From the IMG/VR virus record IMGVR_UViG_3300020438_000007, positions 166,740-230,739 of that record: a stretch of DNA of 64,000 nucleotides. One strand, written 5' to 3'. This document shows positions 1 to 64,000 of this stretch, piece by piece. Within the stretch, counting starts at the first letter, position 1, and the number at the start of each line of letters is the position of its first letter. The notes beneath the pieces are model-generated. The model did no database searches. It was not told the DNA's origin and saw only the letters and a program-made list of their open reading frames with translations. The position numbers were made by a program, and so were the translations under genes.

Positions 1-205
1 TAGGTGCGAAACCGATAGAAGCGATAGCATTATCAAGCGCAACTCTATCAAGATCGGGATCATCAAAATCAACGCCTGCAGCGTGATCTACACCCCACTC
101 GAGCACCTCATCACAAAAATCTGAGAAATCTTTGCATACCCAAGCAACATTTTCAAAGTTTTCTACTTCTTTGATTCTGTTAATTAATCTGTCTGTTTTA
201 GTCAT
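1..205 (-). CDS. small acidic early protein, 3' end beyond window (MTKTDRLINRIKEVENF...)
   Basis: Manually translated open frame from ATG at 205 to the window edge; preceded by (AAAC)n leader and promoter module 1. Confidence 0.7.
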   Translation of the reverse strand, partial: MTKTDRLINRIKEVENFENVAWVCKDFSDFCDEVLEWGVDHAAGVDFDDPDLDRVALDNAIASIGFAP

Positions 206-232
206 GTTTGTTTGTTTGTTTGTTATACTATT

Positions 233-290
233 ATTATAGGGCATTGAGATTGAATATCAACCCCACTTGTGCCAGTTTGATTAGTGGCAC
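233..290 (-). promoter_or_regulatory. early promoter module 1 (TATAAT + palindrome GTGCCA-GTTTGATTAG-TGGCAC)
   Basis: -10 at 233-238, TTGATA at 255-260, palindrome 269-290. Confidence 0.8.
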
Positions 291-291
291 A

Positions 292-531
292 CTATCGGTT
301 GACTTTCTCCAAGTCACTTAGATAGCATTCCACTGTATGAAACTCATAGTCATTAATGTAAGTTTTAATAACAGCGTAGTCTCTACTTCTATCCAATAAA
401 ACTACATCACCTTCTAGATCATCATGTACGAGCGATTTAACACTAGTGCCTAGTTTGATGTTTGCTGTTACATCTTGACCAATTTTAAGAACATCTTTTT
501 TACATAGTTCTTTGTATTCTTGAATTGTCAT
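292..531 (-). CDS. hypothetical early protein
   Basis: ORF track 292..549; ATG at 531 abuts the stop of the upstream ORF. Confidence 0.65.
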   Translation of the reverse strand: MTIQEYKELCKKDVLKIGQDVTANIKLGTSVKSLVHDDLEGDVVLLDRSRDYAVIKTYINDYEFHTVECYLSDLEKVNR

Positions 532-692
532 TATAGTTGATTCTCCCATACTGTTGATTTAAAACGTCTCACTGCTTTGTCTAACAGTTTAATATCACCA
601 TCGCAGATATCAGCGGCAGACTCATCCTCTACATGAGAGAATGAATTGTTGATATCACCTATGAGAGTGAGTAATGCTTCGTAATTAGTCAT
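531..692 (-). CDS. hypothetical 53-aa early protein (MTNYEALLTLIGD...)
   Basis: Manually translated; directly follows promoter module 2 and an AAAC leader. Confidence 0.65.
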   Translation of the reverse strand: MTNYEALLTLIGDINNSFSHVEDESAADICDGDIKLLDKAVRRFKSTVWENQL

Positions 693-715
693 AGTTGTTT
701 GTTTGTTATACTACT

Positions 716-773
716 ATTATAGTCGATCGAACTAGAATTTAGTCCTTGATTGTGCCACTTTAGCGATTGTCCT
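716..773 (-). promoter_or_regulatory. early promoter module 2 (half-degenerate palindrome)
   Basis: TATAAT 716-721, GTGCCA at 752 (same 30-nt gap); embedded in the 3' end of ORF 732..1004. Confidence 0.6.
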
Positions 774-1004
774 ACTATTCATAAACTGAGCAGGTCTCTT
801 TGTATTACATGTAACAGCATAATTCATATCAAGTAAAATATCAATTTCTTCCGCCATGTTAAACACGTTGATTGCTTCATTTTCGACTGTCTTACCTTTA
901 TAGGTAACCACCTTCAATCTAGTAAGGTTACTAACTTTATTTTGTCCATCTTTGACTTCATAATAGTCAACAACTGTGTTTAGGTTATCAGATTGAAATT
1001 GCAT
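732..1004 (-). CDS. hypothetical early protein
   Basis: 90-aa ORF after promoter module 3. Confidence 0.7.
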   Translation of the reverse strand: MQFQSDNLNTVVDYYEVKDGQNKVSNLTRLKVVTYKGKTVENEAINVFNMAEEIDILLDMNYAVTCNTKRPAQFMNSRTIAKVAQSRTKF

Positions 1005-1029
1005 GATGTTCTTTGTTTGTTATACTATC

Positions 1030-1087
1030 ATTATAGGGCACTGATATGCAATAACAACACTTAGTGTGCCACTAATCAAACTGGCAC
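1030..1087 (-). promoter_or_regulatory. early promoter module 3
   Basis: TATAAT 1030-1035; palindrome GTGCCA-CTAATCAAAC-TGGCAC 1066-1087. Confidence 0.8.
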
Positions 1088-1104
1088 ACTGTTGGTTGAT
1101 TATA

Positions 1105-1377
1105 TCACCAATCTGGGGTAGGTTGCTTTGCCTGTGCTTTTTCGACCTTATCATAGTATTTGTCAACTGAACCCTCTAAGATTTCAAAGATAGTATCAAC
1201 TTCATTTACATAATCATCAAATGGTTCTAATAATTGACCTTTAACTCTGTCCGCTCTGTAATGCTCACTCTTTTTAACACTATCCTCAAGTGAGCATAGG
1301 ATAACACCTATTTGTGCTTCGGTTAGTGTGACTTTGTATAGTGTATTATTCATGGATCCAGTTTCCTTGCTCATCAT
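1105..1377 (-). CDS. hypothetical early protein
   Basis: ORF track; true start may be the internal MNNTLY. Confidence 0.65.
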   Translation of the reverse strand: MMSKETGSMNNTLYKVTLTEAQIGVILCSLEDSVKKSEHYRADRVKGQLLEPFDDYVNEVDTIFEILEGSVDKYYDKVEKAQAKQPTPDW

Positions 1378-1636
1378 AATCTCCTTCAGTAATAGATTCT
1401 AATCCATATGGATCACTATCAATAACGACTGATTGTAAACCTTTATAATCACGTCCCTGTAAACGATAGACTTCTTTCTGTTGTCTCATATCTCGATCGA
1501 GTCTATAACATAATTCTGCATTTAGTGCCATTAATTGACGTTTATCATCACTATGTTCAGAATAATGAAAGTTCATACACTCTAACATGTATTCAAGTTC
1601 AATAATAGTAAATTTCATTTTAGTAGTCTCCTCCAT
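1346..1636 (-). CDS. hypothetical early protein
   Basis: 96-aa ORF in a tightly packed minus-strand run. Confidence 0.65.
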   Translation of the reverse strand: MEETTKMKFTIIELEYMLECMNFHYSEHSDDKRQLMALNAELCYRLDRDMRQQKEVYRLQGRDYKGLQSVVIDSDPYGLESITEGDYDEQGNWIHE

Positions 1637-1796
1637 ATATTTCTTCCATCAACTCATCATAAAGTTTCTTTAGTTTAGTTGCTGTAATACTCTTTGCTTT
1701 ATCATTAATTTTCTCTTCTGTCTTATCATCAAAATTCTTAGCAAGATCTTTGATCTCTTTGATGTAATAACGACAGTCTGATCTTGTTATGGTCAT
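1620..1796 (-). CDS. hypothetical 58-aa early protein (MTITRSDCRYYIKE...)
   Basis: Manually translated; follows promoter module 4 and an AAAC leader. Confidence 0.65.
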   Translation of the reverse strand: MTITRSDCRYYIKEIKDLAKNFDDKTEEKINDKAKSITATKLKKLYDELMEEIYGGDY

Positions 1797-1821
1797 AGAT
1801 TTGTTTGTTTGTTATACTACT

Positions 1822-1879
1822 ATTATAGTAGCATGAGATTCAATAACAACCACGACTATGCCAGTAATTAAACTGGCAC
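1822..1879 (-). promoter_or_regulatory. early promoter module 4
   Basis: TATAAT 1822-1827; ATGCCA-GTAATTAAAC-TGGCAC 1858-1879. Confidence 0.8.
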
Positions 1880-2038
1880 ATCATAGGTTGATTTATTTTT
1901 AAGAACATGCCAATATTCTTCATAAGATAGAGTTTCTTCTTTATCTGTATCGGTATTGAGTACAATATCAAAAGGATAAAAAGCATAATATCTCATATGA
2001 TCATCAACATACTCTTTGATTTGTTTATACTTAGTCAT
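1868..2038 (-). CDS. hypothetical early protein
   Basis: ORF track 1868..2089; likely start MTKYKQ at 2038. Confidence 0.6.
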   Translation of the reverse strand: MTKYKQIKEYVDDHMRYYAFYPFDIVLNTDTDKEETLSYEEYWHVLKNKSTYDVPV

Positions 2039-2318
2039 CAGAACACCCCTTGATAACGCTTTGTATAGTATCGGTAAAATCCTCATCAAAGAATTCTTCG
2101 ATCTCTACCATAGCATCATTAAATGAATGGTCATCTATCCATTTTTGCATATCTTGAGCAACATATACAACTAAATCCTCGACTGACATTCCATCAACGA
2201 CTCGATCGATATAACGCTCTTTAAGAGCATTGAATTGTTTGTCTGTTAGTTTTGTTTTGTTCATAGTGTTAATCATGGATGATAGAATCAAAAATTGTGT
2301 CATCATTAGGGAACTCAT
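2031..2318 (-). CDS. hypothetical acidic early protein
   Basis: ORF track; likely start at the internal MNKTKL. Confidence 0.65.
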   Translation of the reverse strand: MSSLMMTQFLILSSMINTMNKTKLTDKQFNALKERYIDRVVDGMSVEDLVVYVAQDMQKWIDDHSFNDAMVEIEEFFDEDFTDTIQSVIKGCSDD

Positions 2319-2472
2319 TTACCTTAGCAATTGCTGCTGCGGCAACCATGTTCCAGACCTTTTGTCCTGACATTTTCTGATCTTGACAATGGAAAGCAAC
2401 TGTATCCTCTAAGAGTTCAAGCACTTCCATTGACTCATTAAAGAGTTTTTCGTATTCTACAGGGTTCATCAT
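2269..2472 (-). CDS. hypothetical early protein
   Basis: 67-aa ORF, overlaps the stop of the upstream gene. Confidence 0.65.
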   Translation of the reverse strand: MMNPVEYEKLFNESMEVLELLEDTVAFHCQDQKMSGQKVWNMVAAAAIAKVNEFPNDDTIFDSIIHD

Positions 2473-2702
2473 ACAGTCCTCACGAATAGTTTTGAAATGC
2501 GATCGTCAATTTCATTGACTCTCTCATAAACTGATCTGCCTTCGATCAATTCATCTTCTTGCATACTGTCATCATCATAACAACGATAATCTTCAAGTGC
2601 ATTTGAGATAGTGTCCCATTCTCCATCAGTGAAGAATGAGCGAATTGTTTGCAGTTGGTCAAAAGAGAAGTCTCTAACCAGTGATCCTTGACGATTCATC
2701 AT
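2469..2702 (-). CDS. hypothetical acidic early protein
   Basis: 77-aa ORF after promoter module 5. Confidence 0.7.
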   Translation of the reverse strand: MMNRQGSLVRDFSFDQLQTIRSFFTDGEWDTISNALEDYRCYDDDSMQEDELIEGRSVYERVNEIDDRISKLFVRTV

Positions 2703-2728
2703 AAAGTTTGTTTGTTTGTTATGTACTT

Positions 2729-2786
2729 ATTATAGGGCAGTGACTCAAAGAATCAACCACCCTTGTGCCAGTTTGTCTACTGGTCT
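2729..2786 (-). promoter_or_regulatory. early promoter module 5
   Basis: TATAAT 2729-2734; GTGCCA-GTTTGTCTAC-TGGTCT 2765-2786. Confidence 0.75.
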
Positions 2787-3079
2787 AATGCCCATAGACT
2801 TCCACCATCAAAATCGGTAGGGTATCCATAGTTTCTAACTAACATATCTCTAACTCTTTCTCTGTCAAGTGAATCACCATCGCCCCAAGTGAATCTATCA
2901 TTATCCAAATCAGATATCACTTGTAAGTAATCTTCCGTAGCAAGTGTAATGTCACCTTTAGTAACATTCATTTGATAAAGTGCATCATCAGCACCATAGA
3001 ATGAAAAGACATAATCAATAAACTCATCAAGTTGATTGATGTCATATTTTGATTTTCCGATAGCAACGATAGAAGTCAT
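2777..3079 (-). CDS. hypothetical early protein (WGDGDSLDRERVRD motif)
   Basis: 100-aa ORF after promoter module 6. Confidence 0.7.
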   Translation of the reverse strand: MTSIVAIGKSKYDINQLDEFIDYVFSFYGADDALYQMNVTKGDITLATEDYLQVISDLDNDRFTWGDGDSLDRERVRDMLVRNYGYPTDFDGGSLWALDQ

Positions 3080-3104
3080 AAACCTGTTTGTTTGTTATAC
3101 TATC

Positions 3105-3162
3105 ATTATAGGGCAGTGATATTGAATATCAACCGCCCTTGTGCCACTTATTCAACTGTCAC
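3105..3162 (-). promoter_or_regulatory. early promoter module 6
   Basis: TATAAT 3105-3110; GTGCCA-CTTATTCAAC-TGTCAC 3141-3162. Confidence 0.8.
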
Positions 3163-3346
3163 TAGGTACAACCATTTGTGGGATTCCATCTTGAATATCC
3201 GCTAAGTGTCCTAGTTTATGACGAATTTTCCTAAAATTAACGTCAAAATCATCGCTCAACTTGTCAGTAACCCTACAAGGCGTACCTAAGATAAGTTGAA
3301 GCAGAGCGTCACACTCTGCTGCGGTTAGATTTGGGTCATTCATCAT
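3152..3346 (-). CDS. hypothetical early protein
   Basis: 64-aa ORF coupled to the upstream gene. Confidence 0.6.
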   Translation of the reverse strand: MMNDPNLTAAECDALLQLILGTPCRVTDKLSDDFDVNFRKIRHKLGHLADIQDGIPQMVVPSDS

Positions 3347-3825
3347 GCTACCTCGTATAATTCTTTTGGATAATCAGCAGGGATAGTTTCTTTGATAGGT
3401 TTGAATGTATCGTTGAAATCTTTAGTCTCTTTGTTCCAAAAACTGAGACCATAACACTCTAGAGTTCCGTCAAGTTCCTTGACGTAAGCATACTCTCCAC
3501 AACACTTGTCAGTATCCTCAAAGAAGTGAGAGATAGTTTTGTGAAGTTTAGGAGCATTATCATCCATAGACTCACCTCGCTCTGTATAATAGCAAGGTTT
3601 GTACTCTCTACCTTCTAACTCTTCGGGTTCCTTAAGATCCCAACCTGAGTTAGTATAGCAACAACTCATGTTACCACCATCAATAAGTTCAGCGAATTGG
3701 TCTCTAGTATCATAGTGCTTGTTGAGAGTAACTCCCAACCACTGTGGATAACCATCCCAGTGATGATATACTGAAAGGATTGAACCATCAGCAAGGCGAA
3801 GTCCGATTCTTGAATTTGTTGACAT
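3343..3825 (-). CDS. conserved phage hypothetical protein (SVYHHWDGYP motif)
   Basis: 160-aa ORF; N-terminal TxSRIG...YxHWDGYP pattern recognised from other phages. Confidence 0.8.
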   Translation of the reverse strand: MSTNSRIGLRLADGSILSVYHHWDGYPQWLGVTLNKHYDTRDQFAELIDGGNMSCCYTNSGWDLKEPEELEGREYKPCYYTERGESMDDNAPKLHKTISHFFEDTDKCCGEYAYVKELDGTLECYGLSFWNKETKDFNDTFKPIKETIPADYPKELYEVA

Positions 3826-3852
3826 AGTGTGTTGTTTGTTTGTTATGTACTT

Positions 3853-3910
3853 ATTATAGTGTGGTGGGAATGGAAATCAACCACCTGTGTGCCACTAATC
3901 TAAGTGTCAC
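3853..3910 (-). promoter_or_regulatory. early promoter module 7
   Basis: TATAAT 3853-3858; GTGCCA-CTAATCTAAG-TGTCAC 3889-3910. Confidence 0.8.
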
Positions 3911-4164
3911 AGGTCTGCTGGGTCTGAAGGCATCACCTGTGGTACGATCATCAGTTGTAACCTATCAACGACAGCGGGCACTAGATAACTACCATCAAAA
4001 GAGCAAGTTCCGTCATCATTCTTGTTACCTAACTTCTCACAAATTGCATCACTAACTAACTCATATAAAACGTTATGTTTCCTTGGGTTCTGATAAATGT
4101 GTTCAATAACTTCCAATACCAAAGCATCAGCAAGTTTGTTTAATGTCTCTTTAGATAGAGTCAT
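3907..4164 (-). CDS. hypothetical early protein
   Basis: 85-aa ORF with AGGAGG SD upstream. Confidence 0.7.
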   Translation of the reverse strand: MTLSKETLNKLADALVLEVIEHIYQNPRKHNVLYELVSDAICEKLGNKNDDGTCSFDGSYLVPAVVDRLQLMIVPQVMPSDPADL

Positions 4165-4189
4165 TTAGTCCTCCTTTTTGTTTGTGTGG

Positions 4190-4576
4190 TCATTTTCCAA
4201 TTCCCATAGGGTCATCTGATTCGCTCTCTAATTGAGAGACAATTGCACTATCAATTTTGTCTAGTTCTTCTTGATGAAACTTTCTTGTCCATCCATCATT
4301 GTATGATGAATTTGCATTTACCAAATGGTGTGCTCGGTTTCCAATCAAAACATCATTTTCTTCTCTATAATATTCATAAACAAGTTGTTGATATATGTCA
4401 AACAACTCTTGCAATACTACTCCTTCGAGATCAGTCCATGAACCAACGTAGTCAACTTGTGTCTCATCATATCCGCCCTTCTTGAAACTAGGAGCACTAA
4501 AAAAGTGCATATCTGTGTCTATCATGAAGTGATGACCATACTTCTCACTCTCGTAAGTTTTTACATATGTCCTCAT
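4190..4576 (-). CDS. hypothetical early protein
   Basis: 128-aa ORF, ATGA overlap with the upstream gene. Confidence 0.7.
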   Translation of the reverse strand: MRTYVKTYESEKYGHHFMIDTDMHFFSAPSFKKGGYDETQVDYVGSWTDLEGVVLQELFDIYQQLVYEYYREENDVLIGNRAHHLVNANSSYNDGWTRKFHQEELDKIDSAIVSQLESESDDPMGIGK

Positions 4577-4758
4577 TTTGTACCTCCATCAACTGCTATC
4601 ATTTTGTGGTATATGTCATATGAAATATAATCTCTAATATCATTTGAGAGATCAGGGTCATGCTTTGTTTCTACTCTCTCTTTGAGTGAGAAATAAGTCG
4701 GTTCAAATATCTCAAAGAGTCTATTGAACTCGGTATCTGTTAGGTTTAATGTTTTCAT
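4573..4758 (-). CDS. hypothetical early protein
   Basis: 61-aa ORF, coupled overlaps. Confidence 0.6.
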   Translation of the reverse strand: MKTLNLTDTEFNRLFEIFEPTYFSLKERVETKHDPDLSNDIRDYISYDIYHKMIAVDGGTK

Positions 4759-4970
4759 AGGTCAATAGTATGCTCAAGTTTTAGACGTAATAGTGAGTCA
4801 ACAACCGATTCCATAGTTGTCTTAGAGTAACCAACTGCATAGGGATAATCCTTCTTGTAGTCAGCGGCACTCTGTTCCGAAGCACCATAACATACCTCAA
4901 TTGATTCATTGAGTGACATAATTATTGCATCAATAACGTAGGTCGGGATTTCAAGTTTGGGATCTGGCAT
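4755..4970 (-). CDS. hypothetical early protein
   Basis: 71-aa ORF after promoter module 8. Confidence 0.7.
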   Translation of the reverse strand: MPDPKLEIPTYVIDAIIMSLNESIEVCYGASEQSAADYKKDYPYAVGYSKTTMESVVDSLLRLKLEHTIDL

Positions 4971-4991
4971 TGAATTACCTTATATGTTTAT

Positions 4992-5049
4992 ATTATAGTA
5001 TAATAAAATAGGATTGCAACCACTCATGTGACATTTATTCAACTGGCAC
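4992..5049 (-). promoter_or_regulatory. early promoter module 8
   Basis: TATAAT 4992-4997, TTGCAA 5014-5019; GTGACA-TTTATTCAAC-TGGCAC 5028-5049. Confidence 0.8.
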
Positions 5050-5063
5050 ACCCGATGAAGTGA

Positions 5064-6035
5064 TTAAGAGTTGGTAATCACTTCATCTGGTACGCCCCAT
5101 GTCTTTTTCATGTTAAAGTTTGCATAACTGAAGCGTTGACGTTTGACAAGTTTGTATGTACCATATTTGTTAGTCATCACATAACCCTCATGTTCATAGG
5201 GTTGACCATCAATAAGACACTCTACATCTTGTGACGTAGTGATGCCTTGCATCAATAGTTCTTTAACTTCGATAATCATATTGTACAAGTGGAATAGGTT
5301 TTTTGAATATCCTGTATCACTTGCAAGTTGATCTGGGTTAAGTTTCTTGCCTTCCCTCACATAACTGTTGACGATTACCTTTAGTGTTTTCCCTTCCTTG
5401 AGCGTGGGGAACTCGGTGAATCGTACCAACGTGCGAATAAGAATGAGCAAAAATTCGATCTTTGCATTTAAGCGGTTTGATCGGGCGCCCATACTAGCAT
5501 GAGTATCAACTTGATAGTGTCTCAAGTTGGTACAGTCGAGATTCCCATAGTTATTAGTCCTATAATGGAATACTGCATCTAATTCTTGAATAGTTGCACC
5601 AACATATTCAGTATGAGTCGCTACAACCACTGATTGTTTGATTACTTTATCAAATTTGTAGGTGATTGTGTTAGGTTTGTAAGTATCATTACCACCATAA
5701 CCAATGAAGTCGCACTGATATACCCCATGCTCTGTGGGCAGGGTCTCAAGACAAGTGTGTAGAATACTTGCTACGTTTGGGATGTTCCCATGATTAGTTT
5801 CAATGTCATCATGAGTATAGTTTATCTTGATCTTTTTCTTATTGAATACTGATTTAGTACCAACAAAGAATCTACCATTCTCAGGGTTGACTCCATAGAC
5901 GACAGCGGGGGCACCATCATATTTGACTGATATTTGATTTCTCTTGCTCTTCAGAAACTTGATCACATCAACAGCACCCTCCTTACCAAGGGTCAGGATG
6001 CTGTCCTCTGGGTGTTCTAGGTGTTTGTTCTTCAT
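5064..6035 (-). CDS. putative ATP-dependent ligase-like nucleotidyltransferase (adenylation domain only)
   Basis: Motif I KYDG, motif IV EGYV, motif V-like YKLVKR; start MKNKHLEHPED at 6035 follows promoter module 9. Confidence 0.55.
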   Translation of the reverse strand: MKNKHLEHPEDSILTLGKEGAVDVIKFLKSKRNQISVKYDGAPAVVYGVNPENGRFFVGTKSVFNKKKIKINYTHDDIETNHGNIPNVASILHTCLETLPTEHGVYQCDFIGYGGNDTYKPNTITYKFDKVIKQSVVVATHTEYVGATIQELDAVFHYRTNNYGNLDCTNLRHYQVDTHASMGARSNRLNAKIEFLLILIRTLVRFTEFPTLKEGKTLKVIVNSYVREGKKLNPDQLASDTGYSKNLFHLYNMIIEVKELLMQGITTSQDVECLIDGQPYEHEGYVMTNKYGTYKLVKRQRFSYANFNMKKTWGVPDEVITNS

Positions 6036-6041
6036 ACTACC

Positions 6042-6099
6042 ATTATACACCATGCCAACAGGAAAACAACCCTCTCTGTACCAGTTTGTAGACTGTCAC
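6042..6099 (-). promoter_or_regulatory. early promoter module 9
   Basis: TATAAT 6042-6047; GTACCA-GTTTGTAGAC-TGTCAC 6078-6099. Confidence 0.75.
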
Positions 6100-6404
6100 A
6101 CAAAGAATTGTTCTAGTGGGGTCAAGTTAAGTTTCATTGCAGTATAGGGCGAAGTGTCCTCTATTGAGACTTCTTTACCTATTCTATTTGAATTGATGGG
6201 GGCGTAGTAAGCGTGCGTACTGCTTCTCTTTGTTCTCTTATGCTTGACGAATCCCCAGATACAACGAGATTCATCACCATCATTATAGAGAAACCTATAG
6301 TCAGATACAGTCCAGATAGCATCCACATTAGTTTTAAATTGTATCGACTCATAGCGGTATCCTTTAGGTGGTTGGTGAATAAAATCGTCTGGAAGTGCGG
6401 TCAC
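6096..6404 (-). CDS. conserved cyanophage hypothetical protein
   Basis: 102-aa ORF; F.H..P.GY.YE...CIWGF...YAPINS...TxPYTAM pattern. Confidence 0.75.
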   Translation of the reverse strand: MTALPDDFIHQPPKGYRYESIQFKTNVDAIWTVSDYRFLYNDGDESRCIWGFVKHKRTKRSSTHAYYAPINSNRIGKEVSIEDTSPYTAMKLNLTPLEQFFV

Positions 6405-6490
6405 AATTTATCAGTTAAAAGATTGTGGGAGAGATTCGACTTAAAGAGCATTTTCCACTGGGGTCGCTCACTCTTGCCTCCCACATTTAT

Positions 6491-6548
6491 ATAATAATCC
6501 ATTGGGATAGGATTACAACCAGTAGTGTGCCAGTTTATTATATGTCAC
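6491..6548 (-). promoter_or_regulatory. early promoter module 10
   Basis: -10 TATTAT 6491-6496; GTGCCA-GTTTATTATA-TGTCAC 6527-6548. Confidence 0.7.
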
Positions 6549-6729
6549 ATTCGGGGTTGAGAAATTGTCTATTTCGCTTTACCTTAGTAGTTGAAATATC
6601 AATTAGGTCTTCTAACTCTTCAATAGAATTAGATAGGTTATCATCATCTTTCTCTTCAGAATAGAAAAATAATGCTTCACTTAACAAGTTGAATTGCTTG
6701 TCAGTTAGTGTTACATCGATCTTATACAT
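6538..6729 (-). CDS. hypothetical protein
   Basis: 63-aa ORF. Confidence 0.65.
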   Translation of the reverse strand: MYKIDVTLTDKQFNLLSEALFFYSEEKDDDNLSNSIEELEDLIDISTTKVKRNRQFLNPECDI

Positions 6730-6730
6730 C

Positions 6731-7342
6731 TTACCTCATAGGTATGTTAAATGACATGATTGTCCTCTGTTTATCTGATTTAGATACTGGCGATTCATGT
6801 AACAATACAGAGGGGAAAGTTAGAATCTCACCTTCATTTACTGAAGGCGCAACCTTATCTATTGTACCATAAAAAGGGTTAGGATTAGGACTATAAAATG
6901 TAGTGGGAAAGTGCTCTTCTGCATCAAATTCAACATATAATACACATGATATATTCATTAAACCATGATTGTGGGCACCATGATATTGTCCTCTGTCATA
7001 TCTCTGTGACCATAGTTGCCAATCCTCAATACCTTTGAAAGGGCAATCTCCTCTATATCTATCATTCAATATCTGTGTGTATTCATTAACTAACCTATCT
7101 AAATCAGTTTCCAATATCTCATAAAACTCCATAAGATATGGTGCTGAAGTCTGATACTTATAGTAATCAGTCTGGCACTCATAATCTTGTTTAAAGTAAT
7201 CAAACTCTTGAAGATCATCACCAGTAAAATCCATTAGATTTAAGAGTTTAGATTTCTTGTCACTCCAATCATCTACCACAAACTTAGTGATAGGGAACCC
7301 AAATAGATTTAGAGATTGACCGTTCATTTCTTGTGATTTCAT
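6731..7342 (-). CDS. putative 2OG-Fe(II) oxygenase, TIGR02466-like (HxH type)
   Basis: HGAHNH...SCVLYV...FPSVLLHES...RTIMSFN. Confidence 0.8.
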   Translation of the reverse strand: MKSQEMNGQSLNLFGFPITKFVVDDWSDKKSKLLNLMDFTGDDLQEFDYFKQDYECQTDYYKYQTSAPYLMEFYEILETDLDRLVNEYTQILNDRYRGDCPFKGIEDWQLWSQRYDRGQYHGAHNHGLMNISCVLYVEFDAEEHFPTTFYSPNPNPFYGTIDKVAPSVNEGEILTFPSVLLHESPVSKSDKQRTIMSFNIPMR

Positions 7343-7620
7343 TTTCTGTCTTGAGAACCCTTGCCACCACTAGACCAAAGACCTGTTTTTTCCATAATTC
7401 TGTCCGTCAGGTGTGTTTGGTCATCCATCCCACTCTCGTTATGGAAAAAAGACTAAGTGTCATCCTAGAAGTTCATTTGTGCTTATAGTTCTTTCTTGAT
7501 TTGCGCCTTGGTTTTATACCCTTGTCTCTCTTCAACTCTGCTTTAAGTTTCTTTAGAAATTTCAAGTGATCAGGATACACCAATCTCATCAGATCCTTTT
7601 TAGTCTGTCTCGATTCTTTA

Positions 7621-7887
7621 CTAATCTCTGTCCACCTCAACATCATTTATGTCCTGAAATGTAATGTTTGCGATGTCCGAATCAGTCCAATCTGTGATAT
7701 CATCAAGGAATAAGTCGGTATCATCAAAATCATCTGCCTCGATCATCATTTCCTGTACTAATGCCTCAGCGTCCTCAAGTCGAACTTTATCCACCAAACT
7801 ACTCATCTGTGTGGCGAATTGCTCTTCCATGACTGAAAGGCATTGTGCTCTGATCTTGTCAATTTGTGCCATTGGTTTAATTACCAT
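7621..7887 (-). CDS. highly acidic small protein
   Basis: 88 aa, 24 D/E versus 6 K/R; TTGCAA-17-TATAAT promoter directly upstream. Confidence 0.7.
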   Translation of the reverse strand: MVIKPMAQIDKIRAQCLSVMEEQFATQMSSLVDKVRLEDAEALVQEMMIEADDFDDTDLFLDDITDWTDSDIANITFQDINDVEVDRD

Positions 7888-7924
7888 GTAGTTTAATTAT
7901 ACTATAATGTTAAGTTATTTGCAA

Positions 7925-9157
7925 CTACCTTGTCGCTCTTGATACCTGTGACTCTCCTCTAGTAAAGATAGTGTCAACAACTGATTGAAGGCGACGTTCT
8001 GTACCAATACCCACATTGCTGTAAACTGGTACAAACATCTTGCCAAATGGTTTTACATAACCATTTCCATTGATGTTAGGTTTGAGAGCACCTGTACTAA
8101 TCTTAAGTGCATCTTCCTTATGTAGTCGAATGACTCGACCAATAGTCTGTGCCATGGTGATTAGATCAAGATTCCTCAATAGAATACAAGCAGTCAATCC
8201 GCTCACATTCATACCCTCTGAGAGAATAGAATGATGAAACATGACAAACTTCTTGTCAGGGTCAGCACCCCACTTGTTCATCAAATTGAAGAATGTCTTG
8301 CGAGTGACCTTCTTACCATTGATGATAGCACCATACTTTGATGTAATCCACATTACATTGTATTTCATAGAGTGACATACTGCCATGAAATCAGTTTGAG
8401 TAATCAACTTGTGAATGTTCTTACTAGACTTAGCAGTGACCAATACTTTGTCCATGTGATCTTCATTTTCAAGAGCATCAAGAATCATACACCTGTCAAT
8501 CTGCTCGACTGATTCATAGAACCCGATAGGATACTTGACTGACTTGACTTGAGGCGGTACAATGTAACCCTTTTCAATCAACTCTGGAGCAGCGACTTCT
8601 GCAATAACATTACCATACACCTTGACATTGTTCATACCTCTCTCTTGTGATGTATGATGTTTAGGTGTGGCAGTGAAGTAAAACTTACGTCTGGTAATCT
8701 TAGAGCGATTCTTGACACTCTCAAAGAAGTTCCTTTGAACTGAATTGTGTGCCTCATCATAATATACTGTGTCTGCTTCAACATCTTCTCTGACTTTGTG
8801 AAGTGAGTGATATGTTGTAAAGATCAACTGGTTCCTTGTACTGTTATGATGCCACTCTTGAATCTCTTCTGGGTTAGTAGTAGTCTTATAGTTAGTCTCT
8901 CCACTATGAACATGAAGCACCTCGACATTATCAATGTGCTCTAAGAACTCCTCACACAACTGTTGTGCAAGTAAGATTCTAGGAGCAACAACAATAATAG
9001 TCTGCGGAATAGGCATACTGAATCGCCACTTAGCGTCCATAATCATACATATTGTTTTACCGCCACCTGTGGGTACAAGAACCTGCCCCCACTTGTGTTG
9101 CATGGTATCAATTATGTCTGTTTGATGGTCACGAAGTTGCATAGTCAGTTGTCTCAA
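7925..9157 (-). CDS. superfamily 2 DEAD/DEAH-box helicase (ResIII-like)
   Basis: PTGGGKT, YYDEAH, TATP, SEGMNV, QTIGRVIR. Confidence 0.9.
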   Translation of the reverse strand: MRQLTMQLRDHQTDIIDTMQHKWGQVLVPTGGGKTICMIMDAKWRFSMPIPQTIIVVAPRILLAQQLCEEFLEHIDNVEVLHVHSGETNYKTTTNPEEIQEWHHNSTRNQLIFTTYHSLHKVREDVEADTVYYDEAHNSVQRNFFESVKNRSKITRRKFYFTATPKHHTSQERGMNNVKVYGNVIAEVAAPELIEKGYIVPPQVKSVKYPIGFYESVEQIDRCMILDALENEDHMDKVLVTAKSSKNIHKLITQTDFMAVCHSMKYNVMWITSKYGAIINGKKVTRKTFFNLMNKWGADPDKKFVMFHHSILSEGMNVSGLTACILLRNLDLITMAQTIGRVIRLHKEDALKISTGALKPNINGNGYVKPFGKMFVPVYSNVGIGTERRLQSVVDTIFTRGESQVSRATR

Positions 9158-9164
9158 TACTCAT

Positions 9165-9222
9165 ATTATAGGATAAAAAAAGACCCCTGCATGGGGTCTT
9201 GTGACAGTTTCAGAACTGTGCC
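9165..9222 (-). promoter_or_regulatory. early promoter module 11 with embedded terminator
   Basis: TATAAT 9165-9170; GTGACA-GTTTCAGAAC-TGTGCC 9201-9222. Confidence 0.7.
9174..9200 (-). terminator. intrinsic terminator AAGACCCC-ATGCA-GGGGTCTTTTTTT
   Basis: GC stem followed by a U-run, downstream of ORF 9210..9395. Confidence 0.8.
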
Positions 9223-9395
9223 AATAGTTTTTGAGTCTCAGGATCGAACTCCTCTTTGACTCCATTGATGTCCATCAACCAATCATCTGCCTCAAGTCGT
9301 TCAAACTCTTCGGTTCCAAGTGTCCATTCGGGATCGCCCGAGAACATTTGGGCATTTTCTTCAAACTCTTGTGGGGTCATTGTCTTAATAATCAA
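9210..9395 (-). CDS. hypothetical acidic protein
   Basis: 61-aa ORF (TTG start call; ATG at 9380 also possible). Confidence 0.6.
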   Translation of the reverse strand: MIIKTMTPQEFEENAQMFSGDPEWTLGTEEFERLEADDWLMDINGVKEEFDPETQKLLAQF

Positions 9396-9425
9396 AATTT
9401 ACAAAAAATAATAAACACATCAAAC

Positions 9426-9659
9426 TCAGCAACTTGCAGGCGAGTATTGTTGTGGTTCAGTCAGGAAATCTGTCACCTGATAACCAAGATCGAGACGTGA
9501 ATTGATTGTCTCAGTCATTTCTCTCTTGCTCATCAGTCGCATTGACATAGCATTAACTTCGCCTTGATTGTTCTTCAGTTTGAGAGTATAAACGAATTTC
9601 TCAGTCAAAATGTTGTGAGGGCGGAACTCTACTGACATTGAACCTGATGTGAGTTGCAT
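9426..9659 (-). CDS. hypothetical early protein
   Basis: 77-aa ORF after promoter module 12. Confidence 0.7.
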   Translation of the reverse strand: MQLTSGSMSVEFRPHNILTEKFVYTLKLKNNQGEVNAMSMRLMSKREMTETINSRLDLGYQVTDFLTEPQQYSPASC

Positions 9660-9683
9660 GGGGTCTCTTGTGTTTACTCTCTT

Positions 9684-9741
9684 ATTATAATGGGATCAGA
9701 GTCCCCTGCAACCACCTGTGTGCCAGTTATCCAACTGGTGG
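9684..9741 (-). promoter_or_regulatory. early promoter module 12
   Basis: TATAAT 9684-9689; GTGCCA-GTTATCCAAC-TGGTGG 9720-9741. Confidence 0.75.
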
Positions 9742-10026
9742 TGTGCCTGGTGCCTGAGCAGGCATTGATTCCATATCAAACTTACTAGATGCCTTCTCTA
9801 GTTCTACCTTACCCTTGAGGGCATTGACCTCTGCAATAAGAGTCTTAATATCATCTTGTTGTTTATACAAGGCAGCATTAACCAATGACTCCAATGTAGT
9901 CAATCTCTCATCAAGATTACCAATGGTTCGCATTGATGCTTGTAATTGTTTCTTTAGTCTATCTACTTGTTGCAACTTAGTTTTAGTAAGTGCTTCTGTG
10001 TCTGATGTTAGTGAATCGTATCCCAT
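9727..10026 (-). CDS. coiled-coil hypothetical protein
   Basis: 99-aa heptad-rich ORF; late-type CTAAATA at 10047-10053. Confidence 0.7.
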   Translation of the reverse strand: MGYDSLTSDTEALTKTKLQQVDRLKKQLQASMRTIGNLDERLTTLESLVNAALYKQQDDIKTLIAEVNALKGKVELEKASSKFDMESMPAQAPGTPPVG

Positions 10027-10066
10027 AATTTATGTTACTCTTTGATTATTTAGATAGGTGTGCGTA

Positions 10067-10492
10067 TTACCTGATGTACAGATAACCACCTGCCCAGTCA
10101 CAGTTTGATAGCATCCACTGACGTTGATTGATGTCTCTCATATCAAATCTAACGTGTTTAGCAGGTGCTTTCCATGAAGCAGGTTTGTAAACCTCTCCTG
10201 TCATTTTGTCAACAAAAGCATGAACCCCTGCACTATCATATTTGCCTTGGTGGTAGTCATTCTGAATGATCTTATGATACCTTTTGCCTGATGTTATAGT
10301 AAACCTCATGCACTCTTCATCATTCTCAATTTTGTTAATCCTATCCTGTAGGTATGGATTATTTTCCTCTGAATTATTCTTGATGCAAGAGCGAACTGCG
10401 TAGTTCTTATACTGTTGTTCGAGAGCACGGCAAAGTGTCTCTGTCCATTGAAGTACTTCTACTTTTGTGAGTGATTGTTCTAGTGTTGACAT
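10067..10492 (-). CDS. conserved cyanophage hypothetical protein (VHAFVDKxTGEVYKPASWKAPAK)
   Basis: 141-aa ORF with a motif recognised from T4-like cyanophages. Confidence 0.85.
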   Translation of the reverse strand: MSTLEQSLTKVEVLQWTETLCRALEQQYKNYAVRSCIKNNSEENNPYLQDRINKIENDEECMRFTITSGKRYHKIIQNDYHQGKYDSAGVHAFVDKMTGEVYKPASWKAPAKHVRFDMRDINQRQWMLSNCDWAGGYLYIR

Positions 10493-10518
10493 AATCTTTG
10501 TTTGTATTGTTGTTTGTT

Positions 10519-10566
10519 AAAGAGAAAAGGGGGGAAAGGTAACAAACACAAAACCTTTCCCTCCAC
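10519..10566 (-). ncRNA. candidate hairpin sRNA / attenuator (GGAGGGAAAGGU-UUUGUGUUUGUU-ACCUUUCCCCCC-UUUUCUCUUU)
   Basis: 11 of 12 bp stem, 12-nt loop and U-run, immediately after promoter module 13. Confidence 0.5.
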
Positions 10567-10572
10567 ATTCAT

Positions 10573-10630
10573 ATATTACTGCTTTATGGTGGTAATACAA
10601 CCACCTATGTGCCACTACTTCAACTGTCCA
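10573..10630 (-). promoter_or_regulatory. early promoter module 13
   Basis: Degenerate -10 TAATAT 10573-10578; GTGCCA-CTACTTCAAC-TGTCCA 10609-10630. Confidence 0.65.
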
Positions 10631-10821
10631 CTCTTACCAAGTCTGTGTAGATAGTAACCTATGAGAGCACCAATACCCATCTTAAACAAGGCACTGAAAG
10701 AATTGTCAATTCGATTCAAATTAATATCTGTGCCTGTACCATACTCACTATTCCTCAAATGATAGTGAACAGTTTTGGGTCTGGTTTTCATGGCAATAAT
10801 ATAGTTGGGTGCGAGAAACAA
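10615..10821 (-). CDS. small protein with C-terminal hydrophobic segment
   Basis: ORF track; probable start MKTRPK. Confidence 0.55.
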   Translation of the reverse strand: MFLAPNYIIAMKTRPKTVHYHLRNSEYGTGTDINLNRIDNSFSALFKMGIGALIGYYLHRLGKSGQLK

Positions 10822-10918
10822 AAACGTGGACTTAAACTCATTGACTTCTTTTTACGTTTAGGACTTGCACCTAACCCAATGGATGCCAGTTTTGTTTCCC
10901 ATTATCATTATAGGTCAT

Positions 10919-11644
10919 CTACCTGTCCTTGTCAAGTTCTTGGTTCTCATTGTACTGAGGGTTGCACTCTTCTGTAAATGCTTTCCTTCTCTCTTGTGGT
11001 GTTAGTTGTACCACTCGCCAACCGTAGTCTCCATTAGTGACAATGGTGGGCATCATGTTCATTGATAATGTGACTCTGTTGTCTCCATTATTATGTTGAT
11101 AACCATGTATGACTTGAGCAGGGAAAATCATCAGTTCGCCCTCTTTCACCTGTACTTGATTATCCTGATTGTGGTCTGTAAACTTCTTCCGCATCAATGT
11201 TAGACTAGGCATTACAGGATAGTATAAATTTTCTTCTCTTGTGAAGTGTGTATTTACATGATCTTTTGTAACATCAAAGTTCACATAATATATGCAACTT
11301 AGGTAAGAATTGCTATGAAAGTGTGGATGTTGGTATCCACCCTTGTCGCTTATGTTATACCAACTATCTGTAACTGCTACTGTCTCCTGTATATAATGAC
11401 CTAGAACTTCCTTTGCATAATATTCTCCTTGTTGTTCACACCAATTTTTAAATCTACCATACTTCATATCCTCATGGAGCACAGAGTAATGTCCAAGGTG
11501 CTTTAACGCCTTTGAGTTTGCATTGTAAGATAACTGATTGCTTTTCTGTTCTTCAATGTCATCTAACATATTTTGCTTTACCTTATCATGGAATGGGCAC
11601 TCCACGATAAGAACTGGCGTTGGCAGAATGTTTACTACTTCCAT
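10919..11644 (-). CDS. putative 2OG-Fe(II) oxygenase, TIGR02466-like
   Basis: DSWYN...QHPHFHSNS.LSCIYY...FPAQVIHG...RVTLSMN. Confidence 0.85.
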   Translation of the reverse strand: MEVVNILPTPVLIVECPFHDKVKQNMLDDIEEQKSNQLSYNANSKALKHLGHYSVLHEDMKYGRFKNWCEQQGEYYAKEVLGHYIQETVAVTDSWYNISDKGGYQHPHFHSNSYLSCIYYVNFDVTKDHVNTHFTREENLYYPVMPSLTLMRKKFTDHNQDNQVQVKEGELMIFPAQVIHGYQHNNGDNRVTLSMNMMPTIVTNGDYGWRVVQLTPQERRKAFTEECNPQYNENQELDKDR

Positions 11645-11645
11645 G

Positions 11646-12350
11646 TTATAAATTAGGATAATCCCATAGTTCGCCTGACCTTTGGTTAGTCATGGCATTG
11701 TGTCTCTCTTGTTTGGTCAGAGGTTCAATTCTCACCTCATTCACATATCTAGGCATCAAATTACTTGATACTGTAATTCTATTGTTACTGTAATTAGTTG
11801 CATAACCATGGCAAGTATTAGCAGGCCACAGTAACAACGAACCCTCTAATCCTACCACTTCATTAACATAATTATACTTTGTTTTCTCGTAATTTGTCAA
11901 CATATATGCAAAGTAGTCAGGATTTTTCTGACTATTGTTTGGTCTGTAAAAATATGTTGGAGCGTGGACTTCATCATCAAAGTTGATATAATATAAGGCA
12001 CATATAACGGCATTTATATGAAAATGCGGACTCTGACGACCACCTTCATCACACACATTTAACCAACTATCTGTCAATACAAAATCAGATGTATCATAGT
12101 TAAGTATATCTTTTGCGTATATTTCTGCCTGTAGTTCTATCCACTCCCTAAACTCCTTGTACTTATCTTGAGATAGAGGCGAGTAGTAATCAAGGTGTTC
12201 TAATCTTTTTGCGGGTGCGTCAACCTTTTTATGTTCATAGTCATTACCATGACTATTGATCTCATCAGTAATTAATGACTTTAGTTTCTCATGCTCAGGG
12301 TATAATACTGCTCCTAACTGTAAAGGTAGTATATCAACCACTCTCATCAA
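11646..12350 (-). CDS. putative 2OG-Fe(II) oxygenase, TIGR02466-like
   Basis: DSWLN...QSPHFHINA...WPANTCHG...RITVSSN; tandem paralog of the preceding gene. Confidence 0.85.
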   Translation of the reverse strand: MMRVVDILPLQLGAVLYPEHEKLKSLITDEINSHGNDYEHKKVDAPAKRLEHLDYYSPLSQDKYKEFREWIELQAEIYAKDILNYDTSDFVLTDSWLNVCDEGGRQSPHFHINAVICALYYINFDDEVHAPTYFYRPNNSQKNPDYFAYMLTNYEKTKYNYVNEVVGLEGSLLLWPANTCHGYATNYSNNRITVSSNLMPRYVNEVRIEPLTKQERHNAMTNQRSGELWDYPNL

Positions 12351-12982
12351 CTTTCACCTACACTATTTGGGTGGTTTTCTCCCCAAACTTCCTTTAAAAA
12401 TGATTCAGGCAACATATCTCTAGGAGCAGGCGAAGTGTTGAAACTTACAGTAATTCGTTCCTGATCTGTATTATTAACTCTGCTTCCATGTTCTAACCAA
12501 GAAGGAAATAGGTATAGATGATTTTCTTTAATTGGTATATCCATTTCATATACACCATAACGTGTAGGTTGTATGTTATGAATACACATCATATATGGTT
12601 TGAGTGGCGATACCACGAAAAACTGTCCAAAATCTCCCTCTGGTAACTCAAGATAGAAAGCACCACTTACAACACTAGACTCATGGCGATGTTTATCTGT
12701 GTATCCACCTTTGGGCAGCATATTATACCATGCTCCACTAATAATTGCAGGGTAGTTTCCTATTTTAGCATTATAATCATTCAAACACTCATGAAAAACA
12801 TTTAATATATCATAACAACCCTCATCTTGTAACGGATCCCAACCACCATGAGAACTGACACCATTCACTGCTAAAGAATGTCCATGTGTTTTACCTTGTT
12901 CTTTTATATGTTTTTTAAAATAATCTAAACCAGGCGCCTCTGTTAGATCATATTCTTCCAATAGTGTGGGAAATAAATCCAT
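12347..12982 (-). CDS. putative 2OG-Fe(II) oxygenase, TIGR02466-like
   Basis: AWYN...KHRHESSVVSGAFY...FPSWLEHGS...RITVSFN. Confidence 0.85.
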   Translation of the reverse strand: MDLFPTLLEEYDLTEAPGLDYFKKHIKEQGKTHGHSLAVNGVSSHGGWDPLQDEGCYDILNVFHECLNDYNAKIGNYPAIISGAWYNMLPKGGYTDKHRHESSVVSGAFYLELPEGDFGQFFVVSPLKPYMMCIHNIQPTRYGVYEMDIPIKENHLYLFPSWLEHGSRVNNTDQERITVSFNTSPAPRDMLPESFLKEVWGENHPNSVGES

Positions 12983-12983
12983 A

Positions 12984-13508
12984 TCAATTCCATTTACAAT
13001 AGTCTATGTTGAGAACAACTCTCAGGTCAGCATCAGTACATGACGTACCTGCGTGAAGCAAATCACCTGAGAATATAACTGCCCTATTCTCTTTTGATAC
13101 CACTTTCTGTCCGTCCTCAAAGTATGTATATCCATCATTGTCATTGAAGTATATCACACAAATATGATAGTCTGGTATGTCAGTAAAGTTGCCTTGACTA
13201 TCTTGGGGACCTGATACATCAACGTGTAATGGTTTCTCTTTTATGTTTGTCGTTCTAGGTGTGGCATTGAACTTAATCCTATGCAATGCAAATGGATTAA
13301 TTGTAGCAAATATTGGTTTAATTATACCATAAAGATCTGATATTGGTTCAGAGTCTATGTAACAGGCATGAGTAAATTGTGGGCAACCATCGCCTTCCAT
13401 CACAGAGGTAGGAGAATAGTACCAAGGCATAACCCCACCAAAGATATACTCTTTGATAGGGTTAAAAACCTCAGTAGGTAGGAAGTTATCGTAAACTTCT
13501 ATGCTCAT
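12984..13508 (-). CDS. short 2OG-Fe(II) oxygenase (HxD...H)
   Basis: LHVD...NDNDGYTYF...ENRAVIFSG.LLHAG...RVVLNID. Confidence 0.85.
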   Translation of the reverse strand: MSIEVYDNFLPTEVFNPIKEYIFGGVMPWYYSPTSVMEGDGCPQFTHACYIDSEPISDLYGIIKPIFATINPFALHRIKFNATPRTTNIKEKPLHVDVSGPQDSQGNFTDIPDYHICVIYFNDNDGYTYFEDGQKVVSKENRAVIFSGDLLHAGTSCTDADLRVVLNIDYCKWN

Positions 13509-15022
13509 ACACTATCGCTTTTTGCAAGGTTCTGATCTTTGAATACTACTTGAATGTTCTCCATTGTAGTTTTGCCTCCTAGTGAGTGTGGAGTGATATG
13601 ATCTAGACTTGTGATATCTGGGTCTTTTGCTTCCTCACGACTAATGGGGCGACCAGATAGAGGACAAACTCTGTTCTGTCCTTCCCATAGAGGGATTCTC
13701 CAACGTGGATCTGCAAGTCTTACTTCATCTTTGACTACTGCAATACCTGCTTCAACTAACATAGGAATTAAATCCTCACGAATGTGCTCAACTCTGTGCT
13801 TTGCCTTGTACCAAGTGTTTGCACCATAGAGATCATAGAACTTAACCCATGTCTCACGATCTTGACCTGTATTGTACTTAGGTGTTTTGTCCTGACACTT
13901 CTCGTCATACCACGCCATGTAGACATCAAATAGTCTCTTGTAGTTACTCTTAGCAACTGAACCATTGAGTCTCTCAATCTCAACAAACAACCAATAGAAA
14001 TCATGTAAGATGTTTCTACCACCAGTTGCAGCAAGGTTCTTCCTCTTTTGAACAGTTTCCCTCATGAAAGGAAGGAAAATGTTATTAAGGAACTTGACAA
14101 AATTATCATAGTTCTTTGTTACCTTTGTGTTATTGGTACTTCCAACAACGTAGTCAGCATCAAGAGTAGATGTTGCATAAGGGTCAATCTGACCATACCA
14201 TGTATAGTAGTTAGACCATGCTGCGAGGTAGGCACAGAATTTGTATCTGATAGAATTAGACTTTGTGATGAAGTCTGCAGCAAGGAACTCTTCCTTGAGT
14301 ACGTCATTCAAGTCACGAATAGCACGACAATAGATCGAAGTATTGCAGTTACGGAACTCCTCAGTAGTCAAGTCCTCATTGTTGTTCAATTTGATGAACA
14401 AATCTTTCCTCTCTTCAGAGGTTAGAGAAGGATACTCAAACCAGTTGAACAAAGCAGAATCAACTGCCTCTACAAGTTTAGCATAGTCTTGACCCAAGTT
14501 CAAGAGAACTGACTTTGTGTAGTAGTCATCTTGATCTAAGATAACTGTGGTGTTCTTATAATCTCCAATGATGCCGTCCCACTCTCTAACTGTATAGTTA
14601 CCAGACTCCAGAGGAACTAGATCATTGTCCCAATCTTCAATGGCATCACATCTGTTACCACCATCAATGTGTAGATACTTATAACCTTGTTCTTGGAAAA
14701 AGATAAGTCTCTCTCTATATTCAACATCTAAAGGATCATTGTACACAGCAATCCTTGCGTTCATGGCATAAATTGTCTTTGCAATATTTACCATATGAAA
14801 TGATGAAAGTTCAGCGTATCCTTGAATAACAGCACTAATATAAGATGACTGTTTGCCTGGAAGATGTCTCCACACTGACTCTCGTTGTACGTCACGATCA
14901 CGACCTGCTGCTTTCAGAATCTCCTTGAAAGCATGTCCAGTCACCTCATAAAAAGGTTCTTTCTCAAGGCACTTGTGTGACTTTAGATTCCTGATCGGAA
15001 TTTTCTTTGATGATTTAGGCAT
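13505..15022 (-). CDS. DUF262 (ParB-like) + C-terminal HNH protein, GmrSD/SspE-like architecture
   Basis: QRESVW and IDGGNR (DUF262 QR..W / DGQQR variants); CPLSG...SLDHITPHSLGGKTTMENIQ...N (HNH). Confidence 0.7.
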   Translation of the reverse strand: MPKSSKKIPIRNLKSHKCLEKEPFYEVTGHAFKEILKAAGRDRDVQRESVWRHLPGKQSSYISAVIQGYAELSSFHMVNIAKTIYAMNARIAVYNDPLDVEYRERLIFFQEQGYKYLHIDGGNRCDAIEDWDNDLVPLESGNYTVREWDGIIGDYKNTTVILDQDDYYTKSVLLNLGQDYAKLVEAVDSALFNWFEYPSLTSEERKDLFIKLNNNEDLTTEEFRNCNTSIYCRAIRDLNDVLKEEFLAADFITKSNSIRYKFCAYLAAWSNYYTWYGQIDPYATSTLDADYVVGSTNNTKVTKNYDNFVKFLNNIFLPFMRETVQKRKNLAATGGRNILHDFYWLFVEIERLNGSVAKSNYKRLFDVYMAWYDEKCQDKTPKYNTGQDRETWVKFYDLYGANTWYKAKHRVEHIREDLIPMLVEAGIAVVKDEVRLADPRWRIPLWEGQNRVCPLSGRPISREEAKDPDITSLDHITPHSLGGKTTMENIQVVFKDQNLAKSDSV

Positions 15023-15077
15023 AATAATGACCAATTGTGACAATCTGGTACTGCGTACCTCATGTCTTTACATATTC

Positions 15078-15106
15078 ACTATAACAGGTCCTCTTTGCCT
15101 TGTCAA
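15078..15106 (-). promoter_or_regulatory. sigma70-type promoter TTGACA-17-TATAGT
   Basis: Near-consensus hexamers upstream of the DUF262-HNH gene. Confidence 0.75.
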
Positions 15107-15109
15107 CCC

Positions 15110-15238
15110 CTAATCCACAAATATGTGAGAACACTTGGGACAACAGTGAACTTCCTTCTCCTTGTACATTTGTTTGTACTCTCTGGGGTTGGAACGTTTA
15201 AACATTAACTCATCAATCTTTTTTACTTGTTTTCTCAT
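15110..15238 (-). CDS. 42-aa protein with C-terminal CCPKC.H (possible Zn ribbon)
   Basis: Manually translated. Confidence 0.4.
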   Translation of the reverse strand: MRKQVKKIDELMFKRSNPREYKQMYKEKEVHCCPKCSHIFVD

Positions 15239-15377
15239 TTTCGATGATTTGCAACATTTCAAGAGCGCCTTGCACTTTCAAAAATTCTTCTTTCTTGAGT
15301 TCAAAAGTTTTACTCAATTCTTGGATTTCTGCTTGAAGGTCTGTCGCCCTCTTTGTCAAATCTTCTTTGTGACTCAT
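15213..15377 (-). CDS. 54-aa coiled-coil protein (MSHKEDLTKRATDLQAEIQ...)
   Basis: Manually translated, heptad pattern. Confidence 0.6.
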   Translation of the reverse strand: MSHKEDLTKRATDLQAEIQELSKTFELKKEEFLKVQGALEMLQIIENEKTSKKD

Positions 15378-15445
15378 AATAATCTTGCACTACATGATAT
15401 ATATCATACCATAATAAATAGATTTGGCAAGATCTACCTAACAAT

Positions 15446-17038
15446 ATGAACGAGAATTATTCTTTAGAAGAAGAACAAAAAGAATATGAGATAGAATCTA
15501 ATCCCGAACTGCAAAGGAATGAGTTAAATCCCTCTGTAGCAACGGTCATGTATTCACATGAGAAGGTCTATAAGACTCTTGCAACTGTTGGAGACTTTGT
15601 ATGTCATATTTGGTACTATGATGATAACTATGACCCTCAGAGATCCACTGAGGGGTCTAAGAGAATCCATATTGTACCTACTGACAATATTCTAAGGCAT
15701 GATACTGACAGTGAACTGGTAAACTACTGGTTTAACATTGCCAATGACAAGTGGCCTCAAGGTGTAATCTTTGTCAACCCTATCATAAGGAGAAATGGGG
15801 TTAAGTTTGTAAGCAACAGTGACCTTAGAGACTGTGTGAAGTATATGTCAGGTGTTGCTGCACACTATGATGCAAACTCTAGTGACATTGTGGCGATTGA
15901 TGTTGAAGACGGCAATAAAATGTATGAGATGAGTTATGATGTGTCCGCTTCTAAGATATACTCTGACGTATCAAACAACACCTATGATGACTTCACTTCA
16001 GGACCCCTTAGTGGTGGTAGTTTAAGTCTATCATACGATCAATCGTTTGGAAGTGGTCAGATCTCTATGAGTAGTCTTGCTGTTACACTAAGTGGTTCGT
16101 CTCCAGAAAATTTCAGTCAGTATTATAGAGGCAACAAAGTTGCAAATATATCTCAAAACAATAGTGTTCCCACTAGTGGCACTTTCTCATTCAGTCAGTT
16201 GAGAAACGTAACCACTGGTGTGACTGCTAATGCTAATGGAAATTGGATGCACCTACAAGCAAGATGGGAAGTATTTACTGGTGGAATATGGGAATCCAAT
16301 TTAAATAAGAGATTGAATGTAACTGGTAGTGTTGGAGGAGCGACTGACAACCCTGCACTGCGATTTAATGGTTCTGGCGCAGGCAAAATTGATGTATCTA
16401 TTTCGGGTGATGTGAGGGGAGTCTCTGGCACGCCTGGTTTGCAAGGTGTCGCAGGCCTTGGTAAACCTGGCGGAACTGCAAATAAGGCAATGCACGTTGC
16501 AAGTCCAATCAGGATGTCTAGTGGTGACCTAAACAGCAGAATCCGTGGCGGTGGCGGCGGAGGCGGCGGTGGCGGTGGTGGAGGTAAAGGTGGTGGCGGA
16601 GGTCACGGCGGAGGTAGAAGATGTAGAGGTTGGTTCTGTAATAGTTCCGAAAGAGTATGCCACAATAATGGTGGTCAAGGTGGTGCTGGTGGTAATGGAG
16701 GAATTGGTGGAGTAGGTGCTGGATATGTTTGGGCTGGATCTTATTTCGCAGCGCACTCTGGTAGTGCTGGATATGGTGGCCAAGGCGGTTCAGGCGGTAG
16801 TTCTAGAGGAGGTGGCCAAGGCGGAAATGGTGGTGGCGGCGGTAGAGGCGGCGGACATGAACAAAATGGCACTGCTGGTAACCAAGGTTCAAAAGGCGAT
16901 CGAGGCGAAAGAAACGAGGAAAGTTGCGGATATGCCGGCGATGGTAGACGTGGTGGACAAGGCAGTAATGGAGGCGCTGGAGGTGGTAATGCAGGTAAGT
17001 GGACAACTAGTGGTAGTGGAGGTATAACTAATATCTAA
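15446..17038 (+). CDS. glycine-rich tail-fibre/adhesin-like virion protein
   Basis: 530 aa; SGQISMSSL / VPTSGTFSFSQL fibre-type motif; C-terminal ~190 aa Gly-rich; late-type ATAAATA at 15414-15420. Confidence 0.65.
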   Translation: MNENYSLEEEQKEYEIESNPELQRNELNPSVATVMYSHEKVYKTLATVGDFVCHIWYYDDNYDPQRSTEGSKRIHIVPTDNILRHDTDSELVNYWFNIANDKWPQGVIFVNPIIRRNGVKFVSNSDLRDCVKYMSGVAAHYDANSSDIVAIDVEDGNKMYEMSYDVSASKIYSDVSNNTYDDFTSGPLSGGSLSLSYDQSFGSGQISMSSLAVTLSGSSPENFSQYYRGNKVANISQNNSVPTSGTFSFSQLRNVTTGVTANANGNWMHLQARWEVFTGGIWESNLNKRLNVTGSVGGATDNPALRFNGSGAGKIDVSISGDVRGVSGTPGLQGVAGLGKPGGTANKAMHVASPIRMSSGDLNSRIRGGGGGGGGGGGGGKGGGGGHGGGRRCRGWFCNSSERVCHNNGGQGGAGGNGGIGGVGAGYVWAGSYFAAHSGSAGYGGQGGSGGSSRGGGQGGNGGGGGRGGGHEQNGTAGNQGSKGDRGERNEESCGYAGDGRRGGQGSNGGAGGGNAGKWTTSGSGGITNI

Positions 17039-18006
17039 TCTAAACCATAAACTAATTCTAACTTAGTACCATCATGTCCAGCAGTGATAATGGTGGCACC
17101 ATGTACTGCTTTGGGTTGTTCTTCCCATGAAATTATCTCTTTCTGCCATTCTTCTGACATCCCATACCAATTGGTTGCACTAGTGGAAATGTTAGATACC
17201 GATGTTTTATGAGATTGATGTCTCTCCAAATAGACTCCAAAATTATCTTGGGCTGTTGTTCCCTCTGGAGCATCATATGAAAATGTTGTAGATAAAGCAT
17301 ATCCTATCTCTTTAACCAATCCAGTTGAATTGAATTCAATAAGAATTTCAACATCACTGTCACTGTCTATTACGAGTTGGTCAACCAACTTACTCACACC
17401 TTCAATATTCTGATATATCTTAGTGTTTGATCTAGTACCATATAATTTTAATAGATCCTCTGATATAGAGGTAGATTCTTTCAACAATCCTATTCTAATA
17501 GACTTATCTACTACACTAATATTCGCTGTAGATATTTCATAATCAAACTCATCAGGTTCTAACATCTTCAACACTTCTCTTAAAGATGATGTGTCAGTAT
17601 TACCTGTGACCTCAGTTGCAAGCTGACATAAGGCATCAATGGTAGGATCAATTAGAGCAGGCGATTCAAATGATAGTATCTCATTTGTCATCACATTATT
17701 CTTAAAGTATAAGAACTTATATTTGTTCATATATTTGAACAATACATTGTTACCCAAGCGTCCATCGAAGTACTCATACTGTTCAATACCTGTAGGAATA
17801 CTGTACTTAAATCCATACTTTGAGACTTCACCCTCAGACTTGATAAGTCCGATAGAATCATGAGCACTAGAGATTATCTCAGGATATATCTCTGACAGTT
17901 CTCTTATAGCATCAACATCCGCACTGTTAAACAGATTAGGGTATTTGGATATTGAACTTAAGTGTTCTAAATTAACCATTCTTTTCCTTTTTGGTAACTG
18001 AACCAA
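17035..18006 (-). CDS. hypothetical protein
   Basis: 323-aa ORF; likely start MVNLEHL. Confidence 0.75.
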   Translation of the reverse strand: MVQLPKRKRMVNLEHLSSISKYPNLFNSADVDAIRELSEIYPEIISSAHDSIGLIKSEGEVSKYGFKYSIPTGIEQYEYFDGRLGNNVLFKYMNKYKFLYFKNNVMTNEILSFESPALIDPTIDALCQLATEVTGNTDTSSLREVLKMLEPDEFDYEISTANISVVDKSIRIGLLKESTSISEDLLKLYGTRSNTKIYQNIEGVSKLVDQLVIDSDSDVEILIEFNSTGLVKEIGYALSTTFSYDAPEGTTAQDNFGVYLERHQSHKTSVSNISTSATNWYGMSEEWQKEIISWEEQPKAVHGATIITAGHDGTKLELVYGLD

Positions 18007-18548
18007 GTGATAACAGAATATCTTTCACCTTTTGTCACAGGTTTGACCTCGTGTATGAACAAGTGATTACTTGGATATACATGAACAGAGTTGCTTTCAG
18101 ATATCATATTATGATTACCCCAAAAACAAATATTGCCGCCCTCATAATCATCATTGATAGTATATGATGTGGTTACTGAACCAGCATCAGCATCAACGTC
18201 TGTGTGAGGAGATAGATAACCGCCTTCTGGATACTTACATAACCAGTATCCTGAGTATTTATCGTATATTGGGTCTGTTGGTAATGTGCCTTTGTAATCA
18301 TTGTATATTGCAGGCATCAATCTAATGTGTGCCTTGTGAATCAAATCAAATATCTTTCCATGCTCAGGTTCTATCAACATTTGTGACCTGTAACCTTTCA
18401 AGTTATAGTATGAAGTAGGAGGAGGATTGTCTGGTTCAGGCCAATCTAATCCTTTAACGAGTTCGAGCAATCGTCTATGATCGACTGTAGAAAGAACATT
18501 CCCATGATGAAAGATATAGTGAAGTAGTCCTTTTGTTTCATTCAGCAT
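17967..18548 (-). CDS. prolyl-4-hydroxylase-like 2OG-Fe(II) oxygenase
   Basis: KYPEGGYLSPHTD...INDDYEGG...YPSN.LFIHEVKPVTKGERYS. Confidence 0.9.
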   Translation of the reverse strand: MLNETKGLLHYIFHHGNVLSTVDHRRLLELVKGLDWPEPDNPPPTSYYNLKGYRSQMLIEPEHGKIFDLIHKAHIRLMPAIYNDYKGTLPTDPIYDKYSGYWLCKYPEGGYLSPHTDVDADAGSVTTSYTINDDYEGGNICFWGNHNMISESNSVHVYPSNHLFIHEVKPVTKGERYSVITWFSYQKGKEWLI

Positions 18549-19305
18549 TGATATCTACGTTTAACGAGTCTGCAAATATAAATCCCGACAACGATGTTCT
18601 AGGCGTATCCTTATACCACCCCTTCTTCATTATTGCACTGTGCCACATGTATGAAGGATATATTATCAACCTATTGAATTTCATGGGAACATGATATTCT
18701 TCTTCCCATACATCTTCAATGAGCATTGTATCATTATCTATCATATCAGTTGCTTTATCAGAAAAATCATAGAACCACTCTTTCAAATTCCAATACTCTT
18801 CCGTTCTTTTAAATGGTTTATGTATGTTTTCAGTATTAGTTAGACCAGTTGCCTTGTGTTTAAAAAATGAGGTTCCACCTTGTCCATCATTCAAATATAA
18901 TACTGTTGCATATACTGCTGGGTCAATGTGTGGTTGCACCGATACCCTAGGCACTTGTCTGTCACTAAACATTGAATTGACCTGATATGACACTTTCGCA
19001 TAATTAGTATCAATATTCTCAAATTCTGTACACTTCTCAATCATATGAAAAATAAGTTTACTCAACTCTGGCAGTTCAATGAATAACCTAGACTGATAGC
19101 CTGGGAATACCTCATCGGGTTCACCCCTGCTGTCTAGATCATTATATTGCATAGGCAATTTCTCCACCACCTCACTAATGAAGTCATGGGGATTCTCCAG
19201 CACGTCATCAATTATGATTACTGGATGTGATTCTACTCTGGATACTTCATACTTTACTTCATCATTGACTCTGTGAGTCTCGTCATTAACAATGTTCAAA
19301 TTCAT
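18538..19305 (-). CDS. DUF6445-like 2OG-Fe(II) oxygenase-fold protein
   Basis: IIIDDVLENP...FPGYQ...PHID...VLYLN..GGTSFF...FNRLIIYPS..WHS. Confidence 0.75.
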   Translation of the reverse strand: MNLNIVNDETHRVNDEVKYEVSRVESHPVIIIDDVLENPHDFISEVVEKLPMQYNDLDSRGEPDEVFPGYQSRLFIELPELSKLIFHMIEKCTEFENIDTNYAKVSYQVNSMFSDRQVPRVSVQPHIDPAVYATVLYLNDGQGGTSFFKHKATGLTNTENIHKPFKRTEEYWNLKEWFYDFSDKATDMIDNDTMLIEDVWEEEYHVPMKFNRLIIYPSYMWHSAIMKKGWYKDTPRTSLSGFIFADSLNVDINAE

Positions 19306-19308
19306 GGT

Positions 19309-19524
19309 TTATAATTGTAGGTTGTATTCAGCAATCATGGCGAACATCTTACTTTGTATATGTTCTAGGTATGATTTGTTGATTGGCGGTATATCCTCAA
19401 ATGTATTAAGATAATCGGTGACAGTGTGATGAAGTATTCTTACCTCTTCAATTCCCATCACCGCCTCACAATGCCAATCACCATCATGAAACTCTTCTGG
19501 TAACCACTCTTCAGGACTTTCCAT
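19309..19524 (-). CDS. hypothetical protein
   Basis: Internal start MESPEEW of the track ORF, overlapping the fibre stop. Confidence 0.65.
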   Translation of the reverse strand: MESPEEWLPEEFHDGDWHCEAVMGIEEVRILHHTVTDYLNTFEDIPPINKSYLEHIQSKMFAMIAEYNLQL

Positions 19525-22500
19525 ATCCACCAGTCTTAAGACTTTCAATTTCATCTTTGAGTTCTTTGATTGCCTCAATCAGTACTGGGACTAACTTCTC
19601 ATATTTAACAGTTAAGTAATTGTCATTTTCTCGTTTAACAACTGCCTCTGGGAAGACCTTTTCTACCTCTTGTGCAGATACGCCGAGGTGTCTACCTTTT
19701 GGTAATCTAAGTTCTCTACCTGTCTCATTAAACTCATATGTAAATCCTCTAAGTTCACATACCTTAGCAACAGCACCTTCAATCTGTTCAAGATTCTGTT
19801 TCAATCTCATGTCAGATGCGAAGGCAGTGATGTCTCCACCAACTGATAGGTTATTGCTACTAGCATTGAATGTTAATCCACCATCTGCCTGTAGTGATTG
19901 ATTACCACTTGAACCACCAAGAATAACATTCTTGCTACCAGATGCACCTCCAATATTAACTTGTGATGCGGAAGCAGCGTTACCAGTGATATTACCACTG
20001 ATACTACTAGCACTAAGGGCAGAAACCGATAAGGTAGTTCCATCAAATGTAAAGTTAGAACTAGATGTAGTGTTGTTGCTTGAAGTGTTATAAGGAACTC
20101 TATTTGCACCAATAGCAATGTTGCTTGCTACTGTTGCAGTATCAGCGTTACCAGCGAATCCACCAGCAGCAGTGAATGTTCCAGTAACCGTTAAGTTATT
20201 AATACTAGAAGAACCAGTGATAGTCGCATCAGCACCTGTGATTCCATCAGGGAAGGCACCAGCACCACCTTGGAAGATACCAGTTGCAGTAATGTCCTTG
20301 ACTTTAGTACTACCATTGGAGTCTCTACCCATGATAGATGCACCACTTGTCCAGTTACTATCAATCATTGATAGTCCATCAAGTAAGTCAGCGTTCAAGT
20401 TTACACACTTAATAGTTGATGATGTCTTAATAGGTGGTACGTTTGTTGCAATAGATTCAAACTGGAATGACTTAATTTGTCCAGCAGGACCTGCATCAAT
20501 ACTCATGTTTGAATTACCACCAGCACTCAGAGCGGTAATAATACCAACGTCAGCGGTGATCTTAGGAGCAGCAAGTCCGTCACCACCAGGCGACATATTG
20601 ATTCTCGCCATTGTCATAGCGAAACCAGTGATACAAGTATAAAGACCAGCGTTAGCAAAGATAGTTAACTGTTCTGACTCTACGCCAGGATTAGGACCAT
20701 ACTTACTACCAATATATCTGGTAAGCATACCATCAGAGTCAACATCATTCGAGAAGTATGCGTCAGGTCCGATTAAGTCATCAGTAAATGTGATGTCTGT
20801 AGATGTAAGTTGATCAATGTTTGCAATTTCAATGTCAGCAGAACCAGTGTTAGGAACTATTAAGTTAGTAATTGTGGCGTTAGTGACTGTCTCGTTAGCA
20901 ATAGTCGCACTGTTTGTTACTTCTAAGTTAGTAGTAATACCTGTGAATACTCTGTTCTCATTGACATATTGTGTGCCCACATGAGATAGAGTTGTAATAC
21001 CAATGTCAGCATACAATCCGTTAGTAACTACACCAACTGTGACGTTCAGATCAGTAATAATACCAGCAGTTGCATACAAATCTTTCTTAACCGAAAGTGT
21101 ATCAATACCAGCGTTGATAGCATTAACAAATGTACCATTGAATGTACCACCTTCACACTCTAAGTTACCAACCTCAAGTGTGCCTGTGATTGTACTTACA
21201 CCTGAGAATGTGGACTTATAAGGTCCCTCAATGTGAATTGCAGATGCAGGCTTGAAGGTTACATAAGTACCAACAAATTCTGCATTGTAAAGTCTAGATG
21301 TACCAGCCTCATGTACCTGTGTATAGAAACCATGTTGTTCCCAAGGGATTCCGTCATAAGAAATACCACCTGTAGTGTTATATCCCCAGAAGTTTGCGTT
21401 CTTCTTGATGACCAATGTGTCATAAGACACACCAGCAAATGACTGGTTAGCAGCGAAGGTAACGATACCTGACACAAACAAGTCTTTGATCTTGGCAACA
21501 CCATTGACCTCAAATGAATCCTTGAAGTTAAATATACCAACACCAGACTGTCCAATACCAATCTGATCAAACCTATAGAATGATCTGTCTCTCTCCTGTG
21601 AAACTGCACCAAATCTTCTCCACTCACCCTCTGCAAAGATATGACCTAAGTATCCACCAGCGTTAGGAACACCAACGAATGAAATATCACCTGATCTTGC
21701 AGCAGTTAATGGTGTAGAGATACCAACTGTGAACACTTTACCCTGTGGGGCATCTCCTCTAAGAGATAGGTTTACAGTCTCAATACCATCTGCGGAAGTG
21801 TTGGTAAGTTTCTCTGTCATGTTGACAGGACCATAGAACTGTGATGTCCTATTGTTATTGTCTCCACCCTCAACTGTGAGTGATTCTCTAATCAATACTT
21901 CATCAAATACACCTGATGCTCTCTTGATTGTCTCTGCTTCAGCATCGTCACCAACATAGGTGAACACTGGCGCTTCAAGAACTTCCTCTTCACCTGTAAT
22001 AGATGATAACTTCTTATATCCTGTGAAGAAGTCTCCAGAGTCGTTCATACCAGTATAAACAACTGTACCACCGTCTAGTTCTTTCTTCTGAGCAGATAAT
22101 GTCTCTTGATCTGAAAGAACTCTATCCTGTTTCTGTGGTAATGATGTTGAGTAGTTTCCTGATCCGTAACCAAGATATTCAAACGTATGACCAGATGCAC
22201 GAAGAATCGAAGGTCTACGAAGTTCCATAGCGAGAACCTTGATCTTCTTGATCGTAGTTCCTGTTATGGCAGATGATGCCAGTGTACCAAACTGACCTCT
22301 AAGAATATTATTAATGTTGTCAGAGGTGAATCTTACGACTTCACCATTGATCATACAGTAGTCTCCTCTTCTGAATCCTTCAGTAGATGAGAGTGTGATG
22401 GTAGTATCAGTAGATGTCAGTGGGGCATTGATTGTGGTAGAAATACCTGTATAGAAGTATGAAGATCTACCAGCAAGATTATTCTCACCAGCACTCAATG

Positions 22501-25500
22501 ACTTACCGTTTGCAGATATACCAGTACCAAACAGTCTGTTGGAAACTAGTGAGTATGATGTATCAATACCAGCAGTGATGATACCAACGTTGAAAGTAAT
22601 ACTTCTAAGTGGTAAACCATCCTCTACACCTTGAACAACTAACTTCCTATCATCAAATAGTGGGTTTCCAGTTCCTTGAATAACAAATGCGTTACCAGCC
22701 ACAAGTGCGTGGTTGTCATCTGTTCTGAGTGTTGAAATTCCTGTCTCTTTAGAGACATCAATATAAGTAACACCAACACCAATGTTTGCTAAGTGATATG
22801 TTGGAACTCTTCTATCGTCTCTATCTGTGAAGTATGGGTCAAGATTTCTCGAAGTTCCAATCTCAACAGAAATAGACTTGGATGAAGGAACATCAACAAT
22901 TTTAAATGTACCGTTTAACTTAGGATCTTCAAAACCAGAGAGGTTCAATCCATCTCCTATATTTGTGAAGATAGATGTAACTGACACCACACCAGCGACA
23001 CTAGGAGCGCCAGCAGGGAATGAAGATACAGTCATGGTATTACCGATACCATATCCACAACCACCATCTAATAGTGATGCACCAGTAATAGTACCAGCAG
23101 CTGAGACTGTGATTTTAGCAGAAGCATTTCTACCAATCAGAGCAGAGTTCTCAAGGTCTGCAGCGTAGATTACAGTTGAAATACCTGATCCATTGTTGTA
23201 TCCAGCGCCAGGATTAACAACACTCAAACCCTTAACAGAGTTGAAGTTATGTTCAACTTCGGTGAATAGAGTAACAGTTGTATTACCTGTACCAGTAATT
23301 ATCGCGCCAGTAGCAGCAAAACCTACCTGTTGCCCCTGCATGAAGTACCCAAGAGACTCTTTGGTGATAGATCTCTTCTTATCACTAGTGATAACTTCAC
23401 CAATAACTGCGGCACTAGCATGAGTGATAGTGGGTTCTGGATCAGACTCGTAGTTGTCTCTATCTTGTTGTGGATATAGATTTCTTACGTCTTGTTGGAA
23501 AGACTTAGTAGATACACCAAATCCAAGATCCTTATCAAGTGGAATAGATGCACAAACCATAGTGATGTTGTACACACCGTCTTGTCCAGATGTGCCAGGT
23601 ACATGAGGTTTGTTCTCTTGTACTCTGTAAACTGTGAAACTATCAACTGCCTTTGATCTTTGAACTGTAGGTAGCGATTCAATCTGTTGTTGAGTAGTTC
23701 TCTGGTTTACCTGATTAAGGAACAGGCCTGGATCTGTACTGATACCAGTGACAGTGAACTTCTTAGTTGAAATAACATTATCAACACCAAACTCACCATT
23801 ATATCCTAACTTGAATGTTCCTAGACTATTGTTGACACTATCAATGTTCCTGATAGTAACAGTGTCTCCTTTCTGTAGTCTATGTGGTTCTTCAGTTGTA
23901 AATGAAATAGTCTGAGCATTATAAGTTGCCGTCTTAACAATTTTGACGTTCTTAAGTTGAGTTGGATTACTTAAGTCTGCACTCAAGAATGATGCACTAC
24001 TTACACCAACTGTCTTAGACTCTTGTAGAATGAAACCAGGCTTAGGAGCACGAGCATTGATATGTTCTTTTGGAATAACATATCTAATTCTATAGAGTCT
24101 GTCGAGTAGAGATCTATTATCAACTCTTCTCTTGAGGAATGTAGTTCCTGTTTCCTCTCCAATCACACCAACACCGATAGTATTGATAGCAGAGAAGATA
24201 GTATTATCAGCAGTGCTTGAAGAACCAGTTAGATACCAACCACCAACTGTGTTAGGAATACTATTAATGGTATAAGTACTCTCATCAAACTGCATTGGGT
24301 GGCCTGGATCGCCAGGATTCTTGTCCGATACAGTAGATCTTATTCTTAACTTACCACCACCATTAGAAATACCAGTAATAGGTCGTCTAGAAGCAGCATC
24401 GTTAAATGTAGATGCTAACTGAATTCTGTCTGCAGCGAGTGTACCACCAGAGATTGCAAAGTAAATCTTATCATTGAAGATACCACTTGGAGTTTCACCA
24501 GTATTACTGAATACTCTGACTTTCTCACCATTTACAAGTTGATGAGCGGTCTTGAACTGGAATACGTTAGAAATAATGGCGTTGACACCAGAGTTTCTAA
24601 TAACCTCATACTCTTTGAATCCAGAAGTTCCGATACCACTAGGAACTTGCATAAAGACAGGAGACTGATAAGTCTCTTGTACTGCCTGTCCAGATAGAGT
24701 ATTAACTAAACTTAGGAATAGTGTATCGTTATTTCTTGCACCAACTTTGAATGAATCAATCTCTGCTGGAGGAACAATCTCTTGGTTGTTATAACCAAAC
24801 AGATAGAATCTATCAGTTACACCAACACCAATGGTTTTTCTAGTATCAATGGTCAACCAAGATACAGTAGAGTCCTCTCTTGTAATCTCTCTTGGTGGAA
24901 TGACGTGAGTGATATAACCAACATCATCTCTGTCGAATGAGTCTGGACGGAAACCTGTAGACTCAAGAGCAGTTTGTCCAAAGTTGGAGTTAGAGTTGGT
25001 AATTGATGCGTCACCGCCTCGTTCTGCATGGAAGTGACGAGCATACGCAATAGCGAACACAGAAACCAACTGAATAACAGAGTTATTCCTAGTCCTCATG
25101 TGAGAGGTTTCAAAATTTGGTTTGTATATCGCCCTTGAGTTAGAGTGTAGTGGTTTATCTGACTCTGATACTGTAGTAGTATCGTTGAATATTGCAGTTG
25201 TAGGGTTGTAAAGTATGAAAGCGTTGTCGTCTTTCTGAATTGAGATACCAGTGAACTGAGCACAAACCATAGATTTGAAACCAGTTGCCTTGTCACCATC
25301 ACAATCCAATCCGTTCATACCGAACACTGATCGGAGTGATACGTTAAAGATGTATGGAGAAGCAGATCCAACAGTATCAGACTCAACTACAATACTAGAG
25401 TTCTGAATTTCTTGTGCAGTTGGTAGTGCATTACTAGGAACATTTGGTGTCTGAACTGTGAACTGAGTACTACTTGAAACTTCATCTACAAGGAACGAAC

Positions 25501-26494
25501 CATTGTAGGAGTTGATTGCAGTTGTAATACCAGCAATTAAAACAGGAGTATCTTTAAATAGTCCATGTGCCTTGTTAGTCTCAATGGTCAGAGTTGCCGT
25601 TGGTGTATTACCATCACCCGCTCTGATAGATGTAACACCAACTGGATCTGCTTGTAAATCACCAACAATTCTAAATTCATCAACACTTGGTTCAAAATCA
25701 TCAAATGTAGGATAGTTTCCAACTGGTCTACCAGATGAGTCTCCGTATGCCTTTGCAACCTTGAAGTAGAACATATCAAGGTCTGTCAATGTACTATCTG
25801 TACCATCGATCAAGACGTTGTTTACACCATCAGCATAAGTAAATGTTGCTAACTTGTGGTGTGAATATGAAGGAGTTTTTCTGTTACTATCATAGTCATA
25901 GTATGCAGTCTTGGTGATATCTGCATCAAAAATAGTGAATGCCGTAAAGTAACAAGTACCAGTAACTCTAAGAACACCACCATATTCCATATCATCATTC
26001 AGAGGATCTGGAACATAAAGAGGTCTAAGTTTGGTTTTACGAAGATCCAAACCAATGATAGATGTACCACGAGGCATGATAGCACCACCTTCGGTACTAT
26101 TATACTTGTACAGTTCGTTATTAGGATCTAAAACATCAAAGTTTGTTTCAGTTGTAAACTGTTCTAATGAAGTTACTTCATATCCAGCGTTCTTTCTGCA
26201 CTTAAATTCTGCGTTGCCACCATTATTTGTGACAGTAAATCCAGGCCTGTTATCAATGTAGTGTACGCCAGGATATGCTAAGATAGTTGTTCTGTCTATC
26301 TTATCGTTATTTTTACCAACCTGATATGAAAATCTTGCAGCCTCAATCAGTGCCCTCTGAATCGTCTTGAAGGGTCTTGTCTGAGAGTTACCTCGGTTTT
26401 CAATACTATCAGTAGCGTCAAAGTCACTTGGGTTTACATAGAGTATATTACCCTCAGCGTTCTTTAGAAAGTTTTCTAATCTTGATAGAGGCAT
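19511..26494 (-). CDS. giant tail fibre / virion structural protein with C-terminal peptidase S74 intramolecular chaperone
   Basis: 2327 aa; MPLSRLENFL...RPFKTIQRALIE N-terminus; GIGVT/GIST repeats; ASDMRLKQN...YEKLVPVLIEAIKEL (S74); late promoter CTAAATA 26527-26533. Confidence 0.9.
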   Translation of the reverse strand: MPLSRLENFLKNAEGNILYVNPSDFDATDSIENRGNSQTRPFKTIQRALIEAARFSYQVGKNNDKIDRTTILAYPGVHYIDNRPGFTVTNNGGNAEFKCRKNAGYEVTSLEQFTTETNFDVLDPNNELYKYNSTEGGAIMPRGTSIIGLDLRKTKLRPLYVPDPLNDDMEYGGVLRVTGTCYFTAFTIFDADITKTAYYDYDSNRKTPSYSHHKLATFTYADGVNNVLIDGTDSTLTDLDMFYFKVAKAYGDSSGRPVGNYPTFDDFEPSVDEFRIVGDLQADPVGVTSIRAGDGNTPTATLTIETNKAHGLFKDTPVLIAGITTAINSYNGSFLVDEVSSSTQFTVQTPNVPSNALPTAQEIQNSSIVVESDTVGSASPYIFNVSLRSVFGMNGLDCDGDKATGFKSMVCAQFTGISIQKDDNAFILYNPTTAIFNDTTTVSESDKPLHSNSRAIYKPNFETSHMRTRNNSVIQLVSVFAIAYARHFHAERGGDASITNSNSNFGQTALESTGFRPDSFDRDDVGYITHVIPPREITREDSTVSWLTIDTRKTIGVGVTDRFYLFGYNNQEIVPPAEIDSFKVGARNNDTLFLSLVNTLSGQAVQETYQSPVFMQVPSGIGTSGFKEYEVIRNSGVNAIISNVFQFKTAHQLVNGEKVRVFSNTGETPSGIFNDKIYFAISGGTLAADRIQLASTFNDAASRRPITGISNGGGKLRIRSTVSDKNPGDPGHPMQFDESTYTINSIPNTVGGWYLTGSSSTADNTIFSAINTIGVGVIGEETGTTFLKRRVDNRSLLDRLYRIRYVIPKEHINARAPKPGFILQESKTVGVSSASFLSADLSNPTQLKNVKIVKTATYNAQTISFTTEEPHRLQKGDTVTIRNIDSVNNSLGTFKLGYNGEFGVDNVISTKKFTVTGISTDPGLFLNQVNQRTTQQQIESLPTVQRSKAVDSFTVYRVQENKPHVPGTSGQDGVYNITMVCASIPLDKDLGFGVSTKSFQQDVRNLYPQQDRDNYESDPEPTITHASAAVIGEVITSDKKRSITKESLGYFMQGQQVGFAATGAIITGTGNTTVTLFTEVEHNFNSVKGLSVVNPGAGYNNGSGISTVIYAADLENSALIGRNASAKITVSAAGTITGASLLDGGCGYGIGNTMTVSSFPAGAPSVAGVVSVTSIFTNIGDGLNLSGFEDPKLNGTFKIVDVPSSKSISVEIGTSRNLDPYFTDRDDRRVPTYHLANIGVGVTYIDVSKETGISTLRTDDNHALVAGNAFVIQGTGNPLFDDRKLVVQGVEDGLPLRSITFNVGIITAGIDTSYSLVSNRLFGTGISANGKSLSAGENNLAGRSSYFYTGISTTINAPLTSTDTTITLSSTEGFRRGDYCMINGEVVRFTSDNINNILRGQFGTLASSAITGTTIKKIKVLAMELRRPSILRASGHTFEYLGYGSGNYSTSLPQKQDRVLSDQETLSAQKKELDGGTVVYTGMNDSGDFFTGYKKLSSITGEEEVLEAPVFTYVGDDAEAETIKRASGVFDEVLIRESLTVEGGDNNNRTSQFYGPVNMTEKLTNTSADGIETVNLSLRGDAPQGKVFTVGISTPLTAARSGDISFVGVPNAGGYLGHIFAEGEWRRFGAVSQERDRSFYRFDQIGIGQSGVGIFNFKDSFEVNGVAKIKDLFVSGIVTFAANQSFAGVSYDTLVIKKNANFWGYNTTGGISYDGIPWEQHGFYTQVHEAGTSRLYNAEFVGTYVTFKPASAIHIEGPYKSTFSGVSTITGTLEVGNLECEGGTFNGTFVNAINAGIDTLSVKKDLYATAGIITDLNVTVGVVTNGLYADIGITTLSHVGTQYVNENRVFTGITTNLEVTNSATIANETVTNATITNLIVPNTGSADIEIANIDQLTSTDITFTDDLIGPDAYFSNDVDSDGMLTRYIGSKYGPNPGVESEQLTIFANAGLYTCITGFAMTMARINMSPGGDGLAAPKITADVGIITALSAGGNSNMSIDAGPAGQIKSFQFESIATNVPPIKTSSTIKCVNLNADLLDGLSMIDSNWTSGASIMGRDSNGSTKVKDITATGIFQGGAGAFPDGITGADATITGSSSINNLTVTGTFTAAGGFAGNADTATVASNIAIGANRVPYNTSSNNTTSSSNFTFDGTTLSVSALSASSISGNITGNAASASQVNIGGASGSKNVILGGSSGNQSLQADGGLTFNASSNNLSVGGDITAFASDMRLKQNLEQIEGAVAKVCELRGFTYEFNETGRELRLPKGRHLGVSAQEVEKVFPEAVVKRENDNYLTVKYEKLVPVLIEAIKELKDEIESLKTGGYGKS

Positions 26495-26551
26495 CGCACC
26501 AACAACCTATAAAATTTCTTCTAACCTATTTAGACAGGATCAAATGACTAT

Positions 26552-27256
26552 CTATAAAAATATGGCCTGTGTTATCCTATCTACGTCAGTAAATTTACCC
26601 GTATTCATGATTGGAGATTGTAATATGTCAGCAGGAATGATTATTGCCCTATTAAATTTCATACCAAAAGTAAACTCCCTACCCCAAGTAAATTTAGAGT
26701 CATAAACATCTTTAATAATATCAAAATGTTTTTTAGTGGCATACATTGCCTTCATATCTTCAACTACTGAAGTCCTTCCAGCAAAATTCCATAGGTTTGT
26801 TCCACCAAAACATTCTTCCTCATGGTTTAAATATATCTCTATCTTAAATTGGAAAGGCGATGGGTTATGTTCATACCATAGTTGAAAAGGTATGAGTCGA
26901 TCTGGTTGATCTGTCATTGTCTTTTCATTTAGATACTCTACAAGAAACCACATGTATGACATATTTTCGTCAATCGTTGGTCTATCGCATGTTCTGCCCC
27001 AATGTTCATCGTCATGACATATCTGTTTGATCACATGTTCTATATTTTTCCTTAGTTCATCTGTTTGATATGCAGCTCTTTCTATTCCATTAGGGTGATT
27101 ACTAAATGGAATATCTTTTTTTCTATCCAACTTTAAAGCTAATCTTCTAACTTCCTCTGGATTTTCATAAAAATTATCTATGACCATAGCACTCCTACCA
27201 TCTATGCCTATGTCTGTGATGGCAGTAGCTTCTAAATTTTCACTTAATTCAAACAT
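26552..27256 (-). CDS. DUF6445-like protein apparently lacking Fe ligands
   Basis: VIDNFYENP...IYLN..GGTNLW...FNRAIII; HxD and distal His positions not conserved. Confidence 0.7.
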   Translation of the reverse strand: MFELSENLEATAITDIGIDGRSAMVIDNFYENPEEVRRLALKLDRKKDIPFSNHPNGIERAAYQTDELRKNIEHVIKQICHDDEHWGRTCDRPTIDENMSYMWFLVEYLNEKTMTDQPDRLIPFQLWYEHNPSPFQFKIEIYLNHEEECFGGTNLWNFAGRTSVVEDMKAMYATKKHFDIIKDVYDSKFTWGREFTFGMKFNRAIIIPADILQSPIMNTGKFTDVDRITQAIFL

Positions 27257-27437
27257 CTTTGTTCTTTTCTTCCACTAAATGTTCAACTTCTGAGGCAACC
27301 TTACCCATTACCTCTCTTACATCAGTTCCTGATCCAGAGGTATAATAGTAATCTGTTCCTTTCGGAGCATAATGTCTGGTGTGGAGTGTCCAATGCCACT
27401 GTTCAATATTTTTTGAATACCAGAATTGTAATCTCAT
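27249..27437 (-). CDS. hypothetical protein
   Basis: 62-aa ORF; TATAAAT late-type motif at 27448-27454. Confidence 0.65.
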   Translation of the reverse strand: MRLQFWYSKNIEQWHWTLHTRHYAPKGTDYYYTSGSGTDVREVMGKVASEVEHLVEEKNKDV

Positions 27438-27459
27438 GAGTGTTTTAATTTATATAGGA

Positions 27460-27750
27460 GGGGGCAGAGCCCCCACAGTCACTTGGTTAACAAGGAGTGA
27501 CTAATCCCCGATTGCCCCTTAAGCAGCGACGAGTTCGTCAGTGCGGGCAAATTCTCTTGTAAGAATACGAGAGAACGCTACGATGTTATTCGCAGCAGTG
27601 TCAGATGTTTTTGCATCTATGGTTTGCTCTCCGAGCAGGTTTTCAGTCATGTTCCGTATACCCTGTCGAGACCATGGCATCCCCTTGAATGGAGATGAGG
27701 GGAATCGAACCCCTGTCCAGAATGTCGATTACACCACCTACATGTCTTTT
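27460..27750 (-). ncRNA. ssrA: permuted two-piece tmRNA (cyanobacterial type), tag ANNIVAFSRILTREFARTDELVAA*
   Basis: Acceptor piece T-arm AGGGG-TTCGATT-CCCCT + CATCTCC-A (27690-27697); 5-nt spacer TTCAA; 5' strand GGGGATG (27684-27678) giving G3:U70; tag ORF 27593..27519; terminal hairpin GGGGGC-TCT-GCCCCC 27460-27474; 5' boundary approximate. Confidence 0.93.
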
Positions 27751-27767
27751 TGAGTCATACATCAGGA

Positions 27768-28355
27768 CTATACAATCCATTGTATCCAAGAATATCTGGT
27801 TCCTTTTGTTACTGGCATTACTTCATGTGGAAACAAATACAGTGCTGGAAATACTAACACACTTCCCTTCTTTATATTGACAGTGTGTTCCTTCCAAAAC
27901 CTAAACTCACCTCCTTCAAAATCGTCATTCAACACACCTACCACACTAGTAACAGGTATGCCTCTAAATTGTCCTTCAAAGAAATCTCGGATATGATCGT
28001 AGTGTGGACTAAGATAATCGCCAACATCATACTTATTGAATTTTATGCCTGAGCAAGCTTCCCAAAATGAACCGCCAGTTTGATTATCCTCAACGTCATA
28101 ATAATTATATTTTTCGTGGAAGGCATTAAACAACTCATCATTTATATGTGGTTGTATTATATTTACCGCCTCTGGGGCAGTTACGGTTGATTTCATATTT
28201 GATTCTTTATCAATATCAACCTGTTCAAAGTCCTGATACCAAGAAAATTCACCCCATTCACGAGAATCTAAAAGAGATACTATCTGATCACATTCCTGAT
28301 CAGATAGCAAATCATACTCAAATATGTGGTCTTTAAGATTCGGATACTTCAACAT
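27768..28355 (-). CDS. prolyl-4-hydroxylase-like 2OG-Fe(II) oxygenase
   Basis: KYDVGDYLSPHYD...LNDDFEGG...FPA.YLFPHEV.PVTKGTRYS. Confidence 0.9.
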   Translation of the reverse strand: MLKYPNLKDHIFEYDLLSDQECDQIVSLLDSREWGEFSWYQDFEQVDIDKESNMKSTVTAPEAVNIIQPHINDELFNAFHEKYNYYDVEDNQTGGSFWEACSGIKFNKYDVGDYLSPHYDHIRDFFEGQFRGIPVTSVVGVLNDDFEGGEFRFWKEHTVNIKKGSVLVFPALYLFPHEVMPVTKGTRYSWIQWIV

Positions 28356-28563
28356 CTTTCATAGTAGGTTTCTGTTTCAAAACCTCATTGCCAGTTTGTT
28401 TGGAGATAAATGCAGAGAGTTCTGGAGTTTCCTCCCACTCCCAGACTTGATTATTCTGTGGGTTTTTCTTTTGAATCGTGAGTGTGCGTTTTGCCAATTT
28501 CAACCTCTCTAGATAAAACTTCGATTTCATTTTCAAGGCCAATGATCCGAAGTTCTGCATCAT
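28333..28563 (-). CDS. hypothetical protein (WEWEETPEL motif)
   Basis: ORF track; start uncertain because of overlap with 28451..28753. Confidence 0.45.
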   Translation of the reverse strand: MMQNFGSLALKMKSKFYLERLKLAKRTLTIQKKNPQNNQVWEWEETPELSAFISKQTGNEVLKQKPTMKDVEVSES

Positions 28564-28753
28564 TGGCCGATCTTTCTAGAGCCCGTACAGCAGTAGAGAG
28601 TCTTGCGATCTCTGCTCCAAAGGCATCAATATTTTGTAGAAGTAAGTTGTTTCCAAATGTCTGAGGATTCCCCTTCTCCGCATAGGCAGTGTCCTGTACT
28701 TCCTCGCATCTCTTGAGATAATCCTCTTTTGACATTCTATTGTTGTCAGTCAT
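28451..28753 (-). CDS. coiled-coil hypothetical protein
   Basis: 100-aa ORF. Confidence 0.7.
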   Translation of the reverse strand: MTDNNRMSKEDYLKRCEEVQDTAYAEKGNPQTFGNNLLLQNIDAFGAEIARLSTAVRALERSANDAELRIIGLENEIEVLSREVEIGKTHTHDSKEKPTE

Positions 28754-29274
28754 GAGTATTCCATGTAAATGTTTCCAGATATTGTAGTTCCCTCATTGCC
28801 GGAATTAACCATGTGCATGAGGAATGATGGGAATATGATGATACTCCCAGGCTCCAGAATAGGTTTATAGTCTAACGGAAACTGGGGCAAAGTGCAACCA
28901 AAATGGTTCTGAATGTTATGAATCGAAGGATTAAAAAATGCAGTTCTTGATGTCACGTCAACATATATCACATAACTCCATTGACTTTTAGGATGTATGT
29001 GAGCATCTTGATAATCATGTTTCTTATAAACATTTCTCCATATATGTCCAAACCTTGCGTTCTTTCCCATCAGTTCTGCTGGATAGAGATTTCTCTCTAT
29101 TATACCAGACAAATAAACCCAAATTTCCTGTGGAATTTCTTCTTGTTTCTGTGACGAGAAAGTAGATGAAACTCCAGAATCCCAAGTAGGTTCTAAGGGA
29201 GAGAGGGGAATACAATCAAATTTAGTTACATCAACCTGATCTTCAAAGACAGGTATTCCAAAAAGTTGTTTCAT
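28750..29274 (-). CDS. putative 2OG-Fe(II) oxygenase, TIGR02466-like
   Basis: WRNVY..HDYQDAHIHP...WSYVIY...FPSFLMHMV. Confidence 0.85.
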   Translation of the reverse strand: MKQLFGIPVFEDQVDVTKFDCIPLSPLEPTWDSGVSSTFSSQKQEEIPQEIWVYLSGIIERNLYPAELMGKNARFGHIWRNVYKKHDYQDAHIHPKSQWSYVIYVDVTSRTAFFNPSIHNIQNHFGCTLPQFPLDYKPILEPGSIIIFPSFLMHMVNSGNEGTTISGNIYMEYS

Positions 29275-29654
29275 TAATGCAAATCATCTAATTTCTGTAA
29301 ATCGCTTTGTTCTAATACTTTTTCATAACCGTTTACGGCGGCATCTATAATTGCATTTCTCATATCATCATTTTCCCTCTCTTCTAATCGTTTCTTGATA
29401 CTATCAAAGTAAATTGAAGTTTCGGAAGGTAATCCCTGTTGCCCTGGCAATTTACCCTCGTAACTACCTGTGGATTTGACATCTATTATCTCAGGTGGCA
29501 ATGGTTTGGGTGCTTCTATCCGTTTATATGTAAATCCATCACCCTCATGTAATTCCAGAGTGGTAATGGCATATTGTTCGTGACTACAATCACAATACTT
29601 CTGTCCTATACTATCATAAACAGTCCAGAATGGGTAAAAATGATCAGGAATCAT
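29274..29654 (-). CDS. conserved cyanophage hypothetical protein
   Basis: 126-aa ORF; G.KYCDC.(H/W)E..A pattern. Confidence 0.7.
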   Translation of the reverse strand: MIPDHFYPFWTVYDSIGQKYCDCSHEQYAITTLELHEGDGFTYKRIEAPKPLPPEIIDVKSTGSYEGKLPGQQGLPSETSIYFDSIKKRLEERENDDMRNAIIDAAVNGYEKVLEQSDLQKLDDLH

Positions 29655-31285
29655 AATTCATATCCAAACTCTGCCCAGTCAAAATCTTCTATTGACAATG
29701 CGTTTTCTTCTTGTGTTTTTTGTCTGGAATTAGTGTATCCTAATGCCTGCATATAACCCCAAGCCCTAGTTTCATCTTCATCCCTCAAATACCTCATAGC
29801 TTTAGCTCCATTTATATAGTAGTTTATTTTGGGTACGTTTTTGTTGATCAATTCATTCATTTCTTGTGTCTTGACCACGATTGCGTTATCGTAAGTTCCA
29901 CAATCGCCTGGTATAGATAGGCCTGGAGGAACGTTAGCATATCCGATAGTGCTACTACCAGCATCAGTTCCACCCACACCAATCATAATTCTCTGTCCTT
30001 CTGTCGCATAGAATGAATCTGAAGTTCCGTCTCCGTCATCTGTACTGAAGGTAGGCCAATTAAAATTACCAACATAATATCCAGCTCTACCATTACCAAC
30101 AAGAGGTTCATCTTCTTGTCTAACTTGTCTCCATTGTGAAGTGGTATTAGGATCACCATTATTAATCAAATCTAATTGGTGTCCTTTTCCTATATTTACA
30201 TTTTGAGCGATACCAATCTCAACTGGGTCGATTGGATTCTTTGTTGATTCAAACTCGATATCTGATGTATTGCCTGGTCTTACAACTATTACCGAACTGT
30301 TTATACCAGCTTGAGAAGGCGGTTGACTCAAGTGTGCAAAATAATAATCAGATACAATACCGATATAGAATGAAGTTCCTATATCTTTGTTAACTGTTAT
30401 ACTGACGGCATTATTCAATTCAAACACATTGAGAATCATTTCTGCAGCGGATGTAATACCTGTATTATCAACGTATGTTATAATACCTACAGCAGTTGAA
30501 ATACCTGTGATACTGGTTCCAGCTGAAACCATCCCTCCTCCACTTTTGCCTGTATCACCAAATACAAAATCTCCTACACTAAAAGCGGTGAAGATACCAG
30601 TCTTATTATCGGCATAAATTTTGTTATCACCAGATGTACAGAATCCAGATAAAGGATAAACCTCAGCGGGGTATGGTGTTAGTCCAAATCCAAGAACACT
30701 TGTAGCATTACCTGATGGAAATAAGGTTGGATTTATAAGAGCATCAGTAATAAGATCTCCTGTTTTTATACCAACCCTCCCTGTAGTAAACCCAGTAAGA
30801 GTTTCGGCATCATCGTCAAATATAATAAGAGCAGCACTACCAACATTAACGTCAACACGATTGATATTTTCAACAACATTAGCACCATACTCCATATTTC
30901 TTGGGTACTTGTAATACTTTGCTCCGTAGTATCCCAAGAACTGATATGTGGAAGCGTCTTTTTTACACTCCCATACCGTTACCTCTTCATCATCGTCATA
31001 ACCATATCTACTGAAACTACTGTCCTCTACTTGAACCCATGCCAAATCACTCCTACATCCATGAGAGATTCTCTCCAGATATGCAGTTTGAACAGCCGTT
31101 ATTGCTGTGTTGATGGGATCAATGAGTGGAGGCAGTTTACCATCCATTTTATTGACTATTTCATCATACTCATCAATGAGTGCATCAGTTAATGCTAACT
31201 GTTCTGCAATGGAATCTTCTTCCTTCCTTTGTATGACAGTTTGCGCTCTGAGTCTTTTTGCAATTTCCTTTGGATTAGCAGCCAT
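29651..31285 (-). CDS. virion structural protein
   Basis: 544 aa, GIST/VGI repeats typical of cyanophage structural proteins; lies in the baseplate cluster. Confidence 0.75.
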   Translation of the reverse strand: MAANPKEIAKRLRAQTVIQRKEEDSIAEQLALTDALIDEYDEIVNKMDGKLPPLIDPINTAITAVQTAYLERISHGCRSDLAWVQVEDSSFSRYGYDDDEEVTVWECKKDASTYQFLGYYGAKYYKYPRNMEYGANVVENINRVDVNVGSAALIIFDDDAETLTGFTTGRVGIKTGDLITDALINPTLFPSGNATSVLGFGLTPYPAEVYPLSGFCTSGDNKIYADNKTGIFTAFSVGDFVFGDTGKSGGGMVSAGTSITGISTAVGIITYVDNTGITSAAEMILNVFELNNAVSITVNKDIGTSFYIGIVSDYYFAHLSQPPSQAGINSSVIVVRPGNTSDIEFESTKNPIDPVEIGIAQNVNIGKGHQLDLINNGDPNTTSQWRQVRQEDEPLVGNGRAGYYVGNFNWPTFSTDDGDGTSDSFYATEGQRIMIGVGGTDAGSSTIGYANVPPGLSIPGDCGTYDNAIVVKTQEMNELINKNVPKINYYINGAKAMRYLRDEDETRAWGYMQALGYTNSRQKTQEENALSIEDFDWAEFGYEL

Positions 31286-32139
31286 TAGGTTTCTCTATCC
31301 TCATATTCTGTAACTAGTCTTGAAACATCTTTACGTTCAGCATAGACTACATAACTGCAACGTATATTGTGAGTTTTGAAACTATGGGGGTTTACTATTA
31401 TGTTTAATTTACTTCCCTTAGAAACAGTATAACACAAATCTTGGTAAACTCCAATAGGAGTTAAATGAACTGTTATGGATTCATCATCTACAAGATCTTT
31501 CCAATAGTATGGCAGTTCAATCACATTATCACCTTTCAATACTCCTCTGAAATACACACCTATCTCTGGTCCTTCTAGACATGAATACCTCAGTCTATGT
31601 GGGGACTCTTTACTTGGATGTGGTATATCAAAGAACTTAAATGGAGCAGAAACTGATGCAAAGGTGCCGTTTGCAGCAATAATTGATGGGCAAGTTATGT
31701 TTCCTCCAACTGCAAGTAAACCAGCTATTGTACAGAATCCAGCAATATTTACGTTTCCATTCTTCTGTGTTATGGCGTTACCAATACCCAGTGCATTTTT
31801 AATATCAATACCATTCTTAAGACTCAGTGCGTTCTTGATTGTAGTTCCAAGTTTTGTAGTAAGACCAGTGAATGTACTGACTGCAAACACATTATGAACA
31901 CCGAATATATTTGTAATACCATGAACTTGCAATGATACAGGTGCTGGAAAACTCATGGGAGGTCCAATCATGACTGTTGCCATTGGAACACCAATGTTAG
32001 GAACTAATCCAAAGTAGCAGGGACCATTAGACACCAAAGTGCCAGGAAATACCTTTGGTATGCCTGGTAAAAATGAGGTATCCAGTGCTCCGATGACAAC
32101 TTTGTCACCGAACATTCCTATCGAAGCCGTTTGTGCCAT
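31285..32139 (-). CDS. baseplate spike-associated protein with C-terminal FDIPHP...LEGPE domain
   Basis: KFFDIPHPSK...RLRYSCLEGPEIGVYFRG...LPYYWKDLVD..SITVHLTPIG; downstream of gp5. Confidence 0.7.
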   Translation of the reverse strand: MAQTASIGMFGDKVVIGALDTSFLPGIPKVFPGTLVSNGPCYFGLVPNIGVPMATVMIGPPMSFPAPVSLQVHGITNIFGVHNVFAVSTFTGLTTKLGTTIKNALSLKNGIDIKNALGIGNAITQKNGNVNIAGFCTIAGLLAVGGNITCPSIIAANGTFASVSAPFKFFDIPHPSKESPHRLRYSCLEGPEIGVYFRGVLKGDNVIELPYYWKDLVDDESITVHLTPIGVYQDLCYTVSKGSKLNIIVNPHSFKTHNIRCSYVVYAERKDVSRLVTEYEDRET

Positions 32140-32711
32140 TATAAAAAGTCCTTAAATCTATCAAAGGCACCGATCAAAGCGCCAAGAAATCCACCCTGTA
32201 TCTTATCCGTCTGTGTACCCAAATCAACTGATGATCCACCAGATACCTCAACGAAGTTACCACCAAGAGAAAGATTCTTAGTACCAAGAACATTTGTATT
32301 ACTGGCATCTATATTCAAAATAGGAGACTTTCCTAAGTAGATTTGATCAGCAGCATTCATTGTAAGTTCTGATCTAGCATTTAGTCTTATATTGTTTCCT
32401 TGTAATATTATATCACCATCTTGAGCATCTATCAGAATGTGTCCGTATGCGGCACAAATAACTTTACTGGGTTCATTCTCCTTTCCTCTTATACCTACAG
32501 TTTCGTATGAACACCCATTTACTACTAACTTCTGAAGTCCACTCTTATACCAAGCGATACCTTGTTTTTCATCAGTGATTAGAGAGTAATCTGTATATTC
32601 TCCCTGCAAATCTCCATCAGTAATCTTTACACCAGAAGTTTCACGAAATCCTATATTATTTTTGAACCACTCCTGTGACTCTTTCTTTTGTACGTCTGGT
32701 TTAGTTGCCAT
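32139..32711 (-). CDS. gp5 C-terminal-like beta-helix spike protein
   Basis: Beta-repeat pattern (GHILIDAQDGDIILQGNNIRLNA); immediately downstream of gp5. Confidence 0.6.
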   Translation of the reverse strand: MATKPDVQKKESQEWFKNNIGFRETSGVKITDGDLQGEYTDYSLITDEKQGIAWYKSGLQKLVVNGCSYETVGIRGKENEPSKVICAAYGHILIDAQDGDIILQGNNIRLNARSELTMNAADQIYLGKSPILNIDASNTNVLGTKNLSLGGNFVEVSGGSSVDLGTQTDKIQGGFLGALIGAFDRFKDFL

Positions 32712-35700
32712 CAGTATCCGCCTCCGTAACCGCCTGATCCACCTGATCCGCCAGACCCGCCACCACCAGAAGGAGGACTACTAGGTGGAGGAGTGCTTGG
32801 AGGTGTAGTTCCCCCAGTTTGTTCTTGAGGCTGCGTAGTTTCTTGTGGGGTATTTGTATTAATAGATGGTGTAGAACTATCAGTAGTGTCGGCAGAGGCA
32901 TTTGTCTGTTCCGTTGTAGTAGTTGTGTTAGTTGTACTTACAGTTGGAGTGGTAGTGGTTGTAGTAGTGGTGCTCGATTGAGGGGTGTAGATTATAACTG
33001 GTTGTTGGCCAAGACTTTCATTCTTAGTATTATATATTGTGGCATGTGGTGAGGATACATGAGTAGGTCCTACCATCTTCTTACCTGTTGATGGATGAAC
33101 ATGGAAGTCGCCATAATATGGGTTACCATTGACCCAGCCAACCTGTGTTGTACGTTGACTGTAGACACAATCAACTACCTTAACAAACAGAGTTCCACCT
33201 CTTCTTGCCTCATCAGTTGATACAATTCCACCTCTACCAATAATACCACCATCTCTACTTGGTTTCTCTCCAATATCAGAAACATAGTCAGGACTATATG
33301 ACATGATTGGATACAATCTGGCACCAATTCCTGTTCTAGTATCTATCGATACTGAAGGAATAGATTTATGTTTATCTTGACAATTGATGTTATTGATTCC
33401 AGCGATAGAACCTGCTGGAGTAACAATTAAATCGAAAGAACAATCTCCCACTCTACCTTTATCTCCAGAAGTATATCCAATTCCAGGCCTGTAAGGAACA
33501 AGATCCGTTACAATACCAACTGCCTCACTACCAATACCAGAAACACCTCTGGTTGTAAAATTATAGGTATCAGTTCTTCCCATACCAGCAAACTGATTTT
33601 CATATAGATCTAAGAATGAACCCTCAGACATAGAAATATAGTATTCTGTGTTAAATTTTAGGTCATTCTTTGGATCTATCTTAATAATCCTATCGGATAG
33701 GAATGATATTTTATTATTCTTCACATTGATTCTTTCATGCACAACATTAGTGCCCGATTCTGTAATGGTAACATCTCCATTACCTTTTACTATTGGTTCA
33801 TTAAATGTAATTGAAAGAGAAGTAGAAGTTTGAACACCTACTGCATCATCAGCGGGTGTAGTAAATGTAATGAAGGGATTTTCATCATCATCGTCTTCAG
33901 TAACAGGATACTTTGGAGGAACTACATTAGTTGAAGGACAATATCCCTCTCCAGGCGCCAACATAAAGATGTCAACAATAGATCCATTTTCATCTATGAT
34001 TGCTTCAGCGTGAGCACCGCCGCCATGTCTAGTCTTGTCTATAATTGCAATTCTTGGAGTTCCAGTATAATTTAAGCCTGGTTCCAAGATCTCTAAAGTA
34101 AGAATACTTCCATTTACAGATGAGACTATAGGCATAAGAACAGCAGTTTTTGTTCCATCTCCCCTAACTTCTATCTTCGGTGGGATACATTCACTCCATG
34201 TAAATCCTGGCGGTACTGAATTACCAAGATCATCTTGTGTTTGTGGGTTCTGTACCCTAGCATTACAATCAAAGAAGTCTGGTAAACCTCCACCTAGCAT
34301 ACTGAGAAGTGAGAATTTAGCTCTTGCATCATAAACTCCATCACCAGTAGTATCTGCCGCTCCAACAAAATTATCATATTGTTCCAATATTTTCATGTTG
34401 TCAAGAACTTTTCCAAATGATAAGTCTGGTTTAGATGTGATTCCTAAACCCTGAGACCAATCATCATATTCTTTACAGGATAATTTAGCACAAGCAAAGA
34501 ATCCTAAGAGCATATTAACATAACTACTGACCTTTGATAACAAACTACCAACACTACCTAAAGCGCCAGTCAACCAATCTAATCCGTCTAGTATTGGTTT
34601 TAATGCTTTTGTTAGTTTATCGTAGATCTCTCCCAAAATATTTCCGACCATCTGCTCTACAGCACAGACAGATGGATTTAATACCTTACCAATCATGTCT
34701 TTCAAAAGACCAGTCACTAGATCAAATAGGCCTGGAAGTTGATCTCCAAAGATACAGAATAAAATATCAAGAATTTTCTGTAGGGCTTTGAGGATAGGAG
34801 ATTTTTGTGGTTCTGGTATAATTAGTGCTTGTACATTTCGGAATACCTTCGTTATCAACCCAATAACTTTATCTCTAATAACATTGAGTATCTTTTTAAC
34901 CGCAGCAGATATTAACTTAGAAGCCTTTCTAACTAACTTATTAACATCTGCAAGCAGATTTTGAGCAGTGTCAATGTAAGCACCAGCATAGGCAGTAAGA
35001 GAGTTTACTGTAGTTAGAAAACTACCAATCGTATGTGCAATATCACCTAAAGGACCCTGTTCACACCCATTGTCCATACTATGAGGACCTAGTTGGGTAT
35101 TAGAAAATTCTACCTCTGACTTTCTATCATTAGATATCCCCTCCTTTCCACTTTCCAATTCGCCAGGTGAGTTTTTCTTTTCCTCACCAGCTTTATTTTT
35201 TGCATTTTCTTGTAATTGATTCTTTCCTTCTGCTACAGCAGCTGGATTTAATTCTTTGTTTTCGGAATTGGGAAGAGTGGTCATCCCATCGATACCAGCC
35301 TTCCTACCAGTTGCCACAGCGAAAGCATTAGCTTCAGATTCAGCACCATCTCTAAGAAAGTTTGAAGGACCTGATTTGTCGTTGATTGATCTAGCTAAAG
35401 CACCAAAAATTACTGGTTGTTGTGCTTCCTCGCCATCCAAGAAGAAACCAAAAACAGTTTCTCCACCAACCATCTTTGACTTTTCTCCCAAACAGGCCTG
35501 TCCAGCACCAGAGGTAGGATCTACCATGACATGTGCCCAAGGTAAATCTTTTTCACCCATTATGGATTCGTCAAATGGGTGATAACCTATTATTCTTACT
35601 TTACATCTAAACGCCCAACCAGATTTAACATCAGTAGATTGATCGCGCCAATGTTCTGGATCGGCTACTCTACCAATCCACCATATGAATCCATCTCTTC

Positions 35701-35740
35701 CAACAAAGTTGGTCTGTGCAAGGGCGCTTTCTAACATCAA
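32711..35740 (-). CDS. gp5: baseplate hub/needle protein gp5 (OB-fold N-terminus) with Ig-like insertion
   Basis: FVGRDGFIWWIG.V...KVRIIGYH...DLPWA...GETVFGFFLDG..AQQPVIFG. Confidence 0.88.
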   Translation of the reverse strand: MMLESALAQTNFVGRDGFIWWIGRVADPEHWRDQSTDVKSGWAFRCKVRIIGYHPFDESIMGEKDLPWAHVMVDPTSGAGQACLGEKSKMVGGETVFGFFLDGEEAQQPVIFGALARSINDKSGPSNFLRDGAESEANAFAVATGRKAGIDGMTTLPNSENKELNPAAVAEGKNQLQENAKNKAGEEKKNSPGELESGKEGISNDRKSEVEFSNTQLGPHSMDNGCEQGPLGDIAHTIGSFLTTVNSLTAYAGAYIDTAQNLLADVNKLVRKASKLISAAVKKILNVIRDKVIGLITKVFRNVQALIIPEPQKSPILKALQKILDILFCIFGDQLPGLFDLVTGLLKDMIGKVLNPSVCAVEQMVGNILGEIYDKLTKALKPILDGLDWLTGALGSVGSLLSKVSSYVNMLLGFFACAKLSCKEYDDWSQGLGITSKPDLSFGKVLDNMKILEQYDNFVGAADTTGDGVYDARAKFSLLSMLGGGLPDFFDCNARVQNPQTQDDLGNSVPPGFTWSECIPPKIEVRGDGTKTAVLMPIVSSVNGSILTLEILEPGLNYTGTPRIAIIDKTRHGGGAHAEAIIDENGSIVDIFMLAPGEGYCPSTNVVPPKYPVTEDDDDENPFITFTTPADDAVGVQTSTSLSITFNEPIVKGNGDVTITESGTNVVHERINVKNNKISFLSDRIIKIDPKNDLKFNTEYYISMSEGSFLDLYENQFAGMGRTDTYNFTTRGVSGIGSEAVGIVTDLVPYRPGIGYTSGDKGRVGDCSFDLIVTPAGSIAGINNINCQDKHKSIPSVSIDTRTGIGARLYPIMSYSPDYVSDIGEKPSRDGGIIGRGGIVSTDEARRGGTLFVKVVDCVYSQRTTQVGWVNGNPYYGDFHVHPSTGKKMVGPTHVSSPHATIYNTKNESLGQQPVIIYTPQSSTTTTTTTTPTVSTTNTTTTTEQTNASADTTDSSTPSINTNTPQETTQPQEQTGGTTPPSTPPPSSPPSGGGGSGGSGGSGGYGGGY

Positions 35741-35743
35741 TCA

Positions 35744-35971
35744 TTAATCGTCATAGACGAGACATTCTGGTTCTGAGGGGTTTTGATCACAATATAGTTC
35801 GAGAGCAGTAGGATCGTGATGATCTCCTTCCTCAATTTCTTTTTTGTGATGATCGACATAATCTTCCAACTCGTGAAGTTCTCCTTCGATATGCCTACGA
35901 GTTTGAGGACTTGTTGTGGGATCTTCTAAGATCTCCTTATCTTTTTGAATGTGTTTCTCTAAACTTTCCAT
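35744..35971 (-). CDS. cp12: CP12 Calvin-cycle inhibitor (phage type)
   Basis: C-terminus LELYCDQNPSEPECLVYDD. Confidence 0.92.
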   Translation of the reverse strand: MESLEKHIQKDKEILEDPTTSPQTRRHIEGELHELEDYVDHHKKEIEEGDHHDPTALELYCDQNPSEPECLVYDD

Positions 35972-35979
35972 TTTACTCC

Positions 35980-37395
35980 TTATTGGATGCCATATGAATC
36001 TCTAATGAGATTTAGTGAGGTGACATTTTTTCCCTCAGCAATTTCAAAGTGATGTCGTAAACTACGGATAACAAAGAATCCACTTTGTTCTGAGTCTGAT
36101 GTCTTCTGACCTGAAGGTCCATCATATGTGGGACCTACTTCTGGAATCTCTACTCTCAAAATACCACCGATTCTTAACATAGGATTACAAGGTACAGTTA
36201 TATTTAGGGACTGTTGGAAAAGCATTGCATATCTAGTAAAAGATTTAGCCATGTCAGCGGAGTCTCTACCCTGTCCTTCCACATCTTCATCGGATTCCTC
36301 AAGGTTTTTATTCCACATTCCTCTGTCTCCTATTCTTACAAGAACTCTTGATGCTAATTTGGTGATATCTCCCTGTGGGATTGGTATTGTACCGCCAGCA
36401 GTCTTCAAATTGTTAGCCTCTACATTATCCTCTAAATTGTATTTCACAACATCTAACTTCCAGTCTAATGGATCATACACATATGTCAAGTTACTGTACA
36501 GTCCAACCCTTAAGTTCTTCTGCACATCTGTAGTTTTGTTTGTAAAAAGGTGAAGAATCTTAAACTCACTTTCTGGATCGTTTGCAGTGATTAGAGTTGA
36601 GTAAGTATATGTTGGAATACCATAGTTACTAAGTAATGCCTCACTGTTATCTGCTTGATAATCTACTTGAGTAGCATCCACCATTCTATCTACTGACTTG
36701 AACTTGTATCCATCATAATCTTCATAGAAAAAGAATCCAGAGGTTCCCTTTCCTTCCGCTGATACTCCTTCTCCACTTTTTCCTGACACTGGGGATGTTG
36801 ATGGAACTGCTTTAGGACATAACCATTGTAGAGTATAAAATGGTTTTCTCATATTACCAATGAAACCATAGTTAGTAAGACTCTTCTCAACGCTCATCCT
36901 ATCTGGATCAATTTTTAAAACCTCTGTTAGTATGTTTTTAACATGTTCACTTATTGGTCCTCTTTCATATCTTTTCATGACTCTAGCAGTCTCATTTGAG
37001 AGATTAGTTAGAGTACAACACTTAAGAGTAAATGTTTCTTGTCCTTCAACTTGATTAATTTTTTCAATGGCAGAAACATACAGAGGATTTCCATTGTCCT
37101 CAGTAAACTCAACATCACCGTATGCAGTTCCTATAACAAGATCAATCCTCTCATATCCTCTTATAGGTATTTTACTTAAGAGAGCAGAAGTATCAGATAC
37201 TAACAACCTTACTGATATTGCTGGAGATAAGAGATCCTCAAAATAGTCAAATTGCACAACACTATTCTTAATATCAAGGGAATCTACAGAGTCTTGTTTC
37301 CCTGAGTCACTAGAACCACCCCTTTTGAAAGTAATATTATTCTCAGGGGTTATTTTAACTTGTTTGAATTCAGTTTTTTGTAAAGATACAGACAT
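35980..37395 (-). CDS. baseplate hub protein (gp27-like)
   Basis: YFEDLLSP...D...GFFFYE..DGYKFKS.D pattern; synteny between gp5 and tape-measure-like genes. Confidence 0.65.
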   Translation of the reverse strand: MSVSLQKTEFKQVKITPENNITFKRGGSSDSGKQDSVDSLDIKNSVVQFDYFEDLLSPAISVRLLVSDTSALLSKIPIRGYERIDLVIGTAYGDVEFTEDNGNPLYVSAIEKINQVEGQETFTLKCCTLTNLSNETARVMKRYERGPISEHVKNILTEVLKIDPDRMSVEKSLTNYGFIGNMRKPFYTLQWLCPKAVPSTSPVSGKSGEGVSAEGKGTSGFFFYEDYDGYKFKSVDRMVDATQVDYQADNSEALLSNYGIPTYTYSTLITANDPESEFKILHLFTNKTTDVQKNLRVGLYSNLTYVYDPLDWKLDVVKYNLEDNVEANNLKTAGGTIPIPQGDITKLASRVLVRIGDRGMWNKNLEESDEDVEGQGRDSADMAKSFTRYAMLFQQSLNITVPCNPMLRIGGILRVEIPEVGPTYDGPSGQKTSDSEQSGFFVIRSLRHHFEIAEGKNVTSLNLIRDSYGIQ

Positions 37396-39266
37396 CAGGT
37401 TAAAGCTAAACTATTGAGTTGAATTTGAGTAAATAATGATCCATGATCAGCTACTGGAATTATTTGTGGGGATCCACTATCACCCGATCCTGTCACAATG
37501 GGTTGTTGACTTGTATTTACAGGGGTAGGAGTAAGTGCAATAATTTGTGAAGATGATTTAGATGGATCATCATAAGGCATATATCCCGTTGGAACGAATT
37601 GAGCAATTTGATTAGGCTTATTCGGAGTGAGAGATGACTGATCTCCCATAGGATCAGTGCCAGGAGAAACTTGTTTTAGTGATCCTGTTTTTGATCCTGA
37701 ACCAAAGAAGAAGTTTCCGCCCTTTCCTCTATTAAAATCTCCAGAACCAGACCTATATCCCCTAAAGGATACCATAGATCCAATATCACTAACAGATGTT
37801 TGAGATAATGATCCACCAGTTTGAAAGTCTTTTAATACTTTTAAAGCGTCAGATGAAGAACCGCCACCAAATAGTTTTTGTAGTGCATTTAGACCGTCTG
37901 GTTGAGAAGCAATCTCAAGTAGTCTTTTCTTTCTCTCCTGTGGATTATTACCTAATGCCGATGAAATAGGACCATACTTTGCTGCTGCAGCACTATCCGC
38001 ACTAACACCATAAATTGCAGAGGATAGTGGCGAGAATTGTTCCCTGCCCGTAATTTGATCTCCTAAGCTGGTGCCATATGCTCTGAAAGAACCACCTGCT
38101 TGTGCATCAGCAGCTCTATTAAGCATTACTTGGAACGCATCTGCTTGGTTTTGATTGCCAGATGCTTCCATAGTTGATAGAAATGCAGCAAGATTTTGCT
38201 CTCCTGTACCACCACCACCGCCAAGACTTAACATAGTAGATTGTGATGAAACACTACTAGGATTGGCATCTGACATCATCTCGTTAAGTACAGTAAGAGG
38301 TTCATCTTGAAGTCTTTTCTTCAACTTTTCTAGTTCAGTCTTAGTTCTAAGGTATTTTTTCGTAGCTTCTTCATCAGCCGCTAGAGCACCAGCATCTGTA
38401 TATGCCTTTTCATTTTTTGCAATCTGAGCATCAACTGATTCAGTAATTTCTCGGATCTGACTTTTTTGATCTTTTGAATTGTCTTTAGGTCCTAGACCTA
38501 GTTTTTGTCTTCCTTTTTCCGAAAGTACATTCGGAATATTTATTCCAAAACCAAGAGAAAATACACCATCATCAATTTTACCACCAGTAAATTTTCTAAT
38601 GTTTGCCTTTGTTTGATCTATACGTTCGGATAAGGTTGGACCTTTATCCACCACACCAAAAGCACCAACTTTAGCAAGGAACACAAATCTATCCATCAAT
38701 TCCACAAACTGATCTGAATTTTTTTTATCGATACCTCCATCCACAGATGATAATCTATCGTTCATCCTTTCTAGGGTAGTAGCATCTGAATCTACTTCTG
38801 ACTTAGGAATTTCTTCTGGGTCTTTCTGGGATACTGCTTTAAGATCTTTCTTCCTGTCTAATGATATATCTTTGTTCTCATCAGCAGTAGTTTTTACTTT
38901 TTCTAATCCTTCATCTCTAATCTTTTGTTCTTCCTTAAGATCTGACTGCATTGCTTTCTCGTTTCCACCATACTGGTTTTGGAGAAGTTCCTCTGTAGAT
39001 CTCTCTTTTGATATCATTTGCCCCAAAACTAGAGGCAACATCAAAGCACCGCCAAGTAACATTTTATTCACTTTTGAACTCCTACCACCACCGAAATTTT
39101 TTGCAAATAGTCCAGCTTTTTTTAATGTTTGTTGATTAGGACTATCCTTCGTAACACTTTTAGTCATCACTCCCATAAATCGAGCAAATCGATTTATAGT
39201 TGATTCAGATTTATCTACTGAATTCTTAGCTTTCTGTGTTATACCAGTTATTTTAGATTTTTTCAT
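37395..39266 (-). CDS. tape-measure/hub-like protein with putative SleB-type cell-wall hydrolase domain
   Basis: Coiled-coil N-terminus; MEAS...QVMLNR...QITGREQFSP. Confidence 0.55.
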   Translation of the reverse strand: MKKSKITGITQKAKNSVDKSESTINRFARFMGVMTKSVTKDSPNQQTLKKAGLFAKNFGGGRSSKVNKMLLGGALMLPLVLGQMISKERSTEELLQNQYGGNEKAMQSDLKEEQKIRDEGLEKVKTTADENKDISLDRKKDLKAVSQKDPEEIPKSEVDSDATTLERMNDRLSSVDGGIDKKNSDQFVELMDRFVFLAKVGAFGVVDKGPTLSERIDQTKANIRKFTGGKIDDGVFSLGFGINIPNVLSEKGRQKLGLGPKDNSKDQKSQIREITESVDAQIAKNEKAYTDAGALAADEEATKKYLRTKTELEKLKKRLQDEPLTVLNEMMSDANPSSVSSQSTMLSLGGGGGTGEQNLAAFLSTMEASGNQNQADAFQVMLNRAADAQAGGSFRAYGTSLGDQITGREQFSPLSSAIYGVSADSAAAAKYGPISSALGNNPQERKKRLLEIASQPDGLNALQKLFGGGSSSDALKVLKDFQTGGSLSQTSVSDIGSMVSFRGYRSGSGDFNRGKGGNFFFGSGSKTGSLKQVSPGTDPMGDQSSLTPNKPNQIAQFVPTGYMPYDDPSKSSSQIIALTPTPVNTSQQPIVTGSGDSGSPQIIPVADHGSLFTQIQLNSLALT

Positions 39267-40963
39267 TACAGCGCATCCATGATATTAAGCAGTGATTTAG
39301 TTGTTGTAAGATGTATATTTGAAGGATCTACTGCAAGAAGTATAGGAGCTTCATTCTCCATCCTACTCATCTTATACTTCCCTGTTTGATTACCACCACC
39401 ACCTACTGGCACTGGTATTGACACGACTGGAGGAGTTTCCGTTTTGTTGCCTTGGCCAACTGGTTGACTTATACCATCTGTTACCTGTCCTAAAGCTTCA
39501 AGATTCCTCAGATTAGCAGCAATCTCTAATTTAGGCAAGGAAAGATCACCCATTGTCTCTGTAGGAACATCTGCCTTACTCTTATCTTTAAATATATCTC
39601 CCCTCTTATCAAAGTCAGTCATACCAAAGCTCAACATGTCTCCCATACCAGCGAGACCTCTCATAAGTCCCTGTGGTTTAGGCATCTCTGCTATAGGTTC
39701 CATAGGTGTCCCAGAAGAAGCGGTCGTAGGTTTAATGCCTGGGTCTCCCTTAGATCCAAGAGCGCCTCTATTTCCCTTAACACCTTGGTTTCCTTTGAGA
39801 AATTCTATAGTCTGGGGTTTTAATACTAAATCAGGTCCACCTTGTCCAGTAAAAGTACTTGTCGGATCAGTAAGTGGTTCTACTGTTGATGGTTGCATAT
39901 CATCGCCACCAACAACAGTTCCTATGGGAACTGGTCTTCCGAGACTATCAAAGTTTTCATCTGCTTTTTTATCAGGATCAGGCAGAGGAAAATTAGAATC
40001 CAATCCCTCTACGGTAGTAGGAACTGATTTATCCTTATCTTTTGGTGGTTTACCATCTGGTTGTTCATCATCTGTTGCGTTCTTTAGACCAGTATCGTCA
40101 TCACCTTTGCCCTCAACAGCACTCTCTTCTTCCTCTTCAGGATCCTCTTCATTATTAGGGTCTGTATTAATATTTTTCCTGCTGATTTTACCTTTGAACT
40201 GCATCTCAACGAGACTCAAAGCCTCATCAAATTTCTCCAAGGATTCTTTGAATTGTTTAGTTACTTCTGATTTAGTTCCATCAACATTTAGTTCTTTTTT
40301 CTTACGTCCAAACACGTTCTTAGCAAGAGCGAGGCCACCTCCCAGAGCAGATCCCTTAAATAATCCACCACCTATTGCTCCAGCAACACCTAACGCTGCT
40401 GGTGCTGCCTTAACTGCCAGTGCGGCCAACCCAACAACTGCGGCACCTTTTAATAATCCTTTTAACAAACCTCCCTTTGACTTTTGAGGTTTGGCCTTCG
40501 CCATCTTCTCGATGAGATCAGCAATGATCCCCTTCGATTCCGTTAAAGATCCTAGAGATTTTTTCAGAGAGGATTGTAGACCCGACAACCCAGAGGCAAA
40601 GTTCTGTAAAGAATTTAAACCACCACCAAATATCTTACCTAAGAAGGCCTGTGGATCAAACGTACTGACCTTAGATTGTACCGACTTTACTAAATTAGGA
40701 ACTAGATTTTGGACTTTATTTTCTACTAGTCTTCCAACCCTTTTTATATTTGCTCTAGGTGTTATCTGTTCGGGAGGTTGTAGAGCCTGAGGAACCAGAG
40801 ACATTTTGCCTCTGACTTTACTTAACGTTCCTTTTGTGGATGATAGTACTTTATTCTTTGCACCACCTACTAGACTCTTGGCTTTCCCAAAAATCTTGTC
40901 AGCTTTAACAGTTTTCTTAACTGCTTTAGCACCTTTGTCTAATAGTGATCTTAGTTTAGCCAT
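39266..40963 (-). CDS. tape-measure/hub-like (gp29-like) protein
   Basis: 565 aa, helical Gly/Ala-rich segments; position after gp51 in the T4-like cluster. Confidence 0.55.
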   Translation of the reverse strand: MAKLRSLLDKGAKAVKKTVKADKIFGKAKSLVGGAKNKVLSSTKGTLSKVRGKMSLVPQALQPPEQITPRANIKRVGRLVENKVQNLVPNLVKSVQSKVSTFDPQAFLGKIFGGGLNSLQNFASGLSGLQSSLKKSLGSLTESKGIIADLIEKMAKAKPQKSKGGLLKGLLKGAAVVGLAALAVKAAPAALGVAGAIGGGLFKGSALGGGLALAKNVFGRKKKELNVDGTKSEVTKQFKESLEKFDEALSLVEMQFKGKISRKNINTDPNNEEDPEEEEESAVEGKGDDDTGLKNATDDEQPDGKPPKDKDKSVPTTVEGLDSNFPLPDPDKKADENFDSLGRPVPIGTVVGGDDMQPSTVEPLTDPTSTFTGQGGPDLVLKPQTIEFLKGNQGVKGNRGALGSKGDPGIKPTTASSGTPMEPIAEMPKPQGLMRGLAGMGDMLSFGMTDFDKRGDIFKDKSKADVPTETMGDLSLPKLEIAANLRNLEALGQVTDGISQPVGQGNKTETPPVVSIPVPVGGGGNQTGKYKMSRMENEAPILLAVDPSNIHLTTTKSLLNIMDAL

Positions 40964-41147
40964 TTTTCATTTGGGCTTCCCTGGCTCTTGCTTTTAGGTT
41001 TTCTTCTTCAATATGAAGTCTAAGTAATCCAACATAGATGTCTCTTTCCCAAGGCATCCAATTCTCAACATCCCACAAGTTATATTTATGGTACTGCATG
41101 AGAGCAAAATTGATTCGGAAGTATGTCTCAAGATTGATGTGAGACAT
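40956..41147 (-). CDS. gp51: baseplate hub assembly protein gp51
   Basis: LETYFRINFALMQYHKYNLWDVENWMPWERDIYVGLL. Confidence 0.9.
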   Translation of the reverse strand: MSHINLETYFRINFALMQYHKYNLWDVENWMPWERDIYVGLLRLHIEEENLKARAREAQMKNG

Positions 41148-41149
41148 AC

Positions 41150-41866
41150 TTAGGCGAAAAAATCGGCTAAGCCCTCTAATACTATAGTGTTTTCTTTCTT
41201 AGTGTTCGGATTAGTCACAGTAAGTTTATGTGACAATTTAGGCATAGTTTCAAAGAATTTTTCAAGTTTTTGAAACTGTTGTGAAGTCAATGCTTCGACC
41301 CATTCTTTTAACTCTTTTTTAGTGCAATCCGATGCGGCAAACATCTCTTCATCGTTATAAACCATCTCAATACAACTAGAGAGAACATTAAATGATTTCT
41401 CAATAGTATCTTCACTGTCAGTAAAGTTGCTATCAATGAACTGGTTGAGAGAAGGATATTTCATCTTCACAGTCCATCCATCACCAATTTCAATTTCTGA
41501 TATGTGATCTTCAGATCTTACAACTTGAATGTCGGAAATAGGAACTGTCACACTCACTTCGGTTTTTCCATCATCACCACATGTGACGAGAAGATCAATA
41601 GATTCACCTACAGACTTACCACGAATATTTAAAAACAAATATTCAATATCAAAAGCTGGTAGATTATCTATCTTGAGTCCTGTTGTAATGACGCACTCTT
41701 TAATTACTTGCTTAACTGCATTAGTAATATCTTTTTGGTTTCCACCCTCTAGAGCGAGGATAAGTATCTTCTCTTCTTTTACCAGAAACGGTCTATACTT
41801 TATAGTCTTTCCATTTGATGGCAATTCCAACTCATACTCAGTGGTAGTAATTTTTGGTAAAGGCAT
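41150..41866 (-). CDS. gp26: baseplate hub subunit gp26
   Basis: MPLPKI.T.EYELELPS.GK.IKYRPFLVKEEKIL...FDIEYLFLNIRGKSVGE; late promoter CTAAATA 41887-41893. Confidence 0.95.
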   Translation of the reverse strand: MPLPKITTTEYELELPSNGKTIKYRPFLVKEEKILILALEGGNQKDITNAVKQVIKECVITTGLKIDNLPAFDIEYLFLNIRGKSVGESIDLLVTCGDDGKTEVSVTVPISDIQVVRSEDHISEIEIGDGWTVKMKYPSLNQFIDSNFTDSEDTIEKSFNVLSSCIEMVYNDEEMFAASDCTKKELKEWVEALTSQQFQKLEKFFETMPKLSHKLTVTNPNTKKENTIVLEGLADFFA

Positions 41867-41907
41867 AATATGTAATTATTCGTTATTATTTAGAAGGGTT
41901 TTTGGAG

Positions 41908-42837
41908 CTATCTTGCTGTAGTAGGTTCTGTTTCATTAGTGACATTAGTAGGAGATTCTACGAGAGACTTACTGTTGTCATCAGTATCATTAGATGGGAT
42001 GGTTCCACCAGTATATCCAATAACATCAGAACTCCTCACCATAACATACCTATCATAAGCAAAATTGACTGTCACTTGCAATACTTGAGAATCTGAATAT
42101 GATAGTGCAATATCCTGTATGGATGTAGGAAAAACATTAACAAACCTATAACTCAATGCTTCTGGAATGTTATTGCTCCCTAAACCAAAAGCCAGACTCG
42201 TTGGTCTCACGAGAGTTGTATCAATATTCCTCTCAAATTTAGTTATAGTCATACTTCTCTTGTATGACTGTGGATATCTATATCTTAAGAAATTATTATT
42301 TGCAAAATGTTTTTCTTCTGGATATCCTGTAGCTGAAGCAGTCTCTAGTCCAGACTCGGAATACATTGGGTTTATATAATTGACCCATTCCTGAAACATT
42401 GTAAGACTTCTGTAGTCTCCTGTCAAATAATAAGTGACCGCAATATCATTAAATGTTCTTTGTGCTGCAAATTTCTCTACTATACCTTGTCTACTCCCAG
42501 TCTCCGAAGTAGTTGCAAAAGTTGCTCCAGGCAATATTGCTTCAGTTGCCATTAAGGAAAATCTTTCTTGACCTAAACTATCTTTCTTATACACACCACA
42601 ATCTTGTAACCACTTCTCTAAAGTGCCAGCTGAATTAGTAGGTGCTAAATCTAGTCTTACTTTGTAAAAACTTGATAAAGATGGATGTCCTAGTGAGTCT
42701 AAGAAACTAGTCTCGAAGGTTTCACCAACATCTAATGCGGTGTCTCGTATATCAGCAAAAGGTCTAGGACTTTGGGGATTTGCCCCCAAGTTTCCAACTT
42801 TAGTATTAAAATAAGCTTTCGATTCCTTTGAGGCCAT
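41908..42837 (-). CDS. tail-tube-family protein (gp19/gp54-like)
   Basis: EAILPG...R.FNDI.VTY...FQEW.NYI...FVNVFPTSI..I.LSY...LQVTVNFAYDRY. Confidence 0.8.
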   Translation of the reverse strand: MASKESKAYFNTKVGNLGANPQSPRPFADIRDTALDVGETFETSFLDSLGHPSLSSFYKVRLDLAPTNSAGTLEKWLQDCGVYKKDSLGQERFSLMATEAILPGATFATTSETGSRQGIVEKFAAQRTFNDIAVTYYLTGDYRSLTMFQEWVNYINPMYSESGLETASATGYPEEKHFANNNFLRYRYPQSYKRSMTITKFERNIDTTLVRPTSLAFGLGSNNIPEALSYRFVNVFPTSIQDIALSYSDSQVLQVTVNFAYDRYVMVRSSDVIGYTGGTIPSNDTDDNSKSLVESPTNVTNETEPTTAR

Positions 42838-42870
42838 CTAAATAAGGTTATGACTTACCATACTATGTAT

Positions 42871-43329
42871 ATGGCTTATAAGGGAAAATTTAAACCAAAA
42901 CATATTAAAAAGTATAAAGGTGATCCCACTCAGATCATTTATCGCTCTCTATGGGAGAGAAAGTTCATGGAATACTGTGATCTGACCGAGAATATAAGTC
43001 AATGGCAATCAGAGGAATTTTGGATACCATACAAGAATCCTTTAGATAGAAAGATGCACAGATACTTTCCTGACTTTTTCATAAAATACACTGACTCCGA
43101 TGGAAAGAAACGATCTGTTGTGATAGAAGTGAAACCCAAAAAACAATGCAAGTCTCCTCCAAAGAATCCAAAAAGGAGAACTAAGTCGTGGGCACATGAC
43201 GTTCAAGCATGGGTTATTAATCAAGCAAAGTGGGAAGCAGCAGAAGAATACTGTGCTGATAGAAAGTATGAGTTCAAGATCATGACCGAAGACGATTTAG
43301 GAATATCTCATGATCGTAGAAGATATTAA
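42871..43329 (+). CDS. gp4: head completion protein gp4
   Basis: YKGKFKP...KYKGDPT.IIYRSLWE.KFM.YCD...HRYFPDF...IEVKP; CTAAATA at 42839-42845. Confidence 0.95.
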   Translation: MAYKGKFKPKHIKKYKGDPTQIIYRSLWERKFMEYCDLTENISQWQSEEFWIPYKNPLDRKMHRYFPDFFIKYTDSDGKKRSVVIEVKPKKQCKSPPKNPKRRTKSWAHDVQAWVINQAKWEAAEEYCADRKYEFKIMTEDDLGISHDRRRY

Positions 43330-43804
43330 ACAACAAGCTGGTAAGAAGAATAGAAGTGGGGCATGGTATATAAATGCTCTTACACAGTCTCTATCTCAAA
43401 TCCAAAACCCAGACATAAGTACAAGTGATACTAATGGAATAATCGAGGGAGATTTATTTTTCTTTTCATACAGTCCATCTTTCCCAGAAAGATATCAATT
43501 TTGGGACACTCAACCACTAGCGGTGGCACTGAAATTCTATAGAGATGGGTTTCTAGGATGCAATTTACACTATGTAAATCCATCTTATCGTGATTCTGTT
43601 GCAATTAGCTTACTAAATAGTGGCGGCGGGGCTGCAGTGCCTAAAAATACACTACACAAATACCTGTACTCTGGTGTGGGTAGTTTACTAAAAGTTCCTA
43701 AAAATGAAGACTGGGGGGAAATTTCTAAACTTCCTACAGAACAGTTCATAGACAGGAATGGTATGAAATATCCAAAGTACCGAGCATTTAACTGGAAAAA
43801 ATAA
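43310..43804 (+). CDS. gp2: DNA end protector gp2
   Basis: FFFSY...WDTQPL...FLGCNLHY...HKYL; position after gp4. Confidence 0.8.
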   Translation: MIVEDIKQQAGKKNRSGAWYINALTQSLSQIQNPDISTSDTNGIIEGDLFFFSYSPSFPERYQFWDTQPLAVALKFYRDGFLGCNLHYVNPSYRDSVAISLLNSGGGAAVPKNTLHKYLYSGVGSLLKVPKNEDWGEISKLPTEQFIDRNGMKYPKYRAFNWKK

Positions 43805-43805
43805 C

Positions 43806-45530
43806 ATGGCAGAACCTACATTTGCTAACCAAGTTGAAGAGTATGGCAATGAACTTAGGCTTAAGCAAGTACTAAAACAAGATGTCATCACATCGGATGG
43901 TGGTACAGAAGAAGTAACGTACAAAGCATTTATTAAAGGAGACCAAGTAAAAGTATGGCCTGTTGATGATAAGGGTCTAGTTATTGCTGGGTCAGAACCA
44001 ATATTTGAAAATGGAGAGTGGAAGCCTGGCTCGGTAACAAGACCAATAATTACAACAAAAGGTCAAGGTGGTTCAATTAAAAGTCAGACGAATGTAACTT
44101 TTAAGGGAGTTGCTTTTGATAAAGACGGCAATGTAGATCCAACAAACTCAATTTTACAAGAACAATTAGCTGAGAGAACAAGATCATATGCTAATGTAAC
44201 AGATGAAAAAGTTGCGGAATGGGCAGAAAACCCAGACCTTACACCTTTACAAAAAGCAGAAAAAGACTTAAAGAGACTTAGAGAAGAAGGTTATATCAAA
44301 ACAGGAAACGCAAAGACCGACATGAGAAGGTCAATGGCATATTCTAGAGCAATAAGAATTGCTCAAAAGAAAGTTGAGTCAGAAAAAGAAAATGCAGAAT
44401 TTAACGAAACTCCAGGCGGAAAGAATGGTGAAGGGGGAGGTTTCTCTGGTTCAACACAAAAAATTAAATATGCTTTTGACAGGGGTGATGAGATCATGTT
44501 CTCTAGACCTGTCATATACCCACAAGACATGTCTATGAAGCAAGACCGCATGGTCATTCAGTGTTATACATATGAACCTCCATATAGTTCCGAGTTTACT
44601 AAAGACAATGGAGCTGCTTATGGTGCTAAAAGAGGAACGGCATTTAGAAAGAAACTGGGTTCTCCAATCATGTTACCCATGCCTAATAACATGCAAGATT
44701 CTAACCAGAGAATGTGGGAAGAAAGTAATATGAATAATGCGGCACTAGATGGTATTAGAAAAGCTGGTTCTAAGACTCTTTTAAAATCTATGATTTCGGG
44801 TAGTGGTATCTTTGAAACTCTTGATGCACTAGGTAATATTCTCCAACTAACATCACAACAAGCTGGTAGAGCTGATATAGCATCAAACAAAATGAGTCAG
44901 TTACTTGCGAATCAGGGATTTGATATCAGTTCAGATCAAATACTAGCTAGAACTGGTGGAGTCATTGCAAACTCCAACACGGAACTTCTATTTGCTGGTG
45001 TGAGTTTAAGAACTTTTGATTTTGAATGGTTACTAACTCCGAGAGATGAACAAGAAGCTCATATATGCAGAATGATTATTCGTGCATTTAAAGAGTGGTC
45101 TGCTCCAAGAAAAATGACAAAATTGGTTAAGAGTGGAAAAATGAAAGAAACTAATGAGGGTGGTACTGGACAGGCTGGAGGACCTAGTTACTTCCTAGGC
45201 ACACCAAACGTATTCAGATTGAGATATGTTACTGATGGAAACAAACCTATCATGGGTGCAAACATGTTCAAAGCTTGTGCTCTGACAGATATATCAGTAA
45301 ATTATACCCCAGAAGGTCAATGGATGGCCTATGAAAGAGGTCAACCCACATCATATACGATGAAACTCAGTTTCAACGAATTAGAGCCTATATACAACAC
45401 AGACTACCAAAAAGAAGGTATGTCTGACGGTGATAACAGAATCCATAGTGATAAAAACCAAACTGGAGACTTAATGCCAATCTTTGTTGTGAGTCAGGAC
45501 GATCCAAATACTTCAATGATAGGATACTAA
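43806..45530 (+). CDS. gp48: baseplate tail-tube cap gp48
   Basis: I.LPMP...NSNTELLF.GV.LRTF.FEW.LTPR..QEA...II.AFK...KACALTDISVNYTP...F.ELEPIY. Confidence 0.92.
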   Translation: MAEPTFANQVEEYGNELRLKQVLKQDVITSDGGTEEVTYKAFIKGDQVKVWPVDDKGLVIAGSEPIFENGEWKPGSVTRPIITTKGQGGSIKSQTNVTFKGVAFDKDGNVDPTNSILQEQLAERTRSYANVTDEKVAEWAENPDLTPLQKAEKDLKRLREEGYIKTGNAKTDMRRSMAYSRAIRIAQKKVESEKENAEFNETPGGKNGEGGGFSGSTQKIKYAFDRGDEIMFSRPVIYPQDMSMKQDRMVIQCYTYEPPYSSEFTKDNGAAYGAKRGTAFRKKLGSPIMLPMPNNMQDSNQRMWEESNMNNAALDGIRKAGSKTLLKSMISGSGIFETLDALGNILQLTSQQAGRADIASNKMSQLLANQGFDISSDQILARTGGVIANSNTELLFAGVSLRTFDFEWLLTPRDEQEAHICRMIIRAFKEWSAPRKMTKLVKSGKMKETNEGGTGQAGGPSYFLGTPNVFRLRYVTDGNKPIMGANMFKACALTDISVNYTPEGQWMAYERGQPTSYTMKLSFNELEPIYNTDYQKEGMSDGDNRIHSDKNQTGDLMPIFVVSQDDPNTSMIGY

Positions 45531-45531
45531 T

Positions 45532-46281
45532 ATGCAAGGTTATTTTTCCTACTTACCAAATATAGATTACATCTCCAGATCTCCAGACAGGAGTTCCAAT
45601 GATGAGTACATTCCAGTAAAAAATATTTTCAGAAGAGCAAAAATTCGTGAAGATCTGGAACAGGTAGCTACATCTTTTGAAGATTTCTTTGTTGTCGGTG
45701 ATCTCAGACCAGATCAACTAGCATATACTTTATATGGGGATCCTAGATTTGATTGGGTTATATTAGTAACAAACAATATAACAAAAGTTAGAGATCAGTG
45801 GCCACTAAATGATATTGATTTCAGAAAATACTGCTTAGAAAAATATGGTAGTGATGAGGGATTGAGTCAGATACATCACTATGAGACTATTGAAGATACC
45901 GATTGGGCGGGAAGAATAGTTGTTCCAGAAGGATTAAGAGTGGACTCTAACTTCGATCTTAAATATTTAAAGTATAGACCAGAAGAACAAAAAATTGTCT
46001 CATATAGTAGAGTCACTCAGTTAAATGAATTATCAACCATAGATTCTGTTGGAACTGCAAAAGATGTTAATGGTAATGTAATTCAAAATCAGAACGTAGC
46101 TCCTGTAACTAACTATGAGTTTGAAGTGGCTATGAATGATGCTAAGAGAAGAATCAGAGTCCTTAGACCAATTTATCTGAGCACTATTGTGCAAGATATG
46201 AATAGAATAGGTACATATAAGAAATCATCTCAATTCAAGACTAAGAGACTTAAGAGAGCATTCAATCCTAGAACTACATAA
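45532..46281 (+). CDS. gp53: baseplate wedge subunit gp53
   Basis: YFSYLPNI.Y...KNIFRRAKIR...RPDQLA..LYGD.RFDWVIL.TNNI...QWPL. Confidence 0.93.
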   Translation: MQGYFSYLPNIDYISRSPDRSSNDEYIPVKNIFRRAKIREDLEQVATSFEDFFVVGDLRPDQLAYTLYGDPRFDWVILVTNNITKVRDQWPLNDIDFRKYCLEKYGSDEGLSQIHHYETIEDTDWAGRIVVPEGLRVDSNFDLKYLKYRPEEQKIVSYSRVTQLNELSTIDSVGTAKDVNGNVIQNQNVAPVTNYEFEVAMNDAKRRIRVLRPIYLSTIVQDMNRIGTYKKSSQFKTKRLKRAFNPRTT

Positions 46282-46309
46282 AAAAAAGGGGTCGCAAGAC
46301 CCCTTTCTT
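46280..46309. terminator. bidirectional intrinsic terminator GGGGTC-GCAA-GACCCC between convergent gp53 and gp32
   Basis: GC hairpin flanked by A8 and TTTCTT. Confidence 0.85.
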
Positions 46310-46333
46310 ATTGGCAAATTATTTCAACTATGC

Positions 46334-47251
46334 CTATTCTTCAGCGAGTTTTTGGAAGTAACTTAGTGCGTCGTCCTCTTCCTCTGTATCCACATCAGCG
46401 GATGCAGGGGTAGCACTTGCACGGAGGTTAGATAGTTCCTCCTCAACAGTATTTCCTCTACCCTCACTCAAGTCATCAAGATCTTCATCTTGACGTGTAG
46501 GTGTTACAACAGCCTTCCTTGAAAGAACTGTATCCAAACGTGCCTTAAGTTGTTCATATGACTTGAACTGGTCTACAGCAGTGAACTCACTAAGATCGTA
46601 AATCTTGTTATAGATCTCCTCTAGTTTGTCATCATCATCCAAAAGTGATTCGGGTCTTGCAAACTCTGAACTATCATAGTTCCAGAATCCAGCCACCTGT
46701 TTGATCTTCAACTTGAAGTTAGCACCCTTCCAGAAATCGAATGGGTTGATTGCTTCCTCGTCATCGAACTCAGGTTGCATTGCAGCAGTGATCTTATCAA
46801 AGATCTTCTTACCAAACTTGTACAGTTTTACCTGTCCTTCGTTCTCAGGATTACTAGAATCTTTTACGACATAAACATTTGCATAGTAAGAAAGCTTACG
46901 CTTTTGCTTACGAGCAATATCTTTGTCTGATTCACGACCACTGTTCCAGAGACTGCGATTCAGTTCTCCAACAGGATCATCCTTACCAATAGTAGTTAGA
47001 CTGTTCTCAATGTACCAACCGCCTGGTCCTTGAAAAGCGTGACTCCAAACTTGAGTCCATGGCAATTCACAATTAGCATGTGCAGGTAGGAATCGAACAA
47101 CTGCGTATCCGTTACCCGCTTTATCTACAGCTGGTTTCCAAAGACGTTCATCAGTATTGTTGCCTTTCTCGTTGAGTTTCTCAACTTTTTTCATCAATCT
47201 CTCTGTAAGAGAGCCTGCTTTAGATTGCTTCTTTAATGCAGCAAATGACAT
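46334..47251 (-). CDS. gp32: single-stranded DNA-binding protein gp32
   Basis: DERLWKP..DKAGNGYAVVRFLP...WYIENSLTTIG..DPV...GKKIFDKI; acidic tail. Confidence 0.97.
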   Translation of the reverse strand: MSFAALKKQSKAGSLTERLMKKVEKLNEKGNNTDERLWKPAVDKAGNGYAVVRFLPAHANCELPWTQVWSHAFQGPGGWYIENSLTTIGKDDPVGELNRSLWNSGRESDKDIARKQKRKLSYYANVYVVKDSSNPENEGQVKLYKFGKKIFDKITAAMQPEFDDEEAINPFDFWKGANFKLKIKQVAGFWNYDSSEFARPESLLDDDDKLEEIYNKIYDLSEFTAVDQFKSYEQLKARLDTVLSRKAVVTPTRQDEDLDDLSEGRGNTVEEELSNLRASATPASADVDTEEEDDALSYFQKLAEE

Positions 47252-47290
47252 TTAGTATTCTCCGTATTTTTGTATTGTTGGATTGTTTGT

Positions 47291-47319
47291 ATTATAACAG
47301 ATAATGGTGTCTGTGTCAA
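47291..47319 (-). promoter_or_regulatory. consensus sigma70 promoter TTGACA-17-TATAAT for gp32, A/C-rich leader
   Basis: Perfect hexamers with 17-nt spacer. Confidence 0.85.
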
Positions 47320-47660
47320 TCTGGAATGTTTTCTTCCAGTTTGTCTAAGGTTTCAGTCAGAGTGTCAAAAAATTCTGAAATATTTTGACCTGGCTGAAGT
47401 CCCAGAAACTTGGCAGACTCTAAGATCTGCTCTTTCATCTCAAGCGCATCAGGATCATCCTTCTCTAATTGCAGTCTGAACATGAAGTTCCTCTGCTTTT
47501 CGAGTAGTGTTCTCATCTTCTTAATGTGCAAAAGGCCGTCATCCGCATTAGGATTTCGCATACCGTTTATTGCTAGGCCTGACATGATATCTTCTTGTAA
47601 CTCCTGTATCTCTGCCATGGCAGCTCTTACTGGAGCAGATCTAAAAAATTCACCCATCAA
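47316..47660 (-). CDS. DUF1825-like protein
   Basis: FF.S..VR..M.EI.ELQ...L.KQR...FRL.L..DDP.A pattern; upstream of gp32. Confidence 0.75.
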   Translation of the reverse strand: MMGEFFRSAPVRAAMAEIQELQEDIMSGLAINGMRNPNADDGLLHIKKMRTLLEKQRNFMFRLQLEKDDPDALEMKEQILESAKFLGLQPGQNISEFFDTLTETLDKLEENIPD

Positions 47661-47678
47661 TCGAATCTGATACTAACA

Positions 47679-47966
47679 CTATTTATTTGTTTTTGATACC
47701 CACATAGGTAGGTATATAAGGGTAAAAGCAGTACCCCAAAATGATAGAAAAACGTATAAGTGACTACCTCTGTGAGAGGAAAATGCAAACCCTAAGGCTA
47801 CAACAATTACCCAAACGTAGTCCACTATACCATGAAAGGTTTGCCAACCATCACCATATTTTTCTATAAGATTGTCTCGTTGTTTTGAAGCCCAAGGCGA
47901 GACATGGCGCATCATCACAAATCCCTCATTGAGGAACATGATGACAAATCCTATCCAGAATATCAC
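47679..47966 (-). CDS. hypothetical membrane protein
   Basis: 95 aa with several hydrophobic segments. Confidence 0.7.
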   Translation of the reverse strand: MIFWIGFVIMFLNEGFVMMRHVSPWASKQRDNLIEKYGDGWQTFHGIVDYVWVIVVALGFAFSSHRGSHLYVFLSFWGTAFTLIYLPMWVSKTNK

Positions 47967-48217
47967 AGAGGTAACTTAGATTTAGAAGTACGTTTTAAGT
48001 AATTCAATTCAGTTGCTTCCGCCTTCAATTTATCCTTTAGAGGTTTTGCGATTAATTTCCCAACTGACTCAAACTCAATATTATTTTCTTCGCAATAACT
48101 AATTATTGCTTCAATATAATTGAGCTCGGTGTCAAGTACCAGTTGTTCAACATCAGTAGTGAACTTGTGCTGGTCGAGAAATTTCTCTTTCAGCAGTTCA
48201 TTAACTTCTTTCTCCAT
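47963..48217 (-). CDS. gp33: late-transcription coactivator gp33
   Basis: YIEAIISYCEEN.IE.ESVGKLI.KPLKDKLK.EA.ELNYLK; start MEKEVN at 48217. Confidence 0.9.
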   Translation of the reverse strand: MEKEVNELLKEKFLDQHKFTTDVEQLVLDTELNYIEAIISYCEENNIEFESVGKLIAKPLKDKLKAEATELNYLKRTSKSKLPL

Positions 48218-48890
48218 ACTCTCCGAGTTTGTGGGTGACGAATTCTTTAATATACTTGGTAAGAAGCTTAATATAGTCACGTTTGTTGGTCTTTTCATAA
48301 ACTTTCACATCTCCATTATCAGCAACCATTAAGGTCACAATTTTCTCCACCGCAATACCTGTCATCTCAAAGTACATACAGGCATATGCAGTTTCTTGAA
48401 CGAAATAGTTTTCTAACCACTTCTCTGGTTTAATCTTTTTAGATGTTTTGAAATCTATTACCGCTAACTCTCCATTGTATTCGGCAATACAATCAACTCT
48501 TCCAGCAATACCGAAATACTCACTATATAGGGGTTTTTCCAGAGCGTGAATATTATCAATTTTGTTTAAGGCATCTCTTGCAGCAATCCACCTTGATTTT
48601 GTGGAAGGCAGAATGTCCTTCATAGAGTTGATATCTTCATTCAAGAGATACTTCTCAACCAGATCATGAAACTTAGTACCCCTGTCGGTGGCAACTTTTG
48701 TGATCTTATTGGCTTCTTCCTCACCTACCTTCTTACGCCATTTGATAAATGTTTGGCGATTATAAAAACTAGTTATGGAAGTGATAGATGGAGCTTTCTT
48801 TCCGTTAGGAAGGGTATAATACCTAACTCCATCTATATTATTGGCTTCTAACTCAAAATCACCAAGTTTATTCAAATGAGTAAACGTCAT
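48201..48890 (-). CDS. PD-(D/E)xK (Cas4-like) exonuclease
   Basis: PSITSI...RGT.FH...AGRVDCIAEY.GELAVIDFKTS...YFVQ..AYA. Confidence 0.9.
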   Translation of the reverse strand: MTFTHLNKLGDFELEANNIDGVRYYTLPNGKKAPSITSITSFYNRQTFIKWRKKVGEEEANKITKVATDRGTKFHDLVEKYLLNEDINSMKDILPSTKSRWIAARDALNKIDNIHALEKPLYSEYFGIAGRVDCIAEYNGELAVIDFKTSKKIKPEKWLENYFVQETAYACMYFEMTGIAVEKIVTLMVADNGDVKVYEKTNKRDYIKLLTKYIKEFVTHKLGEYGERS

Positions 48891-49663
48891 AAAGAAAGAG
48901 CGAGTTTAGTAACCAAGTAGTTTCTTACTAGACCAGAGCGAACAATATCATCTATACCGAATTCAACCATACCGAAATCATCTTCCATGATCTCAATAAT
49001 ACGTTTAAAGTCTAAGATGCCATTCTTCTCATTGGATTTTGTAAGATCCGTTTGAGTAGAGTCACCACAAAAAATTATTTTACAGTTATCTCCTACTCTT
49101 GTTATTATACTATCTAATTCATGAAAATTCAAGTTTTGCATCTCATCTACTAACACAATGCAATTATCAAGTGTTGTTCCCCTGATAAATGATGTGCTCC
49201 AAAATGAAATAGTCTCTTGTGCTTTTAAATTACCGTATAACATTTCAAAGTCATTGTCTGATGGCATTTCAAACATGTACTTGACCATATTCTTATAAGG
49301 AATCTGGTAAAGTGATGACTTATCTTCATGGTCGCCTGGCAAGAAACCAATCTCTCTTGTGGAAACCAATGATCTGACAATGTACACCTTATCATATGGT
49401 GTCATTTCGTCAAGAACATCTTTGAGTGCGAGGTACAAACTGATAAAAGTCTTACCAGTTCCAGCACAACCGTACCCAAATATATTCTTTCCTTTTGCAT
49501 AGTGATCAAAGAATACCTTCTGGTTATCTGTGATGGGTTCTACGTCAACCATCACACTATTGTTAATTGGTCTCTTCCTACGTCTCTGCTTAGCAGTCAT
49601 TCCAGCACCAACATTACTATCACGATGTTGACTATTAGTATTCCTTCTTTTTTTAGTTGTCAT
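48887..49663 (-). CDS. phoH: PhoH-like ATPase
   Basis: GCAGTGKT, REIGFLPGD, FIRG.TLD..IVLVDE.QN, IF.GD..Q.D. Confidence 0.97.
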   Translation of the reverse strand: MTTKKRRNTNSQHRDSNVGAGMTAKQRRRKRPINNSVMVDVEPITDNQKVFFDHYAKGKNIFGYGCAGTGKTFISLYLALKDVLDEMTPYDKVYIVRSLVSTREIGFLPGDHEDKSSLYQIPYKNMVKYMFEMPSDNDFEMLYGNLKAQETISFWSTSFIRGTTLDNCIVLVDEMQNLNFHELDSIITRVGDNCKIIFCGDSTQTDLTKSNEKNGILDFKRIIEIMEDDFGMVEFGIDDIVRSGLVRNYLVTKLALSL

Positions 49664-49665
49664 AC

Positions 49666-49929
49666 TTAAACGATACCTCTTTTAGCTAAACGACCCTGTA
49701 TTCCAGAAGATTTTTCAGTTTTCTTTAAAATTTCATTCCAGCCTGGATGTTTGTTGTTGAGTTTATCTCTCCACTCTCCAACTTCTCCCACGCCTGGTAC
49801 TGTTGATGGGTCTGAATAATCTCTGTCCCACTCTGGGTTATCAGATTTCCACTGATCCCAATCATGGACACTCATTCTAACTTCTTTCTGTTCACGAGTT
49901 TCCTTGTGAACCACAGGGTACGTTGCCAT
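49666..49929 (-). CDS. conserved cyanophage hypothetical protein
   Basis: MATYPV.HK.T.EQKEV.MSVH.WDQW..DNPEW.RD; upstream of phoH. Confidence 0.8.
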   Translation of the reverse strand: MATYPVVHKETREQKEVRMSVHDWDQWKSDNPEWDRDYSDPSTVPGVGEVGEWRDKLNNKHPGWNEILKKTEKSSGIQGRLAKRGIV

Positions 49930-50618
49930 TAAGATTCCTCTCCGTGAAGTTCTTTTTTAATTTGTTTTTGCATCTCAACCACACCATTTCTCCATTCTAA
50001 TGCTTCAGAAACGATTGGAAACTGTTCTATAAAGACAGTTTTACATGCCTGTGCAATGTCCATGTGTTCCTTTTGAGTTCCATGAGCGGATCTCAGTTCA
50101 ATATAATGAATCCATGATCTGCAAGAGCCTGTCATATAGATTCTCGTGGGCGTGCAGAGTGGCAATACCATTCTAGCACATTCCTTTGCAACGCCCTCCT
50201 CCAACATTTGTTGATATAAGGCGGTTGCAGAACTAAACAAAGTATTAATTTGTAGTTCTAACTTTTGTTTAACAAAGGGATCAAGATCATCAGTTGAGTT
50301 CTGACGATTCTTTAGATCTTGTTTCCTAAGTTTAGGAATAGGAATAGTTCCTAATTGTGTACTATCAGCATAACGCTGAGAGAACTCTTGAAAAGTAAAT
50401 GATCTATGACGTAGAATCTGGGCTGCAATAGCCCGAGTCGTTTCGATTTCAAGAGTCATGCTCGATTGTTCAAATACTGACCAGTGATTATGACTGATAC
50501 AATATTTTAATAATCCAGCAAACTTTTCATTGTCTTGGTTGGCAGGGTTAGAAACTCTGGCAATGTGTGCCATGGTCTTTTCTGCATCTGGTGTGATACT
50601 TACCAGTTTTACTGTCAT
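49929..50618 (-). CDS. thyX: FAD-dependent thymidylate synthase
   Basis: HWSVFE, QILRHRSFTFQEFSQRY ThyX signature; uninterrupted. Confidence 0.97.
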   Translation of the reverse strand: MTVKLVSITPDAEKTMAHIARVSNPANQDNEKFAGLLKYCISHNHWSVFEQSSMTLEIETTRAIAAQILRHRSFTFQEFSQRYADSTQLGTIPIPKLRKQDLKNRQNSTDDLDPFVKQKLELQINTLFSSATALYQQMLEEGVAKECARMVLPLCTPTRIYMTGSCRSWIHYIELRSAHGTQKEHMDIAQACKTVFIEQFPIVSEALEWRNGVVEMQKQIKKELHGEES

Positions 50619-50635
50619 AATTCCTCTATTTGGTC

Positions 50636-50764
50636 ACTATATGACACTTTTTGTCTTTTATCTTCCGATGTATATTGTTCTAAATCAGAATAAACTTCGG
50701 ACTCAAGTGCTTCAACAAGTAATTTTAAATTTTTTACAATTAGTTTTAGTTTTGTTTTTTCCAT
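50636..50764 (-). CDS. 42-aa conserved hypothetical (KLKLIVKNLKLLVEALESEVYSD)
   Basis: Manually translated. Confidence 0.6.
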
Positions 50765-50765
50765 A

Positions 50766-51248
50766 TTAGATGAAGTAATTGAGGTTAATTACGCACCTAC
50801 GAAGGGTATCAGTCGGGGAGCACCCAGCATGTAGAGTATTTGAGTTAAATACTACCATCCTGTTTGCTATACTGTCAACCTTTGTACCATCTTCAAATCG
50901 TGTGTAACCATCATTTGTATTTACATAATATATGGAAGTGATACAATCGTCAACATCTGTGTGAAGATCATATTCTTGCCTTTCGGGTGTTCTCATATTT
51001 AGATTAGCCTTAATCCTGACTATTGAGATGGGTTGCAACTCATTAATGATAGGCATGAGATTGTAAAAGAATTGACTTCTAGGTTCAAATTGATGATAAA
51101 ACACATGACAAAATTGATAATATCCATCATCAGGTGTATTAACACCTTTACCGAATTGCCATTGAAACGAAGGATCCTCCATCATAGTTGTCTGGAGAGT
51201 CTTAAAATCTTCTGGTTTTAGAAAATCATCAATTACCTTCAGCTTCAT
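50766..51248 (-). CDS. short 2OG-Fe(II) oxygenase (HxD...H)
   Basis: RIKANLN...LHTD...NTNDGYT.F...NRMVVF...LHAG...R.VINLNY. Confidence 0.85.
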   Translation of the reverse strand: MKLKVIDDFLKPEDFKTLQTTMMEDPSFQWQFGKGVNTPDDGYYQFCHVFYHQFEPRSQFFYNLMPIINELQPISIVRIKANLNMRTPERQEYDLHTDVDDCITSIYYVNTNDGYTRFEDGTKVDSIANRMVVFNSNTLHAGCSPTDTLRRCVINLNYFI

Positions 51249-51474
51249 TCGCTTCTTTCTCTAGTTGAGATACGACCTTTTCAGTGCCGTCCATGATTTT
51301 AACTTGAAATAAGTTAGATTTCATATACTTCTTGATCTTTTTATATTTCTTCAACACCTTCTTATACTCTTGTTGATTGATCTCAATATTACCTTGTTTG
51401 GCATCTCCAGAGTATTTACTGCCAGAAACGTCTCTGCCATCTCCCACAGGAGATGATCCACTATACTCACCCAT
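51229..51474 (-). CDS. hypothetical protein
   Basis: 81-aa ORF; KYKKIKKYMKS.LF motif. Confidence 0.7.
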   Translation of the reverse strand: MGEYSGSSPVGDGRDVSGSKYSGDAKQGNIEINQQEYKKVLKKYKKIKKYMKSNLFQVKIMDGTEKVVSQLEKEANEAEGN

Positions 51475-51634
51475 TTACAATATCTCCTTCAAAGTTCATC
51501 ATTGCCAACAAAGTATTATATGGAATCCATGCAGGGTCTTCATTATCGAACTGCACTTCGACTTCCTTGACGTTTTTCTGTAAAAACCTACTATATGAAG
51601 TTCTTACATTTTTCACAACACTTATAGGATTCAT
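51467..51634 (-). CDS. 55-aa hypothetical (EVEVQFDNEDPAWIPY)
   Basis: Manually translated, coupled overlaps on both sides. Confidence 0.6.
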   Translation of the reverse strand: MNPISVVKNVRTSYSRFLQKNVKEVEVQFDNEDPAWIPYNTLLAMMNFEGDIVNG

Positions 51635-51933
51635 AATTTACGTTTTGGTGGTTTTTTAGTTGGTGGTTTTTTCTTATCTGGATTGAGCATATCCTCTTTC
51701 CAAAGCTTTGGATTGACATTACCTCTGGATTGAACCCATCCCTGTAGTCCCTTTTTATACTTGTCGTAGTAGTGGTCAAACATTTCCACTTGTTTTTGAC
51801 ATAAAGTTATGTCATGACACACTTTGTCGTCCTTTACATACGTCACAAGATATGCCGTATAAGGTAACTTTGTGTTTTCTGCTAGTTTTGGGTCACAATC
51901 TTCGTGGATAATTTTCAACTTCGGTTCCCCCAT
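51631..51933 (-). CDS. conserved cyanophage hypothetical protein
   Basis: LPYTAYLV.Y...MFDHYYDKYK...G.VNPKLW. Confidence 0.8.
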   Translation of the reverse strand: MGEPKLKIIHEDCDPKLAENTKLPYTAYLVTYVKDDKVCHDITLCQKQVEMFDHYYDKYKKGLQGWVQSRGNVNPKLWKEDMLNPDKKKPPTKKPPKRKL

Positions 51934-52499
51934 GTAATTTCTGGATAGGCTTCTGCCACTAATTCCTTAGTGATATTATACTTGGTGTTGAGAGCTTTGT
52001 CTTTTACAAGAATAAGTAGTTCTGCCTCTGGTTGAGGTAGAGTTTGGAGAATATTAATAAAAATAGATTCTCTCTTGATCTTGTTAAGTTGATCGTCTCC
52101 ACCCTTTACAAAGCGGTAGAATTGTCTTGCGGCATTACGAATAGTGGTTCTTTGTGGGATACCCTGTTCTCTATTCGCTTGAACATCCCCTTCTACAGGT
52201 TGATATGGCACTTTTCCATCTGGAAGTGCAGAGATGACCGATTCATCAAAATTCCAAATCATAACCATTTTAAAAGAGTCATCTCCATGAGTGCGGAGAA
52301 GTTCTACCTTCTTAGAATTAACTCTTTCCGAATCTACTGCTTCCAGTAGTTCATGAACCATAGGATTCGATGGCAGTTCTATCTTTTTAACTGTCACCGT
52401 CCTTGGTTTTGTTGCAGTTTTGCGAGTGGAAGTAGTTTTCTTCCTAGTTGACGCGGCTCTAGTCCTCGTCGTCTTCTTCGCTGTCGTCATTGTGTTCAA
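51915..52499 (-). CDS. conserved T4-like phage hypothetical protein
   Basis: NFDESVISALP.G.VPY...FY.FVKGG...KRE..FI.IL..L...EA.LL...KDK.L...Y.IT. Confidence 0.8.
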   Translation of the reverse strand: MNTMTTAKKTTRTRAASTRKKTTSTRKTATKPRTVTVKKIELPSNPMVHELLEAVDSERVNSKKVELLRTHGDDSFKMVMIWNFDESVISALPDGKVPYQPVEGDVQANREQGIPQRTTIRNAARQFYRFVKGGDDQLNKIKRESIFINILQTLPQPEAELLILVKDKALNTKYNITKELVAEAYPEITWGNRS

Positions 52500-52689
52500 A
52501 CCTCACGGCTACTATTTCATCAGGAATAAGATTCCCATTTTCATCATACATCTCAGGATGCGTGTACGCCACTTGATTTTGCATGTTGACGTAATTGTTT
52601 TGTTGGGCTAACCAGCCAATTATACCACCCAATACCAAAAATGTAAAGCATAATATACTGAATATTACAAGAAGTACTGACGTTTCCAT
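52459..52689 (-). CDS. small membrane protein (HPEMYDENG motif)
   Basis: N-terminal TM segment, acidic tail. Confidence 0.75.
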   Translation of the reverse strand: METSVLLVIFSILCFTFLVLGGIIGWLAQQNNYVNMQNQVAYTHPEMYDENGNLIPDEIVAVRFEHNDDSEEDDED

Positions 52690-52856
52690 TGGATTCCTCC
52701 CAAGGTTAATTACTGGTTTTCTTTTTTATATCTAGCGATAATCTATATTCTCTGTCAAATAGAGAAAGTTTGATATCGAAGAACTTTGGTGTTTGTTTTG
52801 GCGGTGCCCTTTTATCCCCTTTGAGTATAAGTTCAACGCCTTTATTTATGTCCATG

Positions 52857-53105
52857 TCAGGAGGCATCATCGGAATAAACCCTATGTTCTTTTAAATATT
52901 TTAATGTTTGATTTGCATTACCTAGATTCTTACCATCCAAAACCACCTGTGGCATGGATAAAGTGTGAGGGAACTGGGTTTCAAACTCTTTTACAGTATA
53001 GTCTTTGTTTAGTTCCTTGTAAATATAGTCTTTACCCAACAGTTCAAGAACAGTTTTGATCTTGAAGCACATAGGGCATTCATCTTTTCCGTATATTACA
53101 AACAT
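52857..53105 (-). CDS. glutaredoxin
   Basis: CPMC active site, MPQV, LG.A. Confidence 0.9.
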   Translation of the reverse strand: MFVIYGKDECPMCFKIKTVLELLGKDYIYKELNKDYTVKEFETQFPHTLSMPQVVLDGKNLGNANQTLKYLKEHRVYSDDAS

Positions 53106-53293
53106 AGTTTTAATAATGGAGTACTTCTACTTTTTCCCAAGTGTGCTGAAAGATAAGTAAAGAACATAATGACTTTTCATTAATACATACTGTGAAGTAT
53201 GGTAAGAGTTTACTACCGTCCAATCTTCTCATGGGAGTTTCTTGAGTATCTACAAAAAGAACCCGACCTTCTAGTGGTTTCCCACCTAAAATT

Positions 53294-53521
53294 TCAGGCA
53301 CTCTGACTATCGATCCTTGACGAATAGATATCGTTCTCGCAGTATTCAAGAAAAAAGGCTTCGATTCCTTTTGTGTCTGATTTCCCCTGCGATACCCAGA
53401 CATCGCAAAATTCGTACATTTGTCGGACATGATCGAGGGTGTTGTATTTTTTGAGGGCGAGCAAGGCCTTTTGACGGATGGCCATGCGTTCATCAGTGTA
53501 ACGCCAGTCATTCATCATCAT
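53294..53521 (-). CDS. conserved cyanophage hypothetical (DWRYTDERM...YEFC..WVSQG)
   Basis: 75-aa ORF. Confidence 0.7.
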   Translation of the reverse strand: MMMNDWRYTDERMAIRQKALLALKKYNTLDHVRQMYEFCDVWVSQGKSDTKGIEAFFLEYCENDIYSSRIDSQSA

Positions 53522-53717
53522 CTGCGCTCTCTTTGATTGCTTTATCTAGTTTATCAAAAAGCCCATCGGCCGAAACCAGATTTTCAATGTGAGATAACAT
53601 AGCTCCCAACTCCCTACAAATGTAGGGTCTCTCTGTTCGTGCAGCAAAGGCGAGAGCTTCTCGAATGTGTCTCTCTGCCTCTTTCATACTGTCTTCTACT
53701 TGTCTAGATAGTGCCAT
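53508..53717 (-). CDS. conserved cyanophage hypothetical (MALSRQVEDS...ALAFAAR.E.P)
   Basis: Internal start of track ORF 53508..53840. Confidence 0.75.
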   Translation of the reverse strand: MALSRQVEDSMKEAERHIREALAFAARTERPYICRELGAMLSHIENLVSADGLFDKLDKAIKESADDDE

Positions 53718-54366
53718 CTTTTTTCTGAATTGAGTCCCAATCTTTCTGGAACAGGTCAAGGCCTTTGTCTGTAAGAATGTGGTTATACATCTTATCAAAG
53801 ACACCCACAGGAATGGTACAAACGTCAGTACCAGCACCAAAACAACGTCCTACATGATGAACATCTCTCAAAGATGCAGACAAAACCTGAGTTCTTACAA
53901 GATGTTCACGATATGTCTGTGCGATTGTCTGTACAAGTGAGACTCCAGATATAGAGTTATCATTCATTCTTCCAACAAAAGGAGAGACATATGTTGCATC
54001 TGCTTTTGCAGCAAGAATCGCCTGAGAAACAGAGAATACCAAAGTTACATTAGTAGTGAATCCGTCAGATACAAGTAACTTACATGCTTTCAGTCCTTCA
54101 ACTGTACATGGAACTTTGATAGTCACATTCTTCATATCTTTGAACACTTGAGCCTGTTCAATCATGTCAAGAGCGTTTTTTGCAACAACCTCAGCAGAGA
54201 TGGACTCAAAATGTGGGAACGCCTCAGAGAGTCGTCTAATGACCTCTACAGGGTCTCCACCGTTTTTGCGGATAAGTGTGGGGTTTGTAGTTACACCGTC
54301 AATGAGACCCGACTGGTCACGTTTGGCGATTTCATCGTATTGAGCTGTGTCAAGAAAGATTTTCAT
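53704..54366 (-). CDS. talC: transaldolase (TalC/FSA family)
   Basis: MKIFLDTA, GVTTNPTL, IKVP, NVTLVFS, YVSPFVGR. Confidence 0.97.
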   Translation of the reverse strand: MKIFLDTAQYDEIAKRDQSGLIDGVTTNPTLIRKNGGDPVEVIRRLSEAFPHFESISAEVVAKNALDMIEQAQVFKDMKNVTIKVPCTVEGLKACKLLVSDGFTTNVTLVFSVSQAILAAKADATYVSPFVGRMNDNSISGVSLVQTIAQTYREHLVRTQVLSASLRDVHHVGRCFGAGTDVCTIPVGVFDKMYNHILTDKGLDLFQKDWDSIQKKDGTI

Positions 54367-54462
54367 CATTAGATTTGTGTTTCTTATAAAGTTTTTTAAT
54401 CAACTTGGCGTATTTTACGTCCTCTTCAGTATACCAGTTAGGATTCTTTTTTGCAACCTTTA

Positions 54463-54645
54463 TTAATCGTTTTGCCGTTTTTCTTTGATCTTTTCTAATG
54501 ATTTCGTCCAACATGTTTGCTCTTTTTCTTTATTCCGTGTTCTGCTATTTAACATACCAGATAAGTAAAAATACGCTTTGGAACCATAACATCCAGATTC
54601 TCTTAATTTTCTGACGATCAATAATTGTTCTTCTAATTTATTCAA
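54463..54645 (-). CDS. hypothetical protein
   Basis: 60-aa ORF, ATGA-type coupling. Confidence 0.5.
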   Translation of the reverse strand: MNKLEEQLLIVRKLRESGCYGSKAYFYLSGMLNSRTRNKEKEQTCWTKSLEKIKEKRQND

Positions 54646-54836
54646 CGTCTTAATGTTTGTAAGTGTTCTAGGACATGCTCACGAATCCACATCAGTTCAT
54701 TGTAACAACCCTGATTATGAGCACAGGATCTAAGTTGAGAGTCTGGTTGATGAACAGACTCAATGAAGATGTCTAGACCACGATTCCATTTCACATCTTG
54801 CGGCTCGTGTTTATCAATCGAATTTTGATCTTCCAT
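54642..54836 (-). CDS. conserved cyanophage hypothetical (WNRGLDIFIESV...CAHNQ.CYNELM)
   Basis: 64-aa ORF. Confidence 0.75.
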   Translation of the reverse strand: MEDQNSIDKHEPQDVKWNRGLDIFIESVHQPDSQLRSCAHNQGCYNELMWIREHVLEHLQTLRR

Positions 54837-54848
54837 AAAATTAAGTAC

Positions 54849-55145
54849 TCAGTTTAGGGGGGTTTCTGGTGGGCATTCAGTGCAATATTTATCAGCACCT
54901 GTAACTACTTTTACTTGTTCAATGGTCATCCATTGTTTCTCCATCTCTTCCACCAGATATGAAATTTTTTTGTTCTGTATCTCTACAGTCTCTAAAAGAT
55001 ATGCAATGGTATGAGAAAGCGTTTGCCTGTTACCATCCTCATCTTTGAGGTAGATTGTATAAGTTGTGCGAAATTTACGAACCAAGTGGATCCTGAGTAT
55101 AACGTACAGAATCAAATTCGTAAAAACAATCCAAAAAAAAGTCAT
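54849..55145 (-). CDS. hypothetical protein with N-terminal TM
   Basis: 98-aa ORF. Confidence 0.65.
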   Translation of the reverse strand: MTFFWIVFTNLILYVILRIHLVRKFRTTYTIYLKDEDGNRQTLSHTIAYLLETVEIQNKKISYLVEEMEKQWMTIEQVKVVTGADKYCTECPPETPLN

Positions 55146-55828
55146 TTCTTAAATTTCGATTTAGCAAATCCAAAGGCCATTTTTGTGAGACTCCACAACA
55201 CTGTCATGAAAGGGTATGGATCTCCCTCTGACAGTTCATTAAACATGTACATGTTCAACCGAAATGCAAAGTTTGCCTCAACTATAACATTGTTCTTTTC
55301 CATAAGAGGAAGAGAATCCAATGCAGCACGGTATTTTACCTTAAATTCCTTAGAACTGGGAATATCCTCAAATTCATAGAAATCTAAACCACCATCATAT
55401 AGGTTTAGTGATTTTTGTGCGATATTCTTGAGAATCTGTCCACCAGACAAATCTCCCAAGTATCTTGTGTAGTGGTGACCTACAAGTAGTTCTGGTTCTA
55501 CTTCTTCGATACGAGCAATGTACTGTTTTGCTGCTTCAGAAGGCGATATAATCTCCTTCCAATCAGAACCATAAAAATACTCGCAATCTTTTGCAAGAGT
55601 ATCAACTCTTTTCAGTTCATCAAAGGCAATCGGGGCGATTGCAGGGTGTTCCTTATTTGATTCAATCTCCTTTTCAAGAGCTTGATATACAAAGTAGAAA
55701 TTGGCAATCAGTTTCCTGTAATTCTCCTTACTAATTACACCAGAAAGAAAATTAGAGACAAATCCAGTATTCTCTGCAGCACTGTGAGAGACTTTTGTGC
55801 CTTCTTTGATTTCTTTTGAAAAATTCAT
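55142..55828 (-). CDS. ho1: heme oxygenase
   Basis: KEGT..SH..AENT, HHYTRYLGDLSGGQ, EAN.AF.LN; start MNFSKE after a TAGACA-17-TATAAT promoter. Confidence 0.95.
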   Translation of the reverse strand: MNFSKEIKEGTKVSHSAAENTGFVSNFLSGVISKENYRKLIANFYFVYQALEKEIESNKEHPAIAPIAFDELKRVDTLAKDCEYFYGSDWKEIISPSEAAKQYIARIEEVEPELLVGHHYTRYLGDLSGGQILKNIAQKSLNLYDGGLDFYEFEDIPSSKEFKVKYRAALDSLPLMEKNNVIVEANFAFRLNMYMFNELSEGDPYPFMTVLWSLTKMAFGFAKSKFKK

Positions 55829-55971
55829 AATGTTATTATAGTATATCTCAGTCTTTTTGTCTAGGGGGATGAAGAGATTCATCTATTGCTGGGTGAAAAG
55901 AGTATTCATTATTCCATTTGAACCCAGTATTGTTCATTTCTTGTTTTTTGGGTTTTATACCCAATAGTCTC

Positions 55972-56442
55972 TTAATTTTGTTTAGCATCGAGATAATCCA
56001 CAAATAAAATACCTTCTAAATGGTCAATTTCATGCTGAACCACTCTGGCAGCAATACCATCTAGTTTCCATTTCTTATATTTACCATCTTTATTTTGGAA
56101 GGTTATTTTTATTGACTTAGATCGTGATACTTCTCCATTTGTGTCGGGAACACTCAAACATCCTTCATCAAATAATACTTTTTCTTCGCTTTTCCAAGTT
56201 ATCTTGGGATTTACCATCAAATGAGCATACCTACCATGTTCTTCTGTCGTCTCATCTACCAATATCACTCTTTTATTAATTCCTATCTGTGGTGCTGCCA
56301 AACCAATACCATCCGCTTCCCACATAGCATCACACATGTCTGTATAGAGTTCTGCTATTTCTTTTTTATCAAAGACGACTTCCTCAGAAGTAACTCTGAG
56401 GCATCTATCTCCAATAGTTTTAATCTTCTTCGGGGAAGTCAT
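55972..56442 (-). CDS. def: peptide deformylase (C-terminally short phage type)
   Basis: GIGLAAPQIG, EGCLSVP, QHEIDHLEG. Confidence 0.97.
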   Translation of the reverse strand: MTSPKKIKTIGDRCLRVTSEEVVFDKKEIAELYTDMCDAMWEADGIGLAAPQIGINKRVILVDETTEEHGRYAHLMVNPKITWKSEEKVLFDEGCLSVPDTNGEVSRSKSIKITFQNKDGKYKKWKLDGIAARVVQHEIDHLEGILFVDYLDAKQN

Positions 56443-56556
56443 AAGGTCCGTTTAATTTACGTTCTAGTTCTCTTTCATCCAAGATATCGTTAATGAGTTG
56501 TCTTAACTCAAGTCGAAGTTGAGGATGAAGGTAAGGATATTGATATTCTTCTTTTT

Positions 56557-56865
56557 TCATAGTCCATTCCAAAATGTATCGGTAGGTGATGCCATGTTTC
56601 TTGAGATGAAGTACAGACCTATGTTACATAGGAACCAATAGATGTTAACCATCCATGCCTGTCTGAAACAATACTTCCTGTTGACCTCTGCGATGTACTG
56701 ATTTCTCTCGTTTACCTCCGCAAAATCAGATAAAGGTCTTGCTTTTAACCATTGTTCTAATAAGAATGAAATAACAGTGCCGATCGCAAAGACATAGAAT
56801 AGCAGGTTCAGTAAACCTGCGATTGTGAATAAAAAACTAATCATCGTGGTCATCAAATGGGTCAT
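56557..56865 (-). CDS. hypothetical membrane protein
   Basis: Two hydrophobic segments; start probably MISFLF. Confidence 0.65.
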   Translation of the reverse strand: MTHLMTTMISFLFTIAGLLNLLFYVFAIGTVISFLLEQWLKARPLSDFAEVNERNQYIAEVNRKYCFRQAWMVNIYWFLCNIGLYFISRNMASPTDTFWNGL

Positions 56866-56983
56866 CTAATCCTTCGTTTGCAAAGAATCCTCTGTAAATG
56901 CCATAAAATATGAACAATACAGTGATAACTGCAATTGAGATGGGTAATGTAAATTCTGGGTCAAATGTGTAATGGGAAATCAT
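56837..56983 (-). CDS. psbN: PsbN-like photosystem II assembly peptide (48 aa)
   Basis: Manually translated MISHYTFDPEFTLPISIAVITVLFIFYGIYRGFFANEGLDDPFDDHDD; single TM followed by L.DPF..H.D PsbN tail; absent from the ORF track. Confidence 0.75.
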   Translation of the reverse strand: MISHYTFDPEFTLPISIAVITVLFIFYGIYRGFFANEGLDDPFDDHDD

Positions 56984-57228
56984 CATCTTCTACTAATAAA
57001 AACGTCGCCTTCGCCATCATCATCTTCATCTCTTCGAGGATTGAAGACTAATAACTGTTCTCCAGACTCTACATCTCGCATTTCTGGATGTAAATCTGAT
57101 CTCTTGGTTCTTGTTGGTTTGTTCATTTCATCAAATGTCGCAGTCATGGTTTTAAACATAAATGCAAATGTTGCCCCCAATAAAGCGACAAAAAAGGTCA
57201 AATACAAAAATATCATGAAATCGTTCAT
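56983..57228 (-). CDS. DUF2973-like small membrane protein
   Basis: TM segment followed by HPEM...EQLLVF. Confidence 0.65.
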   Translation of the reverse strand: MNDFMIFLYLTFFVALLGATFAFMFKTMTATFDEMNKPTRTKRSDLHPEMRDVESGEQLLVFNPRRDEDDDGEGDVFISRR

Positions 57229-57557
57229 CTGTTGAATAACTTTTGGATGGGAACTTGCCTCACTCTATCTATAACGTCATTTTCGACTCTATCTACGATC
57301 CTGTCCAATAAACCAATATCAATCTGCATGAATGGCGGAATGATACCCAATAAACGGAGTAATCCATCTACAAATAAAGCAAGAGTTGTAAATCCAAGGA
57401 TCATACTGAGGACAGTTGCATCACGATTATGTTTTGCCATTGATGCTTCATCAATCTTCCTTGCCTCGCCTATGGCATATTTGATGAGTTCATCAACCTC
57501 TTCTTTTGTGTATGTATCCCTTTTTGGTTTATATACGTCTGAAATAGGTAAATCCAT
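57225..57557 (-). CDS. conserved cyanobacterial/cyanophage membrane protein
   Basis: IDEASMAKHNRDAT.LSMILGF..LALFVDGLLR.LGIIPPFM; start MDLP at 57557. Confidence 0.8.
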   Translation of the reverse strand: MDLPISDVYKPKRDTYTKEEVDELIKYAIGEARKIDEASMAKHNRDATVLSMILGFTTLALFVDGLLRLLGIIPPFMQIDIGLLDRIVDRVENDVIDRVRQVPIQKLFNR

Positions 57558-57559
57558 AA

Positions 57560-57628
57560 GCTGACCCTGTAGGACAGAAAAATACCCGAATTTTTTTACC
57601 AGCTTTTTAGGCTTTGAAAGCTGATTTT
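57560..57628 (-). repeat. intergenic structured element, copy A
   Basis: AAAATCAGCTTT-loop-AAAGCTGG-A7-TCGG...AGGGTCAGC; related copy at 60932-61000. Confidence 0.7.
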
Positions 57629-57636
57629 CGTTTTGG

Positions 57637-57906
57637 TTAGTATCTATCTGGAATTTTGTCATAACTTTTGGAGTAGTCTGAGGGTTTCGCTTGTCGGATA
57701 CATCCAACAGCTTTTTCAAAACAAACTGAATTGAATTTGCCGTCTACTCCGATCAAAGTTATCTTAGTATGCTGAGAATGAATCTCAACTTCTTCTACTA
57801 AGTATGTATTTCCTTCGATAAGTTTAAGTTGAGGATCATCATTGTTCCCCCACCTAACTTGCTCAGGTGTACAACCCAAAAATCTGACTTGATCTCCTAT
57901 TTTCAT
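57637..57906 (-). CDS. conserved phage hypothetical (EQVRWGNNDDP...Y.V..VE.HSQHTKI.L.G..GKFNSVCF)
   Basis: 89-aa ORF. Confidence 0.8.
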   Translation of the reverse strand: MKIGDQVRFLGCTPEQVRWGNNDDPQLKLIEGNTYLVEEVEIHSQHTKITLIGVDGKFNSVCFEKAVGCIRQAKPSDYSKSYDKIPDRY

Positions 57907-57989
57907 AGTCCTCTATGTGGATCATAATATAAAAGTGTCCATGCAATGTAAATGGTTGCTAGGACACTGGGAATTAGTAATAAAGGCAT
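57903..57989 (-). CDS. 28-aa single-TM micropeptide
   Basis: Manually translated MPLLLIPSVLATIYIAWTLLYYDPHRGL; ATGA overlap with the next gene. Confidence 0.45.
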   Translation of the reverse strand: MPLLLIPSVLATIYIAWTLLYYDPHRGL

Positions 57990-58006
57990 TGTAATGCAAT
58001 GGTTAA

Positions 58007-58156
58007 TTAAATTATATCGGAATCTTGATCTTCTGTCAAGGGAAGTCCGAGTGTTTTTATGTTTAAAAGTTCTTGGAGAAATTTTATCTCCGCTTTTAGT
58101 TTCTGGTTTTCTTCTTCTAAGAAGTCGCAGTGCTCTGCGTAAATGTGAATACTCAT
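58007..58156 (-). CDS. 49-aa coiled-coil peptide
   Basis: Manually translated. Confidence 0.5.
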   Translation of the reverse strand: MSIHIYAEHCDFLEEENQKLKAEIKFLQELLNIKTLGLPLTEDQDSDII

Positions 58157-58164
58157 AAATGCGA

Positions 58165-58188
58165 AGAGACCCCCTTTCGGAGGTCTCT
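58165..58188 (-). terminator. GAAA-tetraloop hairpin, probable terminator or processing stem
   Basis: AGAGACCTCC-GAAA-GGGGGTCTCT; weak U-tract. Confidence 0.5.
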
Positions 58189-58211
58189 GAGTTTAGTTCA
58201 TTGGTTTGGAA

Positions 58212-58373
58212 TTACCGTAAGATTTCTGTACATACTTTTCGACAGTAATTGTCCGTACAATCTATCATACAGGCAAAGTATTCGTCGATTAAGTCGTCCT
58301 GAGAAAATTCAGGATTTGTATCTTCGTGATGAATCCATTCTGCCATTTGATTGCGTGACATTCGGGTTCTCAT
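58212..58373 (-). CDS. 53-aa peptide with four Cys (DEYFACMIDC...C..VC)
   Basis: Manually translated; GAGGAG SD; TATAAATA at 58455-58462. Confidence 0.65.
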   Translation of the reverse strand: MRTRMSRNQMAEWIHHEDTNPEFSQDDLIDEYFACMIDCTDNYCRKVCTEILR

Positions 58374-58657
58374 AAATTTCTTCTCCTCTGAATTGTGATT
58401 TACATAACGAAGTTTTTCAGCATCACTTCATTTTGTCCGTCCTAATTCTACCAGTATTTATAGAGCAATTCCCGATTTTTGTGTTGAAGTTCACACACTG
58501 TAATGGCGTATTTTTACCCACGCATTAATACTTACCTTCCTTTATATACATCATAATCAAGAAGGCCGCACTGGTGGCAACCGTTATCGACAATGCAATG
58601 ATTGCCGTATGTACTATGTTCACAAAATTTACTTAACATAACGTAATATTTATACCA

Positions 58658-58828
58658 TCAATCATCTTCCGTGTATGCTGATGGATTTTTCCTGAGAAAT
58701 TGCTTGCAATGTCCATGAACATCTATCTCCTGTTCCAAGTGTGCCTTAGTATGCACAACTTCAATGAATCCTATAATTAATAGTAAAAACACTGGTGCAA
58801 ACCAGAGTGGATTAGAAAGTATTTTCAT
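58658..58828 (-). CDS. 56-aa TM + His-rich peptide (IEVVHTKAHL...DVHGHC)
   Basis: Manually translated. Confidence 0.6.
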   Translation of the reverse strand: MKILSNPLWFAPVFLLLIIGFIEVVHTKAHLEQEIDVHGHCKQFLRKNPSAYTEDD

Positions 58829-58832
58829 TCAT

Positions 58833-58862
58833 AAAAAAAAACCTCTACAATATGTAGAGGTT
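58833..58862 (-). terminator. intrinsic terminator after the DUF4278 gene
   Basis: AACCTCTACA-T-ATTGTAGAGGT hairpin followed by a U-run. Confidence 0.8.
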
Positions 58863-58892
58863 AACGACAAGTAGATGTTTGTCAACTACTGA

Positions 58893-59036
58893 TCAGCTCT
58901 TAGATGCGAACTTGCGTTCCACCTTGACACCACGATACATTAGATCGTGACGTTGCTTCTTAGCAGCTTCTTCGAGTACCTTTGCATTGTACTCGGCAGA
59001 GTCATAAGAGACTCCTCTGTATGTGACTTGTGCCAT
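58893..59036 (-). CDS. DUF4278-family peptide (47 aa)
   Basis: MAQVTYRGVSY...LMYRGVKV (repeated L.YRG motif); AGGAG SD at 59045-59049. Confidence 0.85.
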   Translation of the reverse strand: MAQVTYRGVSYDSAEYNAKVLEEAAKKQRHDLMYRGVKVERKFASKS

Positions 59037-59073
59037 CGGTTTTACTCCTGTAAGTAGTAGGGGGGTTTTAAAT

Positions 59074-59257
59074 CCCGTTCCTTCAGTCGTCATTTGCGTC
59101 CCAGCACCCAGGCGTTGACTCTTGCATAACAAGAATCAGTTCCGCCTTCTCGTTCTCACTTAACGTGTTGTTCCTAAGTATTCGATCAGTAATGTCGAAT
59201 GCTTGAGAACACTCAAGTGAAGTATAGAGTAACAAGAGAGGTATCATGGGATGAACG
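59074..59257 (-). promoter_or_regulatory. glutamine-II (Downstream-peptide) riboswitch copy 2, with a ~150-nt ORF-bearing insertion in P2
   Basis: CGTTCATCCCA...TGGGACGCAAATGACGACTGAAGGAACGGG upstream of DUF4278. Confidence 0.75.
59083..59247 (-). CDS. 54-aa ORF nested in the riboswitch (MIPLLLLYTSLECSQ...STPGCWDANDD)
   Basis: Manually translated, 55 codons, no internal stop; two Cys; hydrophobic N-terminus. Confidence 0.65.
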   Translation of the reverse strand: MIPLLLLYTSLECSQAFDITDRILRNNTLSENEKAELILVMQESTPGCWDANDD

Positions 59258-59259
59258 AT

Positions 59260-59321
59260 CCGTTCCGTGTCGGCTTACTTGCGTCCCCTCATTCTGCCAA
59301 AGGCAACTTGGGGGATGAACG
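59260..59321 (-). promoter_or_regulatory. glutamine-II (Downstream-peptide) riboswitch copy 1
   Basis: CGTTCATCCCC...GGGGACGCAAGTAAGCCGACACGGAACGG. Confidence 0.75.
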
Positions 59322-59330
59322 TGTGTGTTA

Positions 59331-59359
59331 ATTATAACACAATGCAATTATTTATGCAA
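59331..59359 (-). promoter_or_regulatory. sigma70 promoter TTGCAT-17-TATAAT with an overlapping late TAAATA
   Basis: Hexamers 59354-59359 and 59331-59336; TAAATA 59349-59354. Confidence 0.8.
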
Positions 59360-59395
59360 GTTTTTTGCAGCAATAGCGTGTGTATTGTTACAATT

Positions 59396-60931
59396 TTATG
59401 AAGATTTAACATTGTCACCTAGTACTAGAGTGTCTAGACCAGTCTCATAAAATAGTTCCAAGGCATCCCCAAACCTTCCAGCTATGGGTTTACCACCATT
59501 ATTTAGGGAAGTATTGAGCAAGACAGGTGATCCAGTCAACTTCTCAAACTCCTGTAGTAGACTGTAATAATCTTCTTGAGATTCATTTACTGTGTTGATT
59601 CTACATGTACCATCTACATGTGTGATTGTAGGATATCTGTCTGGTTCTAACACATCAGTCACATATAACATGTATGGACTGGGACCATTCCAGTAGAAAT
59701 TTTCACTTACCTTCTCTTCTAAAACAGAGGCACCGAATGGTCTGAATGGTTCTCTATGTTTAACCTTATTATTAATAAAGTCTTTCCCATGAGGATCAAA
59801 AGGATTCATAAGTATACTTCTATTACCTAATGCTCTAGGACCTATCTCACCATGTCCTTGATACCAACCAACAATCTCACCCTTGGCGAGTCTTTCTGCG
59901 GTCTCCTTGATAGTTTTGGTAGAAGGTCTATCAATAGGAGCCTGATCATCTTGCATAAAGGGGAATCCTTCTGTGGGGAGTGGCATCATATTGTGTTCCC
60001 TTCTTAGAAACTCTATTGCACCAAGACTCAATCCCTGATCGTATGCGTGTGGTGGTATAACAAGATTAGGTATGGCATCTTTCAATACCTTATTAATAAT
60101 AGTATTCTGTGCCACACCACCAGAGTACCCAACAATATCATCTGGTTTAACAAACTCTAGAAAATGTTTTAGATATATCTGTTCTGTATATTCATGTGCT
60201 GTATGAATATAATCCATGATGTATTGTTGATCGTGAAGATTATGATCTATTACATCAAAATTCCATAGTTTTTCTAGATCATCTATACCAATACCCTTAG
60301 CAGATATATCTGGATCATGTTTACCAAACGCTTTCAGAGCCATGATCTTCCCTGCCTGATCTAGGTAATGACCACCCATCTGTAAGGCAGCACCCATCCT
60401 AGTCATAATGAATCCAAGACTAGGAGAACCCTGTTGACTTGGAAATATACCTACTGTCTTGCCATGATCTATAAGTTTATCATCTCTCCATACACTACGA
60501 TACATCCAATCATCACCGAATCCATCAAAGACGAAGTGAAGATTGGGTTTGACCTTCATAGGCCAGAAACTTAATGTATGTGCATAGTGATGATCTATCC
60601 TGTGAATAGGGCATCTAAATCCTAAGTCTTTGAAAAAAGGTATATCTACTACTTCTGATATCTCTTGGGAATTTATAGAGAAGGATGTATGTACGACACC
60701 CATCCTTTCATATTCAGTTCCAGCACAGTCCATGATGATGCAGACACCATCAATAAACCAAGGTTGGATATTCCAATCCTCAAGTATTCTTGTCCATTGA
60801 TATACTCCGTTCTCAAAACCTACATGCTTACATTGATAGTCTCTTTCAAAAGATCTATATCTGACAGTCTCTCCGTCATAGTAAGTTACGTTTGCGTCAT
60901 GAGAGTCTAGTCTTAGACCTAATAATTTCAT
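59396..60931 (-). CDS. carbamoyltransferase (NodU/CmcH/TobZ family)
   Basis: HD.N, DHHYAH, DG.GD, GK.MAL, SGGVAQN, EIGPRALGNRSIL, REPFRPF, HVDGT.R, LLNTSLN. Confidence 0.95.
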   Translation of the reverse strand: MKLLGLRLDSHDANVTYYDGETVRYRSFERDYQCKHVGFENGVYQWTRILEDWNIQPWFIDGVCIIMDCAGTEYERMGVVHTSFSINSQEISEVVDIPFFKDLGFRCPIHRIDHHYAHTLSFWPMKVKPNLHFVFDGFGDDWMYRSVWRDDKLIDHGKTVGIFPSQQGSPSLGFIMTRMGAALQMGGHYLDQAGKIMALKAFGKHDPDISAKGIGIDDLEKLWNFDVIDHNLHDQQYIMDYIHTAHEYTEQIYLKHFLEFVKPDDIVGYSGGVAQNTIINKVLKDAIPNLVIPPHAYDQGLSLGAIEFLRREHNMMPLPTEGFPFMQDDQAPIDRPSTKTIKETAERLAKGEIVGWYQGHGEIGPRALGNRSILMNPFDPHGKDFINNKVKHREPFRPFGASVLEEKVSENFYWNGPSPYMLYVTDVLEPDRYPTITHVDGTCRINTVNESQEDYYSLLQEFEKLTGSPVLLNTSLNNGGKPIAGRFGDALELFYETGLDTLVLGDNVKSS

Positions 60932-61000
60932 GCTGACCCTACGGTTCAAATTTTTATCCGAGTTTTTTTCCCAGCTTTTTGTGTTTTAAAAGCTGATTTT
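60932..61000 (-). repeat. intergenic structured element, copy B
   Basis: AAAATCAGCTTTT-loop-AAAAGCTGG-A7-CTCGG...AGGGTCAGC-ATG. Confidence 0.7.
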
Positions 61001-61253
61001 ACATGCCAGGTGGCATCGAAGGATCATTCATAGGCATACCAGAACCAGGCATATTATATCCCTGACCCATTCCACCCATGCCAGGAGGTCCTCCCTGTTG
61101 TCCTCCACCACCAAACTGACGGTTGACTCCGCCTGGTTGCATCTTCTCAAACCCATGTTCAACTCTATGAGATTCTACAGTTTGTTTAATTGTTTCCAAT
61201 TCTTTCTGTAGATCCTTTAACTTATAGAGGATCAAATCAATCTTATCTTCCAT
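60999..61253 (-). CDS. coiled-coil + G/P/M-rich low-complexity protein
   Basis: 84-aa ORF. Confidence 0.7.
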   Translation of the reverse strand: MEDKIDLILYKLKDLQKELETIKQTVESHRVEHGFEKMQPGGVNRQFGGGGQQGGPPGMGGMGQGYNMPGSGMPMNDPSMPPGM

Positions 61254-61452
61254 GTTGAGACCTATTTTTTATAATGATACAGTTGTTTGCATAGTCAGGA
61301 GTAAACTCTAAGACATCATCAGATGGCCAATCCAACTCTTCATAGAGAGCATTGAGTCTGTCCATGTCTTCCCAAAGGTCATTAACATGTTCCGTGGGAG
61401 ATCGTTTAAACCAATCGTCTCCACACTCCTCTGGTTCTAAGTTTCCGTGCAT
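61243..61452 (-). CDS. conserved cyanophage hypothetical (LWEDM.RLNALYEEL.W)
   Basis: 69-aa ORF. Confidence 0.75.
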   Translation of the reverse strand: MHGNLEPEECGDDWFKRSPTEHVNDLWEDMDRLNALYEELDWPSDDVLEFTPDYANNCIIIKNRSQHGR

Positions 61453-61454
61453 TG

Positions 61455-61670
61455 TTATCTTCCTAAGAAATAATGATTGATTACTTCAATTTTCTCATGT
61501 GCTTGAGCAACAGCAGCAATCTCGCCATCTACTGCTGCCATGATATCAGAGTGTTCACCAATACCTACAGGTGAGTTGAGATAGACCTCAACATTCTGTC
61601 GATGTTTGGCGATTAATCCTTCATAATAACGGATTTGTGACTTTAAAATGTCATCACGCAAGTTAACCAT
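61455..61670 (-). CDS. conserved hypothetical (NVEVYL.SPVGIGEHSDI)
   Basis: 71-aa ORF. Confidence 0.8.
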   Translation of the reverse strand: MVNLRDDILKSQIRYYEGLIAKHRQNVEVYLNSPVGIGEHSDIMAAVDGEIAAVAQAHEKIEVINHYFLGR

Positions 61671-61671
61671 A

Positions 61672-61908
61672 TTAAACTAGTTTGTATTCTTGTAGGTATT
61701 TAACAGTTTCTGCTGCGCCACCAATGGTGAGGTCATCAACTGATACTTGAGGGAATGTAGATCCCTCACCAAACTGGGAAATGAATTCATTCTTGTCGAA
61801 GTCTTCGTCAAGTTTATATTCTACGAAGTTTAGTTCAGCTAATTGTAACACAGAAATAACTTTTTTGCAATGACCACATCCCAATTTTGAGTAAACGGTA
61901 AAATTCAT
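61672..61908 (-). CDS. glutaredoxin
   Basis: CGHC, TFPQV, IGGA.E. Confidence 0.9.
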   Translation of the reverse strand: MNFTVYSKLGCGHCKKVISVLQLAELNFVEYKLDEDFDKNEFISQFGEGSTFPQVSVDDLTIGGAAETVKYLQEYKLV

Positions 61909-62129
61909 TTTGCCTCGTGTGTTTGAAACCACTCTTTGAGTGAAATTTGATAACCAGACTCTCGACTAGGAGGTTCTTTTATTCCTTTGATCTGCTTCCA
62001 TTTATTGTGCAACGCACCCAGTTCCCATGCTTGAGACAAACTTCGAGGTCCGTTCTCTAGGAGTTCAAGATGACGTTTGTTATTACAATAGTTGTCAGCG
62101 TAATCCTTTCGCCAGGATGTATCGATCAA
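61905..62129 (-). CDS. conserved cyanophage hypothetical (LENGPRSLSQAW)
   Basis: 74-aa ORF. Confidence 0.75.
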   Translation of the reverse strand: MIDTSWRKDYADNYCNNKRHLELLENGPRSLSQAWELGALHNKWKQIKGIKEPPSRESGYQISLKEWFQTHEAK

Positions 62130-62318
62130 AGAAGTATCGCTCCGATTACAAACCCCTTAGCGAAGGCAATACATGTGATTTGATAGTCTGTTAGATTAAA
62201 TTTCTTTTGAAACTTCTTAATAAGTTTCTTATCCCATTCAACTACTTTATCGAAAGCTCCTTTTGCTTTATGTTTGAAACAACTCATGCTGTATATTAAA
62301 AAAACTATTTAGATTATA

Positions 62319-62942
62319 TCACTTCAAGTTGAAAGTGTAAATGTGTTTGCCTGGAGTGTTGACATAATGTGCATCTCCTGACTCCAATGCGTCTCGAAGT
62401 TTCTGTGCAAATGGTTTTAATTTATTCTTATACTTTGTTCTGATTGCCTTATCATGATAAGTTTTATCACCGTACTGTATGAGTCTGCCTGGCGAAGTTA
62501 ACCCCTCATGTTTGAAGTTAGTTGCCTTGTATATGACCCCTCTGTGACCGTGAAATGCGTCTGCATAGGACACGATGATCTTGTGGTCGGTGTTCTTTTT
62601 CAACCACCTCTGAGTCTTTCCTATGAAGTAACTCTCAGTGCATTTGGGAGTGGCATCAATACAACATAGTCTCCTGAGTTCAATGACATCACTCTCACTC
62701 TCTCCATACTTCCTCCACGCATTTGCCATACCTAGAGGACCATATATCATTGCACCTATCAAGGTAGAGTCACAGTAAAGTCCAAACACATGAGATATTC
62801 TGAGTCCATTGACACTCTTAGAGTAGTGCCATGACTCTATAAAATCTCTCACACACTGTATGTTAGTTACCTTGACATCAAAATCCTTTACCCTTTTACC
62901 CAAGGGCACTGAATAATCGTCGTAAAGAAGTGACTTCAACAT
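62319..62942 (-). CDS. Mom-like (GNAT-fold) DNA adenine-modification protein
   Basis: FIE.WHYS...FGL...LIG.MIYG...IELRRLC...ESYFI...IVSYAD...H.G.IYKATNF; TAGACA-17-TATACT promoter. Confidence 0.75.
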   Translation of the reverse strand: MLKSLLYDDYSVPLGKRVKDFDVKVTNIQCVRDFIESWHYSKSVNGLRISHVFGLYCDSTLIGAMIYGPLGMANAWRKYGESESDVIELRRLCCIDATPKCTESYFIGKTQRWLKKNTDHKIIVSYADAFHGHRGVIYKATNFKHEGLTSPGRLIQYGDKTYHDKAIRTKYKNKLKPFAQKLRDALESGDAHYVNTPGKHIYTFNLK

Positions 62943-62977
62943 ACAATAAGTATATCAATCAAATGATCTTTTGTCTA

Positions 62978-63061
62978 TGGGAGAAGAGGGACTCGAACCC
63001 TCACGACATTTCTGCCAACAGATTTTAAGTCTGGTGTGTCTACCGATTCCACCACACTCCC
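62978..63061 (-). tRNA. tRNA-Leu(UAA)
   Basis: Cloverleaf with long variable arm, loop CT-TAA-AA, GGTTCGAGTCC; CCA not encoded. Confidence 0.93.
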
Positions 63062-63064
63062 GAA

Positions 63065-63138
63065 CGACTCAAGTAGGACTCGAACCTACGACCGACTGCT
63101 TAGAAGGCAGTTGCTCTATCCATCTGAGCTATTGAGTC
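63065..63138 (-). tRNA. tRNA-Arg(UCU)
   Basis: ACTGC-CT-TCT-AA-GCAGT anticodon arm; 7-bp acceptor stem. Confidence 0.95.
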
Positions 63139-63141
63139 TGG

Positions 63142-63215
63142 AGCCACTTGTCGGACTTGAACCGACGACCTACGCATTACAAATGCGTTGCTCTATCCAG
63201 CTGAGCTAAAGTGGC
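63142..63215 (-). tRNA. tRNA-Thr(UGU)
   Basis: ACGCA-TT-TGT-AA-TGCGT anticodon arm; U73. Confidence 0.95.
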
Positions 63216-63218
63216 GAA

Positions 63219-63290
63219 TAGGACTACCGAGAATTGAACTCGGTTCACACCGTTATAAGCAGTGGGCATTAACCAATATGCGATAGTCCC
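63219..63290 (-). tRNA. tRNA-Ile(UAU)
   Basis: CACTG-CT-TAT-AA-CGGTG anticodon arm; A73; T-loop GTTCAAT. Confidence 0.88.
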
Positions 63291-63304
63291 TTGCCTCACT
63301 CTGT

Positions 63305-63352
63305 TATTATACCACAGTTGACATAAAAAAAACCCCCTCAGAGAGAAGGTTT
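63305..63352 (-). terminator. psbD terminator followed by an extended -10 promoter (TGGTATAAT) for the tRNA cluster
   Basis: AAACCTTCTC-TCT-GAGGGGGTTTTTTTT at 63324-63352; TGnTATAAT at about 63306-63314. Confidence 0.7.
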
Positions 63353-63374
63353 TGAAAGATTTAAGATTTGAGAT

Positions 63375-64000
63375 TTACAACGCATTACCACGAGGTAATA
63401 CTTCTTCTGGGAAGATGAAGTTTTCATGTGGTTGATCAGCAGGTGCCAACCAAGCACGGAGTCCTTCATTCAGAAGAATGTTCTTAGTGTAGAAGGTCTC
63501 AAATTCTGGATCCTCCGCTGCACGAATCTCCTGAGATACAAAGTCGTAAGCACGTAGATTAAGAGCGAGTCCAACAATACCGATAGAAGCAGTCCAGAGA
63601 CCCATGACGGGCACGAATAGCATAAAGAAATGCAACCAACGCTTGTTACTAAAAGCAACACCGAAGATCTGTGACCAGAAACGGTTCGCAGTAACCATCG
63701 AGTAAGTCTCCTCCTCTTGCGTAGGTTCAAAACCTTTAAAAGTATTTGATTGTTCTCCATCTTCATAGAGTGTATTCTCTACTGTTGCTCCGTGGATTGC
63801 ACATAACAAAGCACCACCCAGGATACCAGCAACTCCCATCATATGGAATGGGTTGAGCGTCCAGTTATGGAAGCCCTGTAGGAAGAGTAGGAACCTAAAG
63901 ATCGCTGCAACACCAAACGACGGCGCAAAGAACCAACTGGACTGTCCGAGAGGATAGATGAGAAACACACTGACAAAAACAGCGATAGGCCCAGAGAACG
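63375..64000 (-). CDS. psbD: photosystem II D2 protein, 3' part (5' end outside window)
   Basis: [29 protein letters not shown]...[15 protein letters not shown]...[10 protein letters not shown]; no intron in the visible part. Confidence 0.99.

What the first reader, a model, noticed from the sequence alone, without database searches (positions are those of the whole stretch)
10511..10578. Candidate ~48-nt hairpin sRNA whose loop is complementary to the early-gene (AAAC)n leaders
Seen: promoter module 13 is followed immediately by a 12-bp stem (one mismatch), the 12-nt loop UUUGUGUUUGUU and a U-run. The loop's UGUUUGUU is the exact complement of AACAAACA, present in at least 7 early leaders and also just downstream of the hairpin (10511-10518). 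Inference, two models: (a) a terminated trans-acting sRNA from an early-type promoter that binds the shared leaders and shuts off early translation as a negative-feedback timer; (b) a cis H-type pseudoknot/attenuator controlling gene 10067..10492. I know of no described phage RNA of this kind.
Basis: partly seen in the sequence, partly recalled or inferred. Interest (0 to 1): 0.75.

Follow-up and report, generated by a model that had tools for sequence, protein, structure and literature searches.

The report
Conserved leader hairpin in cyanophage early operon
A small RNA hairpin directly behind an early promoter of an S-SSM7-like marine cyanophage is real and under strong selection: its 12-letter loop stays the same while its stem changes freely. 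It is therefore a new regulatory RNA element, but how it works is not settled.

Summary
On the minus strand, 10564-10529 folds into a 12-bp stem with one A.C mismatch and the loop UUUGUGUUUGUU. A U-rich tract and the AACAAACA box follow, ahead of the DUF7717 gene (10067-10492).

The window is a T4-like cyanomyovirus, 84% identical to Synechococcus phage S-SSM7. In loci fetched through the protein, every member of one well-supported DUF7717 clade has the hairpin, once per contig. The loop is invariant, apart from one G-to-A change in one lineage. The stem covaries, and in one subclade it is a different sequence altogether. G-U pairs fit only the sense RNA, and no reading frame is conserved. Rfam has no match.

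Metatranscriptome contigs run through the hairpin without loss of depth, so it is at most a leaky terminator and is part of the mRNA leader.

The cis pseudoknot partner is missing in about half of the second stem type. Loop-to-leader duplexes are weak (about -8 kcal/mol) and no better than those of composition-matched shuffled loops.

My best reading (0.4) is a promoter-proximal attenuator-like leader RNA whose loop pairs with the ACAAACA box of early leaders, in cis and possibly in trans. A protein operator is the main rival (0.3). It is a new variant of a known kind.

The parts
10609..10631 (-). Upstream motif of the repeated early-promoter cassette (GTGGACAG..AGTGGCAC). Here it is degenerate and overlaps the stop codon TAG (10617-10615) of the upstream ORF.
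   Evidence: Repeat families D1, D3 and D5; sequence read.
10595..10600 (-). -35-like hexamer TTGTAT. It reads TTGCAT, TTGCCT or TTGACA in relatives.
   Evidence: It is kept at the same place in all variants, but it is a weak match and was not listed.
10573..10578 (-). -10-like hexamer TAATAT, after a 16-nt spacer. It reads TATTAT or TATAAT in relatives. The predicted start is near 10566-10568.
   Evidence: Inferred only; no 5' ends were mapped.
10553..10564 (-). 5' arm of the stem. It is all purine (GGAGGGAAAGGU).
   Evidence: Fold; covariation.
10541..10552 (-). 12-nt loop UUUGUGUUUGUU, the invariant part.
   Evidence: Identical in all protein-anchored hairpin loci except one lineage with G4 changed to A. 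Occurs once in the genome.
10529..10540 (-). 3' arm of the stem. It is pyrimidine apart from its first base (ACCUUUCCCCCC).
   Evidence: A strain in run X5 has one extra C here.
10519..10528 (-). U-rich tract UUUUCUCUUU.
   Evidence: Present after the stem in nearly all variants and absent in the L018/L028 group.
10511..10518 (-). AACAAACA box, complementary to loop positions 5-12.
   Evidence: It lies 21-23 nt after the loop in all type 1 variants.
10490..10510 (-). Rest of the CA-rich leader and the ATG (10492-10490).
10067..10492 (-). First gene of the unit: DUF7717 protein, 141 aa (T4-like gene cluster 68).
   Evidence: Pfam PF24835, E = 9.6e-39. S-SSM7 annotation. AlphaFold model with pLDDT 94.9 and no known fold.
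10907..10935 (-). Upstream consensus promoter (TTGACA, 17 nt, TATAAT), whose transcripts also cross the hairpin.
   Evidence: RNA contigs of runs X1 and X2 end at 10900/10901, the predicted start.

Best explanation
The element is a sense-strand RNA stem-loop. It makes up roughly the first 50 nt of the transcript from an early, sigma-70-type promoter, and it heads the transcription unit that begins with the DUF7717 gene in S-SSM7-like cyanomyoviruses. The stem is only a scaffold: it covaries, and one subclade has a different sequence. The selected part is the GU-rich 12-nt loop. A U-rich tract follows the stem.

I read it as a leaky, promoter-proximal attenuator-like leader element. Its loop would act as an antisense seed for the ACAAACA box that begins the short leaders of this phage's early mRNAs. 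Pairing would cover the ribosome-loading region. In type 1 phages the partner can be the unit's own leader, 21-23 nt downstream. Where that box is absent, and perhaps everywhere, the partners would be other early leaders. These could be reached either by the read-through mRNA or by a short RNA ended at the U tract.

Shown: the hairpin, its position, the invariant loop, the stem covariation, its non-coding nature, one copy per genome, the complementarity, and read-through in natural RNA.

Inferred: the transcription start, any termination, the pairing itself, and its effect on translation or stability.
For: - Loop conservation: the loop is identical in all members of one DUF7717 clade (SH-aLRT 99), down to about 46% protein identity. 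There are two unrelated stem sequences.
- Stem covariation: 93.9% of cells are paired, 7 of 12 pairs show changes on both sides, 0 of 500 shuffles reach this, and slid registers reach at most 69%. RNAalifold agrees.
- Strand: there are 18 G-U cells against a single A.C cell in the pairs that share one register in both stem types, so the sense RNA is the folded strand.
- Not coding: the ATG at the stem foot is out of frame here and in frame in S-SSM7, and in several type 2 variants it is followed at once by TAA.
- Flanks: a promoter lies directly upstream and a U tract directly downstream in almost all variants.
- Complementarity: the loop is complementary to AACAAACA (positions 5-12), ACAAACAC (4-11) and CAAACACAA (2-10). 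All three occur in leaders of hairpin-bearing phages. Several registers together would constrain nearly the whole loop.
- Box position: the box starts 9-10 nt after the -10 of the other early promoters, so it sits at the 5' end of early mRNAs and inside the ribosome footprint.
- The one loop change: G4 to A in L086/L087 turns a G.U into an A-U with that phage's own leader, AACAAACAU.
- Tie to the unit's 5' end: in L100 and L111 another gene sits between the hairpin and DUF7717, so the hairpin belongs to the 5' end of the unit rather than to one ribosome-binding site.
Against: - The duplexes are weak, -7 to -8.6 kcal/mol for (AAAC)n leaders.
- By energy, the loop finds no more UTR partners in the window than composition-matched shuffled loops do: 12 against a mean of 10 at -8 kcal/mol or better.
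- Given 9 U and 3 G, 18% of loop arrangements hold such an 8-mer.
- About half of the type 2 variants have no cis partner.
- ACAAACA leaders also occur in phages without the hairpin, for example L107. The co-occurrence test on sister-clade contigs was inconclusive.
- No short transcript has been shown. RNA contigs cross the hairpin at equal depth: run X2 has 21-37x upstream and 27x downstream.
- Neither partner ever varies, so there is no covariation evidence for the loop-box pairing itself.
Confidence: 0.4

Rival explanations
1. Protein operator. The 12-nt loop, presented on a stem, is the binding site of a protein. Candidates are the phage translational repressor RegA, the DUF7717 product itself (autoregulation), an unknown antiterminator, or a host S1, Hfq or RRM-type protein. 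Binding would control termination at the U tract, translation or mRNA stability.
For: - An invariant loop on a variable stem is the signature of known protein-bound phage operators. In the T4/RB69 gene 43 operator the loop is shared between phages (PMC3014915).
- The whole loop is invariant, which is more than the 8 nt that any single pairing register needs.
- regA is encoded in this genome. T4 RegA selects a U/G-containing single-stranded site, aaAAUUGUUAUGUAA (PMC3014915).
- The element is linked to one transcription unit and occurs once per genome.
- RNA pairing energies are weak.
Against: - There is no positive evidence for any binding protein.
- The DUF7717 model has no recognisable RNA-binding fold: Foldseek against PDB gives E above 0.2 and VIA gives Z of 5 or less.
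- Known RegA sites are unstructured and overlap or abut the AUG. This loop lies 33-49 nt upstream of the AUG in both stem types (48 nt in the window).
- In L100 and L111 the first gene after the hairpin is not DUF7717, which weakens simple autoregulation of that gene's translation.
- This reading leaves the complementarity to the leader box as coincidence.
Confidence: 0.3
2. Cis-only H-type pseudoknot or attenuator. The loop pairs only with the AACAAACA box of its own leader and tunes expression of the DUF7717 gene.
For: - In all 19 type 1 variants the box lies 21-23 nt after the loop, although the linker sequence changes.
- Three type 2 variants carry CAAACACAA or CAGACACAA at a similar distance.
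- The G4-to-A loop variant pairs with its own leader.
- In three variant groups the distance from hairpin to ATG is kept while 55-70 nt are inserted between promoter and hairpin.
Against: - L102, L104, L105, L106, L108 and L117 keep the loop but have no partner above background, -6.5 to -8.6 kcal/mol.
- The same box is conserved in every early leader anyway, so its conservation here is not specific.
- Neither side ever varies, so no covariation supports the second helix.
Confidence: 0.1
3. Plain structural element. It is an ordinary intrinsic terminator or attenuator, or a 5'-terminal stem-loop that protects the mRNA from 5'-end-dependent RNases, with no loop-specific function.
For: - A stable G+C-rich stem is followed by a U tract, directly after the predicted start.
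- The sister clade L095-L098 keeps the basal stem and the U tract but has a different apical part, so the stem plus U tract has value of its own.
- 5' stem-loops stabilise bacterial mRNAs (established knowledge, not tested here).
Against: - It cannot explain an invariant 12-nt loop across two unrelated stems.
- The loop is longer than the 3-8 nt of usual terminators, and the terminator scan did not list it.
- RNA contigs read through.
- Three variant groups carry 55-70 nt between promoter and hairpin, so the hairpin is not always 5'-terminal.
Confidence: 0.08
4. DNA-level element or coding sequence. It would be a cruciform or a protein-binding site in DNA, a leader peptide, or the N-terminus of the DUF7717 protein as annotated in S-SSM7.
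For: - S-SSM7 gene SSSM7_041 is annotated from the ATG at the stem foot.
- In several variants that ATG opens a short frame that reads the loop as Leu-Cys-Leu (sequences).
Against: - The frame is broken by single-pair indels in the stem. It is out of frame with the gene in the window and is closed at once by TAA in several type 2 variants.
- Full nucleotide invariance with no synonymous change is not a coding pattern.
- G-U pairs occur on the sense strand only, which argues against a duplex-DNA or cruciform role.
Confidence: 0.03

Closest known systems
T4-type translational operators in 5' leaders: the gene 43 hairpin and the gene 32 pseudoknot followed by an unstructured tract (Uzan and Miller 2010, PMC3014915)
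   Same: Both are structured RNAs in the 5' leader of an early gene of a T4-like phage. In the gene 43 operator the loop is shared between phages while the stem differs. In gene 32 a structure lies about 67 nt upstream of the AUG and is followed by an unstructured leader.
   Different: No binding protein is known here. The loop is 12 nt and GU-rich. The element sits directly behind a promoter and is followed by a U tract. The gene is DUF7717, not a replication protein. There is no sequence similarity.
Attenuator- or riboswitch-derived small RNAs that also act in trans (Listeria SreA/SreB, Sinorhizobium rnTrpL; from memory, not checked here)
   Same: A promoter-proximal hairpin with a U tract in a 5' leader could yield both a short RNA and a read-through mRNA. 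The conserved single-stranded part could serve as a seed.
   Different: The short species is not shown here. No ligand or leader peptide is evident. The seed would lie in the terminator loop itself.
Lambdoid nut boxB / N and HK022 put antitermination RNAs (from memory)
   Same: These are promoter-proximal RNA hairpins in early operons, and the loop is the recognised part.
   Different: boxB has a 5-nt GNRA-like loop and is not itself followed by a U tract. No N-like protein or boxA is known in T4-like cyanophages. None of this was tested here.
PeSL cassettes, promoter-early stem-loops of T4-like phages (Arbiol 2010, PMC2839356; Comeau 2014, PMC4122927)
   Same: The hairpin lies inside one of at least 13 repeated early-promoter cassettes, of the kind described as PeSLs.
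   Different: The PeSL stem-loop lies upstream of the promoter and is repeated many times. This hairpin lies downstream of the promoter, occurs once per genome, and has a conserved loop.
Loop-seeded antisense RNAs with YUNR U-turn loops (CopA, RNA I, Sok; from memory)
   Same: A single hairpin has a seed in its loop, and the loop contains two UUUG (YUNR-type) motifs.
   Different: Those RNAs are cis-encoded antisense RNAs with long full complementarity. Here the match is only 8-9 nt, to a shared leader box.

Membership tests
Intrinsic (Rho-independent) terminator | Stable G+C-rich stem | tested here: met
   -16.8 kcal/mol, z = -3.3. Stems are 11-15 bp in all variants.
Intrinsic (Rho-independent) terminator | Short loop, usually 3-8 nt | tested here: not met
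   The loop is 12 nt in every variant, and the terminator scan did not list the site.
Intrinsic (Rho-independent) terminator | U tract directly after the stem | tested here: met
   UUUUCUCUUU here and U5-U9 in most relatives. It is absent in the L018/L028 group, which has UACCAUUUAC.
Intrinsic (Rho-independent) terminator | Transcripts end there | tested here: inconclusive
   RNA contigs of X2 and X5 cross the site at equal depth. X3 has a 17-nt hole just 3' of the U tract at low depth. These are contigs, not reads, so 3' ends cannot be seen.
Trans-acting small RNA | Own promoter and a discrete short transcript | not testable with these tools
   A promoter-like -35/-10 is conserved. No small-RNA or end-mapping data could be laid on the window; only contigs were available.
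Trans-acting small RNA | Conserved seed complementary to several targets | tested here: inconclusive
   The seed is invariant and has an 8-nt perfect match to 9 leaders in the window. The energies are weak and not enriched over shuffled loops.
H-type pseudoknot in cis | A second helix partner downstream in all members | tested here: not met
   Present in all type 1 variants and in 3-5 of 11 type 2 variants. Absent in L102, L104-106, L108 and L117.
T4-type autogenous translational operator | Hairpin with a conserved loop in the leader of the regulated gene | tested here: met
T4-type autogenous translational operator | Bound by the protein encoded downstream, with the site next to the ribosome-binding site | not testable with these tools
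The DUF7717 fold is uninformative. The stem ends 19-45 nt before the AUG. In L100 and L111 another gene intervenes.
PeSL cassette | Stem-loop upstream of an early promoter, repeated through hyperplastic regions | tested here: not met
   This hairpin is downstream of the promoter and single-copy. The surrounding cassette does fit the PeSL description.
Any Rfam 15 family | Match to a curated covariance model | tested here: not met
   No match at 10500-10600, even at E up to 10.

The most novel reading that the evidence does not exclude
The hairpin is released as an RNA of about 48 nt that works as an anti-leader. Its loop would pair with the AACAAACA box at the 5' end of about a dozen early mRNAs of the same phage. 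It would either shut off their translation together as a timer, or shield them from host RNases. That would be a virus-encoded riboregulator aimed at a leader motif shared by its own early genes.
Probability: 0.2. Interest if true: 0.85.

Novelty: new variant of a known kind. Interest (0 to 1): 0.6.

Why it matters
Marine T4-like cyanophages kill a large share of the ocean's picocyanobacteria, yet almost nothing is known about how they control gene expression after transcription. This is a clean, comparatively supported RNA motif that is not in Rfam. It has an invariant 12-nt loop, free stem covariation and one copy per genome, and it sits at the head of an early transcription unit.

It gives a concrete handle for experiments, because S-SSM7 and its host Synechococcus WH8109 are in culture. 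If the loop pairs with the box shared by early leaders, it would show a new way for a phage to coordinate its early genes. If a protein binds it, it would identify a new operator-repressor or antiterminator pair in a group that lacks the T4 MotA/AsiA system (from memory, not checked here).

It also corrects the annotated start of S-SSM7 gene 041.

Tried and rejected
- Rfam scan of 9000-12000 at E up to 10: nothing at the hairpin.
- Leader peptide or N-terminal extension: rejected. The frame is not conserved, there are stem indels, and several variants read ATG-TAA.
- Function of DUF7717 from structure: the model is confident, but there is no fold match in PDB, AFDB clusters or the wide VIA search. 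A Z of 4.0 to the T4 MotA C-terminal domain is at noise level. The ESM Atlas gives only DUF7717 clusters.
- Hairpin upstream of the homologues in P-SSM5, P-RSM3, ACG-2014e, S-RSM4, S-RIM4, Syn9, P-TIM68 and Syn19: absent.
- Covariance model R1 searched over 68 sources (214 kb): one copy per hairpin-bearing contig and nothing elsewhere. One marginal hit in L161 at E = 0.08.
- Energy-based search for trans targets: no enrichment over shuffled loops.
- Does the GU loop co-occur with ACAAACA leaders? The box is clustered in the S-SSM7 early region but dispersed in Syn9, P-SSM5, S-RSM4 and Syn19. Sister-clade contigs have few boxes but cover other genome parts. Inconclusive.
- Is AACAAACA better conserved in this leader than in others? 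No. It is kept in all orthologous early leaders between this phage and S-SSM7.
- Loop as a mimic of a 16S rRNA segment: not tested, because no host rRNA sequence could be obtained.
- Literature search for cyanophage leader RNAs found nothing relevant. One further search failed on a term format.
It was rerun without them.
- The exact 18-mer scan is biased toward the loop by design. Conservation claims rest on the protein-anchored sets.

Full report
**What is there**

The window belongs to a T4-like cyanomyovirus. Its closest isolate is Synechococcus phage S-SSM7, 83.6% identical over 9450-13000. The window is the last 64 kb of a 230,739-base virus record. Genes around the finding lie on the minus strand.

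Read on that strand, the order of elements is:
- the stop codon of a small upstream ORF, inside the degenerate upstream motif of a repeated early-promoter cassette (10631-10609);
- TTGTAT (10600-10595), 16 nt, TAATAT (10578-10573);
- eight nucleotides;
- the stem-loop 10564-10529, with a 12-nt 5' arm, a 12-nt loop UUUGUGUUUGUU and a 12-nt 3' arm with one A.C mismatch;
- UUUUCUCUUU (10528-10519);
- AACAAACA (10518-10511);
- a CA-rich leader;
- the ATG at 10492 of a 141-aa DUF7717 protein.

The isolated 50-nt hairpin is more stable than all 200 shuffles, z = -3.3. The 101-nt context is not unusual. AACAAACA is over-represented, 25 copies against 5.6 expected, and on the sense strand it lies in 9 leaders. 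The loop 12-mer is unique in the genome.

**Comparative evidence**

I fetched relatives through the downstream protein, so that the sample did not depend on the hairpin sequence. There were 19 IMG/VR loci from the single protein and 80 from a protein alignment.

On a tree of 56 DUF7717 proteins, all hairpin-bearing loci fall in one clade of 19 rows with SH-aLRT support of 99. Two rows first scored as lacking the hairpin, L100 and L111, do have it further upstream. Every member of the clade therefore carries it.

The stem comes in two types.
- Type 1 (this window, S-SSM7 and others) has variants of GGAGGGAAAGGU paired with ACCUUUCCCCCC.
- Type 2 (46-56% protein identity to the window) has a quite different stem, for example GUGGAGAGAGGG paired with CCUCUGCUCCAC, or the AUGUAAGAGAGAGGG form.

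Both types carry exactly the same loop. The only loop change seen is G4 to A in L086 and L087.

On an alignment of 29 distinct variants, the stem statistics are:
- 93.9% of stem cells form pairs;
- 7 of 12 pairs have changes on both sides;
- no shuffle in 500 reaches the observed pairing or covariation score;
- slid registers reach at most 69%.

RNAalifold finds the same helix. One base pair is gained or lost as a pair between this window and S-SSM7. In the pairs that share one register in both stem types there are 18 G-U cells against a single A.C cell, so the folded strand is the sense strand.

The ATG at the foot of the stem opens no conserved frame. It is out of frame with the gene here and in frame in S-SSM7, where it was annotated as the start of SSSM7_041. 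In several type 2 variants it is followed at once by TAA.

An exact scan of IMG/VR for the 18-mer around the loop returned 52 loci. 42 were upstream of a DUF7717 gene and the other 10 were unrelated chance matches. A covariance model built from the alignment finds one copy per contig and none elsewhere in 214 kb. Rfam has no match.

Homologues in Syn9, S-RSM4, Syn19, P-SSM5, P-RSM3, P-TIM68, S-RIM4 and ACG-2014e have no such hairpin. The sister clade (L095-L098) keeps a similar basal stem and a U-rich tract, but has a different 45-50-nt apical part.

**Position within the transcription unit**

A -35/-10 pair lies directly upstream in all variants, ranging from a weak match here to a perfect TTGACA-17-TATAAT in L114. 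The stem usually begins about 4-8 nt after the -10, which is at the predicted RNA 5' end.

In three variant groups, 55-70 nt of other structured sequence lie between promoter and hairpin, while the distance from hairpin to the ATG stays the same. A U-rich tract follows the stem in nearly all variants. The L018/L028 group is the exception.

In L100 and L111 an extra ORF of roughly 95 codons lies between the hairpin and DUF7717. The hairpin therefore belongs to the head of the transcription unit rather than to one ribosome-binding site.

**Transcript evidence**

Only assembled contigs of marine metatranscriptomes could be laid on the window.
- In X2, one contig of depth 27 runs from 9616 to 10586, across the gene, leader, hairpin and -10. 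Contigs upstream have depth 21-37.
- In X5, one contig runs from 10061 to 10812.
- Coverage in X1 and X2 stops at 10900/10901. That is the start predicted for the perfect promoter at 10935-10907, which argues that this is RNA and that transcripts from that promoter cross the hairpin.
- In X3, two contigs leave a 17-nt hole (10506-10522) just after the U tract. At 5-8x depth and with strain variants present, this cannot be interpreted.

The hairpin is therefore at most a leaky terminator. The conserved downstream gene has no promoter of its own beyond it, so the hairpin must be part of that gene's mRNA leader. A 48-nt species would not be seen in such libraries.

**The loop and the leader box**

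In the other early cassettes the AACAAACA box begins 9-10 nt after the -10. That places it at the very 5' end of early mRNAs and 6-18 nt before the AUG. Contigs of type 2 phages also carry ACAAACA(C) in early leaders. In S-SSM7 the box is clustered in the early region at 42-52 kb.

The loop is complementary to AACAAACA (positions 5-12), ACAAACAC (4-11) and CAAACACAA (2-10). Several registers together would constrain almost the whole loop. The single natural loop change creates an A-U pair with its own leader.

Several results count against pairing.
- The duplexes are weak, -7 to -8.6 kcal/mol for the (AAAC)n leaders.
- By energy, the loop finds no more UTR partners than shuffled loops of the same composition.
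- 18% of arrangements of 9 U and 3 G contain such an 8-mer, although the unconditional chance is about 5e-4.
- About half of the type 2 variants have no cis partner above background, so a cis pseudoknot cannot be the general reason for the invariant loop.
- The box in this leader is no better conserved than in other early leaders.

**Candidate protein partners**

regA is present in the genome. T4 RegA selects a single-stranded, U/G-containing site, but natural RegA sites are unstructured and lie at the AUG (PMC3014915).

The DUF7717 protein gives a confident AlphaFold model, pLDDT 94.9. It has a long N-terminal helix, a five-stranded sheet and a C-terminal helix. No fold match is informative, so autoregulation can be neither supported nor excluded.

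**Verdict**

The element is a real, selected, non-coding sense-strand RNA, specific to one clade of cyanomyoviruses and absent from Rfam.

The best-supported description is a promoter-proximal, attenuator-like leader stem-loop whose loop is a sequence-specific recognition element. I commit, at 0.4, to recognition by base pairing with the ACAAACA box of early leaders, in cis where the box is present and possibly in trans.

The rivals are:
- a protein operator, 0.3;
- a cis-only pseudoknot, 0.1;
- a plain terminator or stabiliser, 0.08;
- a coding or DNA-level role, 0.03.

The closest known analogues are the T4 gene 43 and gene 32 leader operators and attenuator-derived small RNAs (from memory). 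The surrounding repeated cassette corresponds to the PeSLs of T4-like phages, but the hairpin itself is not a PeSL stem-loop.

Noticed in passing
window 200-10630, minus strand (for example 3085-3162): At least 13 copies of an early-promoter cassette of about 78 nt. Each has a stem-loop GTGCCAGT-N6-ACTGGCAC, a -35 TTGAYA and a -10 TATAAT. The AACAAACA box then starts 9-10 nt after the -10, at the 5' end of the early mRNAs. Between this phage and S-SSM7 the box is kept while the rest of each leader varies. This fits the PeSL cassettes of T4-like phages.
   Followed up: partly
L001:2528-2606 (S-SSM7 gene SSSM7_041): The annotated start is the ATG at the foot of the hairpin, which adds 26 codons that read through the stem-loop. 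In the window the same ATG (10568) is out of frame. The true start is most likely the downstream ATG.
   Followed up: yes
L018:1380-1440, L028, L041, L086, L087: Three variant groups carry 55-70 nt of extra, apparently structured RNA (for example GGGG...CCCC) between the -10 and the hairpin. The L018/L028 group also lacks the U tract.
   Followed up: no
L096:465-570, L097:480-560, L095: The sister clade of DUF7717 genes has the same kind of basal stem (GUGGAGG paired with CCUCUCCAC) and a U-rich tract behind the promoter. Its apical part is a different 45-50-nt structure without the GU loop.
   Followed up: partly
L100:248-600, L111:251-600: An extra ORF of roughly 95 codons (starting MNPI...) lies between the hairpin and the DUF7717 gene. 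L100 shows a further stem variant.
   Followed up: partly
window 10789-10901, minus strand: A 110-nt leader follows a perfect TTGACA-17-TATAAT promoter (10935-10907). It contains a block GUUUUUGUUUCUCGCACCC shared with S-SSM7, L100 and L111. RNA contigs of two runs start at 10900/10901. The fold is not unusual, z = -1.2.
   Followed up: partly
window 10528-10534: A strain in metatranscriptome run X5 has one extra C in the C-run of the 3' arm, seen as an insertion behind 10528.
   Followed up: no
window 9564 and 9616: RNA contigs of runs X3 and X2 end inside gene 9426-9659 at two different places, but with the same unmatched letters CTTTGTGT(T) on the + strand. This is unexplained.
   Followed up: no
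window 10067-10492 (DUF7717 protein): The AlphaFold model is very confident (pLDDT 94.9): a long helix, a five-stranded sheet with conserved Lys, Arg and aromatic residues, and a C-terminal helix. No known fold matches. The family is found in 343 phage records, nearly all cyanophages.
   Followed up: partly
window 9180-9200, minus strand: A textbook intrinsic terminator, with an 8-bp stem, a 5-nt loop and U5. It shows what ordinary terminators of this phage look like, in contrast to the hairpin studied.
   Followed up: no
window 10919-12982, minus strand: Three tandem 2OG-Fe(II) oxygenase genes, then an endonuclease V gene and an HNH endonuclease gene, as in S-SSM7.
   Followed up: no

What the first reader, a model, noticed from the sequence alone, without database searches (positions are those of the whole stretch)
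27519..27593. tmRNA tag is 24 aa, with an internal insertion
Seen: ANNIVAFSR-ILTREFARTDEL-VAA*. From memory, marine picocyanobacterial tags are about 16 aa (ANNIVxFSRxxAPVAA). The N-terminal part and the C-terminal AA degron are retained, but the middle is replaced and lengthened by a charged, helix-like segment. Inference: altered adaptor/protease routing or degradation rate for phage-tagged proteins, allowing the phage to redirect proteolysis.
Basis: partly seen in the sequence, partly recalled or inferred. Interest (0 to 1): 0.68.

Follow-up and report, generated by a model that had tools for sequence, protein, structure and literature searches.

The report
Cyanophage tmRNA with an extended tag
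A marine cyanophage carries its own copy of the host's ribosome-rescue RNA (tmRNA), and its tag-coding part was lengthened by two in-frame changes, one of them an extra RNA hairpin, so the tag is most likely 31 residues where the host's is 16.

Summary
The window is from an S-SSM7-like cyanomyovirus. At 27460-27762 (-) it holds a two-piece (permuted) cyanobacterial-type tmRNA (ARAGORN; Rfam RF01851, 109 bits).

Host tags are uniformly 16 residues. The canonical pattern occurs in 338 of 401 genomes of the host family, and the phage-type junction in 0 of 401.

Phage tmRNAs form one clade apart from the hosts. Within it the long tag marks one nested, well-supported clade, so the 8-codon insertion arose once. 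It is not merely a peptide insert. It duplicates the F-S-R-coding strand and adds its reverse complement, forming an extra stem-loop. The second copy pairs with sequence after the stop codon. Covariation supports this (98.5% of cells paired, about 40% in slid controls).

Metatranscriptome contigs cover the coding piece. The phage encodes no SmpB, ClpP or ClpS.

Cyanophage tmRNAs were already listed in a survey; the tag architecture was not found described. Whether the longer peptide changes proteolysis cannot be decided here.

The parts
27460..27762 (-). Two-piece (permuted) cyanobacterial-type tmRNA gene, whole Rfam match; the ARAGORN call with flanks is 27428-27779
   Evidence: RF01851 109 bits (cut-off 70), RF04321 85.8 bits, ARAGORN tmRNA*
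27690..27740 (-). Acceptor piece: 5' strand of helix 2, T-arm (GGUUCGAUUCC), 3' acceptor strand CAUCUCC and discriminator A at 27690. CCA is not encoded.
   Evidence: Read against the Rfam alignment. The acceptor stem pairs with 27684-27678 and includes a G3-U70 wobble.
27685..27689 (-). Short intervening segment (UUCAA) between the acceptor piece and the coding piece, presumably removed in processing
   Evidence: Metatranscriptome contig X17 record 9 ends exactly at 27684.
27612..27614 (-). Most likely resume codon GCA (Ala), preceded by A-U-A-G-A-U with A at -4
   Evidence: Extension-less phage tmRNAs have the same upstream context directly before A-N-K-I-V. PMC2481249 reports that A86 (-4) sets the frame in E. 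coli.
27594..27614 (-). Seven-codon N-terminal extension (A-K-T-S-D-T-A), not seen in the hosts searched. It looks like a degenerate tandem duplicate of the tag start. Its 5' part forms a small hairpin with -4..+1.
   Evidence: Some relatives read A-N-N-I-D-T-A here. Compensatory AGAUG/CAUCU to AUCUG/CAGAU.
27567..27593 (-). Core A-N-N-I-V-A-F-S-R, shared with host tags.
   Evidence: Across 34 unique phage reading frames, changes by codon position are 0, 1, 5.
27543..27566 (-). Lineage-specific 24-nt (8-codon) insertion I-L-T-R-E-F-A-R
   Evidence: Alignments. Present only in the long-tag clade.
27551..27576 (-). Extra stem-loop: the F-S-R codons pair with the inserted A-C-R-A-G-A-G-A-A around a U-N-N-U tetraloop. 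The window has one C-A mismatch; S-SSM7 is perfect.
   Evidence: z -4.3 for the window, -6.3 for S-SSM7; apical pair seen as G-C 7, A-U 5, C-G 3.
27512..27550 (-). Tag-enclosing helix: the second F-A-R strand (UUGCCC, 27550-27545) pairs with post-stop GGGCAA (27517-27512). It encloses the apical hairpin GACG-AACU-CGUC, the tail T-D-E-L-V-A-A and the stop codon at 27519-27521.
   Evidence: three columns of the outer helix and three of the inner helix carry double compensatory changes; 100% and 97% of cells are paired.

Best explanation
This is a functional, phage-borne copy of the host's two-piece tmRNA. It is charged with alanine by the host synthetase (G3-U70 is present) and must work with host SmpB, because the phage has none. 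It would rescue ribosomes stalled during infection and add a tag that resumes at GCA 27614 and runs 31 codons to the stop at 27519. The tag is longer than the host's 16 residues because of two in-frame changes to the RNA. The first is a 21-nt extension just after the resume codon, shared by most marine cyanophage tmRNAs found here. The second is a 24-nt insertion that arose once in the S-SSM7-like lineage. The insertion duplicates the strand coding F-S-R and adds its reverse complement. The first copy now closes a new stem-loop, and the second copy keeps the old pairing with the sequence after the stop codon. Shown: the gene, its structure with covariation, the single origin of the insertion, no such tag in the hosts searched, and presence in RNA libraries. 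Inferred: the start site, activity in trans-translation, and the idea that selection acts mainly on keeping the reading frame base-paired while frame, stop codon and a host-like C-terminal degron are preserved. One possible benefit of the pairing is protection from single-strand-specific RNase E, which is induced during cyanophage infection. On this view the middle of the peptide is largely a tolerated by-product.
For: Gene identity. Relatives: S-SSM7 and S-SSM6a share the tmRNA region at 95% identity; S-CAM1, S-CAM3, Sf-FS3 and AG-345-P14 share the conserved part. The linker from the upstream hairpin is 11 nt in the phage and 12 nt in the host. The same context directly precedes A-N-K-I-V in extension-less phage tmRNAs. 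Translation of the frame: the core varies almost only at third codon positions. All length variants keep the frame and an Ala/Val-rich end. There are compensated -1/+1 indels (A-N-N-I-D versus A-K-T-S-D; T-R-E-F versus T-E-K-L in L102). Structure: (98.5% of cells paired versus 38-50% when slid; 8 pairs with double changes versus 0-2). Single origin: the long-tag clade has 100/99 and 100/100 support on trees built without the tag columns. Hosts. RNA: contigs from two metatranscriptome studies cover 27516-27684 and 27478-27671 and, beyond the tmRNA, only 27354-27518 and parts of 28098-28400 of the 1.8-kb stretch. No SmpB, ClpP or ClpS in the 99%-complete phage record. RNase E background: PMC3113571, PMC9692554.
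Against: No peptide, ribosome-profiling or end-mapping data exist, so the start codon and activity are predictions. Most pairs of the new stem-loop never vary, one stem position (C of CGU against the third base of codon 19) is mismatched in 9 of 15 unique variants, and 3 of 18 aligned sequences break the covarying apical pair. Second codon positions in the insertion almost never change (9, 1, 8 changes by position) and positions 17-18 stay hydrophobic, which also fits peptide-level selection. The RNase E protection idea is untested. Logan contigs cannot show RNA ends or levels, and DNA carry-over cannot be fully excluded. The first viral sample was chosen with a pattern that included the extension's last codon; the second, tag-independent scan corrected this only in part.
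Confidence: 0.55

Rival explanations
1. One reading: the added charged segment is selected as a peptide. It would change how tagged proteins are recognised by an adaptor, by ClpXP versus other proteases, or how fast they are degraded, so the phage redirects proteolysis.
For: Frame, stop codon and a hydrophobic C-terminus are always kept. Second codon positions in the insertion rarely change and residues 17-18 stay hydrophobic. Most long-tag variants end in V-T-A or A-T-A rather than the host's V-A-A, which could tune recognition. Hosts searched lack any such tag. A second, independent long tag of 29 residues exists in other phage contigs.
Against: Nearly all inserted bases are paired and covary at the RNA level. 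Residues change freely where the RNA compensates (A/S, D/S/T, V/A, T/R). T-R-E is dictated by complementarity to the F-S-R codons. No phage-encoded adaptor or protease was found. No SspB-type adaptor is known to me in cyanobacteria (from memory, not tested).
Confidence: 0.2
2. Translation resumes at the reader's GCG (27593), so the tag has 24 residues and the 21 nt upstream are an untranslated spacer.
For: In hosts the resume codon is the first codon of the G-C-G-A-A-C / G-U-U-C-G-U hairpin. The homologous phage hairpin spans codons 7-13. The extension varies much more at the residue level than the core. ARAGORN's choice of resume codon is heuristic: it called V-T-A-N-N-I-V in some hosts.
Against: The base at -4 is U or C there in 64 of 64 cases, and mutating the -4 A to a pyrimidine inactivates or frameshifts E. 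coli tmRNA (PMC2481249). The linker from the upstream hairpin would be 32 nt instead of about 12. The extension never carries a stop codon or a net frameshift, and -1/+1 indels are compensated. Both Rfam models align the canonical resume position to 27614.
Confidence: 0.12
3. The RNA is a decoy or a decaying copy. It would bind host SmpB or ribosomes without productive tagging, as proposed for the TLD-only tmRNA of mycobacteriophage DS6A.
For: It scores far below host tmRNAs on the Rfam model (109 against 274-326 bits). No phage SmpB. The decoy idea for DS6A is cited in PMC4131195.
Against: The reading frame, stop codon and Ala/Val-rich end are conserved across all 84 phage tmRNA tags read. 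Core variation is synonymous, the helices covary, G3-U70 and the T-arm are intact, and the long-tag clade is diverse yet keeps the same architecture.
Confidence: 0.05
4. The region encodes a small protein, as annotated in the GenBank records of S-SSM7 and S-SSM6a; the equivalent window ORF is 27519-27680, 53 residues.
For: An ATG-initiated ORF in the tag frame exists, and 'hypothetical protein' CDS features cover it in both relatives.
Against: The upstream two thirds of that ORF is the tRNA-like domain and helix 2, conserved at the nucleotide level with host tmRNAs. Strong RNA-family scores and covariation explain the conservation.
Confidence: 0.02

Closest known systems
Two-piece (permuted) tmRNA of marine Synechococcus/Prochlorococcus (Rfam RF01851 cyano_tmRNA)
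   Same: Permuted gene order, T-arm, G3-U70 acceptor stem, helix 2, hairpin before the resume region, A at -4, tag core A-N-N-I-V-x-F-S-R, Ala-Ala end in the window, and F-S-R codons pairing with post-stop sequence.
   Different: It scores about a third of the host bit score. The tag is 31 codons, not 16. It has a 21-nt extension after the resume codon and a 24-nt extra stem-loop. The host's Q-x-A-P segment is replaced. It sits in a phage genome without smpB.
Other phage-encoded tmRNAs: S-SSM7, S-CAM1, S-CAM3 and S-CRM01 listed as 'permuted' in Table S1 of Buchholz et al. 2022 (PMC9004378); mycobacteriophage Bxz1 group and Bacillus phage G (PMC4131195)
   Same: Phage-borne ssrA without a phage smpB is an established observation. 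S-SSM7 and S-SSM6a carry the same long-tag tmRNA at 95% identity.
   Different: Those papers list the genes and discuss presence, phylogeny or a riboswitch. I found no description of the tag sequences or of this insertion. No glnA-type riboswitch reached threshold in the window.
E. coli tmRNA resume-region rules (U85/A86 and the -1 triplet; Miller et al. 2008, PMC2481249)
   Same: A at -4, a purine at -3 and U at -1 before GCA. A weak helix joins the upstream bases and the first codons, as noted for E. coli positions 85-90 and 95-100.
   Different: Different lineage and a two-piece architecture. The rule is transferred by analogy and was not tested in cyanobacteria.

Membership tests
Cyanobacterial two-piece tmRNA (RF01851 / RF04321) | Covariance-model score above the curated cut-off over the full model | tested here: met
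   109 bits against 70, model positions 1-288; RF04321 85.8 bits against 47. Phage relatives score 109-143 bits.
Cyanobacterial two-piece tmRNA (RF01851 / RF04321) | Permuted order: the 3' acceptor strand and T-arm lie upstream of the 5' acceptor strand and coding part | tested here: met
   ARAGORN calls 'tmRNA*'. T-arm at 27718-27690, coding piece from 27684.
Cyanobacterial two-piece tmRNA (RF01851 / RF04321) | Alanine identity: G3-U70 wobble in a 7-bp acceptor stem | tested here: met
   GGGGAUG (27684-27678) pairs with CAUCUCC (27697-27691) with G3-U70; read. The fifth base pair of the stem differs between phages but stays paired.
Cyanobacterial two-piece tmRNA (RF01851 / RF04321) | Tag reading frame opening with an Ala codon, with the conserved A at -4, and ending at a stop codon within the tag-enclosing helix | tested here: met
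   AUAGAU|GCA at 27614. The stop codon at 27519-27521 lies inside a covarying helix.
Cyanobacterial two-piece tmRNA (RF01851 / RF04321) | Expressed and processed into two RNAs | tested here: inconclusive
   Contigs from metatranscriptome studies P11 and P12 cover the coding piece, and one ends exactly at 27684. Contigs cannot prove RNA ends, strand or the absence of DNA.
Cyanobacterial two-piece tmRNA (RF01851 / RF04321) | Works with SmpB in trans-translation | not testable with these tools
   No SmpB in the phage record; it would have to use the host protein.
Host-type picocyanobacterial ssrA tag | 16 residues, A-N-N/K-I-V-x-F-S-R-Q-x-A-P/L-V-A-A | tested here: not met
   The window tag has 31 residues (24 at the least) and the Q-x-A-P segment is replaced.
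Host-type picocyanobacterial ssrA tag | C-terminal hydrophobic-Ala-Ala end of the kind recognised by ClpXP in E. coli | tested here: met
   The window ends in L-V-A-A, identical to the last four residues of host variants. This is sequence only; recognition was not tested. Most clade members end in V-T-A or A-T-A.

The most novel reading that the evidence does not exclude
Marine cyanophages have turned the host's ribosome-rescue RNA into a phage-specific version. Its reading frame is almost fully base-paired through added hairpins. It writes a modular, phage-only tag: an N-terminal extension plus lineage-specific inserts, which arose at least twice. Together these would let the phage RNA survive the infection-induced RNase E attack that removes host RNAs, and would mark rescued proteins differently from host-tagged ones so that their fate (speed or route of degradation) is under phage control.
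Probability: 0.15. Interest if true: 0.7.

Novelty: new variant of a known kind. Interest (0 to 1): 0.42.

Why it matters
Why phages carry tmRNA at all is unresolved. This family offers a natural series within one clade: tags of 14, 21-23, 29 and 31 residues, with or without the extension and the extra hairpin. With it, the RNA-level and peptide-level roles of a tmRNA reading frame could be separated experimentally in a cultivable phage-host pair (S-SSM7 on Synechococcus WH8109). It also shows that the tmRNA is missing from the GenBank annotation of S-SSM7 and S-SSM6a and is covered there by a spurious CDS. Finally, it is a clear example of amino-acid changes in a tag that accompany RNA-compensating substitutions.

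Tried and rejected
1. Peptide-level tandem duplication (F-S-R-T-R-E twice) as the origin of the insertion. Nucleotide identity between the halves is weak. The inverted-copy (hairpin) model fits better, because S-SSM7 has a perfect 11-bp stem.
2. A promoter or terminator for the tmRNA. No sigma-70-like site was found on the minus strand in 27250-28000, so it may be co-transcribed with the upstream 2OG-Fe(II) oxygenase gene.
3. Phage-encoded partners. SmpB, ClpP and ClpS were not found in the whole 230.7-kb record. SspB was not searched.
4. Host lineages with long tags. Host tmRNA hits with long spans (315-376 nt) all carry 16-residue tags; the extra length lies elsewhere. Seven tmRNA-positive genomes that missed the canonical pattern also have 16-residue tags. 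The second, weak tmRNA-like hits in three host genomes are degenerate copies, not long-tag genes.
5. Literature on these tag sequences: no paper holds the core peptide strings.
6. Codon-position counts as proof of peptide selection. They are suggestive only (9, 1, 8 in the insertion), not corrected for phylogeny, and confounded by the tetraloop.
7. ARAGORN's second 'tmRNA' call in Sf-FS3 (L003 1124-1541) overlaps tRNA genes and was ignored.
8. Structure prediction, complex prediction and the big protein searches were not used, because the object is an RNA and a short peptide.

Full report
What is there. The window is the last 64 kb of a 230.7-kb IMG/VR virus record, 99% complete by CheckV. It matches Synechococcus phages S-SSM7 and S-SSM6a (Kyanoviridae, Lipsvirus) at about 85% identity over 83% of a 20-kb stretch. 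ARAGORN finds a permuted tmRNA at 27428-27779 on the minus strand. Rfam's cyano_tmRNA model matches 27460-27762 end to end at 109 bits (cut-off 70), and tmRNA_permuted scores 85.8 bits. Read from the sequence, the T-arm and 3' acceptor strand lie at 27718-27690. A 5-nt spacer follows, and the coding piece begins with GGGGAUG at 27684. That strand pairs with CAUCUCC and includes the G3-U70 wobble that defines alanine identity.

The observation. Four lines of evidence favour the earlier start.
In 35 of 35 host tmRNAs it is A before the accepted start. In E. coli this A (A86) is the nearly invariant, principal determinant of the frame, and pyrimidines there inactivate the RNA or shift the frame (PMC2481249).
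- The linker from the conserved upstream hairpin to the start is 11 nt in the phage and 12 nt in hosts.
- Phage tmRNAs that lack the extension have the same context, ACAGAU|GCA, directly before A-N-K-I-V.
- The extension never contains a stop codon or a net frameshift. A-N-N-I-D and A-K-T-S-D versions differ by a compensated -1/+1 pair of indels.

Against this, the hairpin that opens with the resume codon in hosts begins at codon 7 in the phage. ARAGORN's heuristic is also fallible: it called V-T-A-N-N-I-V in some hosts. I put about 0.8 on 31 residues. Only peptide data can settle it.

Hosts. All 35 host tmRNAs recovered from a scan of one genome per species carry 16-residue tags. Among 151 genomes drawn evenly from the host's family, 129 have a full-length cyano_tmRNA match. 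The 17 with the longest spans also carry 16-residue tags. A pattern for the canonical 16-residue tag matches 338 of 401 family genomes, the same share as have any tmRNA hit. Seven tmRNA-positive genomes that miss the pattern have 16-residue variants such as ...A-L-V-A-A. The phage-type junction (an Ala codon followed by A-N-N-I-V-A/V-F-S-R) occurs in 0 of 401.

Phage relatives. Blast finds the tmRNA in S-SSM7, S-SSM6a, Sf-FS3, S-CAM1, S-CAM3 and the single-cell virus AG-345-P14. None of the six records I fetched (S-SSM7, S-SSM6a, Sf-FS3, S-CAM1 NC_020837, S-CAM3 NC_031906, AG-345-P14) annotates a tmRNA there. Under the match there is either no feature or a 'hypothetical protein' CDS. Two scans of IMG/VR gave 82 further contigs: one with a tag-core pattern and one with a tag-independent pattern from the tRNA-like domain. 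The tags fall into modules:
- no extension, 14 residues;
- a 6- or 7-codon extension with a host-like tail, 22-23 residues;
- an extension with short tails S-T-V-A-A or T-R-E-L-A-T-A, 21-23 residues;
- the long form of 31 residues (one of 32);
- a different long form of 29 residues.

On trees built without the tag columns, phage tmRNAs are one clade apart from hosts (100/100). The 31-residue form is one nested clade (100/99; 100/100 with 23 unique sequences). The 29-residue form is a separate clade (100/84). The window's insertion is therefore derived and arose once, and tags lengthened at least twice. The freshwater phage S-CRM01 has a 19-residue tag without the extension.

Anatomy of the insertion. 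Relative to the 23-residue forms, the long clade has 24 extra nucleotides after the F-S-R codons. In S-SSM7 these include an exact reverse complement of the preceding bases, giving a perfect 11-bp stem with a UUCU loop. The window has one C-A mismatch (z-scores -6.3 and -4.3). T-R-E is thus the reverse-complement reading of F-S-R. In the short forms, the F-S-R codons pair with G-G-G-A-G-A just after the stop codon. In the long clade that pairing is taken over by the second copy, the F-A/S-R codons. Three columns there show double compensatory changes (U-A/C-G, G-C/U-A, C-G/A-U), and these changes alter Ala to Ser at codon 23. The apical pair of the new stem appears as G-C, A-U and C-G, which links the I/V/L choice at codon 17 to the third base of codon 18. 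The older apical hairpin (GACG-AACU-CGUC in the window) covaries too. Over 18 sequences, 98.5% of cells are paired, against 38-50% when the partners are slid. Eight pairs have changes on both sides, against 0-2 in the slid controls. The small hairpin joining -4..+1 to codons 3-4 also shows compensation in two phage contigs. In the long clade the frame from codon 7 to the stop is folded into consecutive helices.

Is the frame translated? The core varies almost only at third codon positions: 0, 1, 5 changes by position over 34 unique frames, and 0, 0, 3 within the long clade. All length variants differ by whole codons and keep an Ala/Val-rich end. A second compensated frameshift, T-R-E-F to T-E-K-L, occurs in L102, and that variant also appears as a loose end of an RNA-library contig. 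This argues against a decoy or a decaying gene.

Expression. Of the runs holding this DNA, six are RNA libraries. In two metatranscriptome studies the contigs on the 1.8-kb stretch cover the coding piece (27516-27684 and 27478-27671). Beyond it they cover only 27354-27518, just downstream of the tmRNA, and parts of 28098-28400. One contig ends exactly at the predicted 5' G of the coding piece. Contigs cannot prove ends, strand or level, so this counts as supportive only.

Mechanism. The phage encodes no SmpB, ClpP or ClpS, so the RNA must use host factors. The most likely role is ordinary trans-translation during infection. The lengthening appears to be driven mainly by RNA structure, under the constraint that frame, stop codon and degron-like end survive. 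Why more pairing would help is inferred, not shown. RNase E is induced by cyanophage infection and spares duplex RNA (PMC3113571, PMC9692554), so a fully paired reading frame could outlast the host's.

Novelty. Phage tmRNAs, including those of S-SSM7, S-CAM1, S-CAM3 and S-CRM01, are listed in a published survey (PMC9004378). An earlier census knew only mycobacteriophages and Bacillus phage G (PMC4131195). I found no description of these tags or of the insertion. It is a new variant of a known kind and of moderate interest.

Limits. The first viral sample was selected with a pattern containing the last codon of the extension. Backbone branches inside the phage clade are unresolved. Variation counts are not corrected for phylogeny.

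Noticed in passing
window 62978-63290 (-): Cluster of four tRNA genes: Leu-TAA, Arg-TCT, Thr-TGT and Ile-TAT. In Sf-FS3, S-CAM1 and S-CAM3 the tmRNA sits next to tRNA genes; in this window it lies 35 kb from the cluster.
   Followed up: no
L001 1561-1779 (S-SSM7 SSSM7_025) and L002 1618-1779 (S-SSM6a CYVG_00208); window ORF 27519-27680 (-): The public records of S-SSM7 and S-SSM6a do not annotate the tmRNA and place a 'hypothetical protein' CDS over it. That CDS is the tag frame extended upstream into the tRNA-like domain.
   Followed up: partly
L144 1063-1408 (+), L149 2575-2920 (-): An independent long tag of 29 residues (...F-S-R-P-F-S-K-V-A-K-R-D-L-V-A-V) in a separate phage tmRNA clade. 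The expansion lies inside the tag-enclosing helix, with a different architecture from the window's.
   Followed up: partly
L135, L146, L147, L150, L152 (viral contigs): Phage tmRNAs without the N-terminal extension, with 14-residue tags ending in A-V-A-V. They sit on very long branches in the tree.
   Followed up: partly
L154, L140, L044 compared with their neighbours in the tree: Tag tails do not always follow the RNA body: a T-R-E-L-A-T-A tail on an S-CAM-type body, and an S-T-V-A-A tail on an Sf-FS3-type body. This suggests exchange of tag modules between phage tmRNAs.
   Followed up: no
L104 201-495, L105 201-437, L106 236-382 (host genomes G017, G010, G040): Second, degenerate tmRNA-like copies in three picocyanobacterial genomes. 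One lies 3 kb from the intact gene and one lacks the T-arm. They may be remnants of island integration at ssrA.
   Followed up: partly
window 27768-28355 (-) and 28750-29274 (-); 19511-26494 (-): The tmRNA follows two 2OG-Fe(II) oxygenase-family genes (Pfam PF13640 and PF13759). Downstream of it lies a 2327-residue tail-fibre gene. RNA contig X20 spans the end of the first oxygenase gene and the acceptor piece.
   Followed up: no
window 27522-27619, run X19 record 11: A metatranscriptome contig carries the S-SSM7-type variant of the tag (six differences, including the change that gives V-T-A). Both tag variants are therefore present in environmental RNA libraries.
   Followed up: no

What the first reader, a model, noticed from the sequence alone, without database searches (positions are those of the whole stretch)
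27460..27750. Phage-encoded permuted (two-piece) tmRNA
Seen: acceptor piece (T-arm, CATCTCC-A), then only a 5-nt spacer (TTCAA), then the coding piece (GGGGATG, G3:U70 Ala identity, tag ORF, 3' hairpins); CCA is not encoded and no smpB lies in the window. Established: marine Synechococcus/Prochlorococcus have permuted two-piece tmRNA, and one-piece tmRNAs occur in some large phages. Inference: host-derived ssrA kept to sustain ribosome rescue during host mRNA decay or to replace a cleaved host tmRNA. It sits in a fibre/oxygenase island and is hidden under two spurious ORF calls.
Basis: partly seen in the sequence, partly recalled or inferred. Interest (0 to 1): 0.8.

Follow-up and report, generated by a model that had tools for sequence, protein, structure and literature searches.

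The report
Cyanophage two-piece tmRNA gene
A marine cyanophage carries its own complete, circularly permuted tmRNA (ribosome-rescue RNA) gene; it is real and under selection, belongs to an old phage-specific lineage with an unusually long tag, but such genes in this phage group were already listed in a 2022 survey.

Summary
On the minus strand at 27460-27762 lies a permuted (two-piece) tmRNA gene. ARAGORN calls it. Rfam cyano_tmRNA scores 109 bits (cut-off 70) and tmRNA_permuted 85.8 bits (cut-off 47).

The window is an uncultivated relative of Synechococcus phage S-SSM7, 100% identical to a 230-kb IMG/VR contig. The acceptor strand, discriminator A, 5-nt spacer, G3:U70 and absent CCA are all as described.

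Twenty-nine distinct cyanophage homologues show:
- compensatory base changes in the helices;
- an invariant G3:U70;
- mostly synonymous changes in the tag core, so both RNA and tag are under selection.

Phage copies form one clade apart from 62 host sequences (99/94 support) and are at most 77.5% identical to any host. This is an old phage lineage, not a recent capture.

Phage tags carry a 7-codon N-terminal extension and variable C-terminal parts: 31 aa here against an almost invariant 16 aa in hosts.

No smpB was found in the window, and no cyanophage appeared among the phage records listed with an SmpB match. The 5-nt spacer is not unusual, since most Prochlorococcus genomes sampled have 6.

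Novelty is low. Buchholz et al. 2022 already list permuted tmRNAs in S-SSM7, S-SSM6a, S-CAM1 and S-CAM3, although the GenBank records miscall the gene as hypothetical proteins. Function during infection remains inferred.

The parts
27460..27762 (-). Whole permuted tmRNA (ssrA) gene as delimited by the Rfam cyano_tmRNA model
   Evidence: MFE z-score -3.22.
27690..27762 (-). Acceptor piece. It comprises a 5' leader (5' end not determined), the P2 5' strand 27718-27738, the T-arm 27698-27714, the acceptor 3' strand 27691-27697 and discriminator A 27690.
   Evidence: T-arm and acceptor stem are 100% paired in 29 phage homologues.
27685..27689 (-). Intervening spacer UUCAA between the two pieces. 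It would be removed by RNase P cleavage at its 3' side and 3' trimming. CCA is not encoded.
27460..27684 (-). Coding piece. It begins with the 5' acceptor strand GGGGAUG 27678-27684 (G3 = 27682 pairs with U 27693). It continues with the single-stranded D-loop analogue 27666-27677 and the P2 3' strand 27645-27665.
   Evidence: the G:U pair is invariant, 29 of 29.
27625..27637 (-). Hairpin at the PK1 position (UGCUC-GGA-GAGCA). A second pseudoknot stem (GG with CC downstream) is possible but invariant.
   Evidence: The alignment is shifted here, so pair counts are weak (helix 5, 57% paired).
27603..27618 (-). Phage-specific hairpin AGAUG/CAUCU that encloses the resume codon GCA (27612-27614).
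   Evidence: 92.9% paired with two compensatory pairs (AGAUG/CAUCU versus AUCUG/CAGAU). A at -4 is conserved 29 of 29.
27519..27614 (-). Tag reading frame of 31 codons plus UAA: AKTSDTA + ANNIVAFSR + ILTREFARTDELVAA.
   Evidence: The extra codon variants at six of the nine core positions are all synonymous. Indels between variants are all multiples of three.
27552..27575 (-). Hairpin inside the tag frame, specific to the S-SSM7 group. It lies in the 8-codon insertion.
27528..27539 (-). Helix just before the stop codon (GACG/CGUC), equivalent to tmRNA helix 5.
   Evidence: 90.9% paired with three compensatory pairs.
27460..27516 (-). 3' pseudoknot (stem 27485-27516; loop AGUCAC 27497-27502 pairs with GUGACU 27477-27482) and terminal hairpin 27460-27474.
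27448..27454 (-). TATAAAT, a T4-type late-promoter-like motif. It lies 6 nt after the tmRNA and ahead of the next ORF (27249-27437).
   Evidence: Sequence motif only.
27768..28355 (-). Upstream gene, a 2OG-Fe(II) oxygenase. Its stop lies 5 nt before the tmRNA model start, so co-transcription is likely.
   Evidence: No sigma-70-like promoter on this strand.
62978..63290 (-). Phage tRNA cluster (Ile-Thr-Arg-Leu) with 0-3-nt spacers. CCA is not encoded in 3 of 4. In most other cyanophages the tmRNA sits inside such a cluster.

Best explanation
This is a functional two-piece tmRNA gene carried by a T4-like cyanomyovirus of the S-SSM7 group.

Shown by computation:
- The gene has all the sequence and structure features of picocyanobacterial permuted tmRNA.
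- Its helices and its tag frame are under purifying selection across a phage-only clade.
- The window encodes no SmpB.

Inferred mechanism:
1. The RNA is transcribed on the minus strand, probably with the upstream oxygenase gene.
2. Host RNase P cuts 5' of G27684. The 5-nt trailer is trimmed and host CCA-adding enzyme completes the acceptor piece at A27690.
3. The two pieces stay paired through the acceptor stem and the long P2 helix.
4. Host AlaRS charges the RNA through G3:U70, and host SmpB delivers it to ribosomes stalled on broken mRNAs.
5. Translation resumes at GCA 27614-27612 and appends a 31-residue tag ending in LVAA, a host-like degron end.

The likely benefit is to keep ribosomes free, and perhaps to recycle amino acids. 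Host mRNA is being degraded during infection, and host ssrA transcription presumably fails.
For: - Detection: ARAGORN and two Rfam models score above their curated cut-offs.
- Phage origin: the window is 100% identical to a 230,739-bp viral contig and 85-90% identical to S-SSM7.
- Structure: 83.8% of cells are paired against 44-50% in slid controls. 28 pairs carry changes on both sides (0 of 500 shuffles reach this). G3:U70 is 29 of 29.
- Tag translated: the core ANNIV.F.R varies mostly synonymously. Tag-length differences are always whole codons.
- Resume codon: A at -4 is conserved 29 of 29, and the codon lies 10 nt after the PK1-position hairpin, against 11 nt in hosts.
- SmpB: none in the window and no cyanophage in the categories listed for the phage-collection search.
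- Processing: the phage's own tRNAs are spaced 0-3 nt apart and mostly lack encoded CCA, so this phage already relies on host processing of tightly packed tRNA-like units.
Against: - No expression, processing, charging or tagging data could be obtained.
- No promoter was found for the gene.
- The window and S-SSM7 form has the lowest Rfam score of the phage clade (109 against up to 171 bits). It has also lost the 5' hairpin kept by hosts and other phages.
- The second stem of PK1 is only 2 bp and shows no covariation.
- Most relatives' tags end in TA, TV, AV or VA rather than AA, so degron strength is uncertain.
Confidence: 0.75

Rival explanations
1. The phage tmRNA re-routes rather than merely supplements rescue. 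Its lineage-specific long tag gives tagged proteins a different fate from the host tag, such as a different protease or adaptor, slower degradation, or preferential destruction of host proteins. It does so while competing with host tmRNA for SmpB.
For: Host tags are almost invariant at 16 aa. Phage tags carry a conserved 7-codon N-terminal extension and divergent C-terminal parts ending VAA, VTA, ATA, ATV, VAV or VVA. The clade is old and phage-only.
Against: Amino-acid changes in the extension track compensatory changes in an RNA hairpin. The extension may therefore be shaped by RNA structure rather than peptide function. The window's own tag ends in the host-like VAA. There are no protein-level data.
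Confidence: 0.15
2. It is an SmpB-titrating decoy that inhibits host trans-translation, like the TLD-only tmRNA of mycobacteriophage DS6A (PMC4131195).
For: The phage encodes no SmpB, so any phage tmRNA competes for the host protein.
Against: A full tag frame is present, and its core evolves mostly by synonymous changes. The resume-codon context (A at -4) is conserved. A decoy would not need these.
Confidence: 0.05
3. It is a decaying or neutral passenger, such as a relic of an integration site or of imprecise excision, and the small ORFs annotated over it in S-SSM7 are the real genes.
For: GenBank and RefSeq annotate hypothetical proteins here. The S-SSM7 group has the lowest model score and has lost the 5' hairpin.
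Against: The gene is complete. There is covariation across 29 variants, including within the S-SSM7 group. The annotated CDS SSSM7_025 is the tag frame run upstream through the tRNA-like domain. T4-like lytic phages do not integrate (established knowledge).
Confidence: 0.05

Closest known systems
Two-piece (permuted) tmRNA of marine Synechococcus, Prochlorococcus and Cyanobium (Rfam RF01851)
   Same: Same gene order (acceptor piece, short spacer, coding piece), T-arm, G3:U70, discriminator A, no encoded CCA, P2 helix, PK1-position hairpin, tag core ANNIV.FSR, helix before the stop, 3' pseudoknot and terminal hairpin.
   Different: The tag is 31 aa against 16 aa, through a 7-codon N-terminal extension plus an 8-codon internal insertion. 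A new hairpin encloses the resume codon. The 5' hairpin is lost. Identity to the nearest host is only 65.5%. The gene sits in a phage without smpB.
tmRNA of Synechococcus phages S-SSM7 and S-SSM6a, listed as 'Permuted' in Table S1 of Buchholz et al. 2022 (PMC9004378)
   Same: Orthologous gene at the same locus, between the fibre gene and the 2OG-Fe(II) oxygenases. About 90% identical. Same tag apart from T3S and A30T.
   Different: Different genome (an uncultivated viral contig). The tag ends VAA instead of VTA. The published listing gives no anatomy, tag or phylogenetic analysis.
Other cyanophage tmRNAs: S-CAM1, S-CAM3, Sf-FS3, AG-345-P14 and about 40 IMG/VR contigs
   Same: Same phage clade, same N-terminal tag extension, same resume-codon hairpin.
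   Different: Those genes lie inside tRNA arrays, directly after tRNA-Thr or before tRNA-Arg. Some keep the 5' hairpin or have a promoter-like TATA element, and their tags are shorter (21-29 aa).
Alphaproteobacterial-type two-piece tmRNA of pelagiphage HTVC008M and methylophage Melnitz (PMC9004378)
   Same: A permuted tmRNA carried by a marine T4-like myophage that matches the tmRNA type of its host lineage.
   Different: A different permuted lineage (alpha type). Melnitz has an associated glutamine riboswitch. None is found within 2 kb here.
One-piece tmRNAs of mycobacteriophage Bxz1-like phages and Bacillus phage G, and the TLD-only tmRNA of DS6A (PMC4131195)
   Same: Phage-borne ssrA without smpB.
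   Different: Those are not permuted. DS6A lacks a tag frame and acts as an inhibitor.

Membership tests
tmRNA, permuted cyanobacterial type (Rfam RF01851, RF04321) | Scores above the curated gathering threshold of the covariance model | tested here: met
   109 bits against 70, and 85.8 bits against 47.
tmRNA, permuted cyanobacterial type | tRNA-like domain: T-arm, 7-bp acceptor stem, G3:U70 alanine identity pair, discriminator A | tested here: met
   The G:U pair is invariant in 29 of 29 phage homologues. Acceptor stem and T-arm are 100% paired, with compensatory changes.
tmRNA, permuted cyanobacterial type | Circular permutation: the 3' acceptor strand lies upstream of the 5' acceptor strand, separated by an intervening segment | tested here: met
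   CAUCUCC-A, UUCAA, GGGGAUG at 27697-27678. ARAGORN flags it as permuted.
tmRNA, permuted cyanobacterial type | Tag reading frame opening with an Ala codon in the conserved upstream context and ending in a hydrophobic, Ala-rich C-terminus | tested here: met
   GCA preceded by A at -4 (29 of 29). The tag ends LVAA. The core shows mostly synonymous variation.
tmRNA, permuted cyanobacterial type | Pseudoknots flanking the tag frame | tested here: inconclusive
   The 3' pseudoknot is present, with some compensatory pairs, but the alignment is shifted (helices 9 and 10). For PK1 the hairpin is present, but the second stem is only GG/CC and invariant.
tmRNA, permuted cyanobacterial type | Processing into two base-paired RNAs, CCA addition, alanylation, SmpB binding and trans-translation | not testable with these tools
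Needs bench work.
Self-sufficient tmRNA-SmpB system | smpB encoded in the same genome | tested here: not met
   No SmpB-like frame in the window or in any fetched phage locus. tblastn of E. coli SmpB against 50,697 phage records gave 68 records, and no cyanophage appeared in the categories listed. Only 64 kb of about 230 kb of this genome was seen.
TLD-only decoy tmRNA (mycobacteriophage DS6A type) | Lacks a tag reading frame | tested here: not met
   A 31-codon frame under purifying selection is present.
Phage-encoded tmRNA | Lies in a bona fide phage genome rather than in host DNA or a prophage border | tested here: met
   The flanks match S-SSM7 fibre, baseplate and oxygenase genes. The window is 100% identical to a 230,739-bp IMG/VR contig.

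The most novel reading that the evidence does not exclude
Cyanomyoviruses maintain a private, anciently acquired tmRNA lineage. On this reading its extended tag and structured resume site have been adapted so that the phage, not the host, decides the fate of polypeptides from stalled ribosomes. Examples would be a distinct degron or adaptor specificity, or tagging timed by the hairpin around the resume codon. The gene would then be a takeover device rather than a spare part.
Probability: 0.15. Interest if true: 0.7.

Novelty: new member of a known kind. Interest (0 to 1): 0.35.

Why it matters
Phage-borne tmRNAs are rare and none has been studied functionally in cyanophages. One survey found them in 2.3% of phage genomes (PMC9004378).

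This gene is a clean case. It is a complete trans-translation RNA kept for a long time by large T4-like cyanophages that depend on host SmpB, AlaRS, RNase P and the CCA-adding enzyme.

Because phage and host tags differ in sequence and length, mass spectrometry could tell which tmRNA rescues ribosomes during infection. That would be a direct handle on how much ribosome stalling an infection causes.

There is also a practical point. Public records of S-SSM7, S-SSM6a and most S-CAM1 and S-CAM3 records annotate this RNA as hypothetical proteins. Sf-FS3 and two S-CAM1 records leave it unannotated, and AG-345-P14 has no annotation at all. These should be corrected.

Tried and rejected
- **Read evidence.** There is no expression or processing evidence.
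- **Promoter.** No sigma-70-like site lies on the minus strand within 1 kb. A TATAGT overlapping the oxygenase stop lacks a proper -35 or TG extension, and I did not count it.
- **Riboswitch.** A permissive Rfam search of 25500-30500 found none, unlike Melnitz and AG-345-P14 as reported in PMC9004378.
- **S-CRM01.** It is listed as permuted in PMC9004378, but blastn with two different phage tmRNA queries did not find it. I could not place it.
- **Point of origin on the host tree.**
  - A quick tree with distant permuted tmRNAs as outgroups put the phage clade beside all picocyanobacteria.
  - The careful tree without them attaches it near marine Synechococcus.
  - The root is unknown, so I make no claim beyond phage monophyly.
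- **Alternative resume codon.** I considered the GCU seven codons downstream, at the base of the hairpin that corresponds to the host's resume-codon hairpin. I rejected it because A at -4 and the distance from the PK1-position hairpin are conserved only for the first GCA. In addition, L042 has deleted exactly the seven codons.
- **Spacer.** The 5-nt spacer is not a distinguishing feature, since hosts have 5-6 nt too.

Full report
**What is there**

On the minus strand of the window, ARAGORN calls a permuted tmRNA at 27428-27779 with the tag AKTSDTAANNIVAFSRILTREFARTDELVAA. Rfam's cyano_tmRNA model matches 27460-27762 end to end at 109 bits (gathering 70, E 1.4e-28). The tmRNA_permuted model matches 27519-27738 at 85.8 bits (gathering 47).

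Read 5' to 3' on that strand, the gene runs as follows:
- a short leader;
- the 5' strand of the long P2 helix (27738-27718);
- the T-arm (27714-27698);
- the 3' acceptor strand CAUCUCC (27697-27691);
- discriminator A (27690);
- a 5-nt spacer UUCAA (27689-27685);
- the 5' acceptor strand GGGGAUG (27684-27678);
- the single-stranded D-loop analogue;
- the 3' strand of P2 (27665-27645);
- a hairpin at the PK1 position;
- the tag frame (27614-27519);
- a 3' pseudoknot and a terminal hairpin ending at 27460.

G3 (27682) pairs with U (27693). CCA is not encoded. The stretch folds better than all 100 shuffles (z = -3.22).

**What genome it is**

The region is 85-90% identical to Synechococcus phage S-SSM7 and cyanophage S-SSM6a (Lipsvirus, Kyanoviridae). 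It is 100% identical over 9.6 kb to a 230,739-bp IMG/VR contig.

The neighbours are a 2327-aa fibre protein with a Peptidase_S74 chaperone domain and two 2OG-Fe(II) oxygenases. The upstream oxygenase ORF stops at 27768, five bases before the tmRNA model begins.

No sigma-70-like promoter is found on this strand, so co-transcription is the simplest reading (inference). Six bases after the terminal hairpin lies TATAAAT (27454-27448), the T4-type late-promoter motif, ahead of the next ORF.

In the S-SSM7 RefSeq record the homologous stretch is annotated as the hypothetical protein SSSM7_025. Its stop coordinate is the stop of the tag frame, so it is the tag frame extended upstream through the tRNA-like domain.

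**Relatives**

A pattern spanning the T-arm, acceptor strands and a short gap found 55 IMG/VR contigs.

In the annotated phage collection only 16 records carry the gene: S-SSM7, S-SSM6a, S-CAM1, S-CAM3, Sf-FS3 and the single-cell virus AG-345-P14. None annotates it as tmRNA. All the phage homologues tested exceed the Rfam threshold at 109-171 bits, with the S-SSM7 group lowest.

**Is it under selection?**

I aligned 29 distinct cyanophage copies and projected the window's structure onto the alignment. The pair counts were:
- 83.8% of cells form standard pairs, against 44-50% when partners are slid by 1-3 columns.
- 28 pairs show changes on both sides, a value reached by 0 of 500 shuffles.
- The acceptor stem and T-arm are 100% paired.
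- The G3:U70 pair is G:U in all 29.

In the tag, the core ANNIV.F.R carries extra codon variants at eight of nine positions. At six of them (GCG/GCA/GCU, AAU/AAC, AUC/AUU, GUA/GUU, CGU/CGC/AGG) every variant is synonymous. The other two positions vary in a few sequences.

Tag lengths of 14, 16, 21, 23, 28, 29 and 31 residues all reach the same aligned stop just after the helix-5 equivalent. Every indel is therefore a whole number of codons. Both the RNA fold and the peptide are being conserved, which argues against a relic or a decoy.

**The phage-specific tag**

Host tags are nearly invariant at 16 residues (ANKIVSFSRQTAPVAA or ANNIVRFSRQAAPVAA).

Twenty-seven of the 29 distinct phage copies insert seven codons (A-K/N-T-S-D-T-A and variants) between the resume context and the ANNIV core. 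After FSR they diverge into several C-terminal versions ending VAA, VTA, ATA, ATV, VAV or VVA. The S-SSM7 group adds eight more codons that form a hairpin. One contig (L025) keeps a host-like ...SRQATPVVA end.

I take the first GCA (27614-27612) as the resume codon, for three reasons:
- A at -4 is conserved in all 29 phage and all host sequences. This corresponds to the frame-setting A86 of E. coli tmRNA (established knowledge).
- The codon lies 10 nt after the PK1-position hairpin, against 11 nt in hosts.
- L042 has deleted exactly the seven codons, leaving the same upstream context directly on GCU-AAU-AAC.

The extension pairs with the four bases before the resume codon (AGAUG/CAUCU). This hairpin shows compensatory change (AUCUG/CAGAU, GACG/CGUC), which also explains the amino-acid differences (S-D against D-T). 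Part of the extension's sequence is thus dictated by RNA structure.

Hosts have an analogous hairpin made by codons 1-2 and 5-6, with covariation GCU...AGU against GCG...CGU.

**Origin**

In a careful maximum-likelihood tree of 29 phage and 62 host representatives, phage and host sequences fall on opposite sides of one branch. Support is ultrafast bootstrap 99 and SH-aLRT 94, and 99% of bootstrap trees agree.

The window's tmRNA is 65.5% identical to its best host match. No phage-host pair exceeds 77.5%, while the most distant host pair is 75.6% identical.

The gene is of picocyanobacterial type. It has been evolving inside cyanomyoviruses for a long time, or very fast, rather than being freshly copied from the current host. 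Where it attaches to the host tree is unresolved.

**Context in other phages**

Outside the S-SSM7 group the tmRNA usually sits within a tRNA array on the same strand. It lies directly after tRNA-Thr or just before tRNA-Arg.

Sf-FS3 has this array at the same place as the window's tmRNA, between the fibre gene and the oxygenases. In the window the tRNA cluster (Ile-Thr-Arg-Leu) lies 35 kb away at 62978-63290.

That cluster has 0-3-nt spacers, and three of its four tRNAs lack encoded CCA. The phage therefore already depends on host RNase P, 3' trimming and CCA addition for tightly packed tRNA-like units. The tmRNA's 5-nt spacer fits that pattern. The spacer is not unusual either: phage copies have 4-8 nt and most Prochlorococcus sampled have 6.

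**Partner protein**

tblastn with E. coli SmpB finds nothing in the window or in any fetched phage locus. Across 50,697 phage records it gives 68 hits, and no cyanophage appears in the categories listed. Host SmpB must be used (inference).

**Most likely mechanism**

The precursor is cut by host RNase P at G27684. The acceptor piece is trimmed to A27690 and receives CCA. The two pieces stay paired.

AlaRS charges the RNA through G3:U70, and host SmpB brings it to ribosomes stalled on truncated messages. Translation resumes at GCA and adds a 31-residue tag ending LVAA.

The benefit is probably continued ribosome rescue, and possibly amino-acid recycling, while host mRNAs are degraded and host transcription declines. 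This is also the view offered for other marine phage tmRNAs (PMC9004378). All steps after the sequence features are inferred.

**Prior knowledge**

Hudson et al. 2014 (PMC4131195) list only one-piece phage tmRNAs and the DS6A decoy.

Buchholz et al. 2022 (PMC9004378) surveyed 18,146 phage genomes and found 53 two-piece tmRNAs, 50 of them aquatic. Their Table S1 names S-SSM7, S-SSM6a, S-CAM1, S-CAM3 and S-CRM01 as 'Permuted'. Their Figure 5 states that phages share the tmRNA lineages of their hosts.

The 2025 tmRNA database paper also scanned RefSeq viruses (PMC11915505). The existence of this gene is therefore published.

I found no description of the following in the searched library:
- the phage-only clade;
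- the extended tag;
- the resume-codon hairpin;
- the link to tRNA arrays.

**Verdict**

The functional story is reasonable but untested, and novelty is low. The window holds a new member (an uncultivated S-SSM7 relative) of a known kind. The lineage-specific tag is the only feature that might repay bench work.

Noticed in passing
window 62978-63290 (-), plus upstream to about 63320: Four phage tRNA genes (Ile-UAU, Thr-UGU, Arg-UCU, Leu-UAA) are packed with 0-3-nt spacers. Two of the spacers read TTC. Only tRNA-Thr has an encoded CCA. A TGGTATAAT extended -10-like element lies about 20 nt upstream of the first tRNA.
   Followed up: partly
L001 (S-SSM7 NC_015287) 6192-6410; also the S-CAM1 and S-CAM3 GenBank records: Public records annotate hypothetical proteins over the tmRNA. 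SSSM7_025 shares its stop with the tag frame and runs upstream through the tRNA-like domain. Sf-FS3 and two S-CAM1 records leave the gene unannotated.
   Followed up: yes
L179:1487-1583 (S-CAM1) and L180:316-413 (S-CAM3): wcaG RNA motifs (Rfam RF01761, 82-84 bits) lie about 2.4-3.6 kb from the tmRNA in these phages. None is found in the window.
   Followed up: no
window 27448-27454 (-), and window-wide: TATAAAT, the T4-type late-promoter motif, occurs 10 times on the minus strand and 4 times on the plus strand. One copy lies immediately after the tmRNA, ahead of a 62-aa ORF (27249-27437).
   Followed up: partly
Host loci L057-L176 (for example L069 and L098): In picocyanobacterial tmRNAs the resume codon and codon 2 pair with codons 5-6 of the tag. 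Covariation (GCU...AGU against GCG...CGU) links the Ser/Arg difference at tag position 6 to the third base of the resume codon.
   Followed up: partly
A1 alignment, S-CAM1-like rows (S-CAM1, S-CAM3, L024, L025, L037, L042): These tmRNAs have a TATA-rich element (TATATAC, TATAAAG, TATAAT) about 7-10 nt before the first paired base. This suggests their own promoter. The S-SSM7 group lacks it.
   Followed up: no
L003, L010, L012, L036, L055, L015, L035 (IMG/VR contigs): The same DNA pattern also picked up viral contigs with unrelated short tags (such as GNDYELQMAA and ANDEVFALAA), some with encoded CCA. They are likely phage-borne permuted tmRNAs of non-cyanobacterial types.
   Followed up: no
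window 26552-27256 (-): A 234-aa ORF, annotated 'minor coat protein' in S-SSM7 RefSeq, gives only a sub-threshold match to DUF6445 (23 bits against cut-off 24). The RefSeq name looks doubtful.
   Followed up: no
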